Part shown: one piece after another, positions 1 to 64,000 of the stretch | Position numbering within the stretch: position 1 is the first letter of the stretch | How the letters are laid out: each line of letters opens with the position of its first letter | Origin: Chitinophagales bacterium | Lineage (GTDB): Bacteria; Bacteroidota; Bacteroidia; Chitinophagales; JADIYW01 | Length of the DNA stretch: 64,000 nt | Assembly: GCA_035515235.1 (NCBI GenBank) | Contig: DATJBS010000024.1 | Span: 1,634-65,633 of the forward strand | Reading direction: 5' to 3' | The notes under the pieces: generated by a model | Told to the model about the DNA's origin: nothing | Databases searched by the model: none | The model's input: only the letters and a program-made list of their open reading frames with translations | Position numbers and translations under genes: made by a program

Positions 1-1
1 A

Positions 2-1465
2 ACTGAAATACGAAAATCAATCGAAAGTGCTTATCAAAATAATTTAGCAGAGTTTGGCAAGTTTGCAAATCTTGCAGGTTTGCCAAAGAAACAAACTACA
101 AAAGAAATCACAAATGATTCCACAGAAGACTATCTGAAAACAACGCCTACCATTCCAGTAGAAGCCATCATTTTGATGCCTAACTTATTTCAAGAAGGAG
201 CAAAAGCATTTGAAAACGACCCACGTAAAAGAGATGTTTTCTTAACCAGTGCCTTATGTATTATGAGTGGTTGTTTGCCTAGTGTTCAAGGCGTATATCA
301 TCAAGAAAGAGTCTATCCGCATTTGTTTTCTTTCATCATTGCTCCAGCCGCTAGTGGTAAAGGAGTTTTGAAAAATGCCAAAAGATTAGGGGATAAAATT
401 CACGAAAGAATGGTGGAAAATAGTAAGCAAGCTAGAGAACAATTCGAAAACGAAATGGTAGATTACAAAGCCCAATTAAGCAAGCGTAAGAAAGACGATT
501 CAATACCAGAAAAACCACAAGAGCCTGCCTTTAAATTGCTATTTATCCCTGCCGATTGCAGTCAGGCAATGATGATGCAAATACTACAAGACAATGACGG
601 TAGAGGCATTATTTGCGAAACGGAAGCGGATGCAATGAGTGGAGCAAACAAACAAGATTGGGGCAACTATTCTCACATTATGCGAGCAGCTTTTCATCAC
701 GAAAAAATATCAGCAGCAAGAAAAACCAATAGGGAACTTTTAGAAATAAAACACCCACAACTGGCTGTGGCCTTGTCAGGTACACCTTCCCAAGTGCCAA
801 AACTGATCGCTTCGGCAGAAGATGGTCTTTTTAGTCGTTTTATATTCTATGCCTTCAAAAATGAAATCGTTTGGCAAGACCCATCACCAAGACCAGGTGG
901 AATTGTTTACAACGACCACTTTGAAGCATTATCAAACGAAGTGCTAAAGATTGTAGATTTTCTAAACCAGTACCCAACTGAAGTATTTTTAACACAGAAT
1001 CAATGGGATAAACTCAATCAAGTTTTTTTCGACAAGCTCAAAAACGTAGTGATTTTTACAGGCGAAGATGCGGCAAGTGTAGTATTTCGTTTGGGCTTAA
1101 TCCTGTATCGCTTTTGTATGATTTTTACATCCTTACGGAAGTTTGAAAATGGTGATTGTTCAAAAGATGTAACCTGTACTGATGAGGACTTTCAAGCAGC
1201 CTTGATGCTTTCAGAGGTGTATTTACAGCATAGTCTTTTAATGTTCAACAATTTAGAAGAACAGAAAATAACCAAAGAATATACAATGCCTAATAATAAA
1301 AAACAGTTTTTAGAGCAATTGCCACAAGAGTTTCAACGCAAAGAAGCAGTTGCAATCGGTATAAAGTTAGGCTTATCTGAAAGGTCGGTTGATGATTTTC
1401 TTAACAATTCAGTTCCAATGCTTTTGGAAAAACCTAAGACAGGGCATTATCGAAAAGTAGCATAA
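2..1465 (+). CDS. DUF3987-like P-loop protein of an integrative/mobilizable element (C-terminal part of a primase-helicase type protein; 5' end outside window)
   Basis: The frame is open from base 2 with no stop before the TTG listed at 80, so the gene is cut by the window edge. Walker-A-like FIIAPAASGKGV. C-terminal HTH-like KEAVAIGIKLGLSERSVDDFL. Overall resemblance to Bacteroidota DUF3987 proteins, from memory. Confidence 0.55.
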   Translation, partial: TEIRKSIESAYQNNLAEFGKFANLAGLPKKQTTKEITNDSTEDYLKTTPTIPVEAIILMPNLFQEGAKAFENDPRKRDVFLTSALCIMSGCLPSVQGVYHQERVYPHLFSFIIAPAASGKGVLKNAKRLGDKIHERMVENSKQAREQFENEMVDYKAQLSKRKKDDSIPEKPQEPAFKLLFIPADCSQAMMMQILQDNDGRGIICETEADAMSGANKQDWGNYSHIMRAAFHHEKISAARKTNRELLEIKHPQLAVALSGTPSQVPKLIASAEDGLFSRFIFYAFKNEIVWQDPSPRPGGIVYNDHFEALSNEVLKIVDFLNQYPTEVFLTQNQWDKLNQVFFDKLKNVVIFTGEDAASVVFRLGLILYRFCMIFTSLRKFENGDCSKDVTCTDEDFQAALMLSEVYLQHSLLMFNNLEEQKITKEYTMPNNKKQFLEQLPQEFQRKEAVAIGIKLGLSERSVDDFLNNSVPMLLEKPKTGHYRKVA

Positions 1466-2106
1466 TGATGACGAAAATTAATATAAACTTAGTATGTTTG
1501 TCCTTATTCGGACAAGTCAATAAATGGTTCAATATGCAAAAGATATTTCCTCAAATCAAAGAGAATTACGCTTTCTATAACAATTTGTTATCAGAGAGGA
1601 AATCCATATTTACAGAAGTTATTGAAATAAACAATAGAGCTAATAATCATAGTTTCGTTGAATCTGTTGACAAGATTAATCACCCGGAGGTGAATGATGA
1701 TAATATGGTTTTGTGTGTTAAGGTGAAAATCAACAACCACGCCTACTTCCAATTCAAGTTAAGATACAAATCATTTTTACCAGCTCCATTCTTTCGTTTT
1801 GATAGTGATGGTGAAACGCATAGAAATAAGATTGATGGTATAAGTCTTGAAGAATCGCAAATCACTACACCTCATTTTCACAAGTTCAATGAAAACGGTA
1901 TTGAGACAGCCTACAAAACCGATAAGTTATTAGACCCAAAAGAATGTAAGGCATTAGAGGATATTAACTTTTGTATTGTTCATTTTTTCTATGAATCAAA
2001 TACAAGATTAAAGGATGATGATTTTCCCATAATTAAAATAGAGTCAAATACTTTAGGTTTTAAAATGAACAAGGATGACCCTAACCAAAATATTACCTTC
2101 CTATGA
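1465..2106 (+). CDS. hypothetical protein (His-rich motif RFDSDGETHRN...TPHFHKFNENG), no family recognised
   Basis: 213-codon ORF. Its start overlaps the upstream stop (TAATGATG) and its end overlaps the next start (ATGA), which suggests translational coupling. An alternative start is the ATG at 1534. Confidence 0.5.
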   Translation: MMTKININLVCLSLFGQVNKWFNMQKIFPQIKENYAFYNNLLSERKSIFTEVIEINNRANNHSFVESVDKINHPEVNDDNMVLCVKVKINNHAYFQFKLRYKSFLPAPFFRFDSDGETHRNKIDGISLEESQITTPHFHKFNENGIETAYKTDKLLDPKECKALEDINFCIVHFFYESNTRLKDDDFPIIKIESNTLGFKMNKDDPNQNITFL

Positions 2107-2921
2107 ATCTATTAGAAATTTTCACAGATATAAAAAATGCTTTTGGTGGCTTATGGCAAATCAAGCAGAGAGGTAATTCATTAGAAATCATTACCCCATA
2201 CGCAACTACCAACAATCGTTTTGTTTCAGTATTTCTATCCAAGCAAGGAAATGATTATGTTATTTCTGATGGTGGCTGGTTAAATAGTGGAGTGTATGAA
2301 GTTGCCATAGGTGAAGAAACTTGCTTTTTAAAAATACTCTACCATTTCCAAAACTCTTTTGAAATTAAGCAAATTGCAAATGCTGAAGGCACTACTTACT
2401 ACTATCTAAAAACCGCAAATGCAATCGACATACCTTCTAAACTGTTTGACCTTACTCTATTCATTCAAAATATTGTAAGTGTTTCAGAAATAGCCTTTGA
2501 GGATAAGGAAGAAAAGGAAACCAAAGAAAGATTTGTGTCAGTTGCAAACCAATACTTGAAATCATTTACTGATAAAGAAAAATTGAAACTGAATCAATAC
2601 CTAATACCGGAGAAAAAGGATATAAAATTCAATGCTATCTATTATAATACACCAAGCACATTGTCTTTGGTAAATTATGTTACAGGTAGTTCTAACTTCT
2701 ATTTTTCCAATAGTATTTCAAAAGCAAATATGCTTTTTCAAATGGCTGATGATTCAAATGTTAAATCATTTATAACATCAAAAGTTTCAATTATCGACAC
2801 TTCAGCGGATGGTTATGTGCCTGATAAGTTAGCAAGCTACTTATATCATTTAGAACATCACACAGGTTCAATTTTAGTGAACTGGAGAGAAAAAGAAAAA
2901 CTTCAATCAATACTCAATTAA
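2103..2921 (+). CDS. hypothetical protein, possibly DUF1828/DUF1829-like
   Basis: 272-codon ORF with a 4-bp overlap to the upstream gene. The N-terminal pattern LEIITPYATTNNRFVSVFLSKQGNDYVISDGGWL resembles my memory of the DUF1828 signature. The size fits DUF1828+DUF1829 proteins. Unverified. Confidence 0.4.
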   Translation: MNLLEIFTDIKNAFGGLWQIKQRGNSLEIITPYATTNNRFVSVFLSKQGNDYVISDGGWLNSGVYEVAIGEETCFLKILYHFQNSFEIKQIANAEGTTYYYLKTANAIDIPSKLFDLTLFIQNIVSVSEIAFEDKEEKETKERFVSVANQYLKSFTDKEKLKLNQYLIPEKKDIKFNAIYYNTPSTLSLVNYVTGSSNFYFSNSISKANMLFQMADDSNVKSFITSKVSIIDTSADGYVPDKLASYLYHLEHHTGSILVNWREKEKLQSILN

Positions 2922-2922
2922 G

Positions 2923-3240
2923 ATGACAAAGCAAGAACTTAAGACTCACACATTAGGCGACAAACTTCGTCAGTTAAGAGATGAAAGAAACTTAATGCAA
3001 AGAGAAGTTGGTGCAGTAATAGAAGTTGACGGAGCATTTATAAGTAAAGTCGAAAACAACGAAAAACCAATTAATCGGAAACATCTTACTACACTAAGCA
3101 AGTTTTTCAAAGTGCAAGAAGAAGAATTACAAACGCTTTGGTTAGCTGATAAAATTAGACTAATGATAAAGGATGAACCTAATGCATTAGTAGCATTGAA
3201 AAATATTATTGAAGGAATTGAAGCAAATGGATCTAACTAA
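2923..3240 (+). CDS. XRE/Cro-C1 family helix-turn-helix transcriptional regulator (possible controller protein)
   Basis: LGDKLRQLRDERNLMQREVGAVIEVDGAFISKVENNEKPIN matches the HTH_3 pattern. It starts 2 nt after the upstream stop, and its 3' end overlaps the SNF2 start. Confidence 0.8.
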   Translation: MTKQELKTHTLGDKLRQLRDERNLMQREVGAVIEVDGAFISKVENNEKPINRKHLTTLSKFFKVQEEELQTLWLADKIRLMIKDEPNALVALKNIIEGIEANGSN

Positions 3241-6145
3241 ATACCACGCTAAATATTTTGCCTATGATTTGACTAGGCAATTACCTGCTAACGATATTGG
3301 TAAACTAACCGCCTCTTTGCAGGATGCTCAAGTTGACTTAAATCCTCATCAAGTAGAAGCAGCTCTCTTTGCATTTAAATCACCATTATCTAAAGGTGCT
3401 GTTCTAGCTGATGAAGTAGGATTGGGAAAAACTATTGAAGCCGGTATCATACTATCGCAACAATGGGCAGAAAGAAAAAGGAAATTATTAATTATAGGTC
3501 CTTCAAACTTGCGTAAGCAATGGAATAGAGAGTTGGTGGATAAATTTTATTTGCCTTCGGTAATTTTAGAAGCTAAATCATTTAACAACTTAATTAAAGA
3601 AGGAAATCTAAACCCTTTCAATCAAGAAGATACGATTATAATTTGTTCGTTCCATTTTGCTAAAAACAAAGCACCTTACCTTAAACACATCAATTGGGAT
3701 TTAGTAATTATTGATGAGGCACATCGTTTACGTAATGTTTATAAACCCTCAAATAAAATTGGCAACGGCATCAAAGATGCATTAACTCATTGCAAAAAAG
3801 TTTTGCTAACTGCAACACCTTTGCAAAACTCTATTTTGGAGTTATACGGATTAGTCAGTCTAATTGATCCATACATTTTTGGCGATTTAAAAAGTTTTAA
3901 AAGTCAGTTTAGCAGAAATATTGATGACGAAAATTATGAGGATTTAAGAAATCGTTTACAGCCAATTTGTAAGCGAACTCTGAGAAGACAAGTTTTAGAA
4001 TACATCAAATACACAGAGCGTAAACCATTAGTTCAGGAATACTTTCCCAATGAAGATGAAACAACACTTTATAATTGGGTAACTGATTATTTACAAAGAC
4101 CAAAATTATATGCTTTGCCTTTCAGTCAAAGGCAATTAATGACTTTAATTCTTCGTAAACTCTTAGCATCTTCAACTTATGCTATTTATGGAACTTTAGA
4201 TGCATTGGTAAAACGTTTGGAAAACATTTTAGCTAATCACAATACCATTGAAGAAGAATCCGAAATGGCTATTGATTTTGAAACTTATGATGAAATTCAA
4301 GACGAATGGGAAAGCGAAGAAGAAGATGAAAGTGAAGCCGAAGATAATTTTGAAGAAAAAATCTTTACAGAAGATGAAATAGCAGAGGTAAAAACGGAGT
4401 TAGCTGATTTAGAAAAGTTTAGAGCCTTAGCTAAAAGTATCAGAAAGAACTCAAAAGCAGAACAACTTTTTACAGCTTTAGAAAGAGGCTTTAAAGCATT
4501 AGAGTCCTTAGGAGCTAATCAAAAAGCATTGATTTTTACAGAATCTAGAAGGACACAAGATTTTATTTGTAACCTACTGGAGGCAAGAGGATATGCCGAT
4601 AAAGTAATAAAATTTAACGGAAGTAATACAGATGCAAAATCAAAAGAGATTTATGCAGCATATCTAAAAAAGCATAAAGGCACTGATATTTTAACAGGAT
4701 CTTTAACTGCTGATAAAAGAGCTGCTATTGTAGATTATTTTAAAGATGAAGCTACTATTATGGTAGCAACCGAAGCAGCTGCCGAAGGAATCAACTTACA
4801 GTTTTGTTCTTTGGTTATCAATTTCGATTTACCTTGGAATCCTCAACGTATTGAACAACGTATTGGAAGATGCCACCGTTACGGTCAAAGATATGATGTT
4901 GTAGTGATTAATTTTCTAAATAAATCCAATGCAGCAGACCAACGTGTTTATGAACTCTTAGATCAAAAATTTCGTCTTTTTGATGGTGTTTTCGGGGCTT
5001 CTGATGAAGTTTTAGGAAGCATTGGTAATGGTGTAGATTTTGAAAAAAGAATTGCTACAATATACCAACAATGCCGAACCACAGAAGAAATTCAAACTGC
5101 TTTTGATGATTTACAACAAGAATTGAAGCCAGACATTTCTGAAAAAGTACGAAAAACAAGAAAAGTACTCATTGAAAATTTTGATGAAGAAGTAAGAGAA
5201 AAGCTCAGAAGTAATCTTTTTGAAAGCACTGAAAACCTCAATCGTTTTGAGGAAAGACTTTGGTTTACAACAAAATACTATTTAAACAGCTCTGCACAAT
5301 TTGATGATGAAAATTACACGTTTACATTAAATAAAAATCCTTTTCCTAATGTTCCTATTCATCAAGGACCATATATGATTTTAAAGCCTAAACAAGGGCA
5401 GCGCAAATCAGATATAGATGTGCCTAGCGATACTAACATTTATCGTGTAGGACATAAGTTGGCTAAAGAAATTTTAGGAGCTTGTAAGCAACTTAATACA
5501 GCGCCAAAAGAATTGACCTTTGATTATTCTAATACGCCTACCAAAGTTACTGCACTTGAGAGCTATATTGGGCAATCAGGTTGGCTTCAAGTAAGTTATT
5601 TAGCAATCAATTCTTTTGAATTTGAAGATTATCTTGTCACTGCTTGCATTACTGATAAGGGCGAAGTTATACATAATGAAATAGCAGAAAGATTCTTTTC
5701 AATTCAAGCAACAGAAGAAGAACCCATATACCTTAAAAATGAAATAAAATCAAACTTAATTGATGTTTTAAATAGTGAAACTCAAAATGTTATTTCAGGA
5801 AATACCATTCGTAACAAAGACTTTTTTGATACAGAAATGGATAAGCTTGACCAATGGGCAGACGATATGAAGTTAAGTCTGGAAAAAGAAATCAAAGACT
5901 TAGATGCTGAAATCAAACTTCGTAAATCCGAAGCTAAAAAAATGCTCAATCTGGAAGCCAAAGTAAAAGCACAAAGAGCAATCAAGGATTTAGAGAAGAA
6001 ACGAAGCGAAAAACGCCAACATCTTTTTGAAGCCCAAGACACCATTGACGACCGCAAGGAAAACCTATTAGACGAGATTGAAAGACGTTTAAAGCAAGAA
6101 GTAAATACCACAGAATTATTCACTATTAAATGGAAGATGATTTAA
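3227..6145 (+). CDS. SNF2/Rad54-family helicase with a long C-terminal domain and coiled coil
   Basis: Motifs DEVGLGKTIEAG (I), IIDEAHRLRN (II), LLTATPLQNS (III), ATEAAAEGINLQ and NPQRIEQRIGRCHRYGQ (V/VI). Lys/Glu-rich coiled coil near nt 5830-6100. The track start at 3209 is TTG. The ATG at 3227 (MDLTKYH) is the more likely start. Confidence 0.9.
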   Translation: MDLTKYHAKYFAYDLTRQLPANDIGKLTASLQDAQVDLNPHQVEAALFAFKSPLSKGAVLADEVGLGKTIEAGIILSQQWAERKRKLLIIGPSNLRKQWNRELVDKFYLPSVILEAKSFNNLIKEGNLNPFNQEDTIIICSFHFAKNKAPYLKHINWDLVIIDEAHRLRNVYKPSNKIGNGIKDALTHCKKVLLTATPLQNSILELYGLVSLIDPYIFGDLKSFKSQFSRNIDDENYEDLRNRLQPICKRTLRRQVLEYIKYTERKPLVQEYFPNEDETTLYNWVTDYLQRPKLYALPFSQRQLMTLILRKLLASSTYAIYGTLDALVKRLENILANHNTIEEESEMAIDFETYDEIQDEWESEEEDESEAEDNFEEKIFTEDEIAEVKTELADLEKFRALAKSIRKNSKAEQLFTALERGFKALESLGANQKALIFTESRRTQDFICNLLEARGYADKVIKFNGSNTDAKSKEIYAAYLKKHKGTDILTGSLTADKRAAIVDYFKDEATIMVATEAAAEGINLQFCSLVINFDLPWNPQRIEQRIGRCHRYGQRYDVVVINFLNKSNAADQRVYELLDQKFRLFDGVFGASDEVLGSIGNGVDFEKRIATIYQQCRTTEEIQTAFDDLQQELKPDISEKVRKTRKVLIENFDEEVREKLRSNLFESTENLNRFEERLWFTTKYYLNSSAQFDDENYTFTLNKNPFPNVPIHQGPYMILKPKQGQRKSDIDVPSDTNIYRVGHKLAKEILGACKQLNTAPKELTFDYSNTPTKVTALESYIGQSGWLQVSYLAINSFEFEDYLVTACITDKGEVIHNEIAERFFSIQATEEEPIYLKNEIKSNLIDVLNSETQNVISGNTIRNKDFFDTEMDKLDQWADDMKLSLEKEIKDLDAEIKLRKSEAKKMLNLEAKVKAQRAIKDLEKKRSEKRQHLFEAQDTIDDRKENLLDEIERRLKQEVNTTELFTIKWKMI

Positions 6146-6146
6146 T

Positions 6147-6896
6147 ATGAGAGAACACATAAACATATATTGTGATGAAAGCTGCCATCTCCAAAACGAT
6201 AAGCAATCCGTTATGGTTTTGGGTGCTATTCATTGTCCAGCTTCAAAAAAGGATGAGATTTTTCTTCGATTAGATGAATTGAAAAGAAAATACAATCTTA
6301 TTCCAAAACATAATAAGCATCCAAAAGAAAACAGAACCTACTATGAGATAAAATGGAATAAGGTTTCTAAAAGCCAAATTGATTTTTATAGAGATGTTAT
6401 TGACTACTTTTTTGATGATGATGATTTATCATTTCGTGTTTTGGTAGTCCCCGACAAATCTCTACTTGATTATGAAAAGTATGGTCATACTCACGATACC
6501 TTTTATTACAAAATGTATTTCAGTATGTTAAAAGCTATTTTACAGCCTGAATTTGCTCATAATATTTTCATAGATATTAAAGATACTCGAAGCAGGGAGA
6601 AAGTGCATAAGTTAGAAAAGGTATTGAGGAATGATAAATACGACTACAATAAAGAAATCATAAAAAAAGTACAGCAGGTTCGTTCTCACGAAGTAGAATT
6701 GGTCCAATTGGCAGACTTACTTATTGGAGCAGTTTCTTATGTAAATAGAGGACTAAAGACCAGTGAAGCAAAAAATGAATTAATAGAACGAATTAGGCAA
6801 AGGTCAAGATATTCATTGTTGAAATCCACTTTAATCAAAGAAAGGAAATTTAATATTTTTATTTGGGAATCTTCTAAATACATCAGTACAATATGA
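6147..6896 (+). CDS. DUF3800 domain protein
   Basis: N-terminal INIYCDESCH and C-terminal HEVELVQLADLLIGAV fit the remembered DUF3800 signature. It starts 1 nt after the SNF2 stop. Confidence 0.65.
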   Translation: MREHINIYCDESCHLQNDKQSVMVLGAIHCPASKKDEIFLRLDELKRKYNLIPKHNKHPKENRTYYEIKWNKVSKSQIDFYRDVIDYFFDDDDLSFRVLVVPDKSLLDYEKYGHTHDTFYYKMYFSMLKAILQPEFAHNIFIDIKDTRSREKVHKLEKVLRNDKYDYNKEIIKKVQQVRSHEVELVQLADLLIGAVSYVNRGLKTSEAKNELIERIRQRSRYSLLKSTLIKERKFNIFIWESSKYISTI

Positions 6897-7393
6897 GCGA
6901 AGTAGAAGAATTAATATTCCCAGACTTAGAATATTTTGAAGATTACAACGGTAATTTTCAAAATTACTTTCAAGCAGTATATCACATTTTTGAAAGCCAT
7001 TTTATTAAAAGACAACCAACATATGATGGACTAACTGTTTCCGCACCACGTCAACCACTTGTGGATGATAAACATCACAGAACATTTTATCACATCACTC
7101 ACGAAGGGGAAATTGAAAATGACCGTGAACCTGATTTCAGAAGAATGGAGCGTATACGGTTCCCAAAATATGTTATTGATTGTTGCCCTCATTCAAAATT
7201 ACTTGTTTGGGAAAAAACTATTGGAAGAGACCAACGCATACACATCTTGAATGAAGAAGAACAATATTTAGTAGTCCTTACAAGGCGTAAAACTTACCTA
7301 ATGCTATGTACGGCATTTTACATAGAGCATAGACACACGGTAAACAAAAAATTGAAAGAATATGAAGGGTATAAAAAAACCAAAACCGCTTAG
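6893..7393 (+). CDS. hypothetical protein (166 aa), no family recognised
   Basis: ORF with a 4-bp ATGA overlap to the DUF3800 gene. Last gene of the SNF2 cassette. Followed by a 230-bp spacer. Confidence 0.5.
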   Translation: MSEVEELIFPDLEYFEDYNGNFQNYFQAVYHIFESHFIKRQPTYDGLTVSAPRQPLVDDKHHRTFYHITHEGEIENDREPDFRRMERIRFPKYVIDCCPHSKLLVWEKTIGRDQRIHILNEEEQYLVVLTRRKTYLMLCTAFYIEHRHTVNKKLKEYEGYKKTKTA

Positions 7394-7623
7394 GGTTGCT
7401 AAACGGCTTCTAAACTCCTTTAACACTTACAGTCCTAAGACTTGGTTACTGAGCTGTCGCAAAGGTACAATTATTTTTGATATGTAGGGAATATTGGCTG
7501 GCTAAAAAAAACAAAAACATAATAGAAAACGAAATAGAAAATCATAAACCCTTGCAAAACAGACTGAAAACCTGTTTTGTGTAGCGTTTAGAAATTTTAA
7601 GACATAAATAGAAATTGATACAA

Positions 7624-9405
7624 ATGAGCAATAAAAAACAACTCCAAAAACTCGAACTCACTTGGATTGGCAAAGGCGAAGAACCCAAGCTCGAACCTCG
7701 TATTCTTATAGAAAACCCAGAGTACAGCTATGGCGACCCCAATAGCCCCAATATGCTTATACACGGAGACAACCTCCTTGCCCTTAAAGCCCTCGAACAA
7801 GACTATGCTGGCAAAGTAAAGTGCATTTACATTGACCCACCTTATAATACGGGTGCTGCGTTTGAGCATTATGATGATAACATTGAACATTCTATTTGGC
7901 TTGATTTAATGAAACGTAGATTAATGCTATTGAAGTCTTTACTTTCAAATGACGGCTTTATTTGTGTTCATATTGATGATAGTGAGGGTCACTATTTAAA
8001 GGTTTTAATGGATGAAGTTTTTGGCAGAAGCAATTACCTGGCAACTTTTTATGTTCGGGTAAGATATGCTGATAAAACGCTTAAACAAGATATGGCATTT
8101 CATAAAGAAATTGAGCAAGTTCATATATATCGAAAAGCATATGGTGCAAAGCCAAATTTGAATGAATCAGAATCTAACTTTGATAAATTCATTTATTATT
8201 TTGAAGAAAAATCTGAAGGTAGAGAAATTGAATTAGGCGGTAAAAAAGTAGTAATATTTGAGAAAGGTCAATATAAAATCAAAAAAGGTGAAGGTTCAGA
8301 AAATGGAAGAAAGGAGATTTGGGCTACAGGAACTATTTTAGACGGCAATTCATCTGGTAGATTTTTTCGTGATTATTTAACAGGTAGATATGAAACTGAT
8401 GGTCTTGGAGTAGTTTATAAAGTTTACGGTATTGGTGATGATAAATTTGATTTTAGATACTTTACAGGACCACAAAGAGAAGGTGCAACAAAGGGTAAAT
8501 ACTTTCAAGGGGTTCCTAATTCCCAATTAGAAAATCAAGACGAAACTAAAAAAAGCCCCATTAGTAATTTTTATGATTTAGCGGGTAGTTTCGGTAATTG
8601 TCGTCACGAAGGAGGTGTTGATTTCAGAAGTGGTAAAAAACCTGAAAAACTACTTCAAATTATTTTAAATCATTTTAGTAACGAAGGTGATTTAGTACTT
8701 GACAGTTTCTTAGGGAGTGGTTCGACAGCAGCTACTGCTTTTAAAATGAGAAGAAGATGGATAGGTATCGAATTAGGTGAGCAAGCTTATTCTCATTGTT
8801 TACCACGACTAAAATCTATTCAAAAAGGCACTGATTTGACTGGAGTTACAACAGAAACCGATTGGAAAGGTGGTGGCGGTTTTAAGTTTTACACTTTAGC
8901 TCCAAGCCTATTAAAGAAAGACAAGTTTGGTAACGAAATCATCAACCCAAGCTACAATGCCGATATGCTGGCAGCAGCAATGGCAAAGCAAGAGGGTTTT
9001 AAATACCAACCTCACGAAAGCAGCTATTGGAAACAAGGGCAAAGTGCAGAGCAAGATTTTATTTTTACCACTACACAGTTTCTTACTGTAGAAGCCTTAG
9101 ACAGCATCAAAGACGAAATGCAACCGGGCGAAACATTGCTCATTTGTTGTAAGTCTTTCCAAAAAGAATGCAAAGGCAAGTTTAGCAACATCACCATCAA
9201 AAAAATTCCTTTGATGCTATTGGGCAGATGCGAATATGGTAAGGAAGATTATAGCTTGAATATTATTAATATGCCAGTGTCAGAACAGGATTCAGAGGAT
9301 TTTCAAGATGGACAAGATTTTGAAGGCGACAAAGTAAGTGTTCAAGAATTAGCAGATAAGAATGTAATGAGCAAAAAAACTAATAACCCTTCATTATTCG
9401 ATTAA
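7624..9405 (+). CDS. mod: type III restriction-modification methyltransferase (Mod; beta-class N6-adenine/N4-cytosine MTase)
   Basis: Motif IV CIYIDPPYNTG precedes motif I LVLDSFLGSGSTAATA, with a long variable region between them. This is the beta-class order typical of type III Mod. The track start at 7615 is TTG. The ATG at 7624 (MSNKKQL) is more likely. Confidence 0.85.
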   Translation: MSNKKQLQKLELTWIGKGEEPKLEPRILIENPEYSYGDPNSPNMLIHGDNLLALKALEQDYAGKVKCIYIDPPYNTGAAFEHYDDNIEHSIWLDLMKRRLMLLKSLLSNDGFICVHIDDSEGHYLKVLMDEVFGRSNYLATFYVRVRYADKTLKQDMAFHKEIEQVHIYRKAYGAKPNLNESESNFDKFIYYFEEKSEGREIELGGKKVVIFEKGQYKIKKGEGSENGRKEIWATGTILDGNSSGRFFRDYLTGRYETDGLGVVYKVYGIGDDKFDFRYFTGPQREGATKGKYFQGVPNSQLENQDETKKSPISNFYDLAGSFGNCRHEGGVDFRSGKKPEKLLQIILNHFSNEGDLVLDSFLGSGSTAATAFKMRRRWIGIELGEQAYSHCLPRLKSIQKGTDLTGVTTETDWKGGGGFKFYTLAPSLLKKDKFGNEIINPSYNADMLAAAMAKQEGFKYQPHESSYWKQGQSAEQDFIFTTTQFLTVEALDSIKDEMQPGETLLICCKSFQKECKGKFSNITIKKIPLMLLGRCEYGKEDYSLNIINMPVSEQDSEDFQDGQDFEGDKVSVQELADKNVMSKKTNNPSLFD

Positions 9406-9407
9406 TT

Positions 9408-9824
9408 ATGGACATTAATGATTTAACGCATAAAATAATTGGAGCATCAATGCAAGTGCATCGAGTGTTGGGAAATGGTTTTCAAGAAGTCATTTATCAA
9501 AGAGCCTTAGCAGTTGAGTTTAATCATATTGGCATCAACTACGAAAGAGAAAAAGAAATGAATATATTTTATAGAGACGAACAAGTCGGTACTCGAAGAG
9601 TAGATTTTTTTGTCGAAGAAGCCGTAATGGTAGAACTTAAAGCCGTTTCAGAATTAGAAGAAGCTCACAAAGCCCAAGCCATTAATTACTTAGAAGCCTA
9701 TGGCATTGCCAACGGCTTACTTATCAATTTTGGCAAAACAAGTTTAGAGTTCAAAAGGGTTTACAATAAGAAGTTAGTAAATCCTGCCAATCCCATTAAT
9801 CATAAAAATCCTGTTCAAGACTAA
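9408..9824 (+). CDS. GxxExxY family protein (PD-(D/E)xK fold)
   Basis: VDFFVEEAVMVELKAV, then QAINYLEAYGIANGLLINFG, which contains the family-naming motif. Lies between mod and res with 2-nt and 1-nt gaps. Confidence 0.8.
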   Translation: MDINDLTHKIIGASMQVHRVLGNGFQEVIYQRALAVEFNHIGINYEREKEMNIFYRDEQVGTRRVDFFVEEAVMVELKAVSELEEAHKAQAINYLEAYGIANGLLINFGKTSLEFKRVYNKKLVNPANPINHKNPVQD

Positions 9825-9825
9825 T

Positions 9826-12498
9826 ATGAATACAACAGCCAATAACATAAAACAACGCTTATCACTTCGTGAACCGCTTCAAGATTCACTCGATATTGTG
9901 GCTCAACTTTGTCAAGAATTAGAGCTAAAAAAAGAAGTAGATTTATTAGCAGAATTAGAAAAAGTAAAAGCTCATTTTCCTACCTGTACCGATTTTGAAA
10001 GAGATTTTGTATCCATTGCTTTTTCTATTGCCACAGGTGTAGGCAAAACCCGTTTAATGGGGGCTATTGTAGCTTATTTATACTTGCAAAAAGGCGTAAA
10101 AAACTTTTTCATTTTAGCACCTAACTTGACTATTTACGATAAACTCATAGAAGATTTTGGCAATCCTGCTTATCACAAATATGTGTTTAATGGCATATCA
10201 GAATTTGTACACAACAGACCTGTAGTAATTACAGGCGATAATTATGCACAGCAAGGAGTATTATTTTCAGATTCAGAAATCCGTATTAATATTTTCAATA
10301 TTGCCAAGTTCAATTCGGATAACAGAGGAACAAAGCAAGGTGGGGTTTCTTTAGCTCCGAAAATCAAAAGACTATCCGAGTATTTAGGGCAATCATATTG
10401 GGAATATTTGTCAGGTTTAGAAGATTTAGTTATTCTAATGGACGAAGCACACCGATACCACGCAGATGCTTCTAAAAATGCCATCAATGAACTAAAGCCC
10501 ATTTTAGGCATAGAAATGACCGCAACTCCATTTGATGAAAAAGGCAAGCAATTCAAAAACATAGTTTTTGAATATTCCTTAGCCCAAGCCTTGTCAGATG
10601 GTAAGTACGTAAAGAACCCGGCTATTGCCACTCGTAAGAATTTTCAAAAAGGCTCTTTAAGTGATCGAGAAGTAGAAATCATCAAATTAGAAGATGCCAT
10701 AAGCATACACCAAGACACCAAAAACGAATTGGAAATCTATTCCAAAAACAACGAAGTGAAATTGGTAAAACCTTTCATTTTAGTAGTTTGTAAAGACATT
10801 GCCCACGCCAAAGAAATATACGAACTCATCAATACAGATGGGTTTTATGATGGGCAATACAAAGGCAAAGTCTTACAAATAGATTCATCAACCAAAAAAG
10901 AAGAGGATATTGAGCAACAGTTTATTTCTTTAGAAAGTACAGATAATGAAATAGAAATTGTAATCCACGTAAATATGCTCAAAGAGGGTTGGGATGTAAC
11001 CAACCTATACACCATTGTGCCACTTCGTGCCGCCAATGCAGGTATTTTAGTAGAACAAACCATTGGTAGAGGGTTAAGACTACCTTATGAGGGCAAAAGA
11101 ACAGGCGTAGATAAAATTGATAAATTAACGGTAGTAGCCCACGAAAACTTCAATGCCGTTATTGAAGCAGCCCAAGACCCTAACTCGGTATTAAACAAAA
11201 TGAGTTTTGTAGAAATAGCCGAAGAAGATTTATCTACCAAAACCGTAGTAGTTACCTCTCAGCCAGTAATGGAGCAAACCTTTGTAAAGGAGCAGGAAAA
11301 AATCAATATTATTGTCAACCCACAAGACAAACAAAAGGCACAAAACAACTTAGATGCTAAAAAAGCGATTATCAATGTATTGCCCGATTTTGGCAGTTTA
11401 CCCGAAGTAAGACGTGTTGAAGATTTAAGCAAAGAGGAAGTAAAACGTAAAGTAATACGGCAAGTAGAAAAAAACCTATCCGAAGGTCAGTTGAATGTAT
11501 TTGCAGCTCAAATTGTAGCAGAAGCCAAAGAGGTGTATGACACAATGGTAACAGAATACAAAAAGAATATCATTGAAATACCACGTATGGACTTGGTGCA
11601 AGGCGAAACAAGAGCCGAGTTCAAAGACTTTGATTTAGATATTACAGGGTTCAATTTTCAAGCCTTAGAGCAAGAAATTATCCGAATGGGTTTAAAAGAT
11701 AGGCAAGTAGAAACACTCAAAGCAAAATCAAGTGGTTCGTATGGCAATCCTATCAAACTAATCATTGCAGAATTAATTGATTACCCAGAAATTGATTATG
11801 ATGAAAATGCAGACTTGCTTTATCATTTAGCAACCCAAGCCTACGAAGCTATTAAAGCCAATATAAGCAACGAAGAAGAATTGCCTTCGGCAATCTTCCA
11901 ATTCAAAGCAGCCATAGCGGAAAAGGTTTATAATCAAATGAAACAGCACTTTCAGTTGCATTCAGCAGATTATGTTGCCCCAAGAGTATTTCCATTTATA
12001 CGCATAGAGCAATGGAGTTTTTCTTCATTGGTAAATGCAGGCTACAAAGACTATCGAGATATAGTAAGCCCTACCAATATGATTCCTAAATACGTATTCA
12101 GAGGTTTTGAAAAAGCTTGTCATTTTGAATACAAGTTTGACAGTAAAGCCGAACAAGATTTAGCCTTTGTATTAGAAAATGATGCAACAGTAATCAAGTG
12201 GTTAAGACCAGCACCTAATCAGTTCCGTATTTATTGGGATAACAACTCAAAAAGGTATGAACCCGACTTTATTGTAGAAACAGCAGGCACCATTTATATG
12301 CTTGAAGTCAAGCGTTCAGATCAAACCGAAGAAGAAACCGTATTAGCCAAAAAAGTAGCAGCAGAACGCTTCTGTAAATACGCTTCTGAATACACAGCAG
12401 AAAATCAAGGTAAAAAGTGGATGTATTTAATATTACCGCATAACGAAGTAAGCAGAACGGTAAATATGAATTATTTAGCAACGAAGTTTAAAGGGTAA
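9826..12498 (+). CDS. res: type III restriction endonuclease Res subunit (SF2 helicase + C-terminal PD-(D/E)xK nuclease)
   Basis: ATGVGKTR (I), ILMDEAHRYH (II, DEAH), EMTATP (III), QTIGRGLRLP (VI). C-terminal YEPDFIVETAGTIYMLEVKRSD nuclease motif. Confidence 0.85.
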   Translation: MNTTANNIKQRLSLREPLQDSLDIVAQLCQELELKKEVDLLAELEKVKAHFPTCTDFERDFVSIAFSIATGVGKTRLMGAIVAYLYLQKGVKNFFILAPNLTIYDKLIEDFGNPAYHKYVFNGISEFVHNRPVVITGDNYAQQGVLFSDSEIRINIFNIAKFNSDNRGTKQGGVSLAPKIKRLSEYLGQSYWEYLSGLEDLVILMDEAHRYHADASKNAINELKPILGIEMTATPFDEKGKQFKNIVFEYSLAQALSDGKYVKNPAIATRKNFQKGSLSDREVEIIKLEDAISIHQDTKNELEIYSKNNEVKLVKPFILVVCKDIAHAKEIYELINTDGFYDGQYKGKVLQIDSSTKKEEDIEQQFISLESTDNEIEIVIHVNMLKEGWDVTNLYTIVPLRAANAGILVEQTIGRGLRLPYEGKRTGVDKIDKLTVVAHENFNAVIEAAQDPNSVLNKMSFVEIAEEDLSTKTVVVTSQPVMEQTFVKEQEKINIIVNPQDKQKAQNNLDAKKAIINVLPDFGSLPEVRRVEDLSKEEVKRKVIRQVEKNLSEGQLNVFAAQIVAEAKEVYDTMVTEYKKNIIEIPRMDLVQGETRAEFKDFDLDITGFNFQALEQEIIRMGLKDRQVETLKAKSSGSYGNPIKLIIAELIDYPEIDYDENADLLYHLATQAYEAIKANISNEEELPSAIFQFKAAIAEKVYNQMKQHFQLHSADYVAPRVFPFIRIEQWSFSSLVNAGYKDYRDIVSPTNMIPKYVFRGFEKACHFEYKFDSKAEQDLAFVLENDATVIKWLRPAPNQFRIYWDNNSKRYEPDFIVETAGTIYMLEVKRSDQTEEETVLAKKVAAERFCKYASEYTAENQGKKWMYLILPHNEVSRTVNMNYLATKFKG

Positions 12499-12588
12499 AG
12501 TATGATAGAATTTAAAGGCTCAAAATGGTACAAATGCGACCTGCATTCAAGAAACCAATTCAGTTATTAAGTAGAAAGTAATACGACT

Positions 12589-15500
12589 ATGTCAATTTGG
12601 TATAATAAAAAAGAAGAAGAAATCATTCAGAGATTAAAAAACACTTTAGAATCCCAAAGTCTACAATTCATTGGGAAATTTACAAGTGTTGAAGACAAAG
12701 ATTTTGGCTTTTTTAAAGATGTTCGATCAGTATCAGGAGTCAGAAAATATTACCCAACTAATGAAGGTGAGCCAGATGATTTCAACAATAGACCATTAGA
12801 AGTTTGGTCTAAAAAAACTATTTTATTTAACAGTGGCAAAAAGAAAATAATTCTTGAAGAAGGAAAATGGTATAAATTTTATGCAGTCCCAACTCAAAGC
12901 CAACTCAGGTTAAAAAATAAAAATCCTTTTTTGTTACAAACTGATTTGTCCAGAGCGGTTGATATAAGTTTATTTAGGGGAAATGAATTGATTGAAAATA
13001 TTCAACAAGATTCAATTAATACACCAGAATCTGTTAAAGGGAAACTAACTCGTTCAATTGAAGCAATTTCAAATGAAATCAATACACAACCAGCAACTTT
13101 CATTTTTGAGTTAATTCAAAATGCAGATGACTATCCCAATGATGAGAAATATGTAAAAATGTCGTTTGATATTAAGAACCCTTATTTGGTTATAAAGCAT
13201 AATGGCAGCCAATTTGACGTAAATAATGCTGTAGCTATATGTGATATTAATGAAGGTGATAAAAGAAATGAAGTTGAGAAAATTGGTTTTAAGGGAATTG
13301 GCTTTAAATCAATTTTTAAGGATTGTAATCTTGCTTATTTGAAATCTGGAGAATATTCATTTCGCTTTGATGAAATAAAATGGCGTAATGAGGGTAGGAA
13401 ACTATTTTGGCAAATTACCCCTATTAATACTGATGAAAAGGATTTCCGTAACATATTACTGCCTTCCAATAATGTCAATTTGATAATAAAACCGAAGGAG
13501 CCAAAGCAGCTAAGTAATTATAAGTTTACTTTATTGGAACATTTTAAGGATGAGAGGATTTTACTTTTTTTGAGAAATGTTAAGGAGATTGATTTCATTT
13601 TAAATGACGATTCATTTAGCATTTCAAATACTGATAATAAATGGAGAATTTTTAAATCAAAAAATATTTTAGTTGAAGAAAGCATTCGTGTGGAATTAAA
13701 TAGAGGAATAGCACTTAATGATAAAAGGATACCTTTAAAATACCAAAGTATTGAAAAAACTGAAATAGGGTTTGGCTTTTTAGTAAATGAAAATAAAGTT
13801 CAAAGTGTTGACGATGCAACAATTTATGCTTATTTACCAACAAAGGTCAATTTAGGCTTCGGATTTTTACTCAATGGGAATTTTATACCTGATGGGTCAC
13901 GTACACATTTACACCAAGATCTGACTTGGAATAATTATTTATTTGAGAAGGCAGGAGAACTTTTTCCTAATAAGCTTATTGAATTGATTGAAAGTGACAT
14001 TGACACATCAAGCGTCTTAAATCTTATTCCAAATTTTTATAAACTATTAGATGTAAATGACGATGAAAAAATTCAATTTATTAAGGCTTTTAAAGAAGGT
14101 TTTGATAAAAATATTACATCAAAACAGTTTATTCCAACTAAGGCAGGCTCTTTAGAAGCCCTTTCTAATATTTTGATTGATGAAACGGGTTTAGCAGATT
14201 TGTTAAAAGATGAATTTTTTGAATTAACACGTATTTCAGCAAAGTTGATTGATAATGAAGTTGGTGAAGGTATTGAGAAGATAAAAGCACTCATTTCAGA
14301 ATCCAGTCAAGGAGTTGTTTACGGTATTGAAGATTTGAAAGCCAGCTTAAAGACAGCTGTGTTTCAAGATTGGCTAAAAATTCCGTCAAACAACTTTAGG
14401 CTCATTCAGCATTTTCAATCATCAGCAGATCTACAAAGTTTACTTGAAACAGAAGCAATAATTTTATCAGAAAGCAAACAGTTACTAAAATCATCTGCAT
14501 TATTTAGTGATGTTCCAAATGAAGTAACTTTTCTAACCACTGAAAAAATAAACAGTGAGCTTCTAGGCTTATTGACTGAAAGTAAAATCAATCTTTCACT
14601 CACTGAATTTGAACCAGTTAAATTTTTCAAAAATAATATTGTAGCCAAACAAGTAAATATAAACGCTTCTTTGACTGATGAAACAAATCTTCTCAATTTT
14701 TGGAAATTCATATTTGACAACTGGACTCTATTTGAGCCTGATATTGCAATTAAAGATTCCTTTAAGCATTTTGTAGTTCTCTGCAAACCGAAAACTGAAA
14801 ACGAACTTTCAAAGAAAGTGATTTCATCGGCTTACTTGTCAAGTGAATTTAATTCTACAAATGATATTGAAATTGTAGTGAAAGATATTAGCCCAGATGA
14901 GGTATTTATTTCTGATAAATACATTGATAAGAAAAGAGAAGCAGAAAAATGGAGAAAGATTTTCAAGCAGGCGGGTGCTATTACTGATTTGCAGAAAGTT
15001 ATTGAAGTTCTATTACCCAAACTACCAATTATAGAACCGGCCAAGCATTTTGAAATTGCAAAGCAGATTTTCAAGTTTTGGAAAGACCCTGCAAACAAGT
15101 TGACTGATGCCCAAATTGCGTTAATAAAAACCAATCTCAATATCAAATGCGTTGATAAAAAATTCCGAAAATCAACCGACTGTATTATCTCTGACCATTA
15201 CAATAATAATCAACTCATTGCTTCGTGGCTTCCAAACATAGAACTTGCAAATCAAGTTGCACAAGAGTATGCACCCAGAACAAACCAGGTTGCAGAATGG
15301 AAAAATTTCTTTGCCTTGATTGGATGTGTTGAGTTGACAGACAAGCAAAATGTATTTGATGCTAAAATAGCTTTTATAGTTGATGCACAGGATAAATTAC
15401 TATTAAACCATTTTCAAATTTTAAAAGATATTTCAGATTTGCATAAAGCAAAAAAAGAAAATGGATTAGAATTTGATTTTAAGACTTATTTGTCGCAAAT

Positions 15501-17439
15501 CAAATTACAAACAAGTAATGGAGAATGGCACTTAGCATACAATATTCATTTCTCAAACTTTTACAACCCAAAGTTGCGTTTGCAGAACGATCAATCAATC
15601 AATTCAATACTATTTTTTTTAAACGATAGCTATCAACCCACCCTAATAGATAAAAATTTTCTCACTGCTATAGGTGTTAACGATAGTTTCAAGTTCTATT
15701 TATCCAATTGTAAAAGAAGTGAGATACCAAACGATTATAGGCAAAGATTTGACAGCATAGCCCCGTACATAGTGCAAAATGCAAGTCTTTATAAAAGTCA
15801 ACATAGATTGCTAAATCATATTGACCTTAATTACAAATATCTTTTAGTCGAATACAAATACTCAGAAATATTTTGGACGGAAGTAAAGAAACCAAACTCA
15901 AAGCATATAAAATTCCTATTTCAAGAAAGCACCTATAATTGTGGATACAACGGAAGCTTCAATGTTCAATTGGAGAATTTTGTTGTGAATTTTATTAAAC
16001 AGAATGCAACACTTCCAAACAAAGACAATAATCTTAAAAAGCCAACTGAGTTGTTTTCATATTTATTATCTGATTACATCACCGACAAGAATGACTTATT
16101 TAAATATGATTTAAGTGGAATTTATTTTGACAACGACCAATCAAAATCATTGGAAGACATTTTAGGAGTTCAAAGATTACTGTCCCAAAAACATTGCATT
16201 GAATTATTAAGTAGAACTGAGTACAGAGTTGCACCAGAACAAATCCCAGCACTTCAAATTGTAGAGATACTTTCAGATTACACTCCTGATAATTATGAAA
16301 AGGAGATACTGTTTTTGCCAAATAAGAACCTTGAATGGAAATCAATAAATGAATTGTTCATTTCAAACGATGAGCAGTTTCAACTTGACCCACGCCAAAG
16401 TCTGCACGAAGATTTCTATTCTATTGCGTTAAGTTTTGGGGTTCAGGAATTGTCAGAAGATAATCTGGTTTTGATAACAAAACCTAAAACGCCACTGATT
16501 ACAGATGAAATAGAATCATTTTTTAGAAATAAAGCAAAATTTATCGCATTCAAAATTGACCATTTAAATTACGAAGAAGTTGAAGCGATGATAATTGAAA
16601 AGATTAATCAAATAGAGTTTTACGAGATTACATCAATTTCAAAGGTATTTCCAGAAGTTAAGCCAATTTACAAAACTGAAATTGCTTTTCATTTTGAGGA
16701 AGATGAGGATAAAATCTTTTATAAAGGCAACTGGAAAACAAATTCAGAGCTTAAATTATACTTACATAAGCACATTCTTGAAGAAAAAATTCCTGAAGCT
16801 TGGTTTGAGAATGTTATTAATAGGTGGGATGAGAAAGAATTGAGTGAATTATTGATAGGTGAATATGGTAGTACACCCTTTGATAACGAAGAGGAAATTA
16901 TTGATAATGAAAAAATATTTTGGGACGAATATTCAGAAGATGAAGCCACTTATATTAAGTCAATTGTAAATATTAACTACAATCAAGAAGGTCAATTAGA
17001 TGCTAATACAACTGCCAAGATTAAAACACTAATGCTTATAAAAGGCGATTTCGGTAATTCACCAATCTCAGACGAAGGTCGCTACTTAAAAGCGGGAAAT
17101 AATGAAATTCTTGTTCGTTCTGCACAAAAGGGTCTATTGTACCTTGATTTATTTCATTGGGAAAGACTGACCGAAGACAATGTAAAGATTGCTGTTTATA
17201 CCAATACCCAAATTAACATATTTAACTCACAAGCAGATTTATTCCAATTCTATAAACCCCAAAATAAGTTTGGCGTTTTGCGAATGCCAGACGATTACAA
17301 TTTAGATGATTACAATTCTTTAAATAATATTTTTGATAAAGGCAAATGGCATTTTGTATTTATTGTCAATGAAGATGCAACAGCAGCTAAGCAATACAAG
17401 GAGATTATTGATCTTGATGAATATAATAATTACGGATAA
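12589..17439 (+). CDS. giant sacsin/NO VEIN-like GHKL (Bergerat-fold) ATPase, 1616 aa
   Basis: N-box FIFELIQNADDY (nt ~13100-13135), HNGSQFD, GFKGIGFKSIFK. Possible cold-shock/OB-like N-terminus (GKFTSVEDKDFGFFKD...LEEGKWYKFYAV). Repeated F-x3-G-[AVC]-x-[DE] modules. Possible DUF3883-like C-terminus, at low confidence. Confidence 0.75.
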   Translation: MSIWYNKKEEEIIQRLKNTLESQSLQFIGKFTSVEDKDFGFFKDVRSVSGVRKYYPTNEGEPDDFNNRPLEVWSKKTILFNSGKKKIILEEGKWYKFYAVPTQSQLRLKNKNPFLLQTDLSRAVDISLFRGNELIENIQQDSINTPESVKGKLTRSIEAISNEINTQPATFIFELIQNADDYPNDEKYVKMSFDIKNPYLVIKHNGSQFDVNNAVAICDINEGDKRNEVEKIGFKGIGFKSIFKDCNLAYLKSGEYSFRFDEIKWRNEGRKLFWQITPINTDEKDFRNILLPSNNVNLIIKPKEPKQLSNYKFTLLEHFKDERILLFLRNVKEIDFILNDDSFSISNTDNKWRIFKSKNILVEESIRVELNRGIALNDKRIPLKYQSIEKTEIGFGFLVNENKVQSVDDATIYAYLPTKVNLGFGFLLNGNFIPDGSRTHLHQDLTWNNYLFEKAGELFPNKLIELIESDIDTSSVLNLIPNFYKLLDVNDDEKIQFIKAFKEGFDKNITSKQFIPTKAGSLEALSNILIDETGLADLLKDEFFELTRISAKLIDNEVGEGIEKIKALISESSQGVVYGIEDLKASLKTAVFQDWLKIPSNNFRLIQHFQSSADLQSLLETEAIILSESKQLLKSSALFSDVPNEVTFLTTEKINSELLGLLTESKINLSLTEFEPVKFFKNNIVAKQVNINASLTDETNLLNFWKFIFDNWTLFEPDIAIKDSFKHFVVLCKPKTENELSKKVISSAYLSSEFNSTNDIEIVVKDISPDEVFISDKYIDKKREAEKWRKIFKQAGAITDLQKVIEVLLPKLPIIEPAKHFEIAKQIFKFWKDPANKLTDAQIALIKTNLNIKCVDKKFRKSTDCIISDHYNNNQLIASWLPNIELANQVAQEYAPRTNQVAEWKNFFALIGCVELTDKQNVFDAKIAFIVDAQDKLLLNHFQILKDISDLHKAKKENGLEFDFKTYLSQIKLQTSNGEWHLAYNIHFSNFYNPKLRLQNDQSINSILFFLNDSYQPTLIDKNFLTAIGVNDSFKFYLSNCKRSEIPNDYRQRFDSIAPYIVQNASLYKSQHRLLNHIDLNYKYLLVEYKYSEIFWTEVKKPNSKHIKFLFQESTYNCGYNGSFNVQLENFVVNFIKQNATLPNKDNNLKKPTELFSYLLSDYITDKNDLFKYDLSGIYFDNDQSKSLEDILGVQRLLSQKHCIELLSRTEYRVAPEQIPALQIVEILSDYTPDNYEKEILFLPNKNLEWKSINELFISNDEQFQLDPRQSLHEDFYSIALSFGVQELSEDNLVLITKPKTPLITDEIESFFRNKAKFIAFKIDHLNYEEVEAMIIEKINQIEFYEITSISKVFPEVKPIYKTEIAFHFEEDEDKIFYKGNWKTNSELKLYLHKHILEEKIPEAWFENVINRWDEKELSELLIGEYGSTPFDNEEEIIDNEKIFWDEYSEDEATYIKSIVNINYNQEGQLDANTTAKIKTLMLIKGDFGNSPISDEGRYLKAGNNEILVRSAQKGLLYLDLFHWERLTEDNVKIAVYTNTQINIFNSQADLFQFYKPQNKFGVLRMPDDYNLDDYNSLNNIFDKGKWHFVFIVNEDATAAKQYKEIIDLDEYNNYG

Positions 17440-19688
17440 TGAAAAAGCTATCAAAAGAAAATCAGATAAAATTTTACCAAGAAGAGATTAAAAAAATCAT
17501 CGGTGATTACAAATCTTATCTCGATTCTAAATGCATTGATTTAATTAACAAGGTTGAGTTATTTATCGGCAATTTTGAATACGTTGATACTAATAGAAAT
17601 CAAGTCGTTTTCTCTTTTGATAAGGATAAACTACCAAAAACAAAAATTCCACTTACAGCATCCAAGCCAATTTCTTCCGATATTTTGGGTTCCGATTTCA
17701 AGAGTATCACTTACAATACTTACAGAAATAAATTTGTAAAAGGTTATACAGAGTGTTATGGCGTCTATTACCAAGAGTTAAACGGTAAGTACAAAGTGGG
17801 TTTTAGTAATTTTGAAATTGAGTTTTTAAATTCATTAGCTATTGGTGATAAAATAGTTTTTGGAATTTCCGATCCTCCATTGAAATACTATTTCAACTTA
17901 ATTCAATTAACCAAGAATGAAGTAAATTCTAAAGTAGTCGATGCTGTCCTCTTCAGTAACTACCATTTAAATGATTTTAAACCAATACATATAGATAATT
18001 CTTTAGAACTAATAGATAAGTATAAAACCAATTTACACAGCAGTGATACAATCATTATTCAAGGTCCTCCTGGTACGGGAAAAACGTTCTTTATTTCAAG
18101 ACTACTTTCTTTGCTTTCGGAAGAAAAGAAATCAGTAATGGTAGCCACTTTGGCAAATAGATCACTTATTGAGCTTGCAAAAAAGTATTTTGAAATTAAG
18201 TATGCTAAGAAGGGTGTTGTCTTTAAATCGAATTTAACATTAGAAGAAACCAAAGAAGTAAAGGAATTGAAACCTATACCTAAGGACTTTCTTCCATCAG
18301 TAGGCAACATTTTGTTAACCACTTTTTATAAAATGACAGGAGTAGCCGCAGAAAATATAACGACTCCAATTTATGATTATATTATTTTAGAAGAAGCCAG
18401 TCAGTGCTTTTTAGGGACTATTGCAGCCGCAAGATTACTTGGTAAGAAAGTAATCTTGGTAGGTGACCCACTTCAATTGCCTCCAATTGTGAACCAAGAA
18501 AATCCAAGTAAAATATCAGTTGATATTGATTTAATACAGGAGTCATTTACTTTCTATGCTTCTACAATTAATTGCCCAAAATTCAGATTAACAACAACCT
18601 ACAGGTTTTCAGAGAATGCCTGTTTGCAGACAAATACGTTTTATGAAAACAGCCTAAAATCAAAATCAGATATTCAAAAAGGCAATGAGATATTTTCAAA
18701 AATACCTACCCTTTACAACAACAAAGGCGGCAGCTCATTATTCTATTACGATTCAACAAATTTGAGAAGTATTTATGACTTGCTTTTAGCTCAGATAAAT
18801 GCCTTGCTTCAAATAAACCCCAAGTTTGAAATTGCGATTTTATCTTCTACAAAGAAAGGTGTGAAATTGTTAAGAGATAATTTACTTCATAAATTCAATG
18901 ATAAACAAGACCAAATTCTGATTAATACAGTCGATAGCGTTCAAGGCTTGACAATTGACTTCTGCTTTTATTTTGCGTTTTCTGATGGCAGTCCTACGTT
19001 TTCATTCAAACTAAACCGGTTCAATGTGGCAACAAGCAGAGCAAGATTTTGTACATTGATTCTATTAGATGAAGTTTACAAAGTGGTTCAGCCCTACAAA
19101 GGTTTGGTAGCCGAATTTATCTCAAAGTGTGATTTAAATAATGATACTTCTGTTCTCAAAATTATAGAAGCAGCCAGCAACAGTGATTCCACACTGCCTA
19201 AAACACCAGGATTAAAAGTTATAGACAGGGTAGACCTATCCAAGTTTGAAAAGCCTAAGAAGGAAATCATCAAAGGCAAGGAAAATATTTACATCATTGA
19301 TACCAATGTATTTGTAGACTGCCCTGAAATAATTTCCAAAATTGATACTAAATACAGTATAGTCCTTTCTGCCAAAGTAATCGATGAGTTGGACTACCTT
19401 AAAATCTCTTTAACCGAAGAACAGAAACGAAATGTTCAGAAGGCATTAAGGCTAATAAACGAGAGTATTGATAAGCGTGGCATTAAAATGGAAACAGCTG
19501 ATCTAAACTTATTACCCAATGACTTCAACAAAAAATCACCTGACAATTTTATCCTATCAGTTGCCCTAAAATTCAAAGGTGAAAACCCCATAATGCTCAC
19601 ATCTGATAATGGCTTGCAGATAAAAACCAAAGGATTAGGTGTAACCACAATTACGCTAAAGGAGTTTTTGAATCAAAGGAAGTATTAA
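17439..19688 (+). CDS. SF1 (Upf1/DNA2-like, AAA_11/AAA_12) helicase fused to a C-terminal PhoH/YlaK-type PIN nuclease domain
   Basis: IIQGPPGTGKTF (Walker A, nt ~18061), ILEEASQ (II), VGDPLQLPPI, TTTYRF, TVDSVQGLTIDF, NVATSRAR. PIN motifs: IYIIDTNVFVD (nt ~19286), VIDELDYLK, SPDNFILSVAL, MLTSDNGLQIK. The ATG overlaps the upstream stop (TAATG). Confidence 0.85.
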   Translation: MKKLSKENQIKFYQEEIKKIIGDYKSYLDSKCIDLINKVELFIGNFEYVDTNRNQVVFSFDKDKLPKTKIPLTASKPISSDILGSDFKSITYNTYRNKFVKGYTECYGVYYQELNGKYKVGFSNFEIEFLNSLAIGDKIVFGISDPPLKYYFNLIQLTKNEVNSKVVDAVLFSNYHLNDFKPIHIDNSLELIDKYKTNLHSSDTIIIQGPPGTGKTFFISRLLSLLSEEKKSVMVATLANRSLIELAKKYFEIKYAKKGVVFKSNLTLEETKEVKELKPIPKDFLPSVGNILLTTFYKMTGVAAENITTPIYDYIILEEASQCFLGTIAAARLLGKKVILVGDPLQLPPIVNQENPSKISVDIDLIQESFTFYASTINCPKFRLTTTYRFSENACLQTNTFYENSLKSKSDIQKGNEIFSKIPTLYNNKGGSSLFYYDSTNLRSIYDLLLAQINALLQINPKFEIAILSSTKKGVKLLRDNLLHKFNDKQDQILINTVDSVQGLTIDFCFYFAFSDGSPTFSFKLNRFNVATSRARFCTLILLDEVYKVVQPYKGLVAEFISKCDLNNDTSVLKIIEAASNSDSTLPKTPGLKVIDRVDLSKFEKPKKEIIKGKENIYIIDTNVFVDCPEIISKIDTKYSIVLSAKVIDELDYLKISLTEEQKRNVQKALRLINESIDKRGIKMETADLNLLPNDFNKKSPDNFILSVALKFKGENPIMLTSDNGLQIKTKGLGVTTITLKEFLNQRKY

Positions 19689-19703
19689 AAGCAAAAAATT
19701 TTG

Positions 19704-20246
19704 TCATTCAAAATTTATTTCAATTGAATTTCTTCTAATCATAGTTGCCAATTCCTGTCTAATGGTAGTTCTTAATTTATTGAATTTACTTAATGTTACC
19801 TCATAATTTTCTTTTGTAACTACTTCATAATTAACCCAAATTCTAAAAACACAATGAGGATACATACAACAGAGTGGATCGTGTATTAGCTGCATTGTGC
19901 AATTATTGCTATTGCCATTTTTTATTTCTTGAAAATATTTTATGTATTGATTATTCTCATTTAAACTTTTTATCTCCAAAATACAAACAACCTTTCCAGT
20001 ATATTTTTCTAACTCATCTTCAGGTATAATATTAAACAAAACATCATCCATCTCTGAAATGATATTTCCACAGTTACTACCTAAATTATTTGAAATATCA
20101 CGCAACGAAATCGACTGAAAAGGATTTTCTATTTCATTAGGGTTACATCTTCTAAATATCAAATCTCCAATTCGAAACTCCAAAAAGACTGGTTTCTCGT
20201 TCCAATGTAATGATCCATGTATGTAATTTAGTGTACAATCCGGCAT
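19704..20246 (-). CDS. hypothetical protein (180 aa, Cys-containing HDPLCCMYPHC segment)
   Basis: Third gene of a tightly packed minus-strand operon, 6 nt after the upstream stop. Converges on the helicase-PIN gene with a 15-bp spacer. Confidence 0.5.
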   Translation of the reverse strand: MPDCTLNYIHGSLHWNEKPVFLEFRIGDLIFRRCNPNEIENPFQSISLRDISNNLGSNCGNIISEMDDVLFNIIPEDELEKYTGKVVCILEIKSLNENNQYIKYFQEIKNGNSNNCTMQLIHDPLCCMYPHCVFRIWVNYEVVTKENYEVTLSKFNKLRTTIRQELATMIRRNSIEINFE

Positions 20247-20252
20247 TAAATA

Positions 20253-20705
20253 CTATGAAAGAAAGTTTAACACAATTGATTCAAAATCACATCCATCAAT
20301 GGTATAAAATTCTAATAAATTACCTTTCTGGTTGCCAATAAACGAAAAAGCAAAATCATTTTCTGGATGCAGAATAATATTAACAAGCCCCTTTTCTGAT
20401 TCTCTAAATAGTAATAAGTCTCCATCATCGTTAAGAGAATGCTTAAAGCTCTTTAATCTATGAGGATCTATAATTAACCTAACTTTATTAAGCTGATTGA
20501 TTATTTCAGAAAGAACGGAAATCTGCCACTGTGTTAGTGTGTCATAATCATTAGTAATTTGATTATATATTTCTTCAACTTCTTCAATTAAGGGATTAGC
20601 AAAAGTTGTGTTTTCTTGTTCAAACATTTCTTTATAAAAATCACCTGCAAACTCAGACTGAACTAATGTTTGTTTAAATGCAATAATTTCCATTGAGTTG
20701 TTCAT
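20253..20705 (-). CDS. hypothetical protein (150 aa, acidic)
   Basis: 4-bp overlap (ATGA) with the upstream 234-aa gene. No recognisable motif. Confidence 0.5.
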   Translation of the reverse strand: MNNSMEIIAFKQTLVQSEFAGDFYKEMFEQENTTFANPLIEEVEEIYNQITNDYDTLTQWQISVLSEIINQLNKVRLIIDPHRLKSFKHSLNDDGDLLLFRESEKGLVNIILHPENDFAFSFIGNQKGNLLEFYTIDGCDFESIVLNFLS

Positions 20706-21406
20706 AAATTATATTTGTTTTTGGTTTTTTCTGTAATGCACTCTTGGAAGATACTGTTTTTAAGTTCTCTCATATCTCCAAATGCATCACTGATATTTTC
20801 ATAATATTTCCCTTCAATTCTTCTATTAAGATTAATATCCAAAATTATTCCTTCTTTTTTATTGTCTTTTCCTTTTGTAACTGCAATTGTAGCTTCAGTT
20901 TTTGGATCGTTTACTAATGTATATTTTATAGAAGTAAAACTTTGCTTTACTTCTGTAAACGGACTTTCAGTCCAAATGTTTACAAAGTCTTTGATTTGTT
21001 CATCTTTGTCAATATCTATAAAGTTTAAATATCTTAAAGAAACATTTGTAACAATCAATTGTCCAGTGCATATTTGAAACTTCTCCCAATAAGAATTTAG
21101 CTCTAATATAAGTTCCACGTATGATTTGTACTCCTTAGTTTTGTGAAATGCCAATAAACCAACTTTGGCTTGTAAAATTCTATTGTAAGGCTCGTCGCAT
21201 TTTAAAACATACCCTGATTTCTGCACATTAGTTACTGGAGGGGTGCCATCAGAAGTTGCTTTCAAATTAGCATTATATCCAGGTCTAATAACAGGAAAAG
21301 CTTTCTTTATTTCATCAATTTCAACAAAATTTTGAAGGCAATCTAACTTTATGTTTTCTGCAAACGAGATACTGAATATTATTTCCTTGATTGGATTTGA
21401 TGACAT
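20702..21406 (-). CDS. hypothetical protein, TIGR04255-like
   Basis: N-terminal PIKEIIFSISFAENI and central VSLRYLNFIDI resemble the remembered TIGR04255 signature (N-terminal beta strand, then R-x-G-LRY-x-N). First gene of the minus-strand trio. Confidence 0.45.
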   Translation of the reverse strand: MSSNPIKEIIFSISFAENIKLDCLQNFVEIDEIKKAFPVIRPGYNANLKATSDGTPPVTNVQKSGYVLKCDEPYNRILQAKVGLLAFHKTKEYKSYVELILELNSYWEKFQICTGQLIVTNVSLRYLNFIDIDKDEQIKDFVNIWTESPFTEVKQSFTSIKYTLVNDPKTEATIAVTKGKDNKKEGIILDINLNRRIEGKYYENISDAFGDMRELKNSIFQECITEKTKNKYNL

Positions 21407-22682
21407 AATTCTTAATAGTCTATCTTAAGTGAAAATTTATTCGAGAGCTTGTACTATACAAATCTAACAATATAATCTAATTTTATTAAGTTTTGATTTT
21501 TATAATGAAACTGAAAGGGTATTATATTTACTACATTAATTACTGATGCCAAACATGTCTTATGCACTCCCATCGCACAATGCCAATGCTTCAGTGCATT
21601 TATGGTACTGCGCCATTTTTAAACTGTCATACTTTTTGTGTGGTCTGTTTCCCACGCTTTACAGCACATTGCTTTTTTGTTTAAAGCATTTAATTTTTTA
21701 GAGGTAAAACTAAAAAAGCAAAGAGTTGTTGCCAACCCTCCACAGCCCAAACAAAAAGCCGCTACATTCCAACCACCACCACCATTTCGCTTATGCCAGT
21801 ATTAAAAATGTCGGAAGCTAAGTTACATAATGTGCCATTATGTGTTCGCTACGCATAGACCCTGCCTTACTGATGCAAGCATCCCCACCCAAGGGCTATC
21901 ACATAATGACATTATGTAAAATAGCCAGTACCATAACCGATTCATGAAAACTATCCCCACTCACAAAAGCCTTACTGATATTTTCATGTATCGGAAGCCG
22001 TAAAATCGTTACGGACATTTACCCATTACTCCCCACCACCCTTTTCAGAGGTGCAGAAAAAATAAACTATCATATTTTATTCGGCTTTAAGCAGCTGCTA
22101 TTCCATTTCATTACATAGCACCAACTACAGCCTATATTGCAAGCAAGAGTATTGCCTTCTCTACATTCCACGAACCCTCTCTTTATTTCATTACGCAATC
22201 TGTATGCTTGACGTAATAGACTTGAACTTTGCAGAAATGTAAAGTTTGCAAAGTTTGCATTCTTGCAAAAGCATACAAGACTGCTTCATTCCATGCCCAT
22301 ACATTCGTTCCATTCCGTTCAGTCAGCACACTTGCTACCCTCAAGCCCTAGGCACATTATTGATATAGTTTATTTTTCTGATGTGTCACCCCATTTATGC
22401 AGATTTCATTATTTCTAATTTAGAATAAAAGTTAGGACAGATAGGACAGAATAATATCAAAAAGAATAAAAAAGGAAGCAAATGTAGGTGGTTAAAGATG
22501 GTCTGAAAAGGTCAAGCCCTACGGGTTTTGAAAAAAATCTCCACCCTTTCGGGTAGTATTTTTCTCAAAAACCTTGTCAGCCCACTTCTTACCACCATTT
22601 GAAAGGCTTTCTTTTTTTTTCGTTTTTTTCTTTGACATTTTATTGTCGAGGGGGATTTCGGAAGCCAACTAAATCCTTTCAA
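21407..22682. other. ~1.28 kb ORF-free divergent intergenic region, C-rich/G-poor on the + strand, dense in palindromes and short repeats (candidate ncRNA, origin/oriT-like or operator array)
   Basis: No track ORF lies within 21407-22511. The only track ORFs touching the region are at its right edge (a 75-aa minus-strand ORF at 22512-22739 and the TTG-extended 22599 ORF), and I reject both. C-runs at 21769-21786, 21881-21890 and 22031-22041. Palindromes ACATAATG-N-CATTATGT at 21825-21843 and 21901-21917. Hairpin at 21998-22014. 9-bp arms at 22201-22209 and 22269-22277. Tandem AAGTTTGCA x2 at 22242-22259. Tandem TAGGACAGA at 22433-22449. T9 and T7 tracts at 22612-22629. Confidence 0.5.
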
Positions 22683-23108
22683 ATGGCAAAATTCTCTCTT
22701 AAAACTTACAGTCCAGCAACTAAAACCGAAATGTTGCAATTTTTTATTTTAAACAAAGGGAAAAACAGCGGAAAACCACTTTCCGAGCCTTGCCCGAATT
22801 GCTTTGTTTTAACCGCCAAAAGCGAAGAAGATAAGCAGTTTTTTTACTCACTTTGTTTCGGCTTATGGAAGGCAAAATCCTTTGAATATTTCTTAAAAGG
22901 TTCTGTTATCCCATTCATTACCATTGGCGATTGTAAACAAGCCATCAATAACGGATTAGAGCAAGCCAAAACCGATTTAAAAGGCTTCAATAGGTCAGTA
23001 AAGGCATTAGAAATTTTAGAGCAGCAAGAGAAAAAATACAAAGAAACTTTGCTCCTTATCAATGATGCAAAGAGGGCTATTTTTTACCGTTACATCAAAA
23101 GGAGGTAA
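22683..23108 (+). CDS. hypothetical protein (141 aa); weak resemblance to a single target-recognition domain plus helix of type I HsdS
   Basis: The track ORF starts at a TTG at 22599, but the ATG at 22683 (MAKFSLKTY) is more plausible. NKGKNSGKP...FFYSLCFGLWKAKSFEYFLKGSVIPFITIGDCKQ, followed by a helical tail, recalls the HsdS TRD layout. Low confidence. Confidence 0.4.
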   Translation: MAKFSLKTYSPATKTEMLQFFILNKGKNSGKPLSEPCPNCFVLTAKSEEDKQFFYSLCFGLWKAKSFEYFLKGSVIPFITIGDCKQAINNGLEQAKTDLKGFNRSVKALEILEQQEKKYKETLLLINDAKRAIFYRYIKRR

Positions 23109-23191
23109 AAAACCTTTCCTATGGTTGTCTTATGGTTTAGGTACACTTATTTAAACCATATTTAACCATTATAGGAAAAAAGGTGCAAACG

Positions 23192-23224
23192 AAAAAAGCC
23201 CACTCGATTTGAGCAGGCTTTCCC
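23192..23224. terminator. bidirectional rho-independent terminator between convergent genes
   Basis: AAAAAAGCC-CACTCGATTTGAGCA-GGCTTT: an A-run, an interrupted stem (AAGCC/GGCTT plus CTC/GAG), then a T-rich tail. Confidence 0.55.
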
Positions 23225-23259
23225 GATTTTCCGAAATCATCTAATTCACTGATGAAAAA

Positions 23260-24063
23260 TTAGAATATCTTGGCTACTTTCATCGCATTTCCTTGTGAAA
23301 ATAAATAGTAGTTTGAGTTCACTTCTTGATAAAATTCTACTGCCAACAAATTCACAACCGACACATCTGCAGAAATAGTTGGAGAACCTGATAAAGTACT
23401 TACAACACTTATTAAACCAGTTGAAGCATTTACAGATAAATAACCTGAATCTTGCACGTCAGTTAAGCCATTTGTAGTGCTGTCTTTTGGTTCATAAACT
23501 TTTGTAGTACTGTTATATTCAAAGTCAGACAAAACTGCAATTGCATTAATGATTTTGAAGTGTGTAGCACCAGCAGGAATATACATTCTATCCAAAGGAT
23601 TAAAAGATGGAATGTCCAGAGTTGAACTATCTCTTGCAACAGTTGGAGTAATAGTGTAAGGAGCGTTAAAAGCGCCATTAAAAGAAGTGAATTTGTTAAA
23701 TTCAAATCCTTCTAAATACTGTGGGGCAACTGTTATCAAAATTGCTCTTTGCCCTCTTGCTTCAGAACCATCTTCCAAATTGATTTTTTTCATTATTGCA
23801 GTTATCCTTCCTGTAACTTGGCTATCGCCATTATTACGGATTAATCCTGCAATACTTGTTCTTAGTGATTTTCCTGTAATTGCACTTCCCCCAAATTCGT
23901 TCATATTTTCACGAGTACGAACAAATGCTGGATCTGATGAAATTTGTTCTGCAGATGGACCACCTTTTAAACCTGCAAAGTCGCCTTGGAGTCCTTTAAT
24001 TTTGAAATGTCTTACACCGCCCATTGTTCCGGAGTAGCGAACGAGACCTGTTTGTCTAGCCAT
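23260..24063 (-). CDS. hypothetical protein (267 aa), conserved-looking, no family recognised
   Basis: Clean ORF starting MARQTGLVRYSGTMGGVRHFKIKG. The + strand shadow ORF at 23687-24037 is rejected. Confidence 0.55.
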   Translation of the reverse strand: MARQTGLVRYSGTMGGVRHFKIKGLQGDFAGLKGGPSAEQISSDPAFVRTRENMNEFGGSAITGKSLRTSIAGLIRNNGDSQVTGRITAIMKKINLEDGSEARGQRAILITVAPQYLEGFEFNKFTSFNGAFNAPYTITPTVARDSSTLDIPSFNPLDRMYIPAGATHFKIINAIAVLSDFEYNSTTKVYEPKDSTTNGLTDVQDSGYLSVNASTGLISVVSTLSGSPTISADVSVVNLLAVEFYQEVNSNYYLFSQGNAMKVAKIF

Positions 24064-24142
24064 AATGATATGTTTAAAGATTAAAAATTAATGTAAATTT
24101 ACAACGTAATCAATTGTAAATCAATTAGATGAATAATGCATT

Positions 24143-24637
24143 ATGAAGCAATTCGAAGTAAAGTGTCAGATTGTAGTAAAAACCAACTATGAAATAGTTA
24201 AAGTGGTTGATGGTGACGGAATTATTGCAAAGAATATTATTTCTAATAAACAGGAAGAAATACGTTTATATGGCATAGATGCACCAGAGTTAACACCTTG
24301 TAAAAAACTAAAACAGGATGAAAGAGAAACAAATTTATCAGGTCGCTTTTTGATGGAGCTTGCACACCAGTCTTATGAATATTTAAGAATTCAGGCAAAG
24401 ATTGGGATGCGGATTACATTAGTTCAAGAAGTAGGTAAGGAGCAAGACTTGTACGGAAGAACATTGGCTTATGTAGTATTACCTAACGGTAATAATTTAA
24501 ATGAAATAATGGTAGAGAGTGGCTTTGCAAAGCCATATGATAAACTTTATTGCTCCCAACTACCAAAGTATCAAGAACTCAATTTGAGTGCTAAAACAAG
24601 GAAAAAAGGATTATATTTGCTTGTAGATAGGTTCTAA
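24143..24637 (+). CDS. thermonuclease (staphylococcal nuclease/SNase-like)
   Basis: VVDGDGI, IRLYGIDAPE and LYGRTLAYV are the classical SNase motifs. Confidence 0.75.
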   Translation: MKQFEVKCQIVVKTNYEIVKVVDGDGIIAKNIISNKQEEIRLYGIDAPELTPCKKLKQDERETNLSGRFLMELAHQSYEYLRIQAKIGMRITLVQEVGKEQDLYGRTLAYVVLPNGNNLNEIMVESGFAKPYDKLYCSQLPKYQELNLSAKTRKKGLYLLVDRF

Positions 24638-25105
24638 AAAACAAGGCATTTTCTCTTATTTGCCATCAATTTTACAGATTTTGTTGCCTATTTGTTGCCC
24701 AATTTGCATAACTATTTGATTATCAACTTAAGTTACTTTTTGTATCGGAAAGTAAAATTGGATTAATGATTCACGATTGTAAGATTAAATGTTTTGCTAT
24801 TTTGTCCATTGTCTAAATTATAAACTAACTATATCAAAACTTTTAAATGATTCAGATAAATCAGAAACAATTGAAATGTAAATTGACTTAAGATTTTAAG
24901 CCGATTCTATATAATCAAAAGATAAATTTTTGAAAGCTCGTGTTTAGAGTTTACTGTCTGATACGGTTTTTTTGATTTTTAAAACATACGTCCTTGGAAG
25001 AATAATACTGTCTAATGTTATTATGGTTTCCTAACTCTTCGAATTGATTTTCTCTGAATTCCATACATCTACTTTAATATAATGTTATCACAAATCAATT
25101 TTCTT

Positions 25106-25127
25106 AATTGGAGTAGTATATCCAATT
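25106..25127. promoter_or_regulatory. palindrome AATTGGA-N8-TCCAATT upstream of the Rrf2 gene (possible operator)
   Basis: 7-bp inverted arms about 40 bp upstream of the ATG at 25168. Rrf2 regulators commonly autoregulate through dyad sites. A functional role is purely inferred. Confidence 0.2.
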
Positions 25128-25167
25128 ATAATGTATTAATATTGCGCCATAACATTCGTTAACATTC

Positions 25168-25602
25168 ATGTTATCTAAATCTTGTCAGTACGCCATTAGA
25201 ACTTTATTGTTCATTTGCTCTAGAAGTGAAGACCATCCTCGTGTAAGATTGCAAGAGATATCTGAGGCATTAGATTCGCCGCCTGCATTTACTTCTAAAA
25301 TATTACAACATCTTGTCTCTGCAAAATTGATTCAATCCAAAAAAGGAGCGAATGGTGGTTTTGAAATGGGAGAAGCAGGATGTTCACATATTACCTTGGG
25401 TCAGATTGTAGAAATTATAGAAGGTCATTCTCTGACTGCAGGTTGTATTTTAGGATTATCTGAGTGTGACGAAAAAAATCCTTGTCCGGTACATCACATC
25501 TATTTTCCCATAAAAGTGAACTTAAATTCAAAACTTATGAATATAACCCTAAGCGAAATTTTAAATGACCCAAATCTTCTTAACATTAATTTAAAAACGT
25601 AA
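25168..25602 (+). CDS. Rrf2 family transcriptional regulator (NsrR-like by context)
   Basis: MLSKSCQYAIRTLLFI is a typical Rrf2 N-terminal wHTH. Cys cluster CILGLSECDEKNPCP. Lies upstream of the nor genes. Confidence 0.8.
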   Translation: MLSKSCQYAIRTLLFICSRSEDHPRVRLQEISEALDSPPAFTSKILQHLVSAKLIQSKKGANGGFEMGEAGCSHITLGQIVEIIEGHSLTAGCILGLSECDEKNPCPVHHIYFPIKVNLNSKLMNITLSEILNDPNLLNINLKT

Positions 25603-25658
25603 ACAATTTTTTTAACTTGTATCCGGATATTTAAGTCCGATATAAAATCTATAAAACT

Positions 25659-26096
25659 ATGCTATCAAAAAGTCAAGCTAGAACATTTTTTATAGGAGCC
25701 ACAGCAGTCAGTTTCCTCGCTTTCATTCTGCTGACGATTTATTCGATGTCTCCCAAAAATGATCAAACTAATCATGAAAAGATCACCCCTCAAGTCATAA
25801 AAGGAAAGCACTTGTGGGAGGCTAACAATTGTATGGGTTGTCATACTATCATGGGCGAAGGAGGATATTACGCACCAGAATTAACCAAAGTAATTGAACG
25901 TAAAGGTGCACCCTTAGTCAAAGCAATTCTTCAGATGCCAGTTCCATGGGCTCCAAATGGCCGTAAAATGGTCGCTTATGAAATGAGCGAAGAAGATGCT
26001 GATGCCCTTGTCGAGTATTTAAAATGGATAGGTGAACTCGATCTAAACGGTTTTGATCGAATTGTTTCTCCGCTAGCTAAAGAACCTTCAAACTAA
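25659..26096 (+). CDS. norC: nitric oxide reductase cytochrome c subunit
   Basis: N-terminal TM helix, a single CMGCH heme-c motif, ~145 aa, directly upstream of norB. Confidence 0.7.
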   Translation: MLSKSQARTFFIGATAVSFLAFILLTIYSMSPKNDQTNHEKITPQVIKGKHLWEANNCMGCHTIMGEGGYYAPELTKVIERKGAPLVKAILQMPVPWAPNGRKMVAYEMSEEDADALVEYLKWIGELDLNGFDRIVSPLAKEPSN

Positions 26097-26108
26097 AAAA
26101 CACAAATC

Positions 26109-27446
26109 ATGAAATATAGATCACAGAAAGTAGCGTATTGGTTCTTTGCACTTTGCATGCTCCTATTCGCTTTACAAATAGTTTATGGATTCGTCATGGG
26201 ATTTGCCAGAATAGGCATGGATGGATTACACGAGTTTATCCCTTTTAACACAGCGAGAGCTGTACATACTAATTTATTAGTTTTTTGGTTGCTATCAGGT
26301 TTTATGGGAGCAGCATATTATATCATACCCGAAGAGTCTCAGAATGAATTAGTGAGCGTCAAATGGGCTTATATCCAATTGATTTCATTTGCACTAGTAG
26401 GTGTTGCAGCAGTAGTAGGTTATCACTTTAATATCTGGGAAGGAAGAAAATTCTTGGAAATTCCTCGAGAGCTAGATTATCTAGTGGTAGTCAACGTACT
26501 ATTATTTCTCGGATTAATTCTGGCCACTTTATTTAAAGGTAAGCGAAGAACGACAACAGCTCTTGTATTAACTATGGGTCTTTTCTTTGCGGCACTTTTA
26601 TATTTACCTGGTATGATTTGGTTTGATAGCCAAGTAACAGATTCATTCTTCAGATGGTGGGTTGTTCATCTTTGGGTAGAAGGTGTTTGGGAATTAATCA
26701 TGGGAGGTATTTTAGCATTCTTATTGATCAAGTTGACAGGAGTGGACCGTGAAGTCATTGAAAAATGGTTGTATGTGATTATTGGAATTACATTCTTATC
26801 AGGAATTTTAGGAACAGGTCACCACTACTATTACATTGGAGTCAATAAAATTTGGTTAATCGTAGGTGGAATCTTCTCAAGCTTAGAACCTCTTGCATTC
26901 TTAGCCATGGCGTTATTCGCTGTATATATGTACAGAAAAGGAGAGAAATCTCATCCTAATAAAATTGCTTTATTCTGGACGATTGGTTCAGCTATAGTTT
27001 CTTTCGTAGGTGCAGGATTATTAGGTATGGCGCATTCATTGCCTCAAACTAACCTTTACACTCACGGTACTTTAGTGACTGCGATGCACGGGCACTATGC
27101 TTTCTGGGGAGCTTACGCTATGATTGTTTTGGCGATTATTAGTTATGCTTTACCTAATTTGACAGGTAGAAAACGCTATGATAACAGAAATGGACATTTA
27201 GCATTTTGGCTTTCAAATATTGGAATGTTAGGTATGGTCACTGCTTTAGGTGTGGCAGGAGTAGTACAAGTATATTTAGAGCGAAGACTTAAAATGGACT
27301 TTATGGTGGCTCAAAAAGAAGTAGAAATTCACTTTGTAGTCATGTTGATTTGTGCTACTGTTTTTGCAATAGGAATTATATTTTATATGTATGAGTTCAT
27401 CAAATATGGCTTGCCTACTGACGAAGCTTTAGAAGAGAATAATTAA
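26109..27446 (+). CDS. norB: nitric oxide reductase large subunit (heme-copper oxidase superfamily)
   Basis: Polytopic 445-aa protein with conserved His positions (HTNLL, HLWVEG, GHHYYY, HGHYAFWG). Flanked by norC, norQ and norD. Confidence 0.8.
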   Translation: MKYRSQKVAYWFFALCMLLFALQIVYGFVMGFARIGMDGLHEFIPFNTARAVHTNLLVFWLLSGFMGAAYYIIPEESQNELVSVKWAYIQLISFALVGVAAVVGYHFNIWEGRKFLEIPRELDYLVVVNVLLFLGLILATLFKGKRRTTTALVLTMGLFFAALLYLPGMIWFDSQVTDSFFRWWVVHLWVEGVWELIMGGILAFLLIKLTGVDREVIEKWLYVIIGITFLSGILGTGHHYYYIGVNKIWLIVGGIFSSLEPLAFLAMALFAVYMYRKGEKSHPNKIALFWTIGSAIVSFVGAGLLGMAHSLPQTNLYTHGTLVTAMHGHYAFWGAYAMIVLAIISYALPNLTGRKRYDNRNGHLAFWLSNIGMLGMVTALGVAGVVQVYLERRLKMDFMVAQKEVEIHFVVMLICATVFAIGIIFYMYEFIKYGLPTDEALEENN

Positions 27447-27466
27447 GATCACTGGAAATAATTGAT

Positions 27467-28273
27467 ATGGAAATTTTAACAGAAGAGGAAAAAGCTCTTA
27501 AACAAGTTCCTTATTATTTAGAAACAGCGAAAGAATCTGCAGTTTTTAAACATGCACATCAAAATAACCTGCCCCTTTTAATTAAGGGGCCTACAGGTAC
27601 TGGAAAATCTAGATTTGTCGAATATATGGCACATCAATTTGAGCAAGAATTGATTACCATCAGTTGTCATGAGGAAACTTCCGCTACCGACTTAATAGGA
27701 CGGTTTATTTTAAAAGGTATGGAAACCGTGTGGCAAGATGGACCACTCACAAAAGCTGTGAAAAATGGATCTATACTTTATTTAGATGAAGTAGCAGAAG
27801 CTCGGCCAGATATCATTGTTGCTATTCACTCTCTGACAGATCATAGAAGAGAATTGTATATTGACAAAACTGGCGAAACCGTCAAAGCTCACGAAGATTT
27901 TATGTTAGTAGCTTCTTATAATCCTGGATATCAAAAAGGATTTAAAGAATTGAAACCCTCTACTAGACAGCGTTTTGTGGCGATTAGCTTCAATTATCCT
28001 ATTGCAGAACAAGAAATTGAGATTTTAATTAAAGAAACAAAGATTGATTCTAAGATTGCAAAACAATTGGTGAACATCGGAAATAAAATTAGAAACTTAA
28101 CAGAATTAGGACTTGCAGAAACAGTTTCGACTAGACTTTTAGTAGATGCTGCTCTGCTCATTCATAGTGGTTTGCCGAAAAGATTATCGGTGGACGTAGC
28201 TATGATAGAACCTTTGACTGATGAGGACCAAACACTTCAAGCGTTGAAAGATTTAGCACATTTGATGATATAA
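27467..28273 (+). CDS. norQ: CbbQ/NirQ/NorQ family MoxR-type AAA+ ATPase
   Basis: Walker A GPTGTGKS, Walker B ILYLDEV. Size and context match. Confidence 0.8.
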   Translation: MEILTEEEKALKQVPYYLETAKESAVFKHAHQNNLPLLIKGPTGTGKSRFVEYMAHQFEQELITISCHEETSATDLIGRFILKGMETVWQDGPLTKAVKNGSILYLDEVAEARPDIIVAIHSLTDHRRELYIDKTGETVKAHEDFMLVASYNPGYQKGFKELKPSTRQRFVAISFNYPIAEQEIEILIKETKIDSKIAKQLVNIGNKIRNLTELGLAETVSTRLLVDAALLIHSGLPKRLSVDVAMIEPLTDEDQTLQALKDLAHLMI

Positions 28274-28305
28274 ATTGAATTTGTTATTGCCTTAAATTTA
28301 GCAAG

Positions 28306-30072
28306 ATGGGATTAGATATTGATGAATGGATTTACGGAGCTGCTGTTAAATTTTTTAAAAGGAAAAAAAAGAAAGCGTTTGATGATTTGACTCATAAAGT
28401 TGAATTAAAAGATATTAGACCAAGATTAACAATTTTGGCGAGAGCATTATGTGGCGAAGCCATAGAGATTTATCCTGCAGAAGAGGAAGGAGGTTATAAA
28501 GACAATATCTTTTTCTTGCCTTCTTCTTTTGCAGAATTTTCTACAATTGAAGAGAATACTTCCTTTTACTTATATCGTACTCTTTATTTATTTCAACAAA
28601 GAGAGCTTCGATTGAATTGGAAAGAAAAATCTATAGAATTAGCACTTTCAAGAGAAAAAGCCACTGAAAGTTCTACAGAGGTTTTAAAGCATTTGGCTAT
28701 AGATTTCCCAGAATTAATTTCGCTTCACGATAGATTAAAAGAACAATTTTTACAAAGAGAATTTCTTGAAGAAGTAGCATCCTATTGGTTGTACGGAAAA
28801 TGGATGTCGAATGATTTATTACCCAACAAATTCGATAATGCATTAGAAAATTTTGACGAGAATGAAAAAGCAAAAGAGGTCAATGATATTAAAACGGTCA
28901 TGGACGCTCCTGCGATAGAAGAGGTAGAAAGCTTAACTGTCGATAAAAAGCAGCAAGAAGATTATGTGTTGTTGCATAATTTTGAAAAAGTAGAAACGGC
29001 TGAAGAGACAGGTGGAGTTTGGCGAGACTTTGACGGACAAGATGAATTAAAAGAACATCAGAGTGCGTTGGAAGAATTGAAAATGAATCAAACTGTAAGA
29101 GTCGATAATGCTGTACATTCCATATTTAGAGCAGAATTTGTAGAAAACACCACAGTCCTAGAAAGTTCGGAGAAAGATTACGAAGGTTTTCATTATAAAT
29201 ACGATGAATGGGATTATTCTAATAGAAGTTATAAAAAAGATTTCTGTAGCGTATATCCTGCTTCTCCTTTTCAATCAAATCCCTCTTATTACCAAAAAAC
29301 AATAAAAGAGCACGCCACTATATTAATGGGGCTGCGAAAAATGATCACTTCTTTGAATAATAAAATGAAGTGGCAAAAAAGACAAAAGCAAGGTGAAGAG
29401 TTTGATTTAGATGCTCTATTAGACAGAAATATTGATATTCTGGCGGGCAAATCTCCTGATGAGAATATCTTCTATACCAAAAGGAAGACCGAAAAAGACA
29501 TTTCTATTTTATTACTCTTAGACATCAGTCTTTCTTCAGATGGCTACGCTTTAAATAATCGAATCATTGATGTAGAAAAAGATGTTTCAATACTATTTGG
29601 AGAAATATTAAATGAGTTCAATATTGATTTTGCAATAGATTGCTTTTACTCCAAAACTAGAAATTACGCTTCGTACATCAGTTTGAAAGAATTTGATGAG
29701 CCATGGAGTACCGGAAAAGATAAAATTGGTGGAATAGAACCTATAGGTTATACGAGAATCGGAACAGCATTAAGACATGCTGGTGCGAGAATTTCGGCAC
29801 GAGACACGAGCAAGAAATGGGTCATTCTCATCTCTGACGGTAAACCGAATGATTACGATAAATACGAAGGTAAATACGGTGTTCAAGATGTGAAACAAGC
29901 ACTGAGAGAATTGAACGAGAAAAATGTCCAGTCTTATGCTTTAGCAATTGAAGCACAAGCAAAATACTACCTACCTCAAATGTTCGGCAAAAATCACTAT
30001 CAAATTTTATCGAGTCCAAAAAACTTGATCGATAGCTTGGTGCATTTGTTTGTGAAGATTCAACATGGATAA
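28306..30072 (+). CDS. norD: NorD-like von Willebrand factor A domain protein
   Basis: C-terminal VWA domain with the MIDAS motif LLLDISLSSDG. Follows norQ. Confidence 0.7.
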   Translation: MGLDIDEWIYGAAVKFFKRKKKKAFDDLTHKVELKDIRPRLTILARALCGEAIEIYPAEEEGGYKDNIFFLPSSFAEFSTIEENTSFYLYRTLYLFQQRELRLNWKEKSIELALSREKATESSTEVLKHLAIDFPELISLHDRLKEQFLQREFLEEVASYWLYGKWMSNDLLPNKFDNALENFDENEKAKEVNDIKTVMDAPAIEEVESLTVDKKQQEDYVLLHNFEKVETAEETGGVWRDFDGQDELKEHQSALEELKMNQTVRVDNAVHSIFRAEFVENTTVLESSEKDYEGFHYKYDEWDYSNRSYKKDFCSVYPASPFQSNPSYYQKTIKEHATILMGLRKMITSLNNKMKWQKRQKQGEEFDLDALLDRNIDILAGKSPDENIFYTKRKTEKDISILLLLDISLSSDGYALNNRIIDVEKDVSILFGEILNEFNIDFAIDCFYSKTRNYASYISLKEFDEPWSTGKDKIGGIEPIGYTRIGTALRHAGARISARDTSKKWVILISDGKPNDYDKYEGKYGVQDVKQALRELNEKNVQSYALAIEAQAKYYLPQMFGKNHYQILSSPKNLIDSLVHLFVKIQHG

Positions 30073-30274
30073 GGGGAACTTTGACTCATATCCCAAGTCC
30101 ATTTTCATTATTATGGATGAGATAATAAAGACTCGATAAGTTATTTCCTATATTTTTTCTGCCCATTTTATAGTTTTCTTATTTTTACTTTTTTACAAAA
30201 TTTTGAATAATTGAGCCTAAAATTTCAGAATAACTACTACAAGTTTACAATCTTGGGATTATGCTTCACAAGGC

Positions 30275-30826
30275 ATGTATTTTATTACGATATGCACAAA
30301 AGATCGATTGCATTTTTTCGGAGAGATAACCAATGGTGAAATGAATTTTTCAGAAATAGGAAAAATCGTTGAAACAGAATGGATAAAAACACCAGAAATC
30401 AGATTTGATATGAATTTAGAATTGGGCGAATTTGTGATTATGCCCAATCATTTTCATGCAATCATCATTATTGGCAAAAATGAATACAATGCCAATACCA
30501 ATTCCATTCCCAACCCCAACACCGTCATTGGTAGAGGCGCAATGCATTGCGCCTCTACCAATGACGATGGCGTCCCAACCGATGATGGGGATAATGGTGG
30601 AAATCAATTCGGACCGCAATCCAAAAATTTGGCTTCGATTATTCGTGGATTTAAATCATCTGTAACGACCTATGCTAGAAAAAATAATTTATCTTTTAAT
30701 TGGCAACCTCGGTTTCACGACCATATCATTCGATCAATGAATGATTACCATAGGATGTTAAATTATATCCTGACTAATCCTCAAAACTGGAATGAAGACT
30801 CTTTCAATAATATCCAAGATGTGTGA
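30275..30826 (+). CDS. IS200/IS605-type Y1 transposase homologue (REP-associated tyrosine transposase, RAYT-like), probably lacking its native N-terminus
   Basis: YFITICTKDRLHFFG, MPNHFHAIII (HUH motif), and a C-terminal Tyr region YHRMLNYILTNP. The frame is open upstream to 30221 and encodes ...SWDYASQG, homologous to the usual N-terminus, but with no ATG. Contains the 44-bp palindrome. Confidence 0.7.
   Translation: MYFITICTKDRLHFFGEITNGEMNFSEIGKIVETEWIKTPEIRFDMNLELGEFVIMPNHFHAIIIIGKNEYNANTNSIPNPNTVIGRGAMHCASTNDDGVPTDDGDNGGNQFGPQSKNLASIIRGFKSSVTTYARKNNLSFNWQPRFHDHIIRSMNDYHRMLNYILTNPQNWNEDSFNNIQDV
30523..30566. repeat. 44-bp perfect palindrome inside the RAYT-like gene
   Basis: CGTCATTGGTAGAGGCGCAATG|CATTGCGCCTCTACCAATGACG, verified base by base. 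It encodes GRGAMHCASTND on both strands, which produces the shadow ORF at 30416-30619. Confidence 0.95.
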
Positions 30827-30941
30827 TGATATTGAATAGAAAATAAACTAACAAAGCTGAAACTATTCCTAGTGTTCTTCCCCCAAAAACAAAAAATGCT
30901 GAAGTTTCCTCCAGCGTTTTTCATTATGATATAATTCACTT

Positions 30942-33002
30942 TTAATTTTTTACAGGAAGGAAATTGTATTCTTTGCCATATTCTAACATTTGGTCAAAGA
31001 AGGAATCGGGATAAGAGATTTTCACATCTTTAATATTTCCTTTTTTATCATGAATCGCTTCTAATTTAGGTTGGATAAAGCCTTTGTATGGTTTGATGTT
31101 TAATACATCGTATCTAGCTATGACTTCTTGATGAAGTTTTGGGTCGACTTTTACGCCGTAAGTTTCTACTAGATTTTTTCCAGCTTCATAATCACCTTCT
31201 GATTTGATTCTTTGGATTTCTCTTAGTAAATCACCGAATAATATTCTCAATTTATCATAGTCATTGACTTGAACATAAGTTTTATTGTCTTTTTTGATAA
31301 ACTCTACTACATTTTCAGCTTTCCCTTTTTCATACACCCAATAGGCATTCAATGCTCTATTGCGCATATGAGCTTCCTCGATTTCATCGCCTAATTTGAT
31401 TCTTGTTAATTGTGTCATTAAGCCGTTCATCATATAACTGTCGTATTCTGCTTTCCCTACTTCTATAGATGGCATCACTCCAATTTCTACGAGTTTCGGG
31501 TCTATTGCATAATATAAAGCCACTAAATCTGCTCTAGCTTCTTCTAATGTAGAAGCATAATTTTTTAAAGTTTTGTCAGGTGTGCCGATTCCAGGATTGA
31601 TTTGTCCGGAAGCGTGGCCGATACATTCATGCATATCTGTGTGAAGGTCGCTAGACAAATTCCCGTACTTTTTTATTCTCTTCAAAACTTCCTGATTGAC
31701 AGCAAATTCATCTAAAAACCCTGAGCTGGTACTAGTCGTGTTATAAGCGGCTACAATATTTCCTAATGAAACAGATTTAGAACCATATACTTTTCTCAAC
31801 CATTCAGAGTTCGGTAAGTTGATACCAATAGGAGTCGTAGGAGCAGCATCACCAGATTCCATCACTACATTAATGACTTTTGCATTGATGCCGACAACTT
31901 TTTGCTTTTTATGTTCAGGTATAAGTGGAGAATTATCCTCAAACCATTGTGCTTCATTGGCGATTGCTTCAATTCTTTTAGACGCTTCAAAATCTTTAAT
32001 CGAAACTATAGACTCATAACTCCCTTTGATTCCTAAAGCATCATTATATACTTCTATAAATCCATTGGTAAAATCGACTACTGTTTCAGTGATTTGCAAC
32101 CATTCGATATTGTATTCGTCCCATAATTTCAAATCGCCAGTTTTGTAATATTCGACTAATATCTTTAAAGCTTTAGCTTGTCTAGGACTTTCTGCAAATG
32201 GTATTGCTTTTTCTAACCAATAAATACTTTTGTCAATAGCAGGTCCATACATTCCTCCAGATTTCCATACTTTCTCCTGAATTTCCCCGTTTGCTTTTAA
32301 AAGTTTGGAATTCAAACCCCATTCAGGCTCGTGATCAGAGTTAGGGAAAGTAGAGTAAAATTGTTCAACCTCCTCAGCTGTAACTCCTTCGTAAAAGTTG
32401 TTGGCAGAATTCGTGACGTGATCAATATCTTTAGTAAGCGTGACCATTTTAGACATATAATTCTTGTCGAAAATCACTTTTTTCATTTTATCTATAAATG
32501 CATCTACAGATTCACCTTCAGCTAGAGGTAAGCTTTTGCTATCTGAATTTCTAATAAATTCAGAGAAATATTCAAAAGTAAATTCTGGTAATATTTTGTC
32601 ATTAGAGTAATGATGATGAATACCATTGCTAAACCAAACTCTGCCTGCATAAGTAAGTAATTCGTCCCAGTTTTTACCTGATTTCTCTCCTTTATAGGTA
32701 TGGATGATGGTTTCTAATGTTTTTCTGATAGTGAGATTATAGGGATTTCTTTGGTCGTAAATGATATCTCTACCCGCTAGTGAAGCTTCAGATAAATAGT
32801 AAGCCAAAGTTTTTTGCTGTAATGTCAATTGATTCCATCCAGGCACCTCATATTGTATGATTTGTAAATCGGCAAAAGTATTAGGATAGGAAGTATTGTT
32901 AGAATTGGATACATTTTTTGTTCCACTACAAGACAAAGTGAAAATTACAGTAGCCATTAATATTAAAATGTTGGAAGCTTTTTTCATGTAGGATCGTTTC
33001 AA
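30942..33002 (-). CDS. dipeptidyl-peptidase III (M49 family) lipoprotein
   Basis: HECIGH (HExxGH) and EEARAD zinc-binding motifs. Lipobox LSCSG. Confidence 0.8.
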   Translation of the reverse strand: MKRSYMKKASNILILMATVIFTLSCSGTKNVSNSNNTSYPNTFADLQIIQYEVPGWNQLTLQQKTLAYYLSEASLAGRDIIYDQRNPYNLTIRKTLETIIHTYKGEKSGKNWDELLTYAGRVWFSNGIHHHYSNDKILPEFTFEYFSEFIRNSDSKSLPLAEGESVDAFIDKMKKVIFDKNYMSKMVTLTKDIDHVTNSANNFYEGVTAEEVEQFYSTFPNSDHEPEWGLNSKLLKANGEIQEKVWKSGGMYGPAIDKSIYWLEKAIPFAESPRQAKALKILVEYYKTGDLKLWDEYNIEWLQITETVVDFTNGFIEVYNDALGIKGSYESIVSIKDFEASKRIEAIANEAQWFEDNSPLIPEHKKQKVVGINAKVINVVMESGDAAPTTPIGINLPNSEWLRKVYGSKSVSLGNIVAAYNTTSTSSGFLDEFAVNQEVLKRIKKYGNLSSDLHTDMHECIGHASGQINPGIGTPDKTLKNYASTLEEARADLVALYYAIDPKLVEIGVMPSIEVGKAEYDSYMMNGLMTQLTRIKLGDEIEEAHMRNRALNAYWVYEKGKAENVVEFIKKDNKTYVQVNDYDKLRILFGDLLREIQRIKSEGDYEAGKNLVETYGVKVDPKLHQEVIARYDVLNIKPYKGFIQPKLEAIHDKKGNIKDVKISYPDSFFDQMLEYGKEYNFLPVKN

Positions 33003-33431
33003 TTTTAAACCTCAATTTATAAGTTTTGTTTTATAAATGCTTTTAAGTTGGGGATAATAGGAAAATTCATTTTTATTATTTTAAAGTTTTAATGGATTAA
33101 AATGATGTTAAGAAGGTTTGTCTGTATTAGTTTTGTGTGAATAATACGGTTTTGTAAAAATGTTATTTTGTATTAAAATGGCATATTTCTAATTCTTTTT
33201 TGCAGAATAATTCAATTATTCAATATTAAATTTAATCTTTAGGCACGAATATGGATAAAGAGTAAATATTGAACTGCAATTACATAAAACTTCCTTAATC
33301 TTTTCTAAACAGTAAAAATATATCCTCTAAAAGAAGGAGATTATTACATTTGTTTGTAAAAACCTTAGGATTAATAAAATTTACAATTATTTTTACCGAC
33401 ATCAAAAAAAACAAAACAAAAAACAAACGGT

Positions 33432-34250
33432 ATGGCTCAAGCAAAACCAGCTCAACAAGCTAAGCAAGGTGGTGGATTTAAGCTCCCTTCAGGATTAATT
33501 ATCCTTGTTGCTTTCATTGCATCGGAATTAATTTTCCATTTAATTTTTGGCGCAGAATCCAACTTTACAGCACCAGACAAAGTAACTCCTAAAGAAGGAA
33601 ACTATTTGGGTGTAGTATATCATGGTGGTTTCGTAGTTCCATTCTTGATGGCGATGTTCATGACAGTAGTTGCAATCAGTATTGAAAGATACTTATCTAT
33701 TGGAAAAGCATCAGGATCAGGAAAAACAGCAGACTTCTTAAAAGCGCTTAAAGTCAATCTTAACAACGGAAATATCAGCGGTGCAATTGCTGCATGTGAT
33801 AAACAAAAAGGTTCTGTTGCAAACGTAGTACAAGCAGGTCTTCATAAATACGAAGAAATGCAGACTAACACAAAATTGACTACAGAGCAAAAAGTGTTGA
33901 ACATTTCTAAAGAGTTAGAAGAAGCTACTACACTTGAGTTGCCTATGCTACAAAAGAATTTATCTATTCTTGCTACACTTGCATCAGTATCTACATTGAT
34001 CGCATTGTTCGGTACAGTATTAGGTATGATTCGTGCGTTTGCGGCACTTGCAGTTGCAGGTGCACCAGATCCAGGAAAATTAGCAACAGGTATTTCTGAG
34101 GCTTTGATCAATACAGCAATTGGTATTTTTACTTCTGCTATATCGATTATTAGCTACAACTATTTTACTGGAATGATTGATGATTTGACTTTCTCTATCG
34201 ATGAGATTGGTTTCAGTATCACTCAAACTTTCGCAGCAAATAATAACTAA
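33432..34250 (+). CDS. exbB: MotA/TolQ/ExbB proton channel protein
   Basis: Three TM segments and the C-terminal GISEALINTAIGI signature. Followed by two exbD genes and tonB. Confidence 0.85.
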   Translation: MAQAKPAQQAKQGGGFKLPSGLIILVAFIASELIFHLIFGAESNFTAPDKVTPKEGNYLGVVYHGGFVVPFLMAMFMTVVAISIERYLSIGKASGSGKTADFLKALKVNLNNGNISGAIAACDKQKGSVANVVQAGLHKYEEMQTNTKLTTEQKVLNISKELEEATTLELPMLQKNLSILATLASVSTLIALFGTVLGMIRAFAALAVAGAPDPGKLATGISEALINTAIGIFTSAISIISYNYFTGMIDDLTFSIDEIGFSITQTFAANNN

Positions 34251-34269
34251 TCCAAACAATCTCTGAAGA

Positions 34270-34902
34270 ATGCCAAAAGTAAAAATACCACGTAAAAGTA
34301 TAATAGTGGACATGACAGCCATGACGGATGTTGCGTTCCTATTACTTACTTTTTTCATTCTTACAGCAAAATTCCGTCCATCTGAAACTGTATTAGTAGA
34401 TACTCCCTCTTCAAGAGCCACTGAACAAGTAGCAGAAGATATTATCATGATTACAGTAGACCAAGACGGAGGTTCATTCTTAACGTTATATACAACGAGA
34501 AGAGTGGCGACATTAAATAGTTTGATTGAAAGATATGGCGAAAAGTATCCTTCTTTAAGAACTCTGGATCAAAAGCAAATTAATAATTTTGGAAACATTG
34601 AGACCTTTGGTTATAATATCAATCAGCTTCCAGCATTATTAAAATTGAGTAAGGACGAATTAAAAGAAAAGGAATCTGAGAAAATGCCAGGAATCCCAAT
34701 GGACTCTGTTGATGCTCAAATTGGAGATTGGGTCAATGCTGCAAGAGCCACAGGCTTGGACGCAGGACTTGAGATTCCTATAGCAATCAAAGGAGATAAA
34801 TCATCTAATGTCACTGCTGTTAAGGATATTATAGAAACTCTTAGAAAAAGAGAAATCTATAGATTTAACCTCATCACTTCATTAGAAGGAAAAATTGATT
34901 AA
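34270..34902 (+). CDS. exbD: ExbD/TolR biopolymer transport protein (long form)
   Basis: DMTAMTDVAFLLLTFFIL TM signature. Confidence 0.8.
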   Translation: MPKVKIPRKSIIVDMTAMTDVAFLLLTFFILTAKFRPSETVLVDTPSSRATEQVAEDIIMITVDQDGGSFLTLYTTRRVATLNSLIERYGEKYPSLRTLDQKQINNFGNIETFGYNINQLPALLKLSKDELKEKESEKMPGIPMDSVDAQIGDWVNAARATGLDAGLEIPIAIKGDKSSNVTAVKDIIETLRKREIYRFNLITSLEGKID

Positions 34903-34921
34903 TCTTAAAATCAAGATATAA

Positions 34922-35473
34922 ATGGCACAATTAGATACTTCCGGAGGAGGTGGACGTCATGAAAGTAAGCTGAAAGCCAAAAAAATGTCAACAAACGTTG
35001 ACTTAACACCGATGGTGGACTTGGCATTTCTTTTGATTACTTTCTTCATGTTGACGACTACCATGTCAAAACCGGTAGCCATGCAGCTTGCAATGCCAAA
35101 ACCTATAGAGGATTCTACAAAAGACAAAGGAGAAGATGTAAAAGCATCTCAAGTTTTGACCATCATCTTAGATAAAGACGATGTCATCTGGTACTACGAA
35201 GGTATTCCAGAAGAACTGACTCCAGCGACTTTAGAGAAAACAACTTATGCCCCTAATGGAATTAGACAACTGATTTTGGATAAACAAGCAAAAGTCAATG
35301 CTCAATTTCAAGAACCCGACAAAACAATTTGTCTTATTAAAACTACGAATGACGCAGTGTATAAGAACATAGTGGATGTGCTGGATGAAATGGACATTAC
35401 TAAAACAAAGATTTTTGCTATTCAAAACATGTCTGAAGTTGAAACCCAGGCAGTAGCAGCTAAATGGCAATAA
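34922..35473 (+). CDS. exbD: ExbD/TolR biopolymer transport protein
   Basis: DLTPMVDLAFLLITFFML TM signature. Confidence 0.8.
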   Translation: MAQLDTSGGGGRHESKLKAKKMSTNVDLTPMVDLAFLLITFFMLTTTMSKPVAMQLAMPKPIEDSTKDKGEDVKASQVLTIILDKDDVIWYYEGIPEELTPATLEKTTYAPNGIRQLILDKQAKVNAQFQEPDKTICLIKTTNDAVYKNIVDVLDEMDITKTKIFAIQNMSEVETQAVAAKWQ

Positions 35474-35516
35474 ATACTAATCAGCAAGTTGAATACGTTA
35501 TAAACAAAAAGAATAT

Positions 35517-36365
35517 ATGGACAAATATCCTGCATCAGTAACCATGGACGATCTGGTATTTGAAGGGCGAAATAAAGCATATGGCGCCTATCAACTACGT
35601 AAGATCAATCCTAAGTATGCAGCTATTGCTACAGTAATCTCTATTGTCTTATTTGTTTTGGCTGTCGTTTTTTCTAAAATAGAATTAAATGTCAGTGGAA
35701 AAGGAAAAGATGAAAAGAAAGTAATAGTTGAAACTACAACAGTGGAATTGCCTCCTGACGAAATACCAGTGGATCTTCCACCGCCACCACCGCCACCACC
35801 ACCACCGCCACCACCAGAAGCTCCTCAAGTGAAATTCGTGGAAATGGTAGTGAAAAAGGACGAATTGGTAGCTGAGAAGAAAATCACTACGGTAGATGAG
35901 GCTAAAGATGAAACTAAAGCTATCAGTACTATAAATAAAGAAGGAGACGGAAATACTAAACCAAAAGTAGTAGAAGAAGCTCCTAAGAATTTCGGTACTG
36001 GACCTGCTGTTCCTGTTAAAGAAAAGGAAGACGTGGACGATCGTCAATACGAATTCTTTGAGATTTCAGAACAACCATCTTTCCCAGGTGGAGCAGAAGC
36101 CATGCAAGCTTATATCTACAAAAACATAAAATATCCTGAAGTAGCCATGGATAATGGTATCGAAGGAACTGTTTCTATACAGTTTGTGGTAGATAAAGAT
36201 GGAACGATTACTAATATCAAAGTAGTAAGAGATCCAGGTGGAGGATTAGGTAGAGAAGCAGAAAGAGTTGTGAAATCTATGCCTAAATGGAAACCAGGTA
36301 AGCAAAGAGAAACTCCAGTTAGAGTTAAAATGGTGATTCCTGTTAGATTCAAATTGAATAGATAA
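35517..36365 (+). CDS. tonB: energy transducer TonB
   Basis: N-terminal TM, a poly-Pro spacer (PPPPPPPPPPPPEAP, nt ~35779-35817), and a C-terminal TonB_C domain (GIEGTVSIQFVVDKDGTITNIKV). Confidence 0.85.
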   Translation: MDKYPASVTMDDLVFEGRNKAYGAYQLRKINPKYAAIATVISIVLFVLAVVFSKIELNVSGKGKDEKKVIVETTTVELPPDEIPVDLPPPPPPPPPPPPPEAPQVKFVEMVVKKDELVAEKKITTVDEAKDETKAISTINKEGDGNTKPKVVEEAPKNFGTGPAVPVKEKEDVDDRQYEFFEISEQPSFPGGAEAMQAYIYKNIKYPEVAMDNGIEGTVSIQFVVDKDGTITNIKVVRDPGGGLGREAERVVKSMPKWKPGKQRETPVRVKMVIPVRFKLNR

Positions 36366-36387
36366 TTCTAATAAACATCAAAATATA

Positions 36388-36426
36388 AAGAGGTGATTCA
36401 TTTATTGAGTCACCTCTTTTGTTTTT
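36388..36426 (+). terminator. rho-independent terminator after tonB
   Basis: The stem AAGAGGTGA (36388-36396) pairs with TCACCTCTT (36410-36418) and is followed by TTTTGTTTTT. Confidence 0.7.
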
Positions 36427-36495
36427 ATAACCAAATATCTCTTAGCTTTTCATTCATATCACTTATCTTGTCAGCTACAGATATCAACTAGTAAC

Positions 36496-38643
36496 ATGAG
36501 AAAAATCCTATACCTAATCTTAACCATGAGTGTTCTTGCAAGCTGTGCAAGAGTGAATTATTTTAAAACGAAAAAAATAGACCATACTGATAATTACTTT
36601 GGACATGAAGTAAAAGATGAGTATCAATGGCTAGAAGACGATCAATCTAAAGAGACTGAAGTATGGGTCAATAAAGAAAACAAAATCACTCAGAAGTATT
36701 TATCTAAAATTCAATTTAAAGATCAAATGAATACTCGTTTGACTGAATTGAATGATTACGAAAGAATGTATGATTTTAGAAAAGCAGGTCTAAATTATAT
36801 TTATCAAAAAAATACTGGACTTCAGAAGCAATCTGTTTTTATGATACGTCCTGCTTATGAACAAGAAGGAATAGAAGATGAAGTGTTAATTGACCCAAAC
36901 TTAATTGACTCCACAGGAAAAACGCAAATCAAACTTCTAGAATACTTTAAAAACTTTGATTATATAGTAGCAGCTTTTAACCAATCTGGAAGCGACTGGT
37001 CTACTTTAAAAGTATATGATATTGCTAATAGAAAATTTTTATCTGATGAGTTAAAATGGGTAAAATGGACTACCATACAATGGTACAACCAAGGGTTTTA
37101 TTATAGTAGATATGATGCTCCACCAGAAGGGAAGGAGTTGTCATCTGTAAATGACCAACAAAAGATATATTTTCATAAAATTGGAGAACCTCAAGAGGAG
37201 GACATCTTAATTTTTGAAGATCCAAATGCTTCTAAATTGTATTATGAGCTTTTAGTTACTGATGATGAGAAGTACCAAATTCTTAATAAATATAATGGTA
37301 CAGATGGTTACGAAACTCATTATAGAAGATTGACTAATACTAAACCTAAGAAAGGACAAGAATTCAAAGTCTTATATGAAGGGTATGATTCTAAAAATAA
37401 AGTGATTGGAAGTACAGGAGAGCACTTTTATGTGTTGTCTAATTATGAAGCTCCCAATAATAAACTTGTTGCAGTTGATATTAATCGCTCTATACCTGAA
37501 GCATGGGTGGAAATTATTTCAGAAAAAGACGCTCTACTAGAGGATGTAAAAATGGTTTCAGGGAAGTTTTTAGCACTTTATCTTAAAAATGCTCAATCAG
37601 AATTAGTGGAAATGAAATGGAATGGTACTGCTCGAGAAAATATTCTTTTGCCTGGATTAGGTACGGTCAAGATTGAATATGCAGATCCAGGAGATTCTGA
37701 ATTTTTGTATTCTTACTCGTCATTTACTCAGCCTTATATCTGCTATAGTGGAGATGTCAACTCCAGAGATTTTAAAATCCTTGCTGAACCTACCATTAAT
37801 TTTGATGCTTCTTTATATGACACCGATCAAGTTTGGTATACATCAAAAGACGGAACTAAAATATCTATGTTTATTTTGAAGAAAAAAGGTTTGGTAATGG
37901 ATGGTACTAATCCAGCATATTTATACGGCTACGGAGGATTTAGTGTCAACTTGACTCCAAGATTCAGTTCATCATATATTGCATTATTAGAACAAGGAGT
38001 AGTGATTGCAATTCCTAACTTAAGAGGTGGTGCCGAGTTTGGAGAAGATTGGCATCGTGCAGGAATGAAGATGAACAAGCAAAATGTATTTGATGACTTC
38101 ATCGCTGCAGCTGAATATTTGATTAAAGAGAAATATACTTCTTCAGAAAAATTAGCAATTGCTGGCGGTTCAAATGGTGGACTTCTTGTAGGTGCAGTGA
38201 TGACTCAAAGACCAGAATTGGCACAAGTAGCTTTTCCCGCTGTAGGTGTAATGGATATGTTGAAATTCCAAAAGTTTACTGTCGGTTGGGGATGGGTTCC
38301 AGAGTATGGATCTAGCGAAGAAAGCGAAGAGATGTTTAAATATCTTTTAGGTTATTCTCCTTATCACAATCTCGAAAAGAAAGTAAAGTACCCGGCTACT
38401 TTGATTACTACTGCAGATCATGACGATAGAGTAGTTCCCGCACATTCTTATAAGTTTGCTGCTAGATTACAAGAAAAAGGTAAAAAGAAAAATCCTTTAT
38501 TGATACAGATTTTTAAAGATTCAGGTCATGGAGCAGGTAAGCCTATTAATAAGAGAATAGAAGAAACTGCCGAAGCTTGGTCTTTTTTCTTGAAAAATGT
38601 TGGTGTAAAAACTCTTGTGCTTCCTAAAAATGAACAAGAGTAA
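36496..38643 (+). CDS. prolyl oligopeptidase (S9A) lipoprotein
   Basis: Catalytic Ser in GGSNGG, Asp in DHDDRV, His in SGHGAG. N-terminal beta-propeller region. Lipobox LASC. Confidence 0.85.
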   Translation: MRKILYLILTMSVLASCARVNYFKTKKIDHTDNYFGHEVKDEYQWLEDDQSKETEVWVNKENKITQKYLSKIQFKDQMNTRLTELNDYERMYDFRKAGLNYIYQKNTGLQKQSVFMIRPAYEQEGIEDEVLIDPNLIDSTGKTQIKLLEYFKNFDYIVAAFNQSGSDWSTLKVYDIANRKFLSDELKWVKWTTIQWYNQGFYYSRYDAPPEGKELSSVNDQQKIYFHKIGEPQEEDILIFEDPNASKLYYELLVTDDEKYQILNKYNGTDGYETHYRRLTNTKPKKGQEFKVLYEGYDSKNKVIGSTGEHFYVLSNYEAPNNKLVAVDINRSIPEAWVEIISEKDALLEDVKMVSGKFLALYLKNAQSELVEMKWNGTARENILLPGLGTVKIEYADPGDSEFLYSYSSFTQPYICYSGDVNSRDFKILAEPTINFDASLYDTDQVWYTSKDGTKISMFILKKKGLVMDGTNPAYLYGYGGFSVNLTPRFSSSYIALLEQGVVIAIPNLRGGAEFGEDWHRAGMKMNKQNVFDDFIAAAEYLIKEKYTSSEKLAIAGGSNGGLLVGAVMTQRPELAQVAFPAVGVMDMLKFQKFTVGWGWVPEYGSSEESEEMFKYLLGYSPYHNLEKKVKYPATLITTADHDDRVVPAHSYKFAARLQEKGKKKNPLLIQIFKDSGHGAGKPINKRIEETAEAWSFFLKNVGVKTLVLPKNEQE

Positions 38644-38655
38644 TCTTCTTCTCCA

Positions 38656-39597
38656 ATGAAGACTAATAAAGAAATATACAGACAATTGACTTTGTCACAT
38701 TCTATTCCATTATATCTACAAGCAGAATGGTTGGATATCGTCTGTGTGAACGGCATGGATTGGGATGTTGTATTTTCTTACGATGCAAAAAATAATATCC
38801 AAGGTTTTTGGCCTTATGTATTCAAACAACAACTCTTCTGGAAGAAAATAACTATGCCTTCATTTACACCTTATATGGGTCCGAGATTACTCTATCCAAA
38901 AAATTTGAAGGAATATGAACGCATTAGTTTTGAAAATAAGGTGCTAAAGGAATTGTATGAAAAAGTGCCTACATTCTCAGAAATAAAATTCAAATGGTCG
39001 AGAGATTATTGTAATTGGTTAGCATTTTATTGGAAAGGGTTCAAACAACAAACTTCCTATACCTATCTTATTCAGGATACTTCAGATACAGATTTTATAT
39101 TTAATCAGTTTAAAAAGAGCATTCAAAGGCAAATAAGGAAGGCTTCTGGGAATTTGCAGATAAGAGTAGCAGAAAGTACAGAGGATGTGATAAGAATGCT
39201 CGAAATGAGCTTAGCAGCATCTTCAAAACATTTAGTCGATAAAGAAATTTTAAAAAAGTTGCATCAATTTGCACACTCTAAAAGACAGTCTTGTATTTTG
39301 GAAGCAGTTGATTCAAATGAGAAAGTTATAGGTGCTATCTATTTAATTTGGGATCAACAAGAAATGCTGTATTTGTATGGTGGTTATGATGACCAAATGA
39401 ATGATAGTGGCGCAATGCCTCTGTTATTTTGGAATGCTTTACAAAAAGCTCACGAACTTGAATTGTCTTTCAATTATGAAGGAAGTATGCTAGAAGGAGT
39501 GGAACGATTCTTTAGAAGTTTTGGAGCAATACAAACACCAGTTTTTACATTAGAGAAAACATCTTTTCCTTATCAATATATAGATGTTTTGAGATGA
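38656..39597 (+). CDS. FemAB/GNAT-fold acyltransferase-like protein
   Basis: Size and C-terminal pattern (GAIYLIWDQQEMLYLYGGYD...NYEGS) resemble FemAB-like / BioF2-like GNAT proteins. Unverified. Confidence 0.4.
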   Translation: MKTNKEIYRQLTLSHSIPLYLQAEWLDIVCVNGMDWDVVFSYDAKNNIQGFWPYVFKQQLFWKKITMPSFTPYMGPRLLYPKNLKEYERISFENKVLKELYEKVPTFSEIKFKWSRDYCNWLAFYWKGFKQQTSYTYLIQDTSDTDFIFNQFKKSIQRQIRKASGNLQIRVAESTEDVIRMLEMSLAASSKHLVDKEILKKLHQFAHSKRQSCILEAVDSNEKVIGAIYLIWDQQEMLYLYGGYDDQMNDSGAMPLLFWNALQKAHELELSFNYEGSMLEGVERFFRSFGAIQTPVFTLEKTSFPYQYIDVLR

Positions 39598-40847
39598 AAA
39601 TTTTAATGCTTTCTACTTATGATTTGAATGGAGGGGCTGCTATCGCTACTTCAAGATTAATGCAAGCACTCAACAAATACGGTCATGAAGTCAAAATGCT
39701 TGTTGCTAATAAAACTTCAAATAATACTATTGTATTTCAAGCATCTACAATTTTTAATAACAAAGCACAAAAGATCAATCTGGCTTTAGAAAAAGGGTTA
39801 TTTTTATTGCATGAGAAAAATAATGAAGTCAGATATCAATTTTCTACAGCGGTCATAGGTTTTAATATTCGCCAAAACGCACTTTTGAAGTGGGCGGATG
39901 TGATTCATCTTCATTGGACATTACAAGGATTTTTATCTATTAGAGAAATGGCATATTTGCAAACATTAGGAAAACCTGTTGTTTGGACACTTCATGATAT
40001 GTGGGCTTTTACTGGAGGATGTCATTATTCAGGAGACTGTGATCACTTCAAAAGAGAATGTGGAAATTGTCCGTATTTAAAGCATCCATCTTCAAATGAT
40101 TTAAGTCATAAAATTTATCAAAAAAAGAAAAATTATTACAAAAACTATCACTTTGTTACTTGTAGTCAATGGTTAGGAGAAGTAGCAAAAACTTCCACTT
40201 TATTGAAAGGTTTTGGAGTTGAATCTATCGCTAATCCGATAGATACAAATGTATTTAAGCCTGCGGAAAATAAAAATGATTTAAAGCTTCAATTGAAATT
40301 GGATCCGAATAAAAGCTATGTATTATTTGGAGCAAGTAGTTTAAAGGATAAAAGAAAAGGGCTACATTATTTTTTGGAAGCCATGAAATTATACCAGCAA
40401 AAAACTACTGATTTACCTACAATAATTTTATATGGATCTCAAAATCACGATGTAAATATTGAAGGATTTGAAATTATACATGCTGGATTTTTAAATGAAA
40501 GTGAATTGATTGCTTATTATCAAGTAAGTGATATTTATGTGATTACTTCTTTAGAAGATAATTTGCCTAATACCGTAATGGAAGCTATAGCTTGTGGACT
40601 TCCTGTTTTGAGTTTTGATACTGGAGGTATTCCTCAAATGGTGCAACATTTAGAATCTGGATATATTGCTAAGTATAAATCTGTCGAAGATATTTGTGAA
40701 GGGCTAGATGTATTATTAAATTCTAGTGATCTGTATCAAATGAGTCAAAATGCTAGAAATTACTGTTTAGATCATTTCACTGAAGAAATAATTTCTCAAA
40801 AATATACTGAAACCTATAATCGATTACTTAATCGCTTCGACAAATAG
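39594..40847 (+). CDS. glycosyltransferase family 4 (GT-B)
   Basis: N-terminal MKILMLSTYDLNGGAA and C-terminal EDNLPNTVMEAIACGLPVLSFDTGG (E-x7-E type motif). Confidence 0.8.
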   Translation: MKILMLSTYDLNGGAAIATSRLMQALNKYGHEVKMLVANKTSNNTIVFQASTIFNNKAQKINLALEKGLFLLHEKNNEVRYQFSTAVIGFNIRQNALLKWADVIHLHWTLQGFLSIREMAYLQTLGKPVVWTLHDMWAFTGGCHYSGDCDHFKRECGNCPYLKHPSSNDLSHKIYQKKKNYYKNYHFVTCSQWLGEVAKTSTLLKGFGVESIANPIDTNVFKPAENKNDLKLQLKLDPNKSYVLFGASSLKDKRKGLHYFLEAMKLYQQKTTDLPTIILYGSQNHDVNIEGFEIIHAGFLNESELIAYYQVSDIYVITSLEDNLPNTVMEAIACGLPVLSFDTGGIPQMVQHLESGYIAKYKSVEDICEGLDVLLNSSDLYQMSQNARNYCLDHFTEEIISQKYTETYNRLLNRFDK

Positions 40848-41675
40848 AGAGTCCGGTTTAAATACTTTCCCCTCTTTTCCATCTAATTGATAGCTATTCC
40901 AATTCGGAATTCTGCTATTAAAAGCATCTGTGATTTTTACATTTTTAAAGCCTTGTTCTTCTAATATTTTTTTGATGGAGTAATGGTCATACATCCATTG
41001 ATGAATTTCCCCTGAAGTCCTAAAAGAGCCAATTTTATAAGAGATTTTTGATTGCCCCCATAGAAGTATGTTTAATACAACTTTGTCTCTAAAAGTCTCT
41101 TTGATGAGTCTGAACTTTGATTTAAAACTAAGATGAAGAAACTTTTTAACTTTATAAATGAGTGTTTTTTTGCTTTGTTGACCTACTTCCAAAATATGGG
41201 CTGCTTCAAAACCCACTCTTTCTTTTATGAAATCTATGTTTTTATTGGCTTGTTGATTTAAAAGATACGTTTTCATTTGCCCGCCTGACTGGTTTCTAAC
41301 CATTTGATCCAGGAGTTCTAGTTTCATCCAATGATACTTAGAGATGTTAGATGGAGTTTCATCTACTGCAACTTCCTGGAGCGCTTCTAGATATAATTTA
41401 GCAATATTTTCTAAGTCAGGTAAAGCAATTCTTATAATTCCGTTCGGTTGTAATATCCGATAACAATCTTTTATAAATCCTGCAACTTGAGTATAAGGAA
41501 TGTGCTCAATTACATGAGAATGATATACCACCTCATAGGTCATATCTTTGAAAGGAATGCCTTTAGTGATGTCATATTCGATCACATTCTTGCTATGAGA
41601 GACAATATCTATATTGTTCCAATCTGGATGAAATCGATCTCCGCAACCTATATTTAAGTAGGGTAGTTTAGACAT
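40824..41675 (-). CDS. class I SAM-dependent methyltransferase
   Basis: Motif I LNIGCGD, and ILQPNGIIRIALPD. Its 3' end overlaps the convergent GT4 gene by 24 bp. Confidence 0.7.
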   Translation of the reverse strand: MSKLPYLNIGCGDRFHPDWNNIDIVSHSKNVIEYDITKGIPFKDMTYEVVYHSHVIEHIPYTQVAGFIKDCYRILQPNGIIRIALPDLENIAKLYLEALQEVAVDETPSNISKYHWMKLELLDQMVRNQSGGQMKTYLLNQQANKNIDFIKERVGFEAAHILEVGQQSKKTLIYKVKKFLHLSFKSKFRLIKETFRDKVVLNILLWGQSKISYKIGSFRTSGEIHQWMYDHYSIKKILEEQGFKNVKITDAFNSRIPNWNSYQLDGKEGKVFKPDSLFVEAIK

Positions 41676-44238
41676 TATTTTGAGAGGTTTTTTCTTTTAT
41701 TTTTTGGATAAATGTTAAAACAATTATTCCAATTCCAAGTAGAACAATTACAATTGAACTAGCATAATCTAATTTATTCGCTAATTGTAAAGTTGGCGTA
41801 TCAAATTTGAAAACGATTTCATGGTTCCCTGCGGGTAACGACAAGCCTCTTAATACATAATTGACTTCATCTTGCTCTACGGCTTGATTGTCAATATATG
41901 CTGTCCAGCCTTTGCCACTATTGTAATATACTTCTGAGAATACTGCATAAGATGGGACAGAAGATTGATAGCGATATATCATTACATCATTATCCGCTTT
42001 GAATAAATCTATAGTTGCTGCTGAATCAAATGGAAGCGTTTGGCTTTGAGTAATGGTGGCATTAGGTTTTTCAAGTAAAGCTGTTTTAGATAAATCTTCT
42101 TTCATCAAATTGTCAAAGACTTCTACTGATCCATTGAGCACTTTTATATCATTTACTAACCATGCATTACCGTAAGCAAATTCGTTTTTAAATACTCCGG
42201 TAGTTTCAGGAGAAGTAATAACATATTTTGTATTCAGCATATTTAAAACTTGTGCGCCAGATACATTTCCATTGGAAAGCTGTTGGATATTATCATTGAT
42301 TTGATAAGAAATAATATCCTGGTATCTTTTCAGTTTTACGGAGTGGTAACCACCAATATTTTTATGGAAATAGGAAGGTTTAGCTTCACTAAATGAATTG
42401 ACTGTGAGGTCTAATACTCTATAATCACTAGTGTCTTGTAATATAAAGCTGTCTGCAGCACTTGGTCTAAAGTTAGATTTAGATGCAATCTCATCAGTAA
42501 ATGAATCGTAATTCACATATCTTTTGTCTACCCCTACGATGTCAAATAAAATGAGAATAATGATTCCGGTTAGCATGATTTCTCCAGAAAGTTTTCTCTT
42601 TAAGAAAGTAGCAACTAAGCCTGCAGTTAATACTATAAAAACTGTAGAACGTAGAGCATCCATTCTCATCATGGACTTTCTTTCACTCAATAATCCTCCA
42701 TAAATAGCATCGCTCATTTGTGAATTGTTCTGAGTCATTTGCAATAGTTGAACTTTCAAATTACCATCTACCGATTCTGAAACGAATGAGAAGATAGATG
42801 GTCCTAGTAAAGTCAACACTACCATAAAACCAATAAACCCGATAGATGCTTTATAAAAATGATTCCAATAAACTTCTCTGTTTTGACGATCGCCATAAAT
42901 TTGTTGAAGCGTCAATGCCGCGGTAATAGCTACAATAATTGTCGTGAGGTAAAACACCATGGAAGGCGTTCTGAATTTATTGAAGTAAGGTAGGTAATTG
43001 AAGAGAAATTTGTAAAAAATACTAAAGTTGTTTCCCCAAGCTATAAAAAGAGTCACGAAGAATGCAGTAAGTAGCCACCATCTTTTATTGTCTCTTATGA
43101 TGAAAAAACCTAGGAACATTAGATAGATAAGAATAGCTCCGATATAAGTAGTTCCTGCAACAAAAGGCTGATTTCCCCAATAGGTCGGTAGTTGATTCGC
43201 TACTTGGATGGCATTACTTGCAGGCACACCATTTTGAATCAATGCTTTTGCAATCTCGTTGTTATCATCGACTTTTTTGATGACTGCTGGTCCACCACTA
43301 AAATTTGGTATCAGTAAGGTAAAAGATTCTAAAATGCCATAGCTCCAAGACGTGGCATATTCATACCCAACGCCATCTGAAGCCACTTGATTAGGGCTTT
43401 TAGCAATTTCTACTTCACTAGGTCCGCCCCTTTGAGTTTCTTCGCTATATTCTTTTGTAGTGAGTAACTGCGATGAATTGTTGATTGCTCCTAAACCGAG
43501 GCCTAAAATCAATACTATCAAAGAAATTAAGATATGCTTGTAATCTTTATTTTTAATGGTTTCAAAGAGTTTGAATATTGCCCAAATACCTACCAAAAAT
43601 CCCATGAAGTAAGTAATCTGTACGTGATTAAGTCTAATCTGAAAAGATATAGAAAGAGCTATAATGAACAGAGCTAATAAATACTTTTTCTTTTCGAATA
43701 ACAACCAAATTCCTGCTAATGTCATTGGTACTAAAGACATGACAAGCACTTTATTATTATGACCCGCGTATAAGCTGATCACTGTAAAATTACTCAAGAT
43801 AATTCCTGTACTTGCAATGATATTGATTAGTGGACTTACACCTATCACATAAAATAATAATGAAGAACAAAGCACAGCAATAATTCCAGTAGCAATGTAT
43901 GTATTAAGCGTATTGAAAAGATGATCAAATATCCATGAGGAAATATTGTGATGAGACTTCCAAATTTGAAAAGAGGGCATTCCCGAAAACATATTGGTGG
44001 CCCAATTTGCATATTCGCCAGTAGCTTTAAAATGCTCTTCTAAATTATGAGACATTATAATTCCTTGTAAATAATCATGAGCAGATAAAGAATTTCCACT
44101 TAATGCAGGAAGGTAGAACGTAATAGAAAAGAATATTAATATTAAAACACCTATTAAATACATCCATTTAGAGTTCAAAAATGATTTGGAAGTACTTTCT
44201 TCTACTATATTATTTGTTGTTTTTTTAAATTTTGACAT
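41668..44238 (-). CDS. YfhO-family polytopic membrane protein (putative glycosyl/glycan transferase)
   Basis: 856 aa with many TM helices in the N-terminal two thirds and a soluble C-terminal domain plus a terminal TM. The architecture is typical of YfhO. Confidence 0.6.
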   Translation of the reverse strand: MSKFKKTTNNIVEESTSKSFLNSKWMYLIGVLILIFFSITFYLPALSGNSLSAHDYLQGIIMSHNLEEHFKATGEYANWATNMFSGMPSFQIWKSHHNISSWIFDHLFNTLNTYIATGIIAVLCSSLLFYVIGVSPLINIIASTGIILSNFTVISLYAGHNNKVLVMSLVPMTLAGIWLLFEKKKYLLALFIIALSISFQIRLNHVQITYFMGFLVGIWAIFKLFETIKNKDYKHILISLIVLILGLGLGAINNSSQLLTTKEYSEETQRGGPSEVEIAKSPNQVASDGVGYEYATSWSYGILESFTLLIPNFSGGPAVIKKVDDNNEIAKALIQNGVPASNAIQVANQLPTYWGNQPFVAGTTYIGAILIYLMFLGFFIIRDNKRWWLLTAFFVTLFIAWGNNFSIFYKFLFNYLPYFNKFRTPSMVFYLTTIIVAITAALTLQQIYGDRQNREVYWNHFYKASIGFIGFMVVLTLLGPSIFSFVSESVDGNLKVQLLQMTQNNSQMSDAIYGGLLSERKSMMRMDALRSTVFIVLTAGLVATFLKRKLSGEIMLTGIIILILFDIVGVDKRYVNYDSFTDEIASKSNFRPSAADSFILQDTSDYRVLDLTVNSFSEAKPSYFHKNIGGYHSVKLKRYQDIISYQINDNIQQLSNGNVSGAQVLNMLNTKYVITSPETTGVFKNEFAYGNAWLVNDIKVLNGSVEVFDNLMKEDLSKTALLEKPNATITQSQTLPFDSAATIDLFKADNDVMIYRYQSSVPSYAVFSEVYYNSGKGWTAYIDNQAVEQDEVNYVLRGLSLPAGNHEIVFKFDTPTLQLANKLDYASSIVIVLLGIGIIVLTFIQKIKEKTSQNNV

Positions 44239-44448
44239 TTTTCAAAAATTCGATGCGATAAAAATAATTTATTCTTCATTAAAGTCCTCATTCTAAGGAG
44301 TAATAGTTTTTTCGATAGCTTGTAACTCAGTAATAAAGAATTTCTAGTATAAAAAACTTTTTAAAAGATATAGAAAGCATTTTCGATTATGGCTATTTTT
44401 TAGTTGTATTTTGTCAGCAAGATAATTTTAATTTTTTTTGTTGCTGAA

Positions 44449-45375
44449 ATGAAAGTTTGTTTAGTTGTTATTTATAATCATAGATATGAAAAAAATATCA
44501 CACCATTAAATAAATATTACAAAGATAGATTTGATGATATTTTTCATGTTATACCATTTTATCAATCAGATGATGATAAAGTCATTACAGTTTATGAAAA
44601 CTCTCATCAATTCAATGGATATATAGCTCAAGCATTCAAAAGTTTTTATCACGACGAATTTACTCATTATGTTTTTGCGGGAGATGATTTAATTCTACAT
44701 CCAGATGTTAATCAAAATAATATTATTGAGGGATTGGGATTAACTCAAAATAGTTCTTATATCAAAAAACTCCATCCTTTATCAGATGTATCTATCCCAT
44801 GGTATCATATACCCAAAGTGCTTTATCGATTTGTATCTCATCAAGGTGTAGAAACAGAGCATGAATTGCCTAATAAAGAGGAAGCTGAAGGAAAGGCACT
44901 TAAAAACAATATTACACAGAAGAAAATGAGTTTAAAAAGCTTTTTAAAACATGTTTTTGTATTTAAAACTCCAATGACATTTTTTAGAACGGTTTTGTAT
45001 ACAATGGGCTATATGTACGTCAAGAGATTTAAAAACCTATTAGAACTTCCTTATCCTTTTGTTGCAGGATATTCAGATTTCTTTATTGTATCTAAAAGTA
45101 GTGTTCGAGACTTTTGTCATTACTGTGGCGTTTTTGCAGGCATGAATATTTTTGTAGAAGTTGCAATTCCCACAGCATTAATGCTTTCAAGTACAGATAT
45201 TAAATTTGAAAACAAGAAGTTTAGAGGGGTTGAGATATGGAATCCAAATAAAGTAAATGAACTTATGCAAAACAATAAAGCTTCAATAAAAGAGCTTTTT
45301 AAAAACCACCCTGATAAATTATATTTTCATCCTGTCAAACTTTCCACTTGGAAATTTGATAAGGAGATAGATTAA
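44449..45375 (+). CDS. hypothetical protein in the envelope-glycan cluster
   Basis: The track start at 44404 is TTG. The ATG at 44449 (MKVCLVVIYNHRYEKNI) is more plausible. No family recognised. Confidence 0.45.
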   Translation: MKVCLVVIYNHRYEKNITPLNKYYKDRFDDIFHVIPFYQSDDDKVITVYENSHQFNGYIAQAFKSFYHDEFTHYVFAGDDLILHPDVNQNNIIEGLGLTQNSSYIKKLHPLSDVSIPWYHIPKVLYRFVSHQGVETEHELPNKEEAEGKALKNNITQKKMSLKSFLKHVFVFKTPMTFFRTVLYTMGYMYVKRFKNLLELPYPFVAGYSDFFIVSKSSVRDFCHYCGVFAGMNIFVEVAIPTALMLSSTDIKFENKKFRGVEIWNPNKVNELMQNNKASIKELFKNHPDKLYFHPVKLSTWKFDKEID

Positions 45376-45447
45376 ATCTTATGAGATAATTTTTATTGCC
45401 TTTTTCTAGCTGAAGGGAGATTGTATCTAAAAATTAAAGAACAGTTT

Positions 45448-46239
45448 TTAAATTTTACTTAAGTTAGAGTGTGTATTAATCGCAACTCTACCTGTATAAT
45501 CAATTCTATTCAACATGAGTTGAATATTGTTTTCTTCAAAATATTCATCTGTAGCTTTTCGGCAACCTTCCCAATGACCATAATCGTCAATAATTAATAT
45601 ACCATCTCGGATTAATTTTGGGAATAAATGTATTAACTCATGTTTTGTAGATTCGTACCAGTCAGTATCAAGTCTCAACAATGCAATTGGTTCTTCGGGC
45701 ATCATTGAAGGTATAGTATCTTCTACTTTACCTTTGATAAAATTCAGGTTTTTTTCTTGGTAATTTGTCAAACCTAAATTAGCTTGTACATCAGCTAAAT
45801 CAGCTAAACACCATACAGAGTTTTTCTTAGTGCTTTTATTGGCTTCTAATAATTTATCAGCTTTTTCTCCCAACCACGAAATATCGTTTTTTGTAGGTTC
45901 TGACATACCTTCATAAGTGTCATATAAATAAATACTTCTATCGTATATCTTTCTGTTGGACAGCATTTTTGCAATTAACATGGAACTTCCACCTCTCCAT
46001 ACTCCACATTCTACAAATGAACCCTCAATATTATTTGACAAAACATAATCTACTGAAAGGTAAAGACTATACATTCTTTCAATAGATGTCATAGTATATG
46101 GCTTGCAAAGATTATAAATTTCCCAAAACTCTTCTTCTTTAATATCTTCCAAAGGTTTGCTTAATCCATTGTTGTCTTTTCTAGTTTTTTGAACCGAGTA
46201 GCCGAGTCTATTAAAGAGACGTAATATTATTTTTTTCAT
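45448..46239 (-). CDS. TylF/MycF/NovP-type O-methyltransferase
   Basis: GSFVECGVWRGGSSM and LRLDTDWYESTK are the typical macrocin-O-methyltransferase family motifs. Confidence 0.8.
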   Translation of the reverse strand: MKKIILRLFNRLGYSVQKTRKDNNGLSKPLEDIKEEEFWEIYNLCKPYTMTSIERMYSLYLSVDYVLSNNIEGSFVECGVWRGGSSMLIAKMLSNRKIYDRSIYLYDTYEGMSEPTKNDISWLGEKADKLLEANKSTKKNSVWCLADLADVQANLGLTNYQEKNLNFIKGKVEDTIPSMMPEEPIALLRLDTDWYESTKHELIHLFPKLIRDGILIIDDYGHWEGCRKATDEYFEENNIQLMLNRIDYTGRVAINTHSNLSKI

Positions 46240-46414
46240 TTATTTTAATATCTAAGATGGAATATAATAGAGTTTTGATGACTTAAACAAAGCGTGAATA
46301 TACTAAAACCATCTAGAATAGAGTTTCAATTTTTAACAATGTCGAGTACTGACAATATTGAAAATGAAGCACAGTGCTCCTTAACTTATAAAGTTTAATT
46401 CCTTCTAAAATCAG

Positions 46415-46458
46415 TATAAACCAAACTGTCTTTGTATACAATGACAGTTTGGTTTATA
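46415..46458 (-). terminator. 44-bp near-perfect palindrome / strong hairpin just downstream of the OmpA-like remnant
   Basis: TATAAACCAAACTGTC (46415-46430) and GACAGTTTGGTTTATA (46443-46458) form a 16-bp perfect stem. The loop is itself palindromic (TTGTATACAA). Confidence 0.6.
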
Positions 46459-46460
46459 AT

Positions 46461-46682
46461 TTACTTAATCTTCTCTATTTTAATTTCTACTCTTCTTTCT
46501 TTAGCATAATCAGGAGAGAATACTGGATCTTTTCCTTCTATCGTTTCTTGATTGCTACTACCTAAAGGTTCTCTAGCGATATTCAGTTGTCCGTTTTGTA
46601 CAAATGACTTTAAGATCTCGCCATTATATTCCAAAAGATATTTCTCAATAGATTGTACCCGACGTTCAGTGAGATATTTACT
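46461..46682 (-). pseudogene. remnant of an OmpA-family C-terminal (peptidoglycan-binding) domain gene, 5'-truncated
   Basis: The minus-strand frame reads SKYLTERRVQSIEKYLLEYNGEILKSFVQNGQLNIAREPLGSSNQETIEGKDPVFSPDYAKERRVEIKIEKIK-stop. It is bounded upstream by a stop and has no start codon. LTERR...S...YL and ERRVEI match the end of OmpA_C domains. Confidence 0.6.
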
Positions 46683-46715
46683 TTACTTTTAAAATTCTTT
46701 TTAGTCGACATAAAA

Positions 46716-46750
46716 AAGAAAACCCCACTCGTAATGAGCAGGGTTAGTTT
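46716..46750 (-). terminator. rho-independent terminator of the trx operon
   Basis: On the minus strand, AACCCTGCTCATTACGAGTGGGGTT is followed by TTCTTTTTT. The core resembles the hairpin at 23192-23224. Confidence 0.6.
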
Positions 46751-46770
46751 TCTTATTGTGTTAGAATGTT

Positions 46771-47019
46771 CTATTTGTCTATAGATCCAGTTACTTTCTT
46801 TGCGAATGTATTGATAGCATCAGTATTACGCATTCCAGATGCGGTCATTTGATGTACTTCCAATGCTCCACAAATATTAGTAATGAATTCTCCTATGACA
46901 TTCATTTCCTCATCAGTGATTCCTCTCGCTTCAGAAAGAGATTCTAAAACTTCGAGAGTGGTTTCGAGCTTCTCTACTTCATTGTTTAGAAATAGATGTT
47001 TAATTACGGGTACTTTCAT
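46771..47019 (-). CDS. small conserved hypothetical protein co-transcribed with thioredoxin
   Basis: 82-codon ORF that overlaps the thioredoxin gene's 3' end by 20 nt. Confidence 0.5.
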   Translation of the reverse strand: MKVPVIKHLFLNNEVEKLETTLEVLESLSEARGITDEEMNVIGEFITNICGALEVHQMTASGMRNTDAINTFAKKVTGSIDK

Positions 47020-47314
47020 TGAATAGTTGGATTAAACTGTCAGCTTGATTGGTTTGTACTTGATTGAATAACTGTCCATTTTTAAAGATTGCAAAAGTGG
47101 GTAAATTATCCACTTTAGCTAATTGTCTAGACTCTGTTAATTTCTCAGCATCTACATACAAAAACGGAATGCCTTCATTTTCTGATGCTAATTTTTTGAA
47201 CTTCGGCTTCATTATTCTACAATTTCCACACCAAGTAGCACCATATTGTACCATCACGATATCGTTCTCATTGACTATCTGAGCCAAAGTATCTTCTCCT
47301 AATTCTTGAAACAT
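47000..47314 (-). CDS. thioredoxin
   Basis: WCGNC active site, ~104 aa. Confidence 0.85.
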   Translation of the reverse strand: MFQELGEDTLAQIVNENDIVMVQYGATWCGNCRIMKPKFKKLASENEGIPFLYVDAEKLTESRQLAKVDNLPTFAIFKNGQLFNQVQTNQADSLIQLFNESTRN

Positions 47315-47343
47315 ACCTTTTTTATTTTGTTGTTAAAAGCAGC

Positions 47344-47979
47344 TTAGTGCTTGCTTAAATAGTCTGCTGTACTGTTTCTATCTGCCTTCATAGCATCTTT
47401 TCCTTCTTCCCAGTTTGCAGGACATACTTCACCATGGTTTTGCACGTGAGCATAAGCATCAATTAATCTTAAAAACTCATTTACATTTCTACCTAATGGC
47501 ATATCATTCACACTTTCGTGGAAGATTTTTCCAGTTTCATCAATTAAGTAAGTTGCTCTGTAAGTCACATTGCCACCTTCATAAGAGAATTCATCTGTTT
47601 CCTCATCTGTAGAATAATCTGAATCTAGAATATCTAGCTCTTCTGATAATATTCTATGAGTATCAGCTAGAATAGGATAAGTTACACCTTCAATACCACC
47701 GTTATCTTTTGGTGTATTTAACCACGCGAAGTGAACTTCTGGAGTGTCACAAGAAGCACCTATAATGATAGTATTTCTTTTTTCAAACTCCGGTTGAGCT
47801 TCTTGAAAAGCGTGCAACTCAGTAGGACATACAAACGTGAAATCTTTTGGATACCAAAATAAGATCACTTTTTTCTTTTGTTCTATTGCTTGTTTGAAGA
47901 TATTGATTTTAAATGTGTCACCCATTTCATCTATTGCATCTATTGCGATATTTGGGAATTTTCTACCTACGTTTGCCAT
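47344..47979 (-). CDS. peroxiredoxin (AhpC/Prx1-type 2-Cys)
   Basis: FTFVCPTE peroxidatic Cys motif, and a C-terminal EVCPANW resolving Cys. Confidence 0.85.
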   Translation of the reverse strand: MANVGRKFPNIAIDAIDEMGDTFKINIFKQAIEQKKKVILFWYPKDFTFVCPTELHAFQEAQPEFEKRNTIIIGASCDTPEVHFAWLNTPKDNGGIEGVTYPILADTHRILSEELDILDSDYSTDEETDEFSYEGGNVTYRATYLIDETGKIFHESVNDMPLGRNVNEFLRLIDAYAHVQNHGEVCPANWEEGKDAMKADRNSTADYLSKH

Positions 47980-48012
47980 TTTTTATGATTTTGTTTTTTG
48001 TTTTTTCTAAAA

Positions 48013-48492
48013 TTATTTATTCAACCATGAAGAGTACATCCAAATGGTTTTTTCTTGTTCTGTGATAAAATCAGTCAATAAAGTTAAAGTTCCTTCATCT
48101 CCTAATTCATTTGCAGTAGTTAAAATATCTCTTTCTAATACCACCAATGTTTTAAGACTTTCGACTACTAAAGTTACGGAAGATTCTGCATCAGTTATGT
48201 TTTTACCTATTTGAACTTCTGCATTTTTTTGATAATCTTCGAAAGTATGTAATGGAGTAAAGCCTAACGTAAGTATACGCTCAGCTATATCATCTATTTT
48301 GATTTGTGCATCTGTATATAGCTCTTCAAATTTAACATGCAATTCAAAAAACTGCGGGCCTTTGATATTCCAATGTAACCCTCTCAAACTTTGATAAAAT
48401 ATTTGATAGTTGGAGAGTAATTGATTGAGCTCTATAACAAGTTTTTCTGATATGGTTTTATCTAATCCTATTCTACTTAATTTTGACATCAT
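48013..48492 (-). CDS. dps: Dps (DNA starvation/stationary phase protection protein)
   Basis: LRGLHWNIKGPQFFELHVKFEE and DDIAERI ferroxidase-site motifs. 159 aa. Confidence 0.85.
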   Translation of the reverse strand: MMSKLSRIGLDKTISEKLVIELNQLLSNYQIFYQSLRGLHWNIKGPQFFELHVKFEELYTDAQIKIDDIAERILTLGFTPLHTFEDYQKNAEVQIGKNITDAESSVTLVVESLKTLVVLERDILTTANELGDEGTLTLLTDFITEQEKTIWMYSSWLNK

Positions 48493-48587
48493 CTTTGTAT
48501 TTACTGGTATAACTTAACAATACAAATTTAGCCATTTTGGTTTTATAAAAAAAATCAATTATTTTTATAATCAAATAGTTTTTCTTT

Positions 48588-49532
48588 ATGGTCACTATCA
48601 CTCAATTAGAATACGTCGTTGCAGTAGACACTTATCGTCACTTCGCTAATGCTGCTGAAAAGTGCATGGTGACACAGCCTACACTTTCGATGCAAATCAA
48701 AAAGTTGGAAGAGTATTTAGGAGTAATTATTTTTGATCGGTCCAAGCAACCCGTTATTCCTACAGATGTTGGAAGTTTGATTATTGATCAAGCAAGAGAT
48801 GTTTTAAGAGAGACCGCCCAATTGGAAAATATTGCAAAGGGTTATAACGAAAATATTTCTGGAAGATTGAATATTGCTATCATTCCCACTTTAGCACCTT
48901 TCCTTTTGCCATTATTTATTGGAAAAATGATAGAACGTCATCCCGGAATAAGATTAAATATCAAAGAATTAACTACCGCTGAAATTATACATCAATTGAA
49001 AGTAGATGAAGTCGATGTAGGAATATTGTCTACGCCATTGCACGAAGAGCAGATTTATGAAGATCCAATTTTTTATGAAGAGATTAAAATCTATACTCAG
49101 TCTGGTCATCCTCTCAGCAAAAAGCAATTTGTGAGTCCTGAAGAAATTTATAATAGAAAGGATGTTTGGATGTTGACGAATGGAAATTGTTTTAGAAATC
49201 AAGTCATCAATTTATGCAAAAATCAATATTCTAGTGATGATAATGCTGCTGTGAATTATGAAAGCGGTTCGCTCGAAACTTTGAAGAAATTAGTGGAAAC
49301 AGAAGGTGGATTTACCTTCTTACCTGAATTAGCAGTTAATGAATTGTCCTCTCGTCAGTTGAATCAAGTGGTCAGTTTTGAAGGCCGAGTTCCCTTAAGA
49401 GAAATCAGTCTTTGCTATGTGCGAAATGCAGCTAAAAAAGATATGATTGATATCTTGAAGCAATGTATTAGAGAAGTAGTTCCTGTGGAAATGTTAGATA
49501 AGAATCGCGGTGGAATTGTAGAGTGGAGGTAA
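48588..49532 (+). CDS. oxyR: LysR-family hydrogen-peroxide-inducible activator
   Basis: N-terminal LysR HTH (ITQLEYVVAVDTYRHFANAAEKCMVTQPTLSMQIKKLE). Divergent from dps-prx-trx. Cys in NGNCFRNQ, the usual OxyR redox-Cys position. Confidence 0.8.
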   Translation: MVTITQLEYVVAVDTYRHFANAAEKCMVTQPTLSMQIKKLEEYLGVIIFDRSKQPVIPTDVGSLIIDQARDVLRETAQLENIAKGYNENISGRLNIAIIPTLAPFLLPLFIGKMIERHPGIRLNIKELTTAEIIHQLKVDEVDVGILSTPLHEEQIYEDPIFYEEIKIYTQSGHPLSKKQFVSPEEIYNRKDVWMLTNGNCFRNQVINLCKNQYSSDDNAAVNYESGSLETLKKLVETEGGFTFLPELAVNELSSRQLNQVVSFEGRVPLREISLCYVRNAAKKDMIDILKQCIREVVPVEMLDKNRGGIVEWR

Positions 49533-49690
49533 TTTATTAATGTGGCAATGATTGTTAATGTGGCAATTAGAAACTATAGTATGTACTACAGATATAATTA
49601 CTCGATAACAGGGTCGACACAGTGAGGTTGAATTACTCTCAAAGTTACTTAAATCACAGAGCAATTAATTATCAATTGTATAAAAGTAAA

Positions 49691-49995
49691 ATAGTTTTCA
49701 AATCAGAGAAATAATCAAAAGGAACCATTGGTCTATGTCACCTATAAATCTATGTGGTGAAAAATCGATTTAGTGAAAATATCTAAAACACATAGAAACA
49801 TAGTTTTTTAAATCAGAGTAATATTTAAAAAAACCATTGGTCTATGTCATCTATAAATCTATGTGGTGGAAATATCTAAAACACAAAGGAACATAGTTTT
49901 CAAATCAGAGAAATAATTAAAAGAAATCATTGATCTATGCCACCTATAAATCTATGTGGTGAAAAATATTGCAATAATCTAAAATCGATTTTGGA
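49691..49995. repeat. three tandem copies of a ~93-109 bp intergenic repeat
   Basis: Copies start at 49691, 49800 and 49893. Each has ATAGTTTT(C/T)AAATCAGAG...CCATTGGTCTATGTCA(C/T)CTATAAATCTATGTGGTG with a few substitutions and indels. Confidence 0.9.
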
Positions 49996-50104
49996 AATAA
50001 GAATTTAACAAATATCAAGACTTTAACTACTTTCCTTTGGTCGTTTTAAATGATTAACTATTACATTTACTTGATTAGTAAATCACTCACAATACATAAA
50101 ACTC

Positions 50105-51928
50105 ATGTTAGAAATAGGAATCGGCAAGGCAGATATTACAGCATTTAAAAGAGGAGTAGGAATGCTCGGTTATGGCTTAGCTATACAAGTGATGTTGGAT
50201 ATTGAAACTCCATTGTATGCAAGAGCTTTCGTCTTTTACGATCCAATTCAAAAAAACAGAGTCGCTTTTGTCAATGCTGAATTATGTATGATTAATCCGT
50301 CTTTGAAAGATGGAGTGGTTAGAAAATTACAACAAAACTATCCTGAGTGGAATTATACTTACGAAAATCTAATGCTGACAGCACAGCATACACATACTGG
50401 ACCGAGCGGATATTCTTTGCATCCATTATATAGTATGAGTTCTCCAGGATTTGTGCAAGAGATTTATGATAAAATTGTCAATGGAATTGTAGAATCCATA
50501 GTACTCGCTGAGAAAAATAAAGCACCTGGAAAAGTTCAAGTAGGTAAAGGCGATTTCGATTTAGAAACTTCTATCAGTTATAATAGATCGATTGCAGCTT
50601 ATAATCTCAATCCAGAAGTAGAACATAAAATATCTTTTGCCAATAGACATTTGGCAGCGGATAAAAGAATGACCTTATTGCAAATTACGGATGAAAATGG
50701 AAAACCAAGAGCTTCAGTCAATTGGTTTGCAGTGCACACGACGAATCTTCCAAATAATTGGATGAAGGTATGTTCGGATAATAAAGGTTTTGCAGCTACT
50801 GAATTAGAAGAATCTTTCTCAGAAGATCCAAATTATGTTTCTGCATTTGCTCAAGGTGCATGTGGCGATGTCTCTGCACGAGTGAAGTATAATCCAAAAT
50901 TAGATCGTCAGCGAGGATATTGGGAAGGTCCTTTTGAAGATGATCTGAAAAGTTCTAAATACAACGGAAATATCCAGTATAAAAAAGCGAAAGAAATTAT
51001 TTCCAATATCGACACTACTAAAGATTTAGGAGCGTCGGGAGTAGATGCTCAATTATTGTGTACTGATTTCGGTAAAATAAATATTGATCCAGAATTTACT
51101 GGAGGTAAAGAAGGTTGTGTGACAAGTCCATCATGTATGGGAGCTGCTTTTTTAGTGGGTTCTGTAATGGATGGTCCTGGAATGCCAGAATTGTTAGGTT
51201 TAGGTTCTGTAGCCTTGTCTAAAATTATTACGAAAAAAAGAGAGCTATTCAGCAAAGGTGAAAACAAAGTCTATGTAGAAAGAATGCTTAGAGCGCAAGG
51301 AGGGAAACCTATCATGTTAGAAACTGGCAGAAATTTGATTTTAGGATCAAGACCAAAGAATTTGCTATTGCCAGATTTTGCAGATGAGCTAATTAAAAAT
51401 ATTAAACATTTTGATAGAATAGGTTTATACGATCAAACACCGCTTGCTCCACAAGTTTTGCCTGTACAAGCCATGCGAATTGGTGCGATTTTGATTGTGG
51501 GAATTCCTTTTGAAATCACTACTATAGCAAGCAAAAGATTAATTCAAACAATTCAGGATAAAGTAAAAAATCAAGGAATCGAAGAAGTGATTTTAGCACC
51601 TTATGCCAATGCATATAATGGTTATATCACTACTAATGAAGAATATCAATTACAAATGTATGAAGGTGGACATTGCGTTTTTGGTCAGTGGTCGCTGAAT
51701 GCATTGCAAGAGAAATGTTCCAAAGCTATTACAGAATTATTGAAACCTGCAGCACAACGTCAATCACTTAGAGAAGCAGAGCCTGATGTTTATTCTGAAG
51801 ATTATATCCAGGCTTTCACACATTTTCAAGGTGATTTTTATAAAGGCATCCTAAAAAAAGAACAACGTAAAGAAAATCGACGTTTGAAGATTGAAGCTAG
51901 AAAAGATAGAAACGGAGCTTCTTATTAG
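50105..51928 (+). CDS. neutral/alkaline ceramidase family protein
   Basis: N-terminal GKADITAF...GMLGYG and TAQHTHTGPSGY resemble the neutral ceramidase N-terminal domain. From memory. Confidence 0.6.
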   Translation: MLEIGIGKADITAFKRGVGMLGYGLAIQVMLDIETPLYARAFVFYDPIQKNRVAFVNAELCMINPSLKDGVVRKLQQNYPEWNYTYENLMLTAQHTHTGPSGYSLHPLYSMSSPGFVQEIYDKIVNGIVESIVLAEKNKAPGKVQVGKGDFDLETSISYNRSIAAYNLNPEVEHKISFANRHLAADKRMTLLQITDENGKPRASVNWFAVHTTNLPNNWMKVCSDNKGFAATELEESFSEDPNYVSAFAQGACGDVSARVKYNPKLDRQRGYWEGPFEDDLKSSKYNGNIQYKKAKEIISNIDTTKDLGASGVDAQLLCTDFGKINIDPEFTGGKEGCVTSPSCMGAAFLVGSVMDGPGMPELLGLGSVALSKIITKKRELFSKGENKVYVERMLRAQGGKPIMLETGRNLILGSRPKNLLLPDFADELIKNIKHFDRIGLYDQTPLAPQVLPVQAMRIGAILIVGIPFEITTIASKRLIQTIQDKVKNQGIEEVILAPYANAYNGYITTNEEYQLQMYEGGHCVFGQWSLNALQEKCSKAITELLKPAAQRQSLREAEPDVYSEDYIQAFTHFQGDFYKGILKKEQRKENRRLKIEARKDRNGASY

Positions 51929-52013
51929 AAATAAAATTTCTTTAATCAGACATATTTTAAAATGTGCTTTAATATGAAAATTGTTGGAGCACATTTTCTA
52001 TTTTTAGTATAGA

Positions 52014-53792
52014 ATGTTTTTACATAAAATCTCATGTCGCCCATCAATAGTGATCATCTTGTATGGATTATTATTGATTGCTTGTAAAACTGAAACTAAG
52101 CATTCTAAAAACTTACAACTTTATACCACTTCTGAGTTTAAAAGTCAATTAAAATCTATAGATGAAATGATGGATTTGAATAGTTTTGATACTGCTCAGA
52201 TTTATCTCAATCAATTGAAAGAAAGTAATATTTTATTAAAGCCTTCTTTAGTTGCTTATATCATTTCTAGCAGGCAGGCAGAGATTTACTATTATAATGA
52301 TTTGCACGAGTTAGGAATTCAAGAATCCAAAAAAGCTTTAATAATAGCAGAATCATTAAAAGATAGTGCTTTAAAAATGGACGCTTATAATTTTTGTGGC
52401 TTGTTTTATATGAATATGGATAGCATGAATTTGTCTATTCAATATTTTTACAAAGGTTTAGCAGAAATTCCTTCGATTCCTTCTGAATATTTACAAGATA
52501 TTTTATTGTCGAGACCTTTTCATATTTACGGGAATCTTGCCGAAGCCTATTTTATAAAAAATGAATTAGATAGTGCTATTTTTTACAGTAAAAAGACTCA
52601 AAGGGAAGCTATTATTGACAAAAATAAAAGAGGAGAGATCGTTTCATTGATTCAAATGGGAGATGCTTATTTGAAAAAAGACGAATCAGATAGTGCTTTG
52701 TTTTATTTAATAGAAGCTAAAGATCTTTCAACAAAAGAACAACTTCTTGATTTGAAGTTAAATAGTTTAGCAAGTTTAGCTCAAACGGAATTTTCCAGAA
52801 ATCATCTCAAATTATCTAATGATATTTTAGAAGAAGGTTTTGAATTACAGAAAAGTTCTTCTCCAATCAATTCTTATTACAAGATTTTATTCTTGGAAAA
52901 AGCTTCGGAAATTTATTCCCAACAAAAAGATTTTCAGCATTTGTCTTTGTCTTTAAAACAATTGACTAAGGAGCAATCTAAAACAAAAGAAATCTATAAC
53001 AAGCAATTTTTGAGTGTATTTATGAGTGGCTTGCAAAATGAATCCAAGCTATTAAATATGGAAGTAGAAAAAGCAGTCCAATCTAAAAAGTTGGCGAATA
53101 TTAGACTGTATATCATCTTGTTAGCGATTATAGTATTGATTGCCCTATTCCTCACGTATAGATATTATACTCAACATAAATTGAAAATGGCAGAATTGAG
53201 AAATAAAATTAGCCAAGATTTACATGATGAGATAGGTTCGACCTTGAGTGGAATCGCCATGTATAGTTATGTCATCAAAAATCAAATCAAATCAGGGAAT
53301 GAAGTTGTAGTCAATGAATCTTTGCATATTATTGAAAAAAATGCCACCGATATGGTGAAAAAACTGAGTGATATTGTTTGGTCAGTCAATCCTTTGTATG
53401 ACAATTTGGGACAATTATTTATCCGACTTTATGAGTTTTTAATAGAATTAGCTCAAGTCAATCAAATCCAAGCACATTCTTCTTTTAGCCCAGAATTAGA
53501 AAAAATTAAACTCACAATGATACAAAGAAAAAATTTGTATCTCATTTGCAAGGAAGCCATCAATAATGCAGTCAAACACAGTGCTTGTCAAAATATTTAT
53601 TTCTTAGTTTCTAAAAATCATTCTACTCTAACTGTAAGTATTAAAGACGACGGAAGAGGAATAGATAATACAACATCTCTAGGAAATGGATTAGTAAATA
53701 TGGATAAACGAGCACAAGAAATGAAAGCCGAAATGGAGAGAATTTCCTCAGAAAAAGGGACTGAGATATTAATCAGTTTTAAAATCACCTAA
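52014..53792 (+). CDS. TPR-containing sensor histidine kinase (HisKA_3/NarX-DesK type)
   Basis: H-box ISQDLHDEIGSTLSGI, N-box EAINNAVKHS, G-box IKDDGRGI...GNGLVNM. A TM helix precedes the kinase core. Confidence 0.85.
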   Translation: MFLHKISCRPSIVIILYGLLLIACKTETKHSKNLQLYTTSEFKSQLKSIDEMMDLNSFDTAQIYLNQLKESNILLKPSLVAYIISSRQAEIYYYNDLHELGIQESKKALIIAESLKDSALKMDAYNFCGLFYMNMDSMNLSIQYFYKGLAEIPSIPSEYLQDILLSRPFHIYGNLAEAYFIKNELDSAIFYSKKTQREAIIDKNKRGEIVSLIQMGDAYLKKDESDSALFYLIEAKDLSTKEQLLDLKLNSLASLAQTEFSRNHLKLSNDILEEGFELQKSSSPINSYYKILFLEKASEIYSQQKDFQHLSLSLKQLTKEQSKTKEIYNKQFLSVFMSGLQNESKLLNMEVEKAVQSKKLANIRLYIILLAIIVLIALFLTYRYYTQHKLKMAELRNKISQDLHDEIGSTLSGIAMYSYVIKNQIKSGNEVVVNESLHIIEKNATDMVKKLSDIVWSVNPLYDNLGQLFIRLYEFLIELAQVNQIQAHSSFSPELEKIKLTMIQRKNLYLICKEAINNAVKHSACQNIYFLVSKNHSTLTVSIKDDGRGIDNTTSLGNGLVNMDKRAQEMKAEMERISSEKGTEILISFKIT

Positions 53793-53845
53793 TGAGGTAT
53801 CCTATTCAAATTTTGAAAATAGTAGTTTCGATATAGATTCATTTT

Positions 53846-54496
53846 ATGATGAAAACCAGAGTCTTAATATTTGAAGATAATCAATTGATTAGAGGAGCTT
53901 TATATGCAATTATAAATGCTTCTGAGACCTTTGTTTGTGTTGGAGCTTTTCCTGACTGCAGCCAATTAATAGAAAATATTAAAACCTACAATCCACAAGT
54001 TATTTTGATGGATATTGAAATGCCCGGAATGAATGGGATAGAGGCGACTAAAATGATCTCTCAACAATTCCCTGAAAAAAGAGTGCTCATTCAAACCGTC
54101 TTTAACGATTCCGAAAAAATCTTTCACGCTATTTGTGCAGGAGCTTCAGGATATATTCTCAAAACTGATCCACCTCAAAGATTATTAGAGGCATTAGAAG
54201 AAGCATATAATGGTGGTGCACCAATGTCCGCTACGATTGCCAAAAAAGTATGGCAGTTTTTTAGTAGAAAAAATGTCATTTTAGTTGCTCCAGATAAGAC
54301 TGTAGAGCCACTCAGTGAAAGAGAACTAAGTATTTTGAAAGAAATGCAAGAAGGCGCTCAACTCAAAGCTATTGCTCTTTCTCAATTTATCAGTTATGAA
54401 ACTGTTCGCACGCATGTCAAGAATATTTACAGAAAATTGCATGTCAACTCGAGAGCAGAAGCTATCATGAAAGCTTCCCAACAAGGCTTGAACTAA
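53846..54496 (+). CDS. NarL/LuxR-family response regulator
   Basis: Receiver domain (VLIFEDN, ILMDIEMPGMNG) plus a C-terminal LuxR HTH (LSERELSILKEM...ETVRTHVKNIYRKL). Confidence 0.9.
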   Translation: MMKTRVLIFEDNQLIRGALYAIINASETFVCVGAFPDCSQLIENIKTYNPQVILMDIEMPGMNGIEATKMISQQFPEKRVLIQTVFNDSEKIFHAICAGASGYILKTDPPQRLLEALEEAYNGGAPMSATIAKKVWQFFSRKNVILVAPDKTVEPLSERELSILKEMQEGAQLKAIALSQFISYETVRTHVKNIYRKLHVNSRAEAIMKASQQGLN

Positions 54497-54664
54497 TCTC
54501 CTAATTCATATTATTATAAATTAATTTTCACCCTTTGAGGTATTGAACCGCAATAGGATGATGTATAATTTTATCTAATAGTCAAAGCGACTTATGGAGT
54601 TCAGCAACCATTCAAACGGGGCTCATCCGAAATGCCTTATGAGTAGGACAATAAAAATATAATT

Positions 54665-55300
54665 ATGAGAAAGCTACAAACACTATTCTTTTTTTCATTG
54701 ATGACTTTAATGATTTTTAGTTGTAAAAAAGATGAAGAAATTCCCAATTTGGATAAAAATGGATTAACTAAAGACATTACTAATTTCGTCCCAGATAGTA
54801 TTATCGAAAAAATGAAATCTTTTGGAATGCCCATCTATGGCGGTGAAAATCCACCCATGTTAACAGAAAACGGAAAAGAACTAAAATTTTTTGTAGATAA
54901 TTTTATACTGTTGAATAGCAATGTGCCCTCAGATTATCCAAATAAACAATTTAAGAACTATATTATCACTTTGAAAAATCAGGATAATAATTTTTTAAAA
55001 ATTGACTTCGAAAAAGTAAATGAAGATCTAACCTCTTTTTCTGTTGGGAAAGGTAGTTATATAGTAGGCAGTGAAAATAAATTTTCAATATTTGTAGAGG
55101 TACATAATGTGCAGGAAAATACAGATTCGGAAGCGGACTTAGTGTTAGTTATTTCTGGTGAAAAAGGTTCTGAAGGTATTTTAAACTTCCATCAGGCTAA
55201 TTTTATGTTAAATGATTTTGGCGATAAAGCTAATGTATATATGAATGTTGGTCAAGGAAGAATCATCCGCGATACCGACGGTGTGTCAGAATACCGATAA
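54665..55300 (+). CDS. hypothetical lipoprotein
   Basis: Signal peptide with the lipobox MIFSC. Confidence 0.55.
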   Translation: MRKLQTLFFFSLMTLMIFSCKKDEEIPNLDKNGLTKDITNFVPDSIIEKMKSFGMPIYGGENPPMLTENGKELKFFVDNFILLNSNVPSDYPNKQFKNYIITLKNQDNNFLKIDFEKVNEDLTSFSVGKGSYIVGSENKFSIFVEVHNVQENTDSEADLVLVISGEKGSEGILNFHQANFMLNDFGDKANVYMNVGQGRIIRDTDGVSEYR

Positions 55301-55366
55301 GTTTTTTAAAAGAGTTTTACAGAGCTGTTAAAATATTTTGACCGTTTGTCTTAGGCAAGCGGTTTT

Positions 55367-57166
55367 TTATTGCTCCGACAAACCATTCAATAAAATCTCT
55401 GTTTTCTTTTTACCAATCAAATCTTCAATGATTTTTGGATCTGATTCTTTTATTTTCTTCACCGAACCTATTTTCTTCAGAAGCAATTCTGCTGTTTTTG
55501 GACCAATTCCTGCGATGTCTGTCAAACCAGTTTTGATAGTTCCTTTAGATCTTTTATCTCTATGGAAAGTGATTGCAAATCGATGTGCTTCATTTCTAAT
55601 ATGCTGTAAAACTTTGAGTGACTCCGATTTTTTATTGATATGTAACGGAAAGCTATCTCCAGGAAAATAAATCTCTTCCAATCTTTTAGCGATAGAGATG
55701 ACTTGTATTTTAGTGTCTAAATCCAATTGTCTTAAGCTTTCTACTGCCATTCCTAATTGACCTTTTCCTCCATCGATGACTATAAGTTGAGGCAGAGGTT
55801 CGTTTTCTTCTAATAATCGTTTGTACCTTCTGTAAACAATTTCCTTCATCGAATCAAAGTCGTTCGGACCTTCGACTGTTTTGATATTATAATGTCGGTA
55901 CTCTGATCGACTAGGTAAAGTGTTTTTGAAGACCACCATAGAAGCCACTGGAAAATATCCCTGAATATTAGAGTTGTCAAAACATTCGATATGATAAGGG
56001 AGTACTTTGAGTCTTAAATCTTCTTTCATGATTTGGAGCACTCTTTCCTCATTGGTGATATTTTTATTTTTCTTGATTTCGTTATTCTTAATGAAGAATG
56101 CATTTTTATAGGCTAAATCTATCAGTTTTTTCTTGTCGCCCATTTTGGGAACATGATAAGAATATTCACCGATATGATTTTCTTCATCTAATTCAAATGG
56201 GAGAAGGATAGGATCGTTAGTGGTAGATTTTAAGATAATTTCCAGTACAGCTTGCTCTAAAAGATATTCTTTGGATTCTTCTAGTTTCCGTTGTATAATG
56301 ATGTTTTTCGTTTTGATGATAGTTCCTTCATATACGTACATATAATTGATAAAGGCTTTTTTCTCATCTTCATAATATCCAAAAATGTGGAAGTTGCCCA
56401 ATCCTGGATTAATGATATTGGTTTGTTCCATGTACTCATTCAGCGAGGAAAGCTTTTTTTTCCAATCTTCTGCAATTTCAAACTGTAGATTTTCGGCAGC
56501 TACTTCCATGTGTTCTTTGATGACTTGTCTAATGACTTTAAGTTTGCCATTAAGAATCGCCCGAATTTCATCAATGTTTTTCAAATAGTCAGCTTCTGTT
56601 TGTTTCCCTTCACAAGGACCTAGACAGTTTCCAATATGATATTCTAAGCAAACTCTAAATTTTTTTTCTTGGATGTTTTTCTGAGTGAGGTTGAGGCCAC
56701 AATTCCTAATTGGATATATCGTTCTGACAAGTTCCATCAGAGATCTTACATGAAACAGAGAAGTGTAAGGACCAAAGTATTCAGATCCATCGTTGATATA
56801 TTGTCTAGTGAAATAAACTTTTGGAAAAGGCTCGTTAGTGATTTTTATAAACGGATAGCTCTTGTCATCCTTTAATGCAATATTATATTTAGGCTGATGT
56901 TCTTTGATGAGTGCATTTTCTAAAAGAAGTGCATCTCTTTCTGAATTGACGACATGATGTTGAATGTCTGCAATCTTGCGAACTAAAACTCTAGTTTTAT
57001 TATTATGCTGAGCATCACTTCTAAAATAACTTGTAACTCTCTTTTTTAGATTTTTTGCTTTCCCTATATATAATATAGTCCCTTCTTTATCGTAATAGCG
57101 ATAAATACCTGGTAATTCTGGAAGAGCATTGACTAACTCCTCAATATTTAGGAGTGGAGGTTTCAT
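55367..57166 (-). CDS. uvrC: excinuclease ABC subunit C
   Basis: GIY-YIG N-terminus (PGIYRYYD...YIGKAKNLKKRV), a UVR domain, and a C-terminal HhH (GIGPKTAELLLKK). Confidence 0.95.
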   Translation of the reverse strand: MKPPLLNIEELVNALPELPGIYRYYDKEGTILYIGKAKNLKKRVTSYFRSDAQHNNKTRVLVRKIADIQHHVVNSERDALLLENALIKEHQPKYNIALKDDKSYPFIKITNEPFPKVYFTRQYINDGSEYFGPYTSLFHVRSLMELVRTIYPIRNCGLNLTQKNIQEKKFRVCLEYHIGNCLGPCEGKQTEADYLKNIDEIRAILNGKLKVIRQVIKEHMEVAAENLQFEIAEDWKKKLSSLNEYMEQTNIINPGLGNFHIFGYYEDEKKAFINYMYVYEGTIIKTKNIIIQRKLEESKEYLLEQAVLEIILKSTTNDPILLPFELDEENHIGEYSYHVPKMGDKKKLIDLAYKNAFFIKNNEIKKNKNITNEERVLQIMKEDLRLKVLPYHIECFDNSNIQGYFPVASMVVFKNTLPSRSEYRHYNIKTVEGPNDFDSMKEIVYRRYKRLLEENEPLPQLIVIDGGKGQLGMAVESLRQLDLDTKIQVISIAKRLEEIYFPGDSFPLHINKKSESLKVLQHIRNEAHRFAITFHRDKRSKGTIKTGLTDIAGIGPKTAELLLKKIGSVKKIKESDPKIIEDLIGKKKTEILLNGLSEQ

Positions 57167-59373
57167 TAATCATTAAATTGACTTTCTAAACTCATTTCCT
57201 CTAAAGGTACAAAACCTTCATAGTAATTATCAGCATCGTCTTGACACACATTTTTTACTAATGTAGTGTCTGATGGCGTAAAGAACTTAGCAGTCTCAAT
57301 ATCTTTGAATGCGGCATTTTTGACTACTTTTTGGAAGAAATTTCCCCAAATCGGTAAAGCTGCTGATGCTCCTTGTCCTAAATAAGTCGTTTTAAATCTT
57401 AAAAATTGTTCGTCATTTCCTACCCAAACTCCGGCGACAAGATTAGGAGTATAGCCCATGAACCATGCGTCTACGTTCTTATTGGTAGTACCTGTTTTTC
57501 CTGCCATTTGAAGATCACCCATATTGTAATTTCTCTTCAATCTATTACCAGTTCCTCCAGGTTCTATGACTCCTTTCATCAGGTCTATCATTTTATAGGC
57601 CGTATTATTTCCAAAAGCTTCGACTCTTTTAGAGACAAATAGTTTGATTAAGTTTTTGTTTTTGTCTTCGATTCTAGTGAGCATGATAGGTTCTGTTCTA
57701 ATTCCACCAGATGGGAAACAGCTGTAAACAGTCATCATTTCATATAAAGAAATATCACCAGCTCCTAAAGCGATTGCAGGATATGCAGGCAGTTTTGTTT
57801 GTATACCCATTCTTTCACCCATATCTACCATGGCGGAAGCTCCGAGGTTTTGTACCAAATACGCAGCACAACCATTATCAGAAGTGGCTAAGCATTTTTT
57901 AAGGGATTTGTATCCACCCGAACCTGTTACAGACCAGTTGCCAATAGTGACAGTACCAGCAGGAACAGAAATACATGGAGACCAACCATTGTCGATGGCT
58001 AAAGTGTATAGAACAGGCTTGTATGTAGATCCTACTTGACGCTTGGTGTTGATATTGACGTGGTCAAATTTGAAGTATTTGAAATCTATACCACCTACCC
58101 AAGCTCGCACATGTCCATTTTCAGGATCCATCGCCATAAATCCTGTCTGTAAAAACAACATATGATATTTGATAGAATCCAATGGAGTCATAATAGTATC
58201 TATTTCTCCTTTCCAAGAGAATACTTTCATCTTAGTTTTAGTATTGAAGCTCTCATCAATTTCGGTATTGCTCATGCCAGCATCTTTAGATCTTCTGTAT
58301 CTATCTGAACTTCTTTTGGTCAATGCTAATCTTTCTTTGCCTATACCTTTCTCAAAAATATCTGAACCTTTGTATTGATTTGAAAACAGTTTTTGATAAG
58401 AAGACAAATGTTCTTTGACTGATTCTTCTGCATATCTCTGCATTCTTGAATCTATCGTAGTATATATTTTCAATCCATCTTTATAGATATCGTAAGTTGA
58501 GCCATCTTGTTTAGGATTCTCTTTAAAGTACTTCTTCAAATCTTGCGCTAATACTTCTCTAAAATATGGTGCTAATCCTTCTACGTGACTGATAGGAGTG
58601 AAGTCAAGAATGATATCTTTTTTACTTAAATCATCGTATTGGTTTTGAGTGAGGTAATTATTTTTTACCATTTGACTCATCACCACATTTCTTCTTCGTT
58701 TAGAATCATTAGGATTTCGAACAGGATTGTATGCACTTGGAGCTTTAAGCATTCCTACTAAAACCGCAGATTCAATGATATCAAGATCTTTCGGTTTTTT
58801 ATTAAAATATACTTGCGCAGCACTATGAACGCCTACTGCATGATTGACAAAATCTACAGTATTGAAATACATGGCAATGATTTCATCTTTCGTATATCTT
58901 CTTTCTAGTTGTATAGAAATGATGTATTCTTGAGCTTTTTCTATTATTCTTTTAAAAATACTTCTGTGGCCTGCTTTATTGAACATGTTTTTAGCAAGCT
59001 GTTGCGTAATTGTACTTCCTCCACCTTCACTACCCAATAAAAATATCGCCCTGAAAGTAGCTCTTAAATCAATGCCTGAATGATTGTAAAAACGTTCATC
59101 TTCTGTTGCTACTAATGCATGTACTAAATTTTCGGAAAGGTCTTTAAATTCAATATTGGTACGATTGTCTATATAGTACTTTCCAATCATCACTCCATCT
59201 GAAGAATAGATTTCTGATGCGAGATTAGATTTAGGGTTTTCAAGCTCTTCTATATCAGGAAGTTTACCGAATATGCCAAAGCTTGTCAATGTAAAAAACA
59301 AGATGATGCACAATACTCCGATTCCATATCCTTTCCAAAGTAACTTGGTATTAAAACTCAATTGATTTTTCAT
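57166..59373 (-). CDS. mrcA: penicillin-binding protein 1A (bifunctional glycosyltransferase/transpeptidase)
   Basis: GT51 motifs EDERFYNHSGID, GGSTITQQLAKN, RRRNVV. TPase motifs GSTYKP, SDN, KTGTT. Confidence 0.9.
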   Translation of the reverse strand: MKNQLSFNTKLLWKGYGIGVLCIILFFTLTSFGIFGKLPDIEELENPKSNLASEIYSSDGVMIGKYYIDNRTNIEFKDLSENLVHALVATEDERFYNHSGIDLRATFRAIFLLGSEGGGSTITQQLAKNMFNKAGHRSIFKRIIEKAQEYIISIQLERRYTKDEIIAMYFNTVDFVNHAVGVHSAAQVYFNKKPKDLDIIESAVLVGMLKAPSAYNPVRNPNDSKRRRNVVMSQMVKNNYLTQNQYDDLSKKDIILDFTPISHVEGLAPYFREVLAQDLKKYFKENPKQDGSTYDIYKDGLKIYTTIDSRMQRYAEESVKEHLSSYQKLFSNQYKGSDIFEKGIGKERLALTKRSSDRYRRSKDAGMSNTEIDESFNTKTKMKVFSWKGEIDTIMTPLDSIKYHMLFLQTGFMAMDPENGHVRAWVGGIDFKYFKFDHVNINTKRQVGSTYKPVLYTLAIDNGWSPCISVPAGTVTIGNWSVTGSGGYKSLKKCLATSDNGCAAYLVQNLGASAMVDMGERMGIQTKLPAYPAIALGAGDISLYEMMTVYSCFPSGGIRTEPIMLTRIEDKNKNLIKLFVSKRVEAFGNNTAYKMIDLMKGVIEPGGTGNRLKRNYNMGDLQMAGKTGTTNKNVDAWFMGYTPNLVAGVWVGNDEQFLRFKTTYLGQGASAALPIWGNFFQKVVKNAAFKDIETAKFFTPSDTTLVKNVCQDDADNYYEGFVPLEEMSLESQFND

Positions 59374-62300
59374 TTATAATTTTCTTGATAGAATAATTGG
59401 TATTCTTCTAAGTTTTTGTTGCTAAACAATTCTTTGAAATTGTCTTGCGAAATTAGGAGTATTTCTGCGTTTATTACAGCGTCTTTAATAGTTAAGTTTT
59501 CTGAATTTTTGATAATATCTTTAGCGCTTTTTGCAGCTTCTATATCGTTGAATTTTTTAATGAGCAACAACGGTGTTTTAGAATCTAAATAGGAATTGCT
59601 CCCTCGAATTCTTTGATTTGGAAAAACTTCTTCCATTTCAGAATTAATCGCTTCTACCAAAGTAGCATTGTTTAATTTGCGATCATTCAATAAAATCATA
59701 ATAAAATGAAATTTGTCATCTAATTTAAATCTTATATTATCGTCAATTAGTTTTATCTCTTCAATTTTAGAGGGTTCTTTTTGAGTGAGTTTCATAAAAG
59801 AGCTGAGATAGATTTTGGCTTGAGCCGCTTCTGGAGTATTAGGGTATAATTTAATAATAGTTTCTAATGTTTTCTTATACTCTTCTTTTTCACCTAATTG
59901 ACCTAAACTCAAAGCTTCTAAAAAATTAATTTTAGGAAATAATGAATTGCTCTGAGGGAATTTTTGATAAAAATCTAATTTCCCTTTTAAGACTTCATCA
60001 TACTTTCCGTTTTGGTATAATTCATAAAGACCTTCATAATATTGCTCAGCTTGAGAACTGGATTTTTCATCTTTCTTGACGTATTTAACCTCTCTGTTTT
60101 TAAGAATTTTTTGAGTCAATTCATGATCAGGATATTTTTCAATCAATAGTTCTGCGATTTTTTCAGCAGCCTTCATTTGATCCAATTCTGTAAAAATCAG
60201 CATTTTAGTATAATAAGCTTTAGGCACTAAAGTGTGATCGGGAAAGCGTTGAATTAAACTGTCTAAATATCTGATTGCCGCTTGGGAATCTTTCAAATCA
60301 TAGAAAAAGTAATTTGCTCTTTTGAGGTAGCTTTCTGCTATAATATTATGACTAGCTTCTATTTCTTCGTCTGTAGATGGAATATTAAGCACAGGAACTA
60401 AAACTGGTGCAGATGCCGTATCTCTTAGTTTTTTGACAATATCTGTGATTCCTAAAGTGTTTTGTTGAATAGCTTCTGCTCTTCTCCAATCATTGATATA
60501 GGGCCTTTCTCCCCAAGTCTGTTTAAACTCATTGAATCCTTTTGTTCTGGAGTCAACATTATAAAAATACCATTGACCTTTACTAGTATACTGATCAGGA
60601 GAACTGTTGAAATTTGAATTGCTACCTATTCCTGCGGAGACATAAGTTGCATCATCTCCACTCATAGCATTGTTTTTTCTTCTGCTTTTACGCTCGACCT
60701 TATTCTGGTCTTTGATGTATTGTGCTAATTCTTCTCTTGTTAATTGTGAGAGATAAAGCAAGGAGTCTTGTTGAAATGCTTTGTCTTGTTGTTCAACTAT
60801 ATTTTTTAAAGGATTGACTATTGTAGTGAGTCTCTTTTTTAGAACAGAATCGATTTTTACGAATGAGCTTGCACTATCATAATACTTATGAGCATTTTTG
60901 TACAAGTATTGGTCATAAGCGATATCTCCAAGTTTAGAAAGCGCTTTAGCATTTTGACTAGGCATCGCTGAAGTATAAGTGATAGCTTTTTCAAGGTTTT
61001 TGATGGCTTGAGTAGTATCGCCATTTTGGAGAGCTAATTCTGCCAAAATATATAAAGCTTGATCTCCAACGGCTTTACTTTTTGTGAATTTCTTAAAAGC
61101 ATGAATGATTTCTGTAGTATCTTCTTGACCTACTTTTCCAGTTTCGACTAATTGATACATTTTTGCTAAAGAATTGTAGCTAACTTTTTCATCTTTCGCT
61201 TTTTTAAATAATTCTTTATAAATCTCATAAGCATGCTGTGGAGATGCATCAGTAGTCAATTGAGCTAAAAGGAAGTTGTAATAATTTTTCTCTTTTTTCT
61301 TTTTGATAAATGGAATAGCTTCTTCAAGAGCTTCCGCTGCAAACTTGATTTGACCAGTATTATAAAAATAGTAAGAGCGAACGATATGAATATCTTTCAA
61401 TTGTTTTTTTCTGAGTTTGACCAATGTTTTAGAATATTCAACAATACTTTCTGCATCAGCGTAATTCTTCTGCTTGATGAATGTTTTGGTCATCCAAACT
61501 AATGCTTCCGGCCTACTTTGTAAATGTTTAATCTTTTCCCACAGTGTCAATTTATGTATTGTCTCTAGTTGTTTTTGGGTCAAGCTGTCTTCTACGTTTC
61601 CAGCTTCGAGTTTATCTTTAGTGTATTGAAGTGCTTTTACCTTTTGTTCTGCTTTTTTAAGCTCTGCAGCACTGCCACCTTTTCCTTTACCATCAATAGT
61701 GATTCCTTCAGAAATTTTATCTAAAATATTAGAAGTAGAGTTTTTCTTTTTCTTTTCAGGTTTTGGAGAACTGCTAGAAGCGTTGGACGAATTGCTAGGT
61801 GGCTTATAAGTTCCTTTCGCTTTCTGCTTCAGCATTTTTTGCTTTGCTTTTATTTTACGTTGAAGCTCTTTCTCTTTTGCTTTGGCAACAGCTTCCATCC
61901 TCTTCTTTTTATCTTCCGCAGATTTGGCGGTTTGTATTTCTTTTTCCTTTTGTTTTTTATCTAATTCCTTTTTTTTGTCATTAGCTATTTTATTCATTTC
62001 CTTCTGACGAGCACCTTTTGCTTTAAGGATATCTTTTTGAGAAATAGCAGCTTTTTTACTGTTGAATTTTCCTCTCAATGCAGTAGATACATATTGGAAA
62101 TTTACTAAAGCACTATCCATCTCTCCTTTGAGAAAATATGCTTTCCCTAATAAAGTATAGCAATCATCTTTCCATCTAGAATAATCATGTCTTTGAAGAG
62201 TGACTCCTGTTTTGATAATAATCTGCTGTAGCTGACCAGAATTAGCTTTGAGCGAAGGAGGGATATCATGAAAATAATAAGGTAGAGTATCTTGATAATC

Positions 62301-62561
62301 TATAATAGCAACTCTCTCATGAGCTTTTAACATCTCATCATAGATTTGCTTGGCATTGAAGTAATAATTATTCCGCGTGGTGACATCGTCCCACCCCTTT
62401 TTCAATATACTGACCTCCTTTTTCTTCTTGCTTTTTTTTGAAGTTTGTGCATTCAAAGCATTGCCTTGGAAGAGGAAGCAGTATAAAACTGAAATTATTA
62501 ATCCTATATTTAACCACTTATGGTGGGACATCATTCTTTTTGTTCGCTTTAAGTAACGCAA
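59370..62561 (-). CDS. large TPR-repeat protein with a Lys-rich segment (possibly SprE/PorW-like gliding/T9SS-associated; unverified)
   Basis: Signal sequence, an N-terminal DDVTTRNNYYFNAKQIY motif, and multiple TPR-like helices. Residues ~170-330 are extremely K/E-rich. Confidence 0.4.
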   Translation of the reverse strand: MRYLKRTKRMMSHHKWLNIGLIISVLYCFLFQGNALNAQTSKKSKKKKEVSILKKGWDDVTTRNNYYFNAKQIYDEMLKAHERVAIIDYQDTLPYYFHDIPPSLKANSGQLQQIIIKTGVTLQRHDYSRWKDDCYTLLGKAYFLKGEMDSALVNFQYVSTALRGKFNSKKAAISQKDILKAKGARQKEMNKIANDKKKELDKKQKEKEIQTAKSAEDKKKRMEAVAKAKEKELQRKIKAKQKMLKQKAKGTYKPPSNSSNASSSSPKPEKKKKNSTSNILDKISEGITIDGKGKGGSAAELKKAEQKVKALQYTKDKLEAGNVEDSLTQKQLETIHKLTLWEKIKHLQSRPEALVWMTKTFIKQKNYADAESIVEYSKTLVKLRKKQLKDIHIVRSYYFYNTGQIKFAAEALEEAIPFIKKKKEKNYYNFLLAQLTTDASPQHAYEIYKELFKKAKDEKVSYNSLAKMYQLVETGKVGQEDTTEIIHAFKKFTKSKAVGDQALYILAELALQNGDTTQAIKNLEKAITYTSAMPSQNAKALSKLGDIAYDQYLYKNAHKYYDSASSFVKIDSVLKKRLTTIVNPLKNIVEQQDKAFQQDSLLYLSQLTREELAQYIKDQNKVERKSRRKNNAMSGDDATYVSAGIGSNSNFNSSPDQYTSKGQWYFYNVDSRTKGFNEFKQTWGERPYINDWRRAEAIQQNTLGITDIVKKLRDTASAPVLVPVLNIPSTDEEIEASHNIIAESYLKRANYFFYDLKDSQAAIRYLDSLIQRFPDHTLVPKAYYTKMLIFTELDQMKAAEKIAELLIEKYPDHELTQKILKNREVKYVKKDEKSSSQAEQYYEGLYELYQNGKYDEVLKGKLDFYQKFPQSNSLFPKINFLEALSLGQLGEKEEYKKTLETIIKLYPNTPEAAQAKIYLSSFMKLTQKEPSKIEEIKLIDDNIRFKLDDKFHFIMILLNDRKLNNATLVEAINSEMEEVFPNQRIRGSNSYLDSKTPLLLIKKFNDIEAAKSAKDIIKNSENLTIKDAVINAEILLISQDNFKELFSNKNLEEYQLFYQENYK

Positions 62562-62615
62562 TTTCTCAATTTTATTTTACTTTTCCATTTTTGGAAGTAC
62601 CATAAATAAAATAAC

Positions 62616-63476
62616 ATGAAAAATGATACCAATCAAAAGAAAGGTTTCTTCAAAAATATCAAATCATTATATAGGTTTCAAATTATTGATACAAATAATT
62701 ATGAAGTCAAATGGGTGATTGAAATGAGCAAACTCAATATGTTTGTATTGGGTTGGATTTGCATTTTCGTGTTACTTTTTTTAGCTTTTTTGTTTTTTGC
62801 TTTGACTCCATTGCGTTATTTATTACCGGGATATGTCGGTACAAATGCGACGGAAAAAAGAGAAATGATAGACTTGAGGGTGAAGACAGATGCATTAGAA
62901 GAAAAGATAAATCTTTACGACCAATATATATCCAATATTCAGAGCGTAATCAATGATAGTATAGGTTTGCATTCGGATTATTTACAAAGTTCAGATCGAA
63001 CTACATCTGATAGTGCTTATTACTTTCCGGAGGCGAGCAAATTTGAGGTCACTTATCGGAAAGATTTTGAGAAATTATTGAGTGGTGATCAAGCGGAAGA
63101 AAAGTCAGGATCGGTATTTATTCTAAAAAATATGCACCTGCCTGCAGAAGGGAAACCTATTATAAAAGAAGAGTCGGATAAGTATTCTAAAACGCTTAAG
63201 ATCAAAGCAAAAGGCGATGCGAGTGTTTATTCAGTATTGCCAGGAGTAATTATTGCACAATATTCTATAGGTGGTCAAAAACATATTTTTATCCAACATG
63301 ATTATAATATTTTGAGTATTTACAAATTTGAAGGTATATTAAAATTGGAAAAAGGAGAAAAGGTGATTTTGGGACAATTAGTAGGAGTAATGAGCGAAGA
63401 AGGGGAAGATGTTTTATCTTTCGATTTGTGGGAAGGAACAGAACCTATAGCTGCAGGACAATTTTTCAAATTCTAA
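62616..63476 (+). CDS. LytM/M23-domain protein with degenerate catalytic motifs
   Basis: One TM helix and a coiled coil. The C-terminal M23-like fold reads HIFIQHDYNILSIYKF...GQLVGVMSEEGEDVLSFDLWEG, so the usual HLHFE is replaced by LSFDLWE. Confidence 0.6.
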   Translation: MKNDTNQKKGFFKNIKSLYRFQIIDTNNYEVKWVIEMSKLNMFVLGWICIFVLLFLAFLFFALTPLRYLLPGYVGTNATEKREMIDLRVKTDALEEKINLYDQYISNIQSVINDSIGLHSDYLQSSDRTTSDSAYYFPEASKFEVTYRKDFEKLLSGDQAEEKSGSVFILKNMHLPAEGKPIIKEESDKYSKTLKIKAKGDASVYSVLPGVIIAQYSIGGQKHIFIQHDYNILSIYKFEGILKLEKGEKVILGQLVGVMSEEGEDVLSFDLWEGTEPIAAGQFFKF

Positions 63477-63485
63477 AGAGAAACA

Positions 63486-63872
63486 ATGTTTAAGTCAAAA
63501 ATAACTAAGAAAAATGTTGTCAATGCCGGAGGAGGAACCGTTGTAGCTAATCGAATCAACCAAGACTGTTCCATCAATGGTACTATTGTATCTACAACAG
63601 ATATCAGAATCGATGGCACTATCCATGGTAGTGTAAGCAGTGAAGCTAAAGTAGTGATTGGCCCGACTGGAAAAGTCATTGGTGATATTCAATGCGTAGA
63701 TTTGACCGTAGAAGGATCTGTCGAAGGCAATATTCATGTTTCAAGAACTTTGTATTTCAGAAAGACTTCCCAAATAGGTCCACATCTAGCAAAATTTCAA
63801 AAAATTATTATTGAAGAAGGAGCCACATTACAATGCCAACTTCTTCCTTTAGAAAACCTATCAAATACTTAA
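63486..63872 (+). CDS. bactofilin (polymer-forming cytoskeletal protein, CcmA-like)
   Basis: Repetitive beta-helix pattern: INGTIVSTTDIRIDGTIHGSVSSEAKVVIGPTGKVIGDIQCVDLTVEGSVEGNI. Confidence 0.8.
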   Translation: MFKSKITKKNVVNAGGGTVVANRINQDCSINGTIVSTTDIRIDGTIHGSVSSEAKVVIGPTGKVIGDIQCVDLTVEGSVEGNIHVSRTLYFRKTSQIGPHLAKFQKIIIEEGATLQCQLLPLENLSNT

Positions 63873-63873
63873 A

Positions 63874-64000
63874 ATGACACGACGACCTGATGAAAAAAAA
63901 GCTTTTAATTCCTGGGTAAGATATTCAGCGATAGGCACAGAGATGTTCGCTGCCGTATTTATTGGTGCTTTCGGCGGTATGAAAATAGATGAATGGATGG
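63874..64000 (+). CDS. AtpZ/AtpI-like small membrane protein, 3' end outside window
   Basis: An ATG at 63874 opens MTRRPDEKKAFNSWVRYSAIGTEMFAAVFIGAFGGMKIDEWM, which resembles AtpZ/AtpI-family N-termini. Runs off the window. Confidence 0.4.
   Translation, partial: MTRRPDEKKAFNSWVRYSAIGTEMFAAVFIGAFGGMKIDEWM

Follow-up and report, generated by a model that had tools for sequence, protein, structure and literature searches.

The gene pair at the locus

Two large genes lie one behind the other in the window, the 64,000-nucleotide stretch of Chitinophagales DNA that was analysed here (Table 1). [quoted passage not shown] A preliminary description, made from the letters alone, had reported both reading frames, their overlap and a series of motifs, all of which were recovered in the sequence and its translations. 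The ORF1 protein contains FIFELIQNADDY at aa 171, HNGSQFD at aa 204, GFKGIGFKSIFK at aa 233 and ISDEGRYLKAGNNEILVRSAQKG at aa 1493, and the ORF2 protein contains GPPGTGKT, LEEASQ, VGDPLQLPP, TVDSVQGLTIDF, NVATSRAR, IYIIDTNVFVD, DELDYLK, SPDNFIL and TSDNGL.

The surrounding island begins with a DUF3987 gene, a type of gene typical of integrative elements. The pair comes after DrmD, PDC-M04 and a type III R-M system, whose mod-PDDEXK_3-res genes are directly upstream of ORF1 and read in the same direction; only 90 bp separate res from ORF1. The pair thus occupies a defence island behind a type III R-M system, as had been described, and homologous pairs were found in defence islands of several other genomes too. 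Their neighbours are BREX and McrBC at one locus, a DISARM-like cluster and BREX at another, and elsewhere RmuC, type IIG and GmrSD genes or a reverse transcriptase and a WYL regulator.

Table 1. Features of the gene pair, with positions in the window (aa, residues of the encoded protein)
Feature	Position	Strand	Description and basis
ORF1	12589..17439	+	1616 aa, ATG start; TmtA-like (Tiamat family) sacsin/Hsp90-type GHKL ATPase without NOV_C/DUF3883
Putative cold-shock/OB-like domain, ORF1 N-terminus (about aa 25-120)	12661..12948	+	AlphaFold model and Foldseek
Bergerat-fold ATP-binding boxes, ORF1 aa 171-244	13099..13320	+	N-box FIFELIQNADDY, HNGSQFD and G-box GFKGIGFKSIFK in the translation
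Three homologous modules of ~115 aa, ORF1 aa 690-805, 806-925 and 926-1040	14656..15708	+	Pairwise hhalign
Helicase-associated C-terminal domain of ~200 aa, ORF1 aa 1434-1613	16888..17427	+	Motif ILVRSAQKGLLYLDLFHW; iterated HMM, model and Foldseek
TAATG	17437..17441	+	ORF1 TAA stop and ORF2 ATG with one common base, read directly
ORF2	17439..19688	+	749 aa, ATG start; Upf1-like SF1B helicase with C-terminal PIN_4
ORF2 N-terminal region, aa 1-190	17439..18008	+	Alignment of 37 partner helicases; PPxxYxxNL; P147 and Y150 invariant
SF1 helicase core of ORF2	18021..19118	+	Walker A GPPGTGKT, DExx LEEASQ, motifs III-VI
PIN_4 domain of ORF2, aa 618-740	19290..19658	+	Pfam PIN_4, E = 5.7e-20; full acidic active site

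ORF1, a sacsin-branch ATPase related to Tiamat

The ATP-binding boxes of ORF1 had been assigned to the sacsin/NO VEIN branch of GHKL proteins, and database searches support this assignment. The NCBIfam model P_loop_sacsin matches ORF1 with 69.4 bits (cutoff 50), Pfam SACS scores 32.7 bits against a cutoff of 32.8, and the PDB sequence matches are sacsin chains only. Residues E174, N178, D181, G206, G233, K235, G236 and G238 are invariant among 18 full-length homologues with 25-81% identity. Chance is no issue for ORF1, since 1354 homologues were obtained at E ≤ 1e-5 among 8000 candidates scored.

The AlphaFold model of aa 1-140 (pLDDT 91.8) gave as its top Foldseek matches the Lin28 cold-shock domain (E = 0.012, probability 0.99), a B. 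caldolyticus cold-shock protein, eIF1A and uS17. These structural matches form a coherent set, with E-values short of significance (best 0.012), and weakly favour the cold-shock/OB-like N-terminus that had been read from the sequence. Further along, the pattern F-x3-G-[AVC]-x-[DE] had been said to recur at least four times. In its strict form it occurs once, at aa 908, and a looser version occurs five times, at aa 791, 907, 1024, 1188 and 1279. The repetition itself was upheld by hhalign, which related three modules to one another with pairwise probabilities of 96.8%, 95.6% and 91.9% (E = 2e-10 to 7e-7), each of them closing with a W..F..hG[AVC] motif. The modules fall inside the region of ORF1 that varies most, and in a comparison with locus L001 the middle region is 71% identical, against 94-96% for the other regions. 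Identity among ORF1 homologues is already down to 59% by rank 20, while ORF2 relatives form more than 120 clusters at 77% identity or higher. Fast divergence of ORF1 against a steady ORF2, greatest in the middle, would be a sensor-like mode of evolution.

The PADLOC profile of TmtA (PDLC03972) matches ORF1 with E = 1e-126, aligning aa 133-796 to profile positions 5-671 of 1302, a match confined to the N-terminal half of the protein. BLASTP against the verified Bacillus cereus TmtA found two conserved blocks (E = 1e-9 and E = 2e-6), and it is the Bergerat boxes that align in the better one, with 30% identity over 89 aa. These comparisons place ORF1 clearly in the TmtA (Tiamat) superfamily. By definition, Tiamat consists of one gene with Hsp90, DUF3684 and DUF3883 (Millman et al., preprint 10.1101/2022.05.11.491447, supplementary file 11), and of its tested representatives one was validated as anti-phage, while a second candidate gave no protection (10.1101/2022.05.11.491447). 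The sole validated Tiamat is a distant relative of ORF1 with a different C-terminus. Whereas Tiamat is one gene that ends in DUF3883/NOV_C, a domain resembling restriction endonucleases, ORF1 lacks this end and a helicase gene directly follows. The preliminary description had found no named system that fits. This stands for the two-gene architecture of ATPase plus helicase, for which no description was found in the literature and no model in PADLOC or NCBIfam, but not for ORF1, which is TmtA-like. Because ORF1 belongs to the TmtA superfamily and is homologous to the B. cereus protein, the pair is a variant of a known family and not unrelated to all named systems.

ORF2 and the helicase partners

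ORF2 carries the Pfam domains AAA_11, AAA_12 and PIN_4. Searched against PDB, the profile of the partner helicases matched IGHMBP2 (3e-29), Sen1 (2e-26), Upf1 (9e-24) and DNA2 (4e-17). [quoted passage not shown] The first 190 residues have no Pfam match and are conserved within the partner-helicase subfamily. ORF2 differs from Mokosh, as the PADLOC models MkoA and MkoC match it only partially, in the helicase core, and it has no PLD domain.

The C-terminus of the partners varies and may consist of PIN_4, HEPN (HEPN_Swt1), Sel1 repeats or nothing; in roughly half of the partner helicases, with lengths of about 570-600 aa, no nuclease domain is recognised. The output is therefore not a nuclease in every pair, and the effector may be the helicase itself or the C-terminal domain of ORF1. 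The substrate of ORF2 is probably RNA or ssDNA; since Upf1-like helicases and PIN domains work on either, sequence does not separate the two options. The alternation of PIN_4 with HEPN_Swt1, the cold-shock-like N-terminus of ORF1 and the Upf1/IGHMBP2/Sen1 type of helicase lean towards an RNase.

Co-conservation and exchange of the C-terminal end

Among the best 80 tblastn matches, a sample biased to Bacteroidota whose 58% adjacency is not a family-wide frequency, 38 of 66 informative loci have an ORF2-like helicase gene directly downstream; it is on the same strand, and the gap measures -80 to +12 bp. The helicase-linked loci span Bacteroidota, Eggerthellaceae, Butyricicoccaceae, Anaerovoracaceae and Kiritimatiellae. 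In four further loci the helicase is fused into the same polypeptide as the GHKL ATPase; a TmtA-like N-terminus fused to an AAA_11/AAA_12 helicase was seen in L019 (Segatella copri, 2640 aa) and L018 (Methanomethylophilaceae, 2697 aa). For a reciprocal test, 17 close metagenomic relatives of ORF2 that also match its N-terminal region were used. A giant GHKL gene is directly upstream in 14 of them and the other three are uninformative, and no GHKL gene was found upstream of generic Upf1-like helicases without the N-terminal match. Adjacency, overlap, fusions and the reciprocal test agree with the proposed co-conservation of the two genes, and on this sequence evidence ORF1 and ORF2 are a real, widely conserved gene pair. 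They probably make up a single operon-level module that represents the Tiamat (TmtA) anti-phage family in a two-gene variant.

The end of ORF1 had been suggested to be a degenerate DUF3883 or PD-(D/E)xK-like domain. Its model has a core pLDDT of 85-94, and the top Foldseek matches (Hjc, splicing endonuclease, EcoRV, PA-N, Cas4, RecU) are nearly all PD-(D/E)xK nucleases, none of them significant (best E = 0.075). The domain may thus be a degenerate PD-(D/E)xK fold; the DUF3883 part of the suggestion found no backing, with no NOV_C detected in ORF1 by Pfam and an hhalign probability of 1%, not significant, between the ORF1-type domain and NOV_C-bearing ends. Using an iterated HMM, this domain was found in 36 of 39 helicase-linked proteins, in none of 24 standalone and in none of four fused ones. 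It is at the extreme C-terminus every time (230 representative clusters), where single-gene TmtA has its NOV_C nuclease. Conversely, Pfam finds NOV_C in 0 of 39 helicase-linked proteins versus 19 of 28 others (Fisher p = 3e-10), so that NOV_C and a helicase partner are mutually exclusive in the sampled loci. The helicase-linked protein of L047 and the NOV_C protein of L072 share 55% identity over 1083 aa, and their similarity ends before the last ~230 aa, which hold NOV_C in L072 and the helicase-associated domain in L047, where a separate helicase gene is also present. At L012, identity to the window pair is 92% in the helicase core and 46% in the GHKL C-terminus, but only 24% in the GHKL core. 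These patterns make an effector exchange likely, in which ORF1 has lost the built-in nuclease of Tiamat and has a separate helicase-RNase partner instead.

Alternative explanations

The pair could also work by abortive infection, with the helicase-PIN protein a constitutively dangerous RNase and ORF1 a chaperone-like inhibitor or antitoxin, not a nucleic-acid sensor, which a phage factor titrates or inactivates to free ORF2. PIN domains are classic toxins, and translational coupling puts the putative inhibitor gene first. The far better conservation of ORF2 is expected if phages attack ORF1, and sacsin is regarded as an Hsp90-like chaperone (PMC3710099). However, an antitoxin of 1616 aa that includes an OB domain and repeat modules would be unusual, and half of the partners lack a toxin-like nuclease. 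The nuclease is in cis in canonical Tiamat and the helicase in cis in four loci; because the scaffold carries them so, an allosteric sensor-effector fits better than a separable antitoxin, and we regard the guarded RNase as unlikely. Chance adjacency of two independent single-gene systems, Tiamat and a Mokosh type II-like helicase-nuclease, would draw on the clustering of defence genes and on the PADLOC matches to TmtA and, in part, MkoA/MkoC. It is contradicted by the tight adjacency kept in 38 loci of several phyla, the fusions, the reciprocal test and a dedicated C-terminal domain found only in helicase-linked ATPases, and the missing PLD and core-only Mokosh matches leave it highly improbable.

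From its position right behind res, the pair could be accessory to a larger restriction-type system (type III R-M or DISARM-like SNF2) and not self-contained, like the paraMORC GHKL ATPases of some R-M operons. At L166 the same backbone precedes the pair (DrmD 83%, Mod 74% and Res 83% identical), and several other loci have DrmD-like SNF2 genes in the 10 kb upstream. Yet the GHKL and helicase core of L166 are only 38-39% identical to the window pair, against about 83% for the R-M backbone, so the pair behaves like a cassette that is exchanged at a hotspot. Similar Mod/Res genes lie within 10 kb in only 2 of 38 helicase-linked loci, and other pairs adjoin BREX and McrBC, or RmuC, type IIG and GmrSD genes, or only housekeeping genes, which makes the accessory role improbable. 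A function outside immunity, in nucleic-acid housekeeping or mobile-element maintenance carried in variable islands (RNA quality control, replication-intermediate processing or element addiction), would agree with the known housekeeping roles of Upf1/IGHMBP2/Sen1/DNA2-type helicases and PIN domains, with source annotations of ORF2 homologues as Dna2 or FCF1, with the one pair amid housekeeping genes and with the DUF3987 gene that opens the island. We give it little credence: the ORF1 family includes a validated anti-phage member, the distribution is patchy and crosses phyla, pairs are repeatedly set between known defence systems, and sensor diversification and module swapping are conflict-system traits. 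A scan of 72,556 plasmid records also yielded no relative.

Proposed mechanism

The preliminary description had proposed that a sensor or clamp licenses the helicase-PIN effector; the effector-swap pattern makes this idea more plausible. We infer from the sequence comparisons a defence function, the sensor and cleaver roles, the substrate and the C-terminal domain as docking site, and a Tiamat-related sensor ATPase that drives a helicase-nuclease effector is our favoured and reasonably probable reading. ORF1, with its OB domain, sacsin/Hsp90-type ATPase and fast-evolving middle with three modules, would be the sensor or switch. Its OB and variable regions would bind single-stranded nucleic acid or another infection cue, and the ATPase cycle, with N-terminal dimerisation as in other GHKL proteins, would bring about a conformational change. 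The helicase would then be recruited or unleashed via the C-terminal domain of ORF1, move along RNA or ssDNA and deliver the strand to the PIN active site. Destruction of transcripts, whether of the invader or of the host, or of replication intermediates would halt the propagation of phages or mobile elements. In this branch of the family, the output function would have shifted from the NOV_C end to a translationally coupled 5'-3' SF1B helicase-PIN gene.

Coupling of the two genes

A giant GHKL ATPase gene (ORF1) and a gene for a Upf1-like SF1 helicase with a PIN domain (ORF2) are present in the window as the preliminary description had them, and every motif quoted there was found in its place in the translations. 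The TAA stop of ORF1 and the ATG of ORF2 have one base in common. The G+C content of the window is ~31-36%, and the nearest relatives are metagenome-assembled genomes (MAGs) and isolates of Bacteroidota. The coordinates of both genes, their neighbours and the related loci discussed below are collected in the table.

Features of the window and of related loci in other genomes and metagenomes
Locus	Position	Strand	Feature	Remarks
Window	80-1465		DUF3987 gene	left edge of the island
Window			HTH gene	beside the DUF3987 gene
Window	within 3209-7393		DrmD-like SNF2 helicase	PADLOC DrmD, E=1e-204
Window	within 3209-7393		PDC-M04A (DUF3800, E=7e-93) and PDC-M04B (E=2e-56)	small genes after DrmD; PADLOC candidate system
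Window	7615-12498		type III R-M: mod, PDDEXK_3 gene (9408-9824), res	ahead of the pair
Window	12589-17439	+	ORF1, sacsin-type GHKL ATPase	1616 aa
Window	17437-17441		TAATG	stop of ORF1, start of ORF2
Window	17439-19688	+	ORF2, helicase-PIN	749 aa; Pfam AAA_11, AAA_12, PIN_4
Window	19290-19658		PIN-coding part of ORF2	used for PIN comparison
Window	19704-21406	-	three small ORFs	180, 150, 234 aa; converging on the end of ORF2
Window			small ORFs without assigned family (opposite strand), then DUF6943 and SNase genes	downstream of the pair
Window	22599-23108		DUF6943 gene	
Window	from ~25 kb		housekeeping nor genes	
L012	346-7637		ATPase and helicase genes	Paenimyroides viscosum
L061	10381-10785		DUF6943 gene	
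L088	1832-5311		helicase without PIN, then AlbA_2 + HATPase_c_4 gene	giant ORF upstream of the helicase cut by contig end
L089	4962-9986		divergent giant GHKL gene and helicase gene	
L090	5932-9990		divergent giant GHKL gene and helicase gene	
L092	5542-9990		divergent giant GHKL gene and helicase gene	
L164	21956-22375		DUF6943 gene	
L165	14902-17120		helicase-PIN gene in two ORFs	264, 469 aa
L166	3978-8881		mod, PDDEXK_3 gene, res	Saprospiraceae MAG

Conservation of the pair was assessed by a locus scan with an alignment of 18 ORF1 homologues, using one genome per species. Among the best 80 loci, 66 were informative, having a complete ATPase gene that is followed by at least 1.5 kb of sequence. 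An ORF2-like helicase gene lies directly downstream on the same strand in 38 of the 66, with gaps of -80 to +12 bp, most of them overlaps, and the hosts of these helicase-linked loci include Bacteroidota, Eggerthellaceae, Butyricicoccaceae, Anaerovoracaceae and Kiritimatiellae. In four more loci (L018, L019, L022 and L029) the helicase match lies inside the ATPase ORF, giving fused proteins of 2640-2697 aa; for the full-length proteins of L018 and L019, Pfam and PADLOC confirmed a TmtA-like N-terminus together with an AAA_11/AAA_12 helicase. A Pfam scan likewise placed AAA_12 in the last 350 aa of four proteins that are not helicase-linked. The same pair was seen in six independent gene calls annotated with Pfam.

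The reverse test started from the helicase. A metagenome scan with the helicase alignment gave 17 relatives that also match the N-terminal region of ORF2, and a giant GHKL gene stands directly upstream in 14 of them, three of these being highly divergent (ELIQNAKD, GRFGTGF); the remaining three were uninformative (contig ends or other). Helicases matching the generic core only had no giant GHKL neighbour in the same scan. Co-conservation of the two genes, which the preliminary description had put forward as a check on the pair, is thus borne out by the linked loci, the fusions and the reverse test. Chance adjacency of two systems was considered and rejected.

Partner-type helicases were observed behind very divergent giant GHKL proteins of 1353-1675 aa in three loci (L089, L090 and L092), with the motifs ELIQNAKD or EFLQNAAD and GRFGTGF or GRFGIGFK. 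These proteins escape the profile built from ORF1 homologues, and the helicase association therefore extends past the recognisable TmtA-like clade. In a further locus (L088), a partner-type helicase is followed by a gene joining a Schlafen AlbA_2 domain to HATPase_c_4.

Identity and domains of the ATPase

ORF1 had been read as a Bergerat-fold ATPase of the sacsin/NOV branch, and this call was right, because profile matches, PDB matches and invariant boxes all agree with it. The PADLOC model PDLC03972 (TmtA, the protein of the Tiamat system) is 1302 positions long and matches aa 133-796 with its positions 5-671 (E=1e-126), and five additional TmtA models match as well. The NCBIfam model for the sacsin N-terminal ATP-binding domain scores 69 bits (cutoff 50), and Pfam SACS scores at its threshold. 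When a profile of 18 ORF1 homologues was compared with PDB sequences, sacsin Hsp90-like domains were the only matches. Residues E174, N178, D181 and G206 and the G233-K-G-I-G238 box are invariant among homologues down to 25% identity.

The remaining domain proposals for ORF1 stood in part. Structure predictions were made with alignments built from substrings of database proteins. The N-terminus, described as resembling a cold-shock/OB fold, gave a confident model (aa 1-140, pLDDT 91.8) whose best structural matches are all OB folds, namely Lin28 and bacterial cold-shock domains, eIF1A and ribosomal uS17, but the E-values are weak (best 0.012). The repeats proposed for the middle of the protein are present as three homologous modules (aa 690-805, 806-925 and 926-1040; hhalign probability 92-97%), although the exact regular expression suggested for them matches only once. 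For the C-terminus, a degenerate DUF3883 or PD-(D/E)xK-like end had been suggested. The model of aa 1400-1616 (pLDDT 74, core 85-94) has as top structural matches Hjc resolvases, tRNA-splicing endonuclease, EcoRV, influenza PA-N, Cas4 and RecU; all are PD-(D/E)xK folds, but none is significant (best E=0.075). S1511 is the only invariant residue of this domain, and no conserved acidic pair was seen in its alignments. A degenerate restriction-endonuclease-like fold is a reasonable lead from modelling rather than a result.

NOV_C/DUF3883 was not found in ORF1 by the Pfam scan (E<=0.1). When the C-termini of helicase-linked proteins were compared with the others by hhalign, the probability was 1% (E=0.05), the aligned stretch being the expected strand; for this reason homology of the ORF1 C-terminus to NOV_C is not claimed. 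Its fold may be that of a degenerate relative of NOV_C, at a level that is not significant.

The helicase partner

A profile of 37 partner helicases matched IGHMBP2, Sen1, Upf1 and DNA2 in the PDB. The helicase residues K215, E319, D343, Q346 and R534 are invariant in all 37, and the acidic residues of the PIN domain (D621, E650, D652, D702 and D723) are invariant in 20 of 20. In ORF2 itself, PIN_4 covers aa 618-740 (Pfam, E=6e-20). Close homologues of ORF2 are named Dna2, FCF1, PIN-domain or AAA proteins in public sources.

The C-terminus of the partner varies. Among the 38 loci, PIN_4 is present in 20, HEPN_Swt1 in one (L020) and Sel1/TPR repeats in one (L033), and the forms of ~570-600 aa have no extra C-terminal domain. 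Near-identical ATPases are found with differing partners, with PIN in L063 and without it in L061 and L069. Since half of the partners are without a nuclease domain, the conserved core consists of the ATPase and the helicase, with PIN as an add-on. A C-terminal variant of the ATPase (VRSAQ vs HSARG) was considered as a predictor of PIN and rejected, as both forms occur with and without it. PIN domains share 50-93% identity between helicases whose cores share 30-39%, which suggests either that PIN is exchanged as a module or that it is under unusually strong constraint.

Some further observations concern the partner gene and its surroundings. Among the PIN regions of the window, L003, L063, L166 and other loci, PIN is far better conserved than the helicase to which it is joined, with 86-88% identity in amino acids and 79-80% in nucleotides where the helicase cores share only 35-39% and cannot be aligned as DNA. 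In L165, the helicase-PIN gene of a homologous pair is broken into two ORFs, which is probably a frameshift or a pseudogene. The stretch of three small minus-strand ORFs of the window starts 15 bp past the ORF2 stop; the 180- and 234-aa products had no Pfam or PADLOC match, and the 150-aa product had no Pfam match.

Exchange of effectors

Of all the results, the exchange of effectors is the most informative. Helicase-linked ATPases differ from the others at their C-terminal end. In the last 350 aa, Pfam found NOV_C in none of 39 helicase-linked proteins vs 19 of 28 other proteins (Fisher p=3e-10); other ends among the 28 are a helicase in cis (four), a caspase (Peptidase_C14) domain (one) and a Schlafen AlbA_2 domain (one). 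The standalone protein of L044 (1294 aa) matches positions 1-1107 of the 1302 in the PADLOC TmtA profile, whereas helicase-linked and fused proteins, ORF1 likewise, match only the first ~600-770. The break can be seen between two related proteins: the helicase-linked ATPase of Paludibacter (L047) and the NOV_C protein of Lewinellaceae (L072) are 55% identical over 1083 residues, with no similarity left in the last ~230.

An HMM iterated from the ORF1 C-terminus detects a domain of ~200 aa in 36 of 39 helicase-linked proteins, 0 of 24 standalone and 0 of 4 fused ones. Among 1.84 billion representatives this domain is present in at least 230 clusters (50% identity), always located at the extreme end of giant proteins or of fragments of them. 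In Paenimyroides viscosum (L012), the helicase shares 92% identity with ORF2 in its core, but the upstream ATPase shares only 24% with ORF1 in the GHKL core and 46% in the C-terminal domain; by these values, the locus is a sensor swap ahead of a conserved effector. Because NOV_C and helicase exclude each other, the similarity breaks between L047 and L072, the domain is distributed as described and the L012 ATPase is exchanged, the C-terminal domain and the helicase gene behave as a single cassette, which takes the place of the NOV_C nuclease and can be joined to different ATPase bodies.

The two proteins evolve differently. For ORF2, more than 120 clusters reach >=77% identity, and for ORF1 the identity of homologues is down to 59% at rank 20 and to about 40% at rank 60. 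Compared with the ATPase of L001, the middle region of ORF1 is 71% identical and the remainder 94-96%. A fast-changing first protein and a conserved second one form the pattern that would be expected of a sensor-effector pair in an arms race. Pairwise identities of GHKL and helicase cores correlate only moderately (Pearson 0.66, Spearman 0.35), which is not strong evidence but fits a co-inheritance that would be broken by module exchange. In the alignment of C-termini of ATPases that are not helicase-linked, the caspase and AlbA_2 ends were seen as further alternative outputs on the same scaffold.

Genomic setting

The defence-island setting reported for the pair was confirmed, with DrmD, PDC-M04A/B and type III R-M genes preceding it. 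No other DISARM genes were seen beside the DrmD-like gene (3209-7393). DUF3987 genes, one of which bounds the island, are typical of Bacteroidota integrative elements. A search of the 64-kb window for tRNA genes, which could mark the integration site of the island, found none. A promoter and terminator scan gave counts at shuffle level; it used the sigma-70 consensus, which is unsuited to Bacteroidota.

Homologous pairs occupy varied settings. The Ferruginibacter pair is flanked by BREX and McrBC and the Runella pair by a DISARM-like cluster and BREX; another stands behind RmuC, a type IIG enzyme and GmrSD, another behind an SNF2 gene and a reverse transcriptase and ahead of a WYL regulator, and one is alone amid housekeeping genes. 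From this variety, the pair is judged to be a portable cassette, usually in defence hotspots and independent of the type III R-M system. L166 has the mod-PDDEXK_3-res arrangement of the window (Mod 74%, PDDEXK_3 55% and Res 83% identical), and its backbone of DrmD and type III R-M, almost identical to that of the window, is followed by a GHKL-helicase-PIN pair only 38-39% identical. The slot behind res looks like a hotspot for different versions of the pair. No ORF2 relatives were found in the plasmid collection. In the window, L164 and L061 alike, a DUF6943 gene follows a few kb behind the pair (41-43% identity) and may mark a shared mobile-element backbone.

Relation to known systems

The supplement to the preprint of Millman et al. 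(10.1101/2022.05.11.491447) lists Tiamat as a single gene, TmtA, with 'Hsp90, DUF3684, DUF3883'. The entries there give TmtA as verified for Bacillus cereus FORC_005 (1590 aa, 5883-bp one-gene construct) and an Enterobacter candidate as giving no protection (Millman et al., 10.1101/2022.05.11.491447). Besides the PADLOC match, ORF1 shares two blocks with the verified B. cereus protein within its first 399 aa (30% identity over 89 aa at E=1e-9 and 34% over 67 aa at E=2e-6), and it is therefore a true, though distant, member of the TmtA superfamily. The earlier view that the architecture belongs to no named system was therefore not borne out. Like Tiamat, the pair has a giant sacsin/Hsp90-like GHKL protein with N-box, G-box and a second block, and a defence-island location. 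However, canonical TmtA ends in DUF3883/NOV_C and ORF1 in the different ~200-aa domain; ORF1 has an OB-like N-terminus; and it is paired with an SF1 helicase, fused in relatives, whereas the tested Tiamat constructs are one gene. DUF3684 was not found in ORF1 either, SACS being the sole return of the Pfam scan at E<=0.1. The pair would work like Tiamat and is related to it, but is without three of its defining features, NOV_C, DUF3684 and the single gene.

Other systems share parts of the architecture. Mokosh (MkoA/MkoB in type I, MkoC in type II) also joins a Upf1-like (COG1112-type) SF1 helicase to a nuclease, and PADLOC gave partial MkoA (2.5e-25) and MkoC (8e-11) matches to ORF2, but these are confined to the helicase core. 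The nuclease is PLD in Mokosh and PIN_4 here, the Ser/Thr kinase domain of type I MkoA is absent from ORF2, and Mokosh has no GHKL partner. Pfam found no PLD or kinase domain in ORF2, domain scans found no PLD domain in ORF1, ORF2 or their neighbours, and membership was rejected on the lack of PLD nuclease and kinase. Type II/III CoCoNuT systems, which are McrBC-derived, resemble the pair in a cold-shock-like OB domain, a UPF1-like SF1 helicase, HEPN-type RNases and inactivated PD-(D/E)xK domains, a vocabulary that their authors predicted to indicate RNA targeting (Bell et al. 2024, PMC11090510). They use a McrB GTPase with McrC, in contrast to the GHKL ATPase as motor or sensor here, and the pair is without their coiled-coil nuclease tandems and has a helicase that carries PIN. 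Membership in CoCoNuT or another McrBC-type system was rejected, as the genes between positions 80 and 28273 of the window include no McrB-like GTPase and no McrC; the McrBC beside the Ferruginibacter pair is a separate downstream gene pair. The paraMORC/MORC family (HATPase_c_3 + S5) was rejected because sacsin-type modules are the only ones that ORF1 matches in Pfam, NCBIfam and the PDB.

For PIN and helicase, the closest analogies are a eukaryotic and a bacterial one, with homology to the pair limited to domains. In eukaryotic nonsense-mediated decay, the Upf1-class RNA helicase works with Smg6, a PIN_4-type endonuclease, and bacterial PhoH2 has PIN and a PhoH RNA helicase within one protein. 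PhoH2 has an N-terminal PIN followed by a PhoH-type ATPase, whereas ORF2 has the opposite order and a Upf1-type helicase; the NCBIfam model RNA5-3helPhoH2 matched the PIN only (E=0.014; 14 bits, cutoff 680), and membership was rejected. Sacsin and NO VEIN (NOV) belong to the same GHKL branch (Pfam SACS, NCBIfam, PDB), but the likeness is confined to the ATPase module, and the eukaryotic proteins carry other accessory domains (DnaJ and HEPN in sacsin). NOV joins a sacsin-type ATPase to NOV_C, like single-gene TmtA, and eukaryotic sacsin and NOV are not known to have a helicase partner. No description of a GHKL and helicase-PIN pair or of a multi-gene Tiamat was found in the literature search or among PADLOC and NCBIfam models. 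The pair is a well-supported, widespread architecture and not the wholly unplaced system first proposed.

Proposed mechanism

The sequence basis for a mechanism comprises three enzymatic centres with intact residues, the obligatory coupling or fusion of the genes, and the replacement of the cis nuclease by the helicase cassette. ORF1 would sense a cue, plausibly single-stranded nucleic acid, via its cold-shock-like domain and variable repeat region. The GHKL ATPase cycle would turn the sensed cue into a conformational change, which the C-terminal domain of ORF1 would couple to the helicase. The helicase, of the 5'-3' Upf1-like class, would then thread RNA or ssDNA into the PIN site. We lean to RNA as the substrate, given the alternation of PIN and HEPN, the cold-shock fold and the helicase class, with ssDNA as the alternative. 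The same line of argument for RNA has been made for CoCoNuT systems, with their similar domain vocabulary (Bell et al., PMC11090510).

Significance

The mechanism of Tiamat is given as unknown in reviews (PMC12926258). It is possible, though we hold it tentatively and consider it rather doubtful, that Tiamat is a modular sensor platform whose branch with the helicase is a previously unrecognised form of RNA-surveillance immunity, a prokaryotic counterpart of Upf1 and the Smg6 PIN. On the modular side, the sacsin-like ATPase scaffold would be an infection sensor wired to interchangeable outputs, either a NOV_C nuclease in cis or a helicase of Upf1 type, fused or in trans, with PIN, HEPN or nothing; on the side of RNA surveillance, the trigger would act via the cold-shock-like domain. 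The helicase-linked branch reaches Firmicutes, Actinobacteria, Kiritimatiellae and a methanogen-related archaeon. If true, the modular and RNA-surveillance reading would give the first functional handle on the dealings of sacsin/NOV-type ATPases with nucleic acids.

The natural domain swaps mark the boundary between sensor and output, the output being a cis nuclease or a helicase with or without PIN/HEPN. The PADLOC Tiamat model is a single gene, TmtA, and such tools would at best label ORF1 and leave its obligatory partner without annotation or mistake it for a fragment of Mokosh type; 'Tiamat' counts in Bacteroidota therefore probably mix two architectures. For gut and environmental Bacteroidota, the helicase-linked branch is a candidate RNA- or ssDNA-directed immune module. 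Through it, the sacsin/NOV ATPases of eukaryotes and the logic of Upf1-PIN RNA surveillance would be tied to a conflict system of prokaryotes, and the architecture of the pair informs on how the uncharacterised Tiamat family is built.
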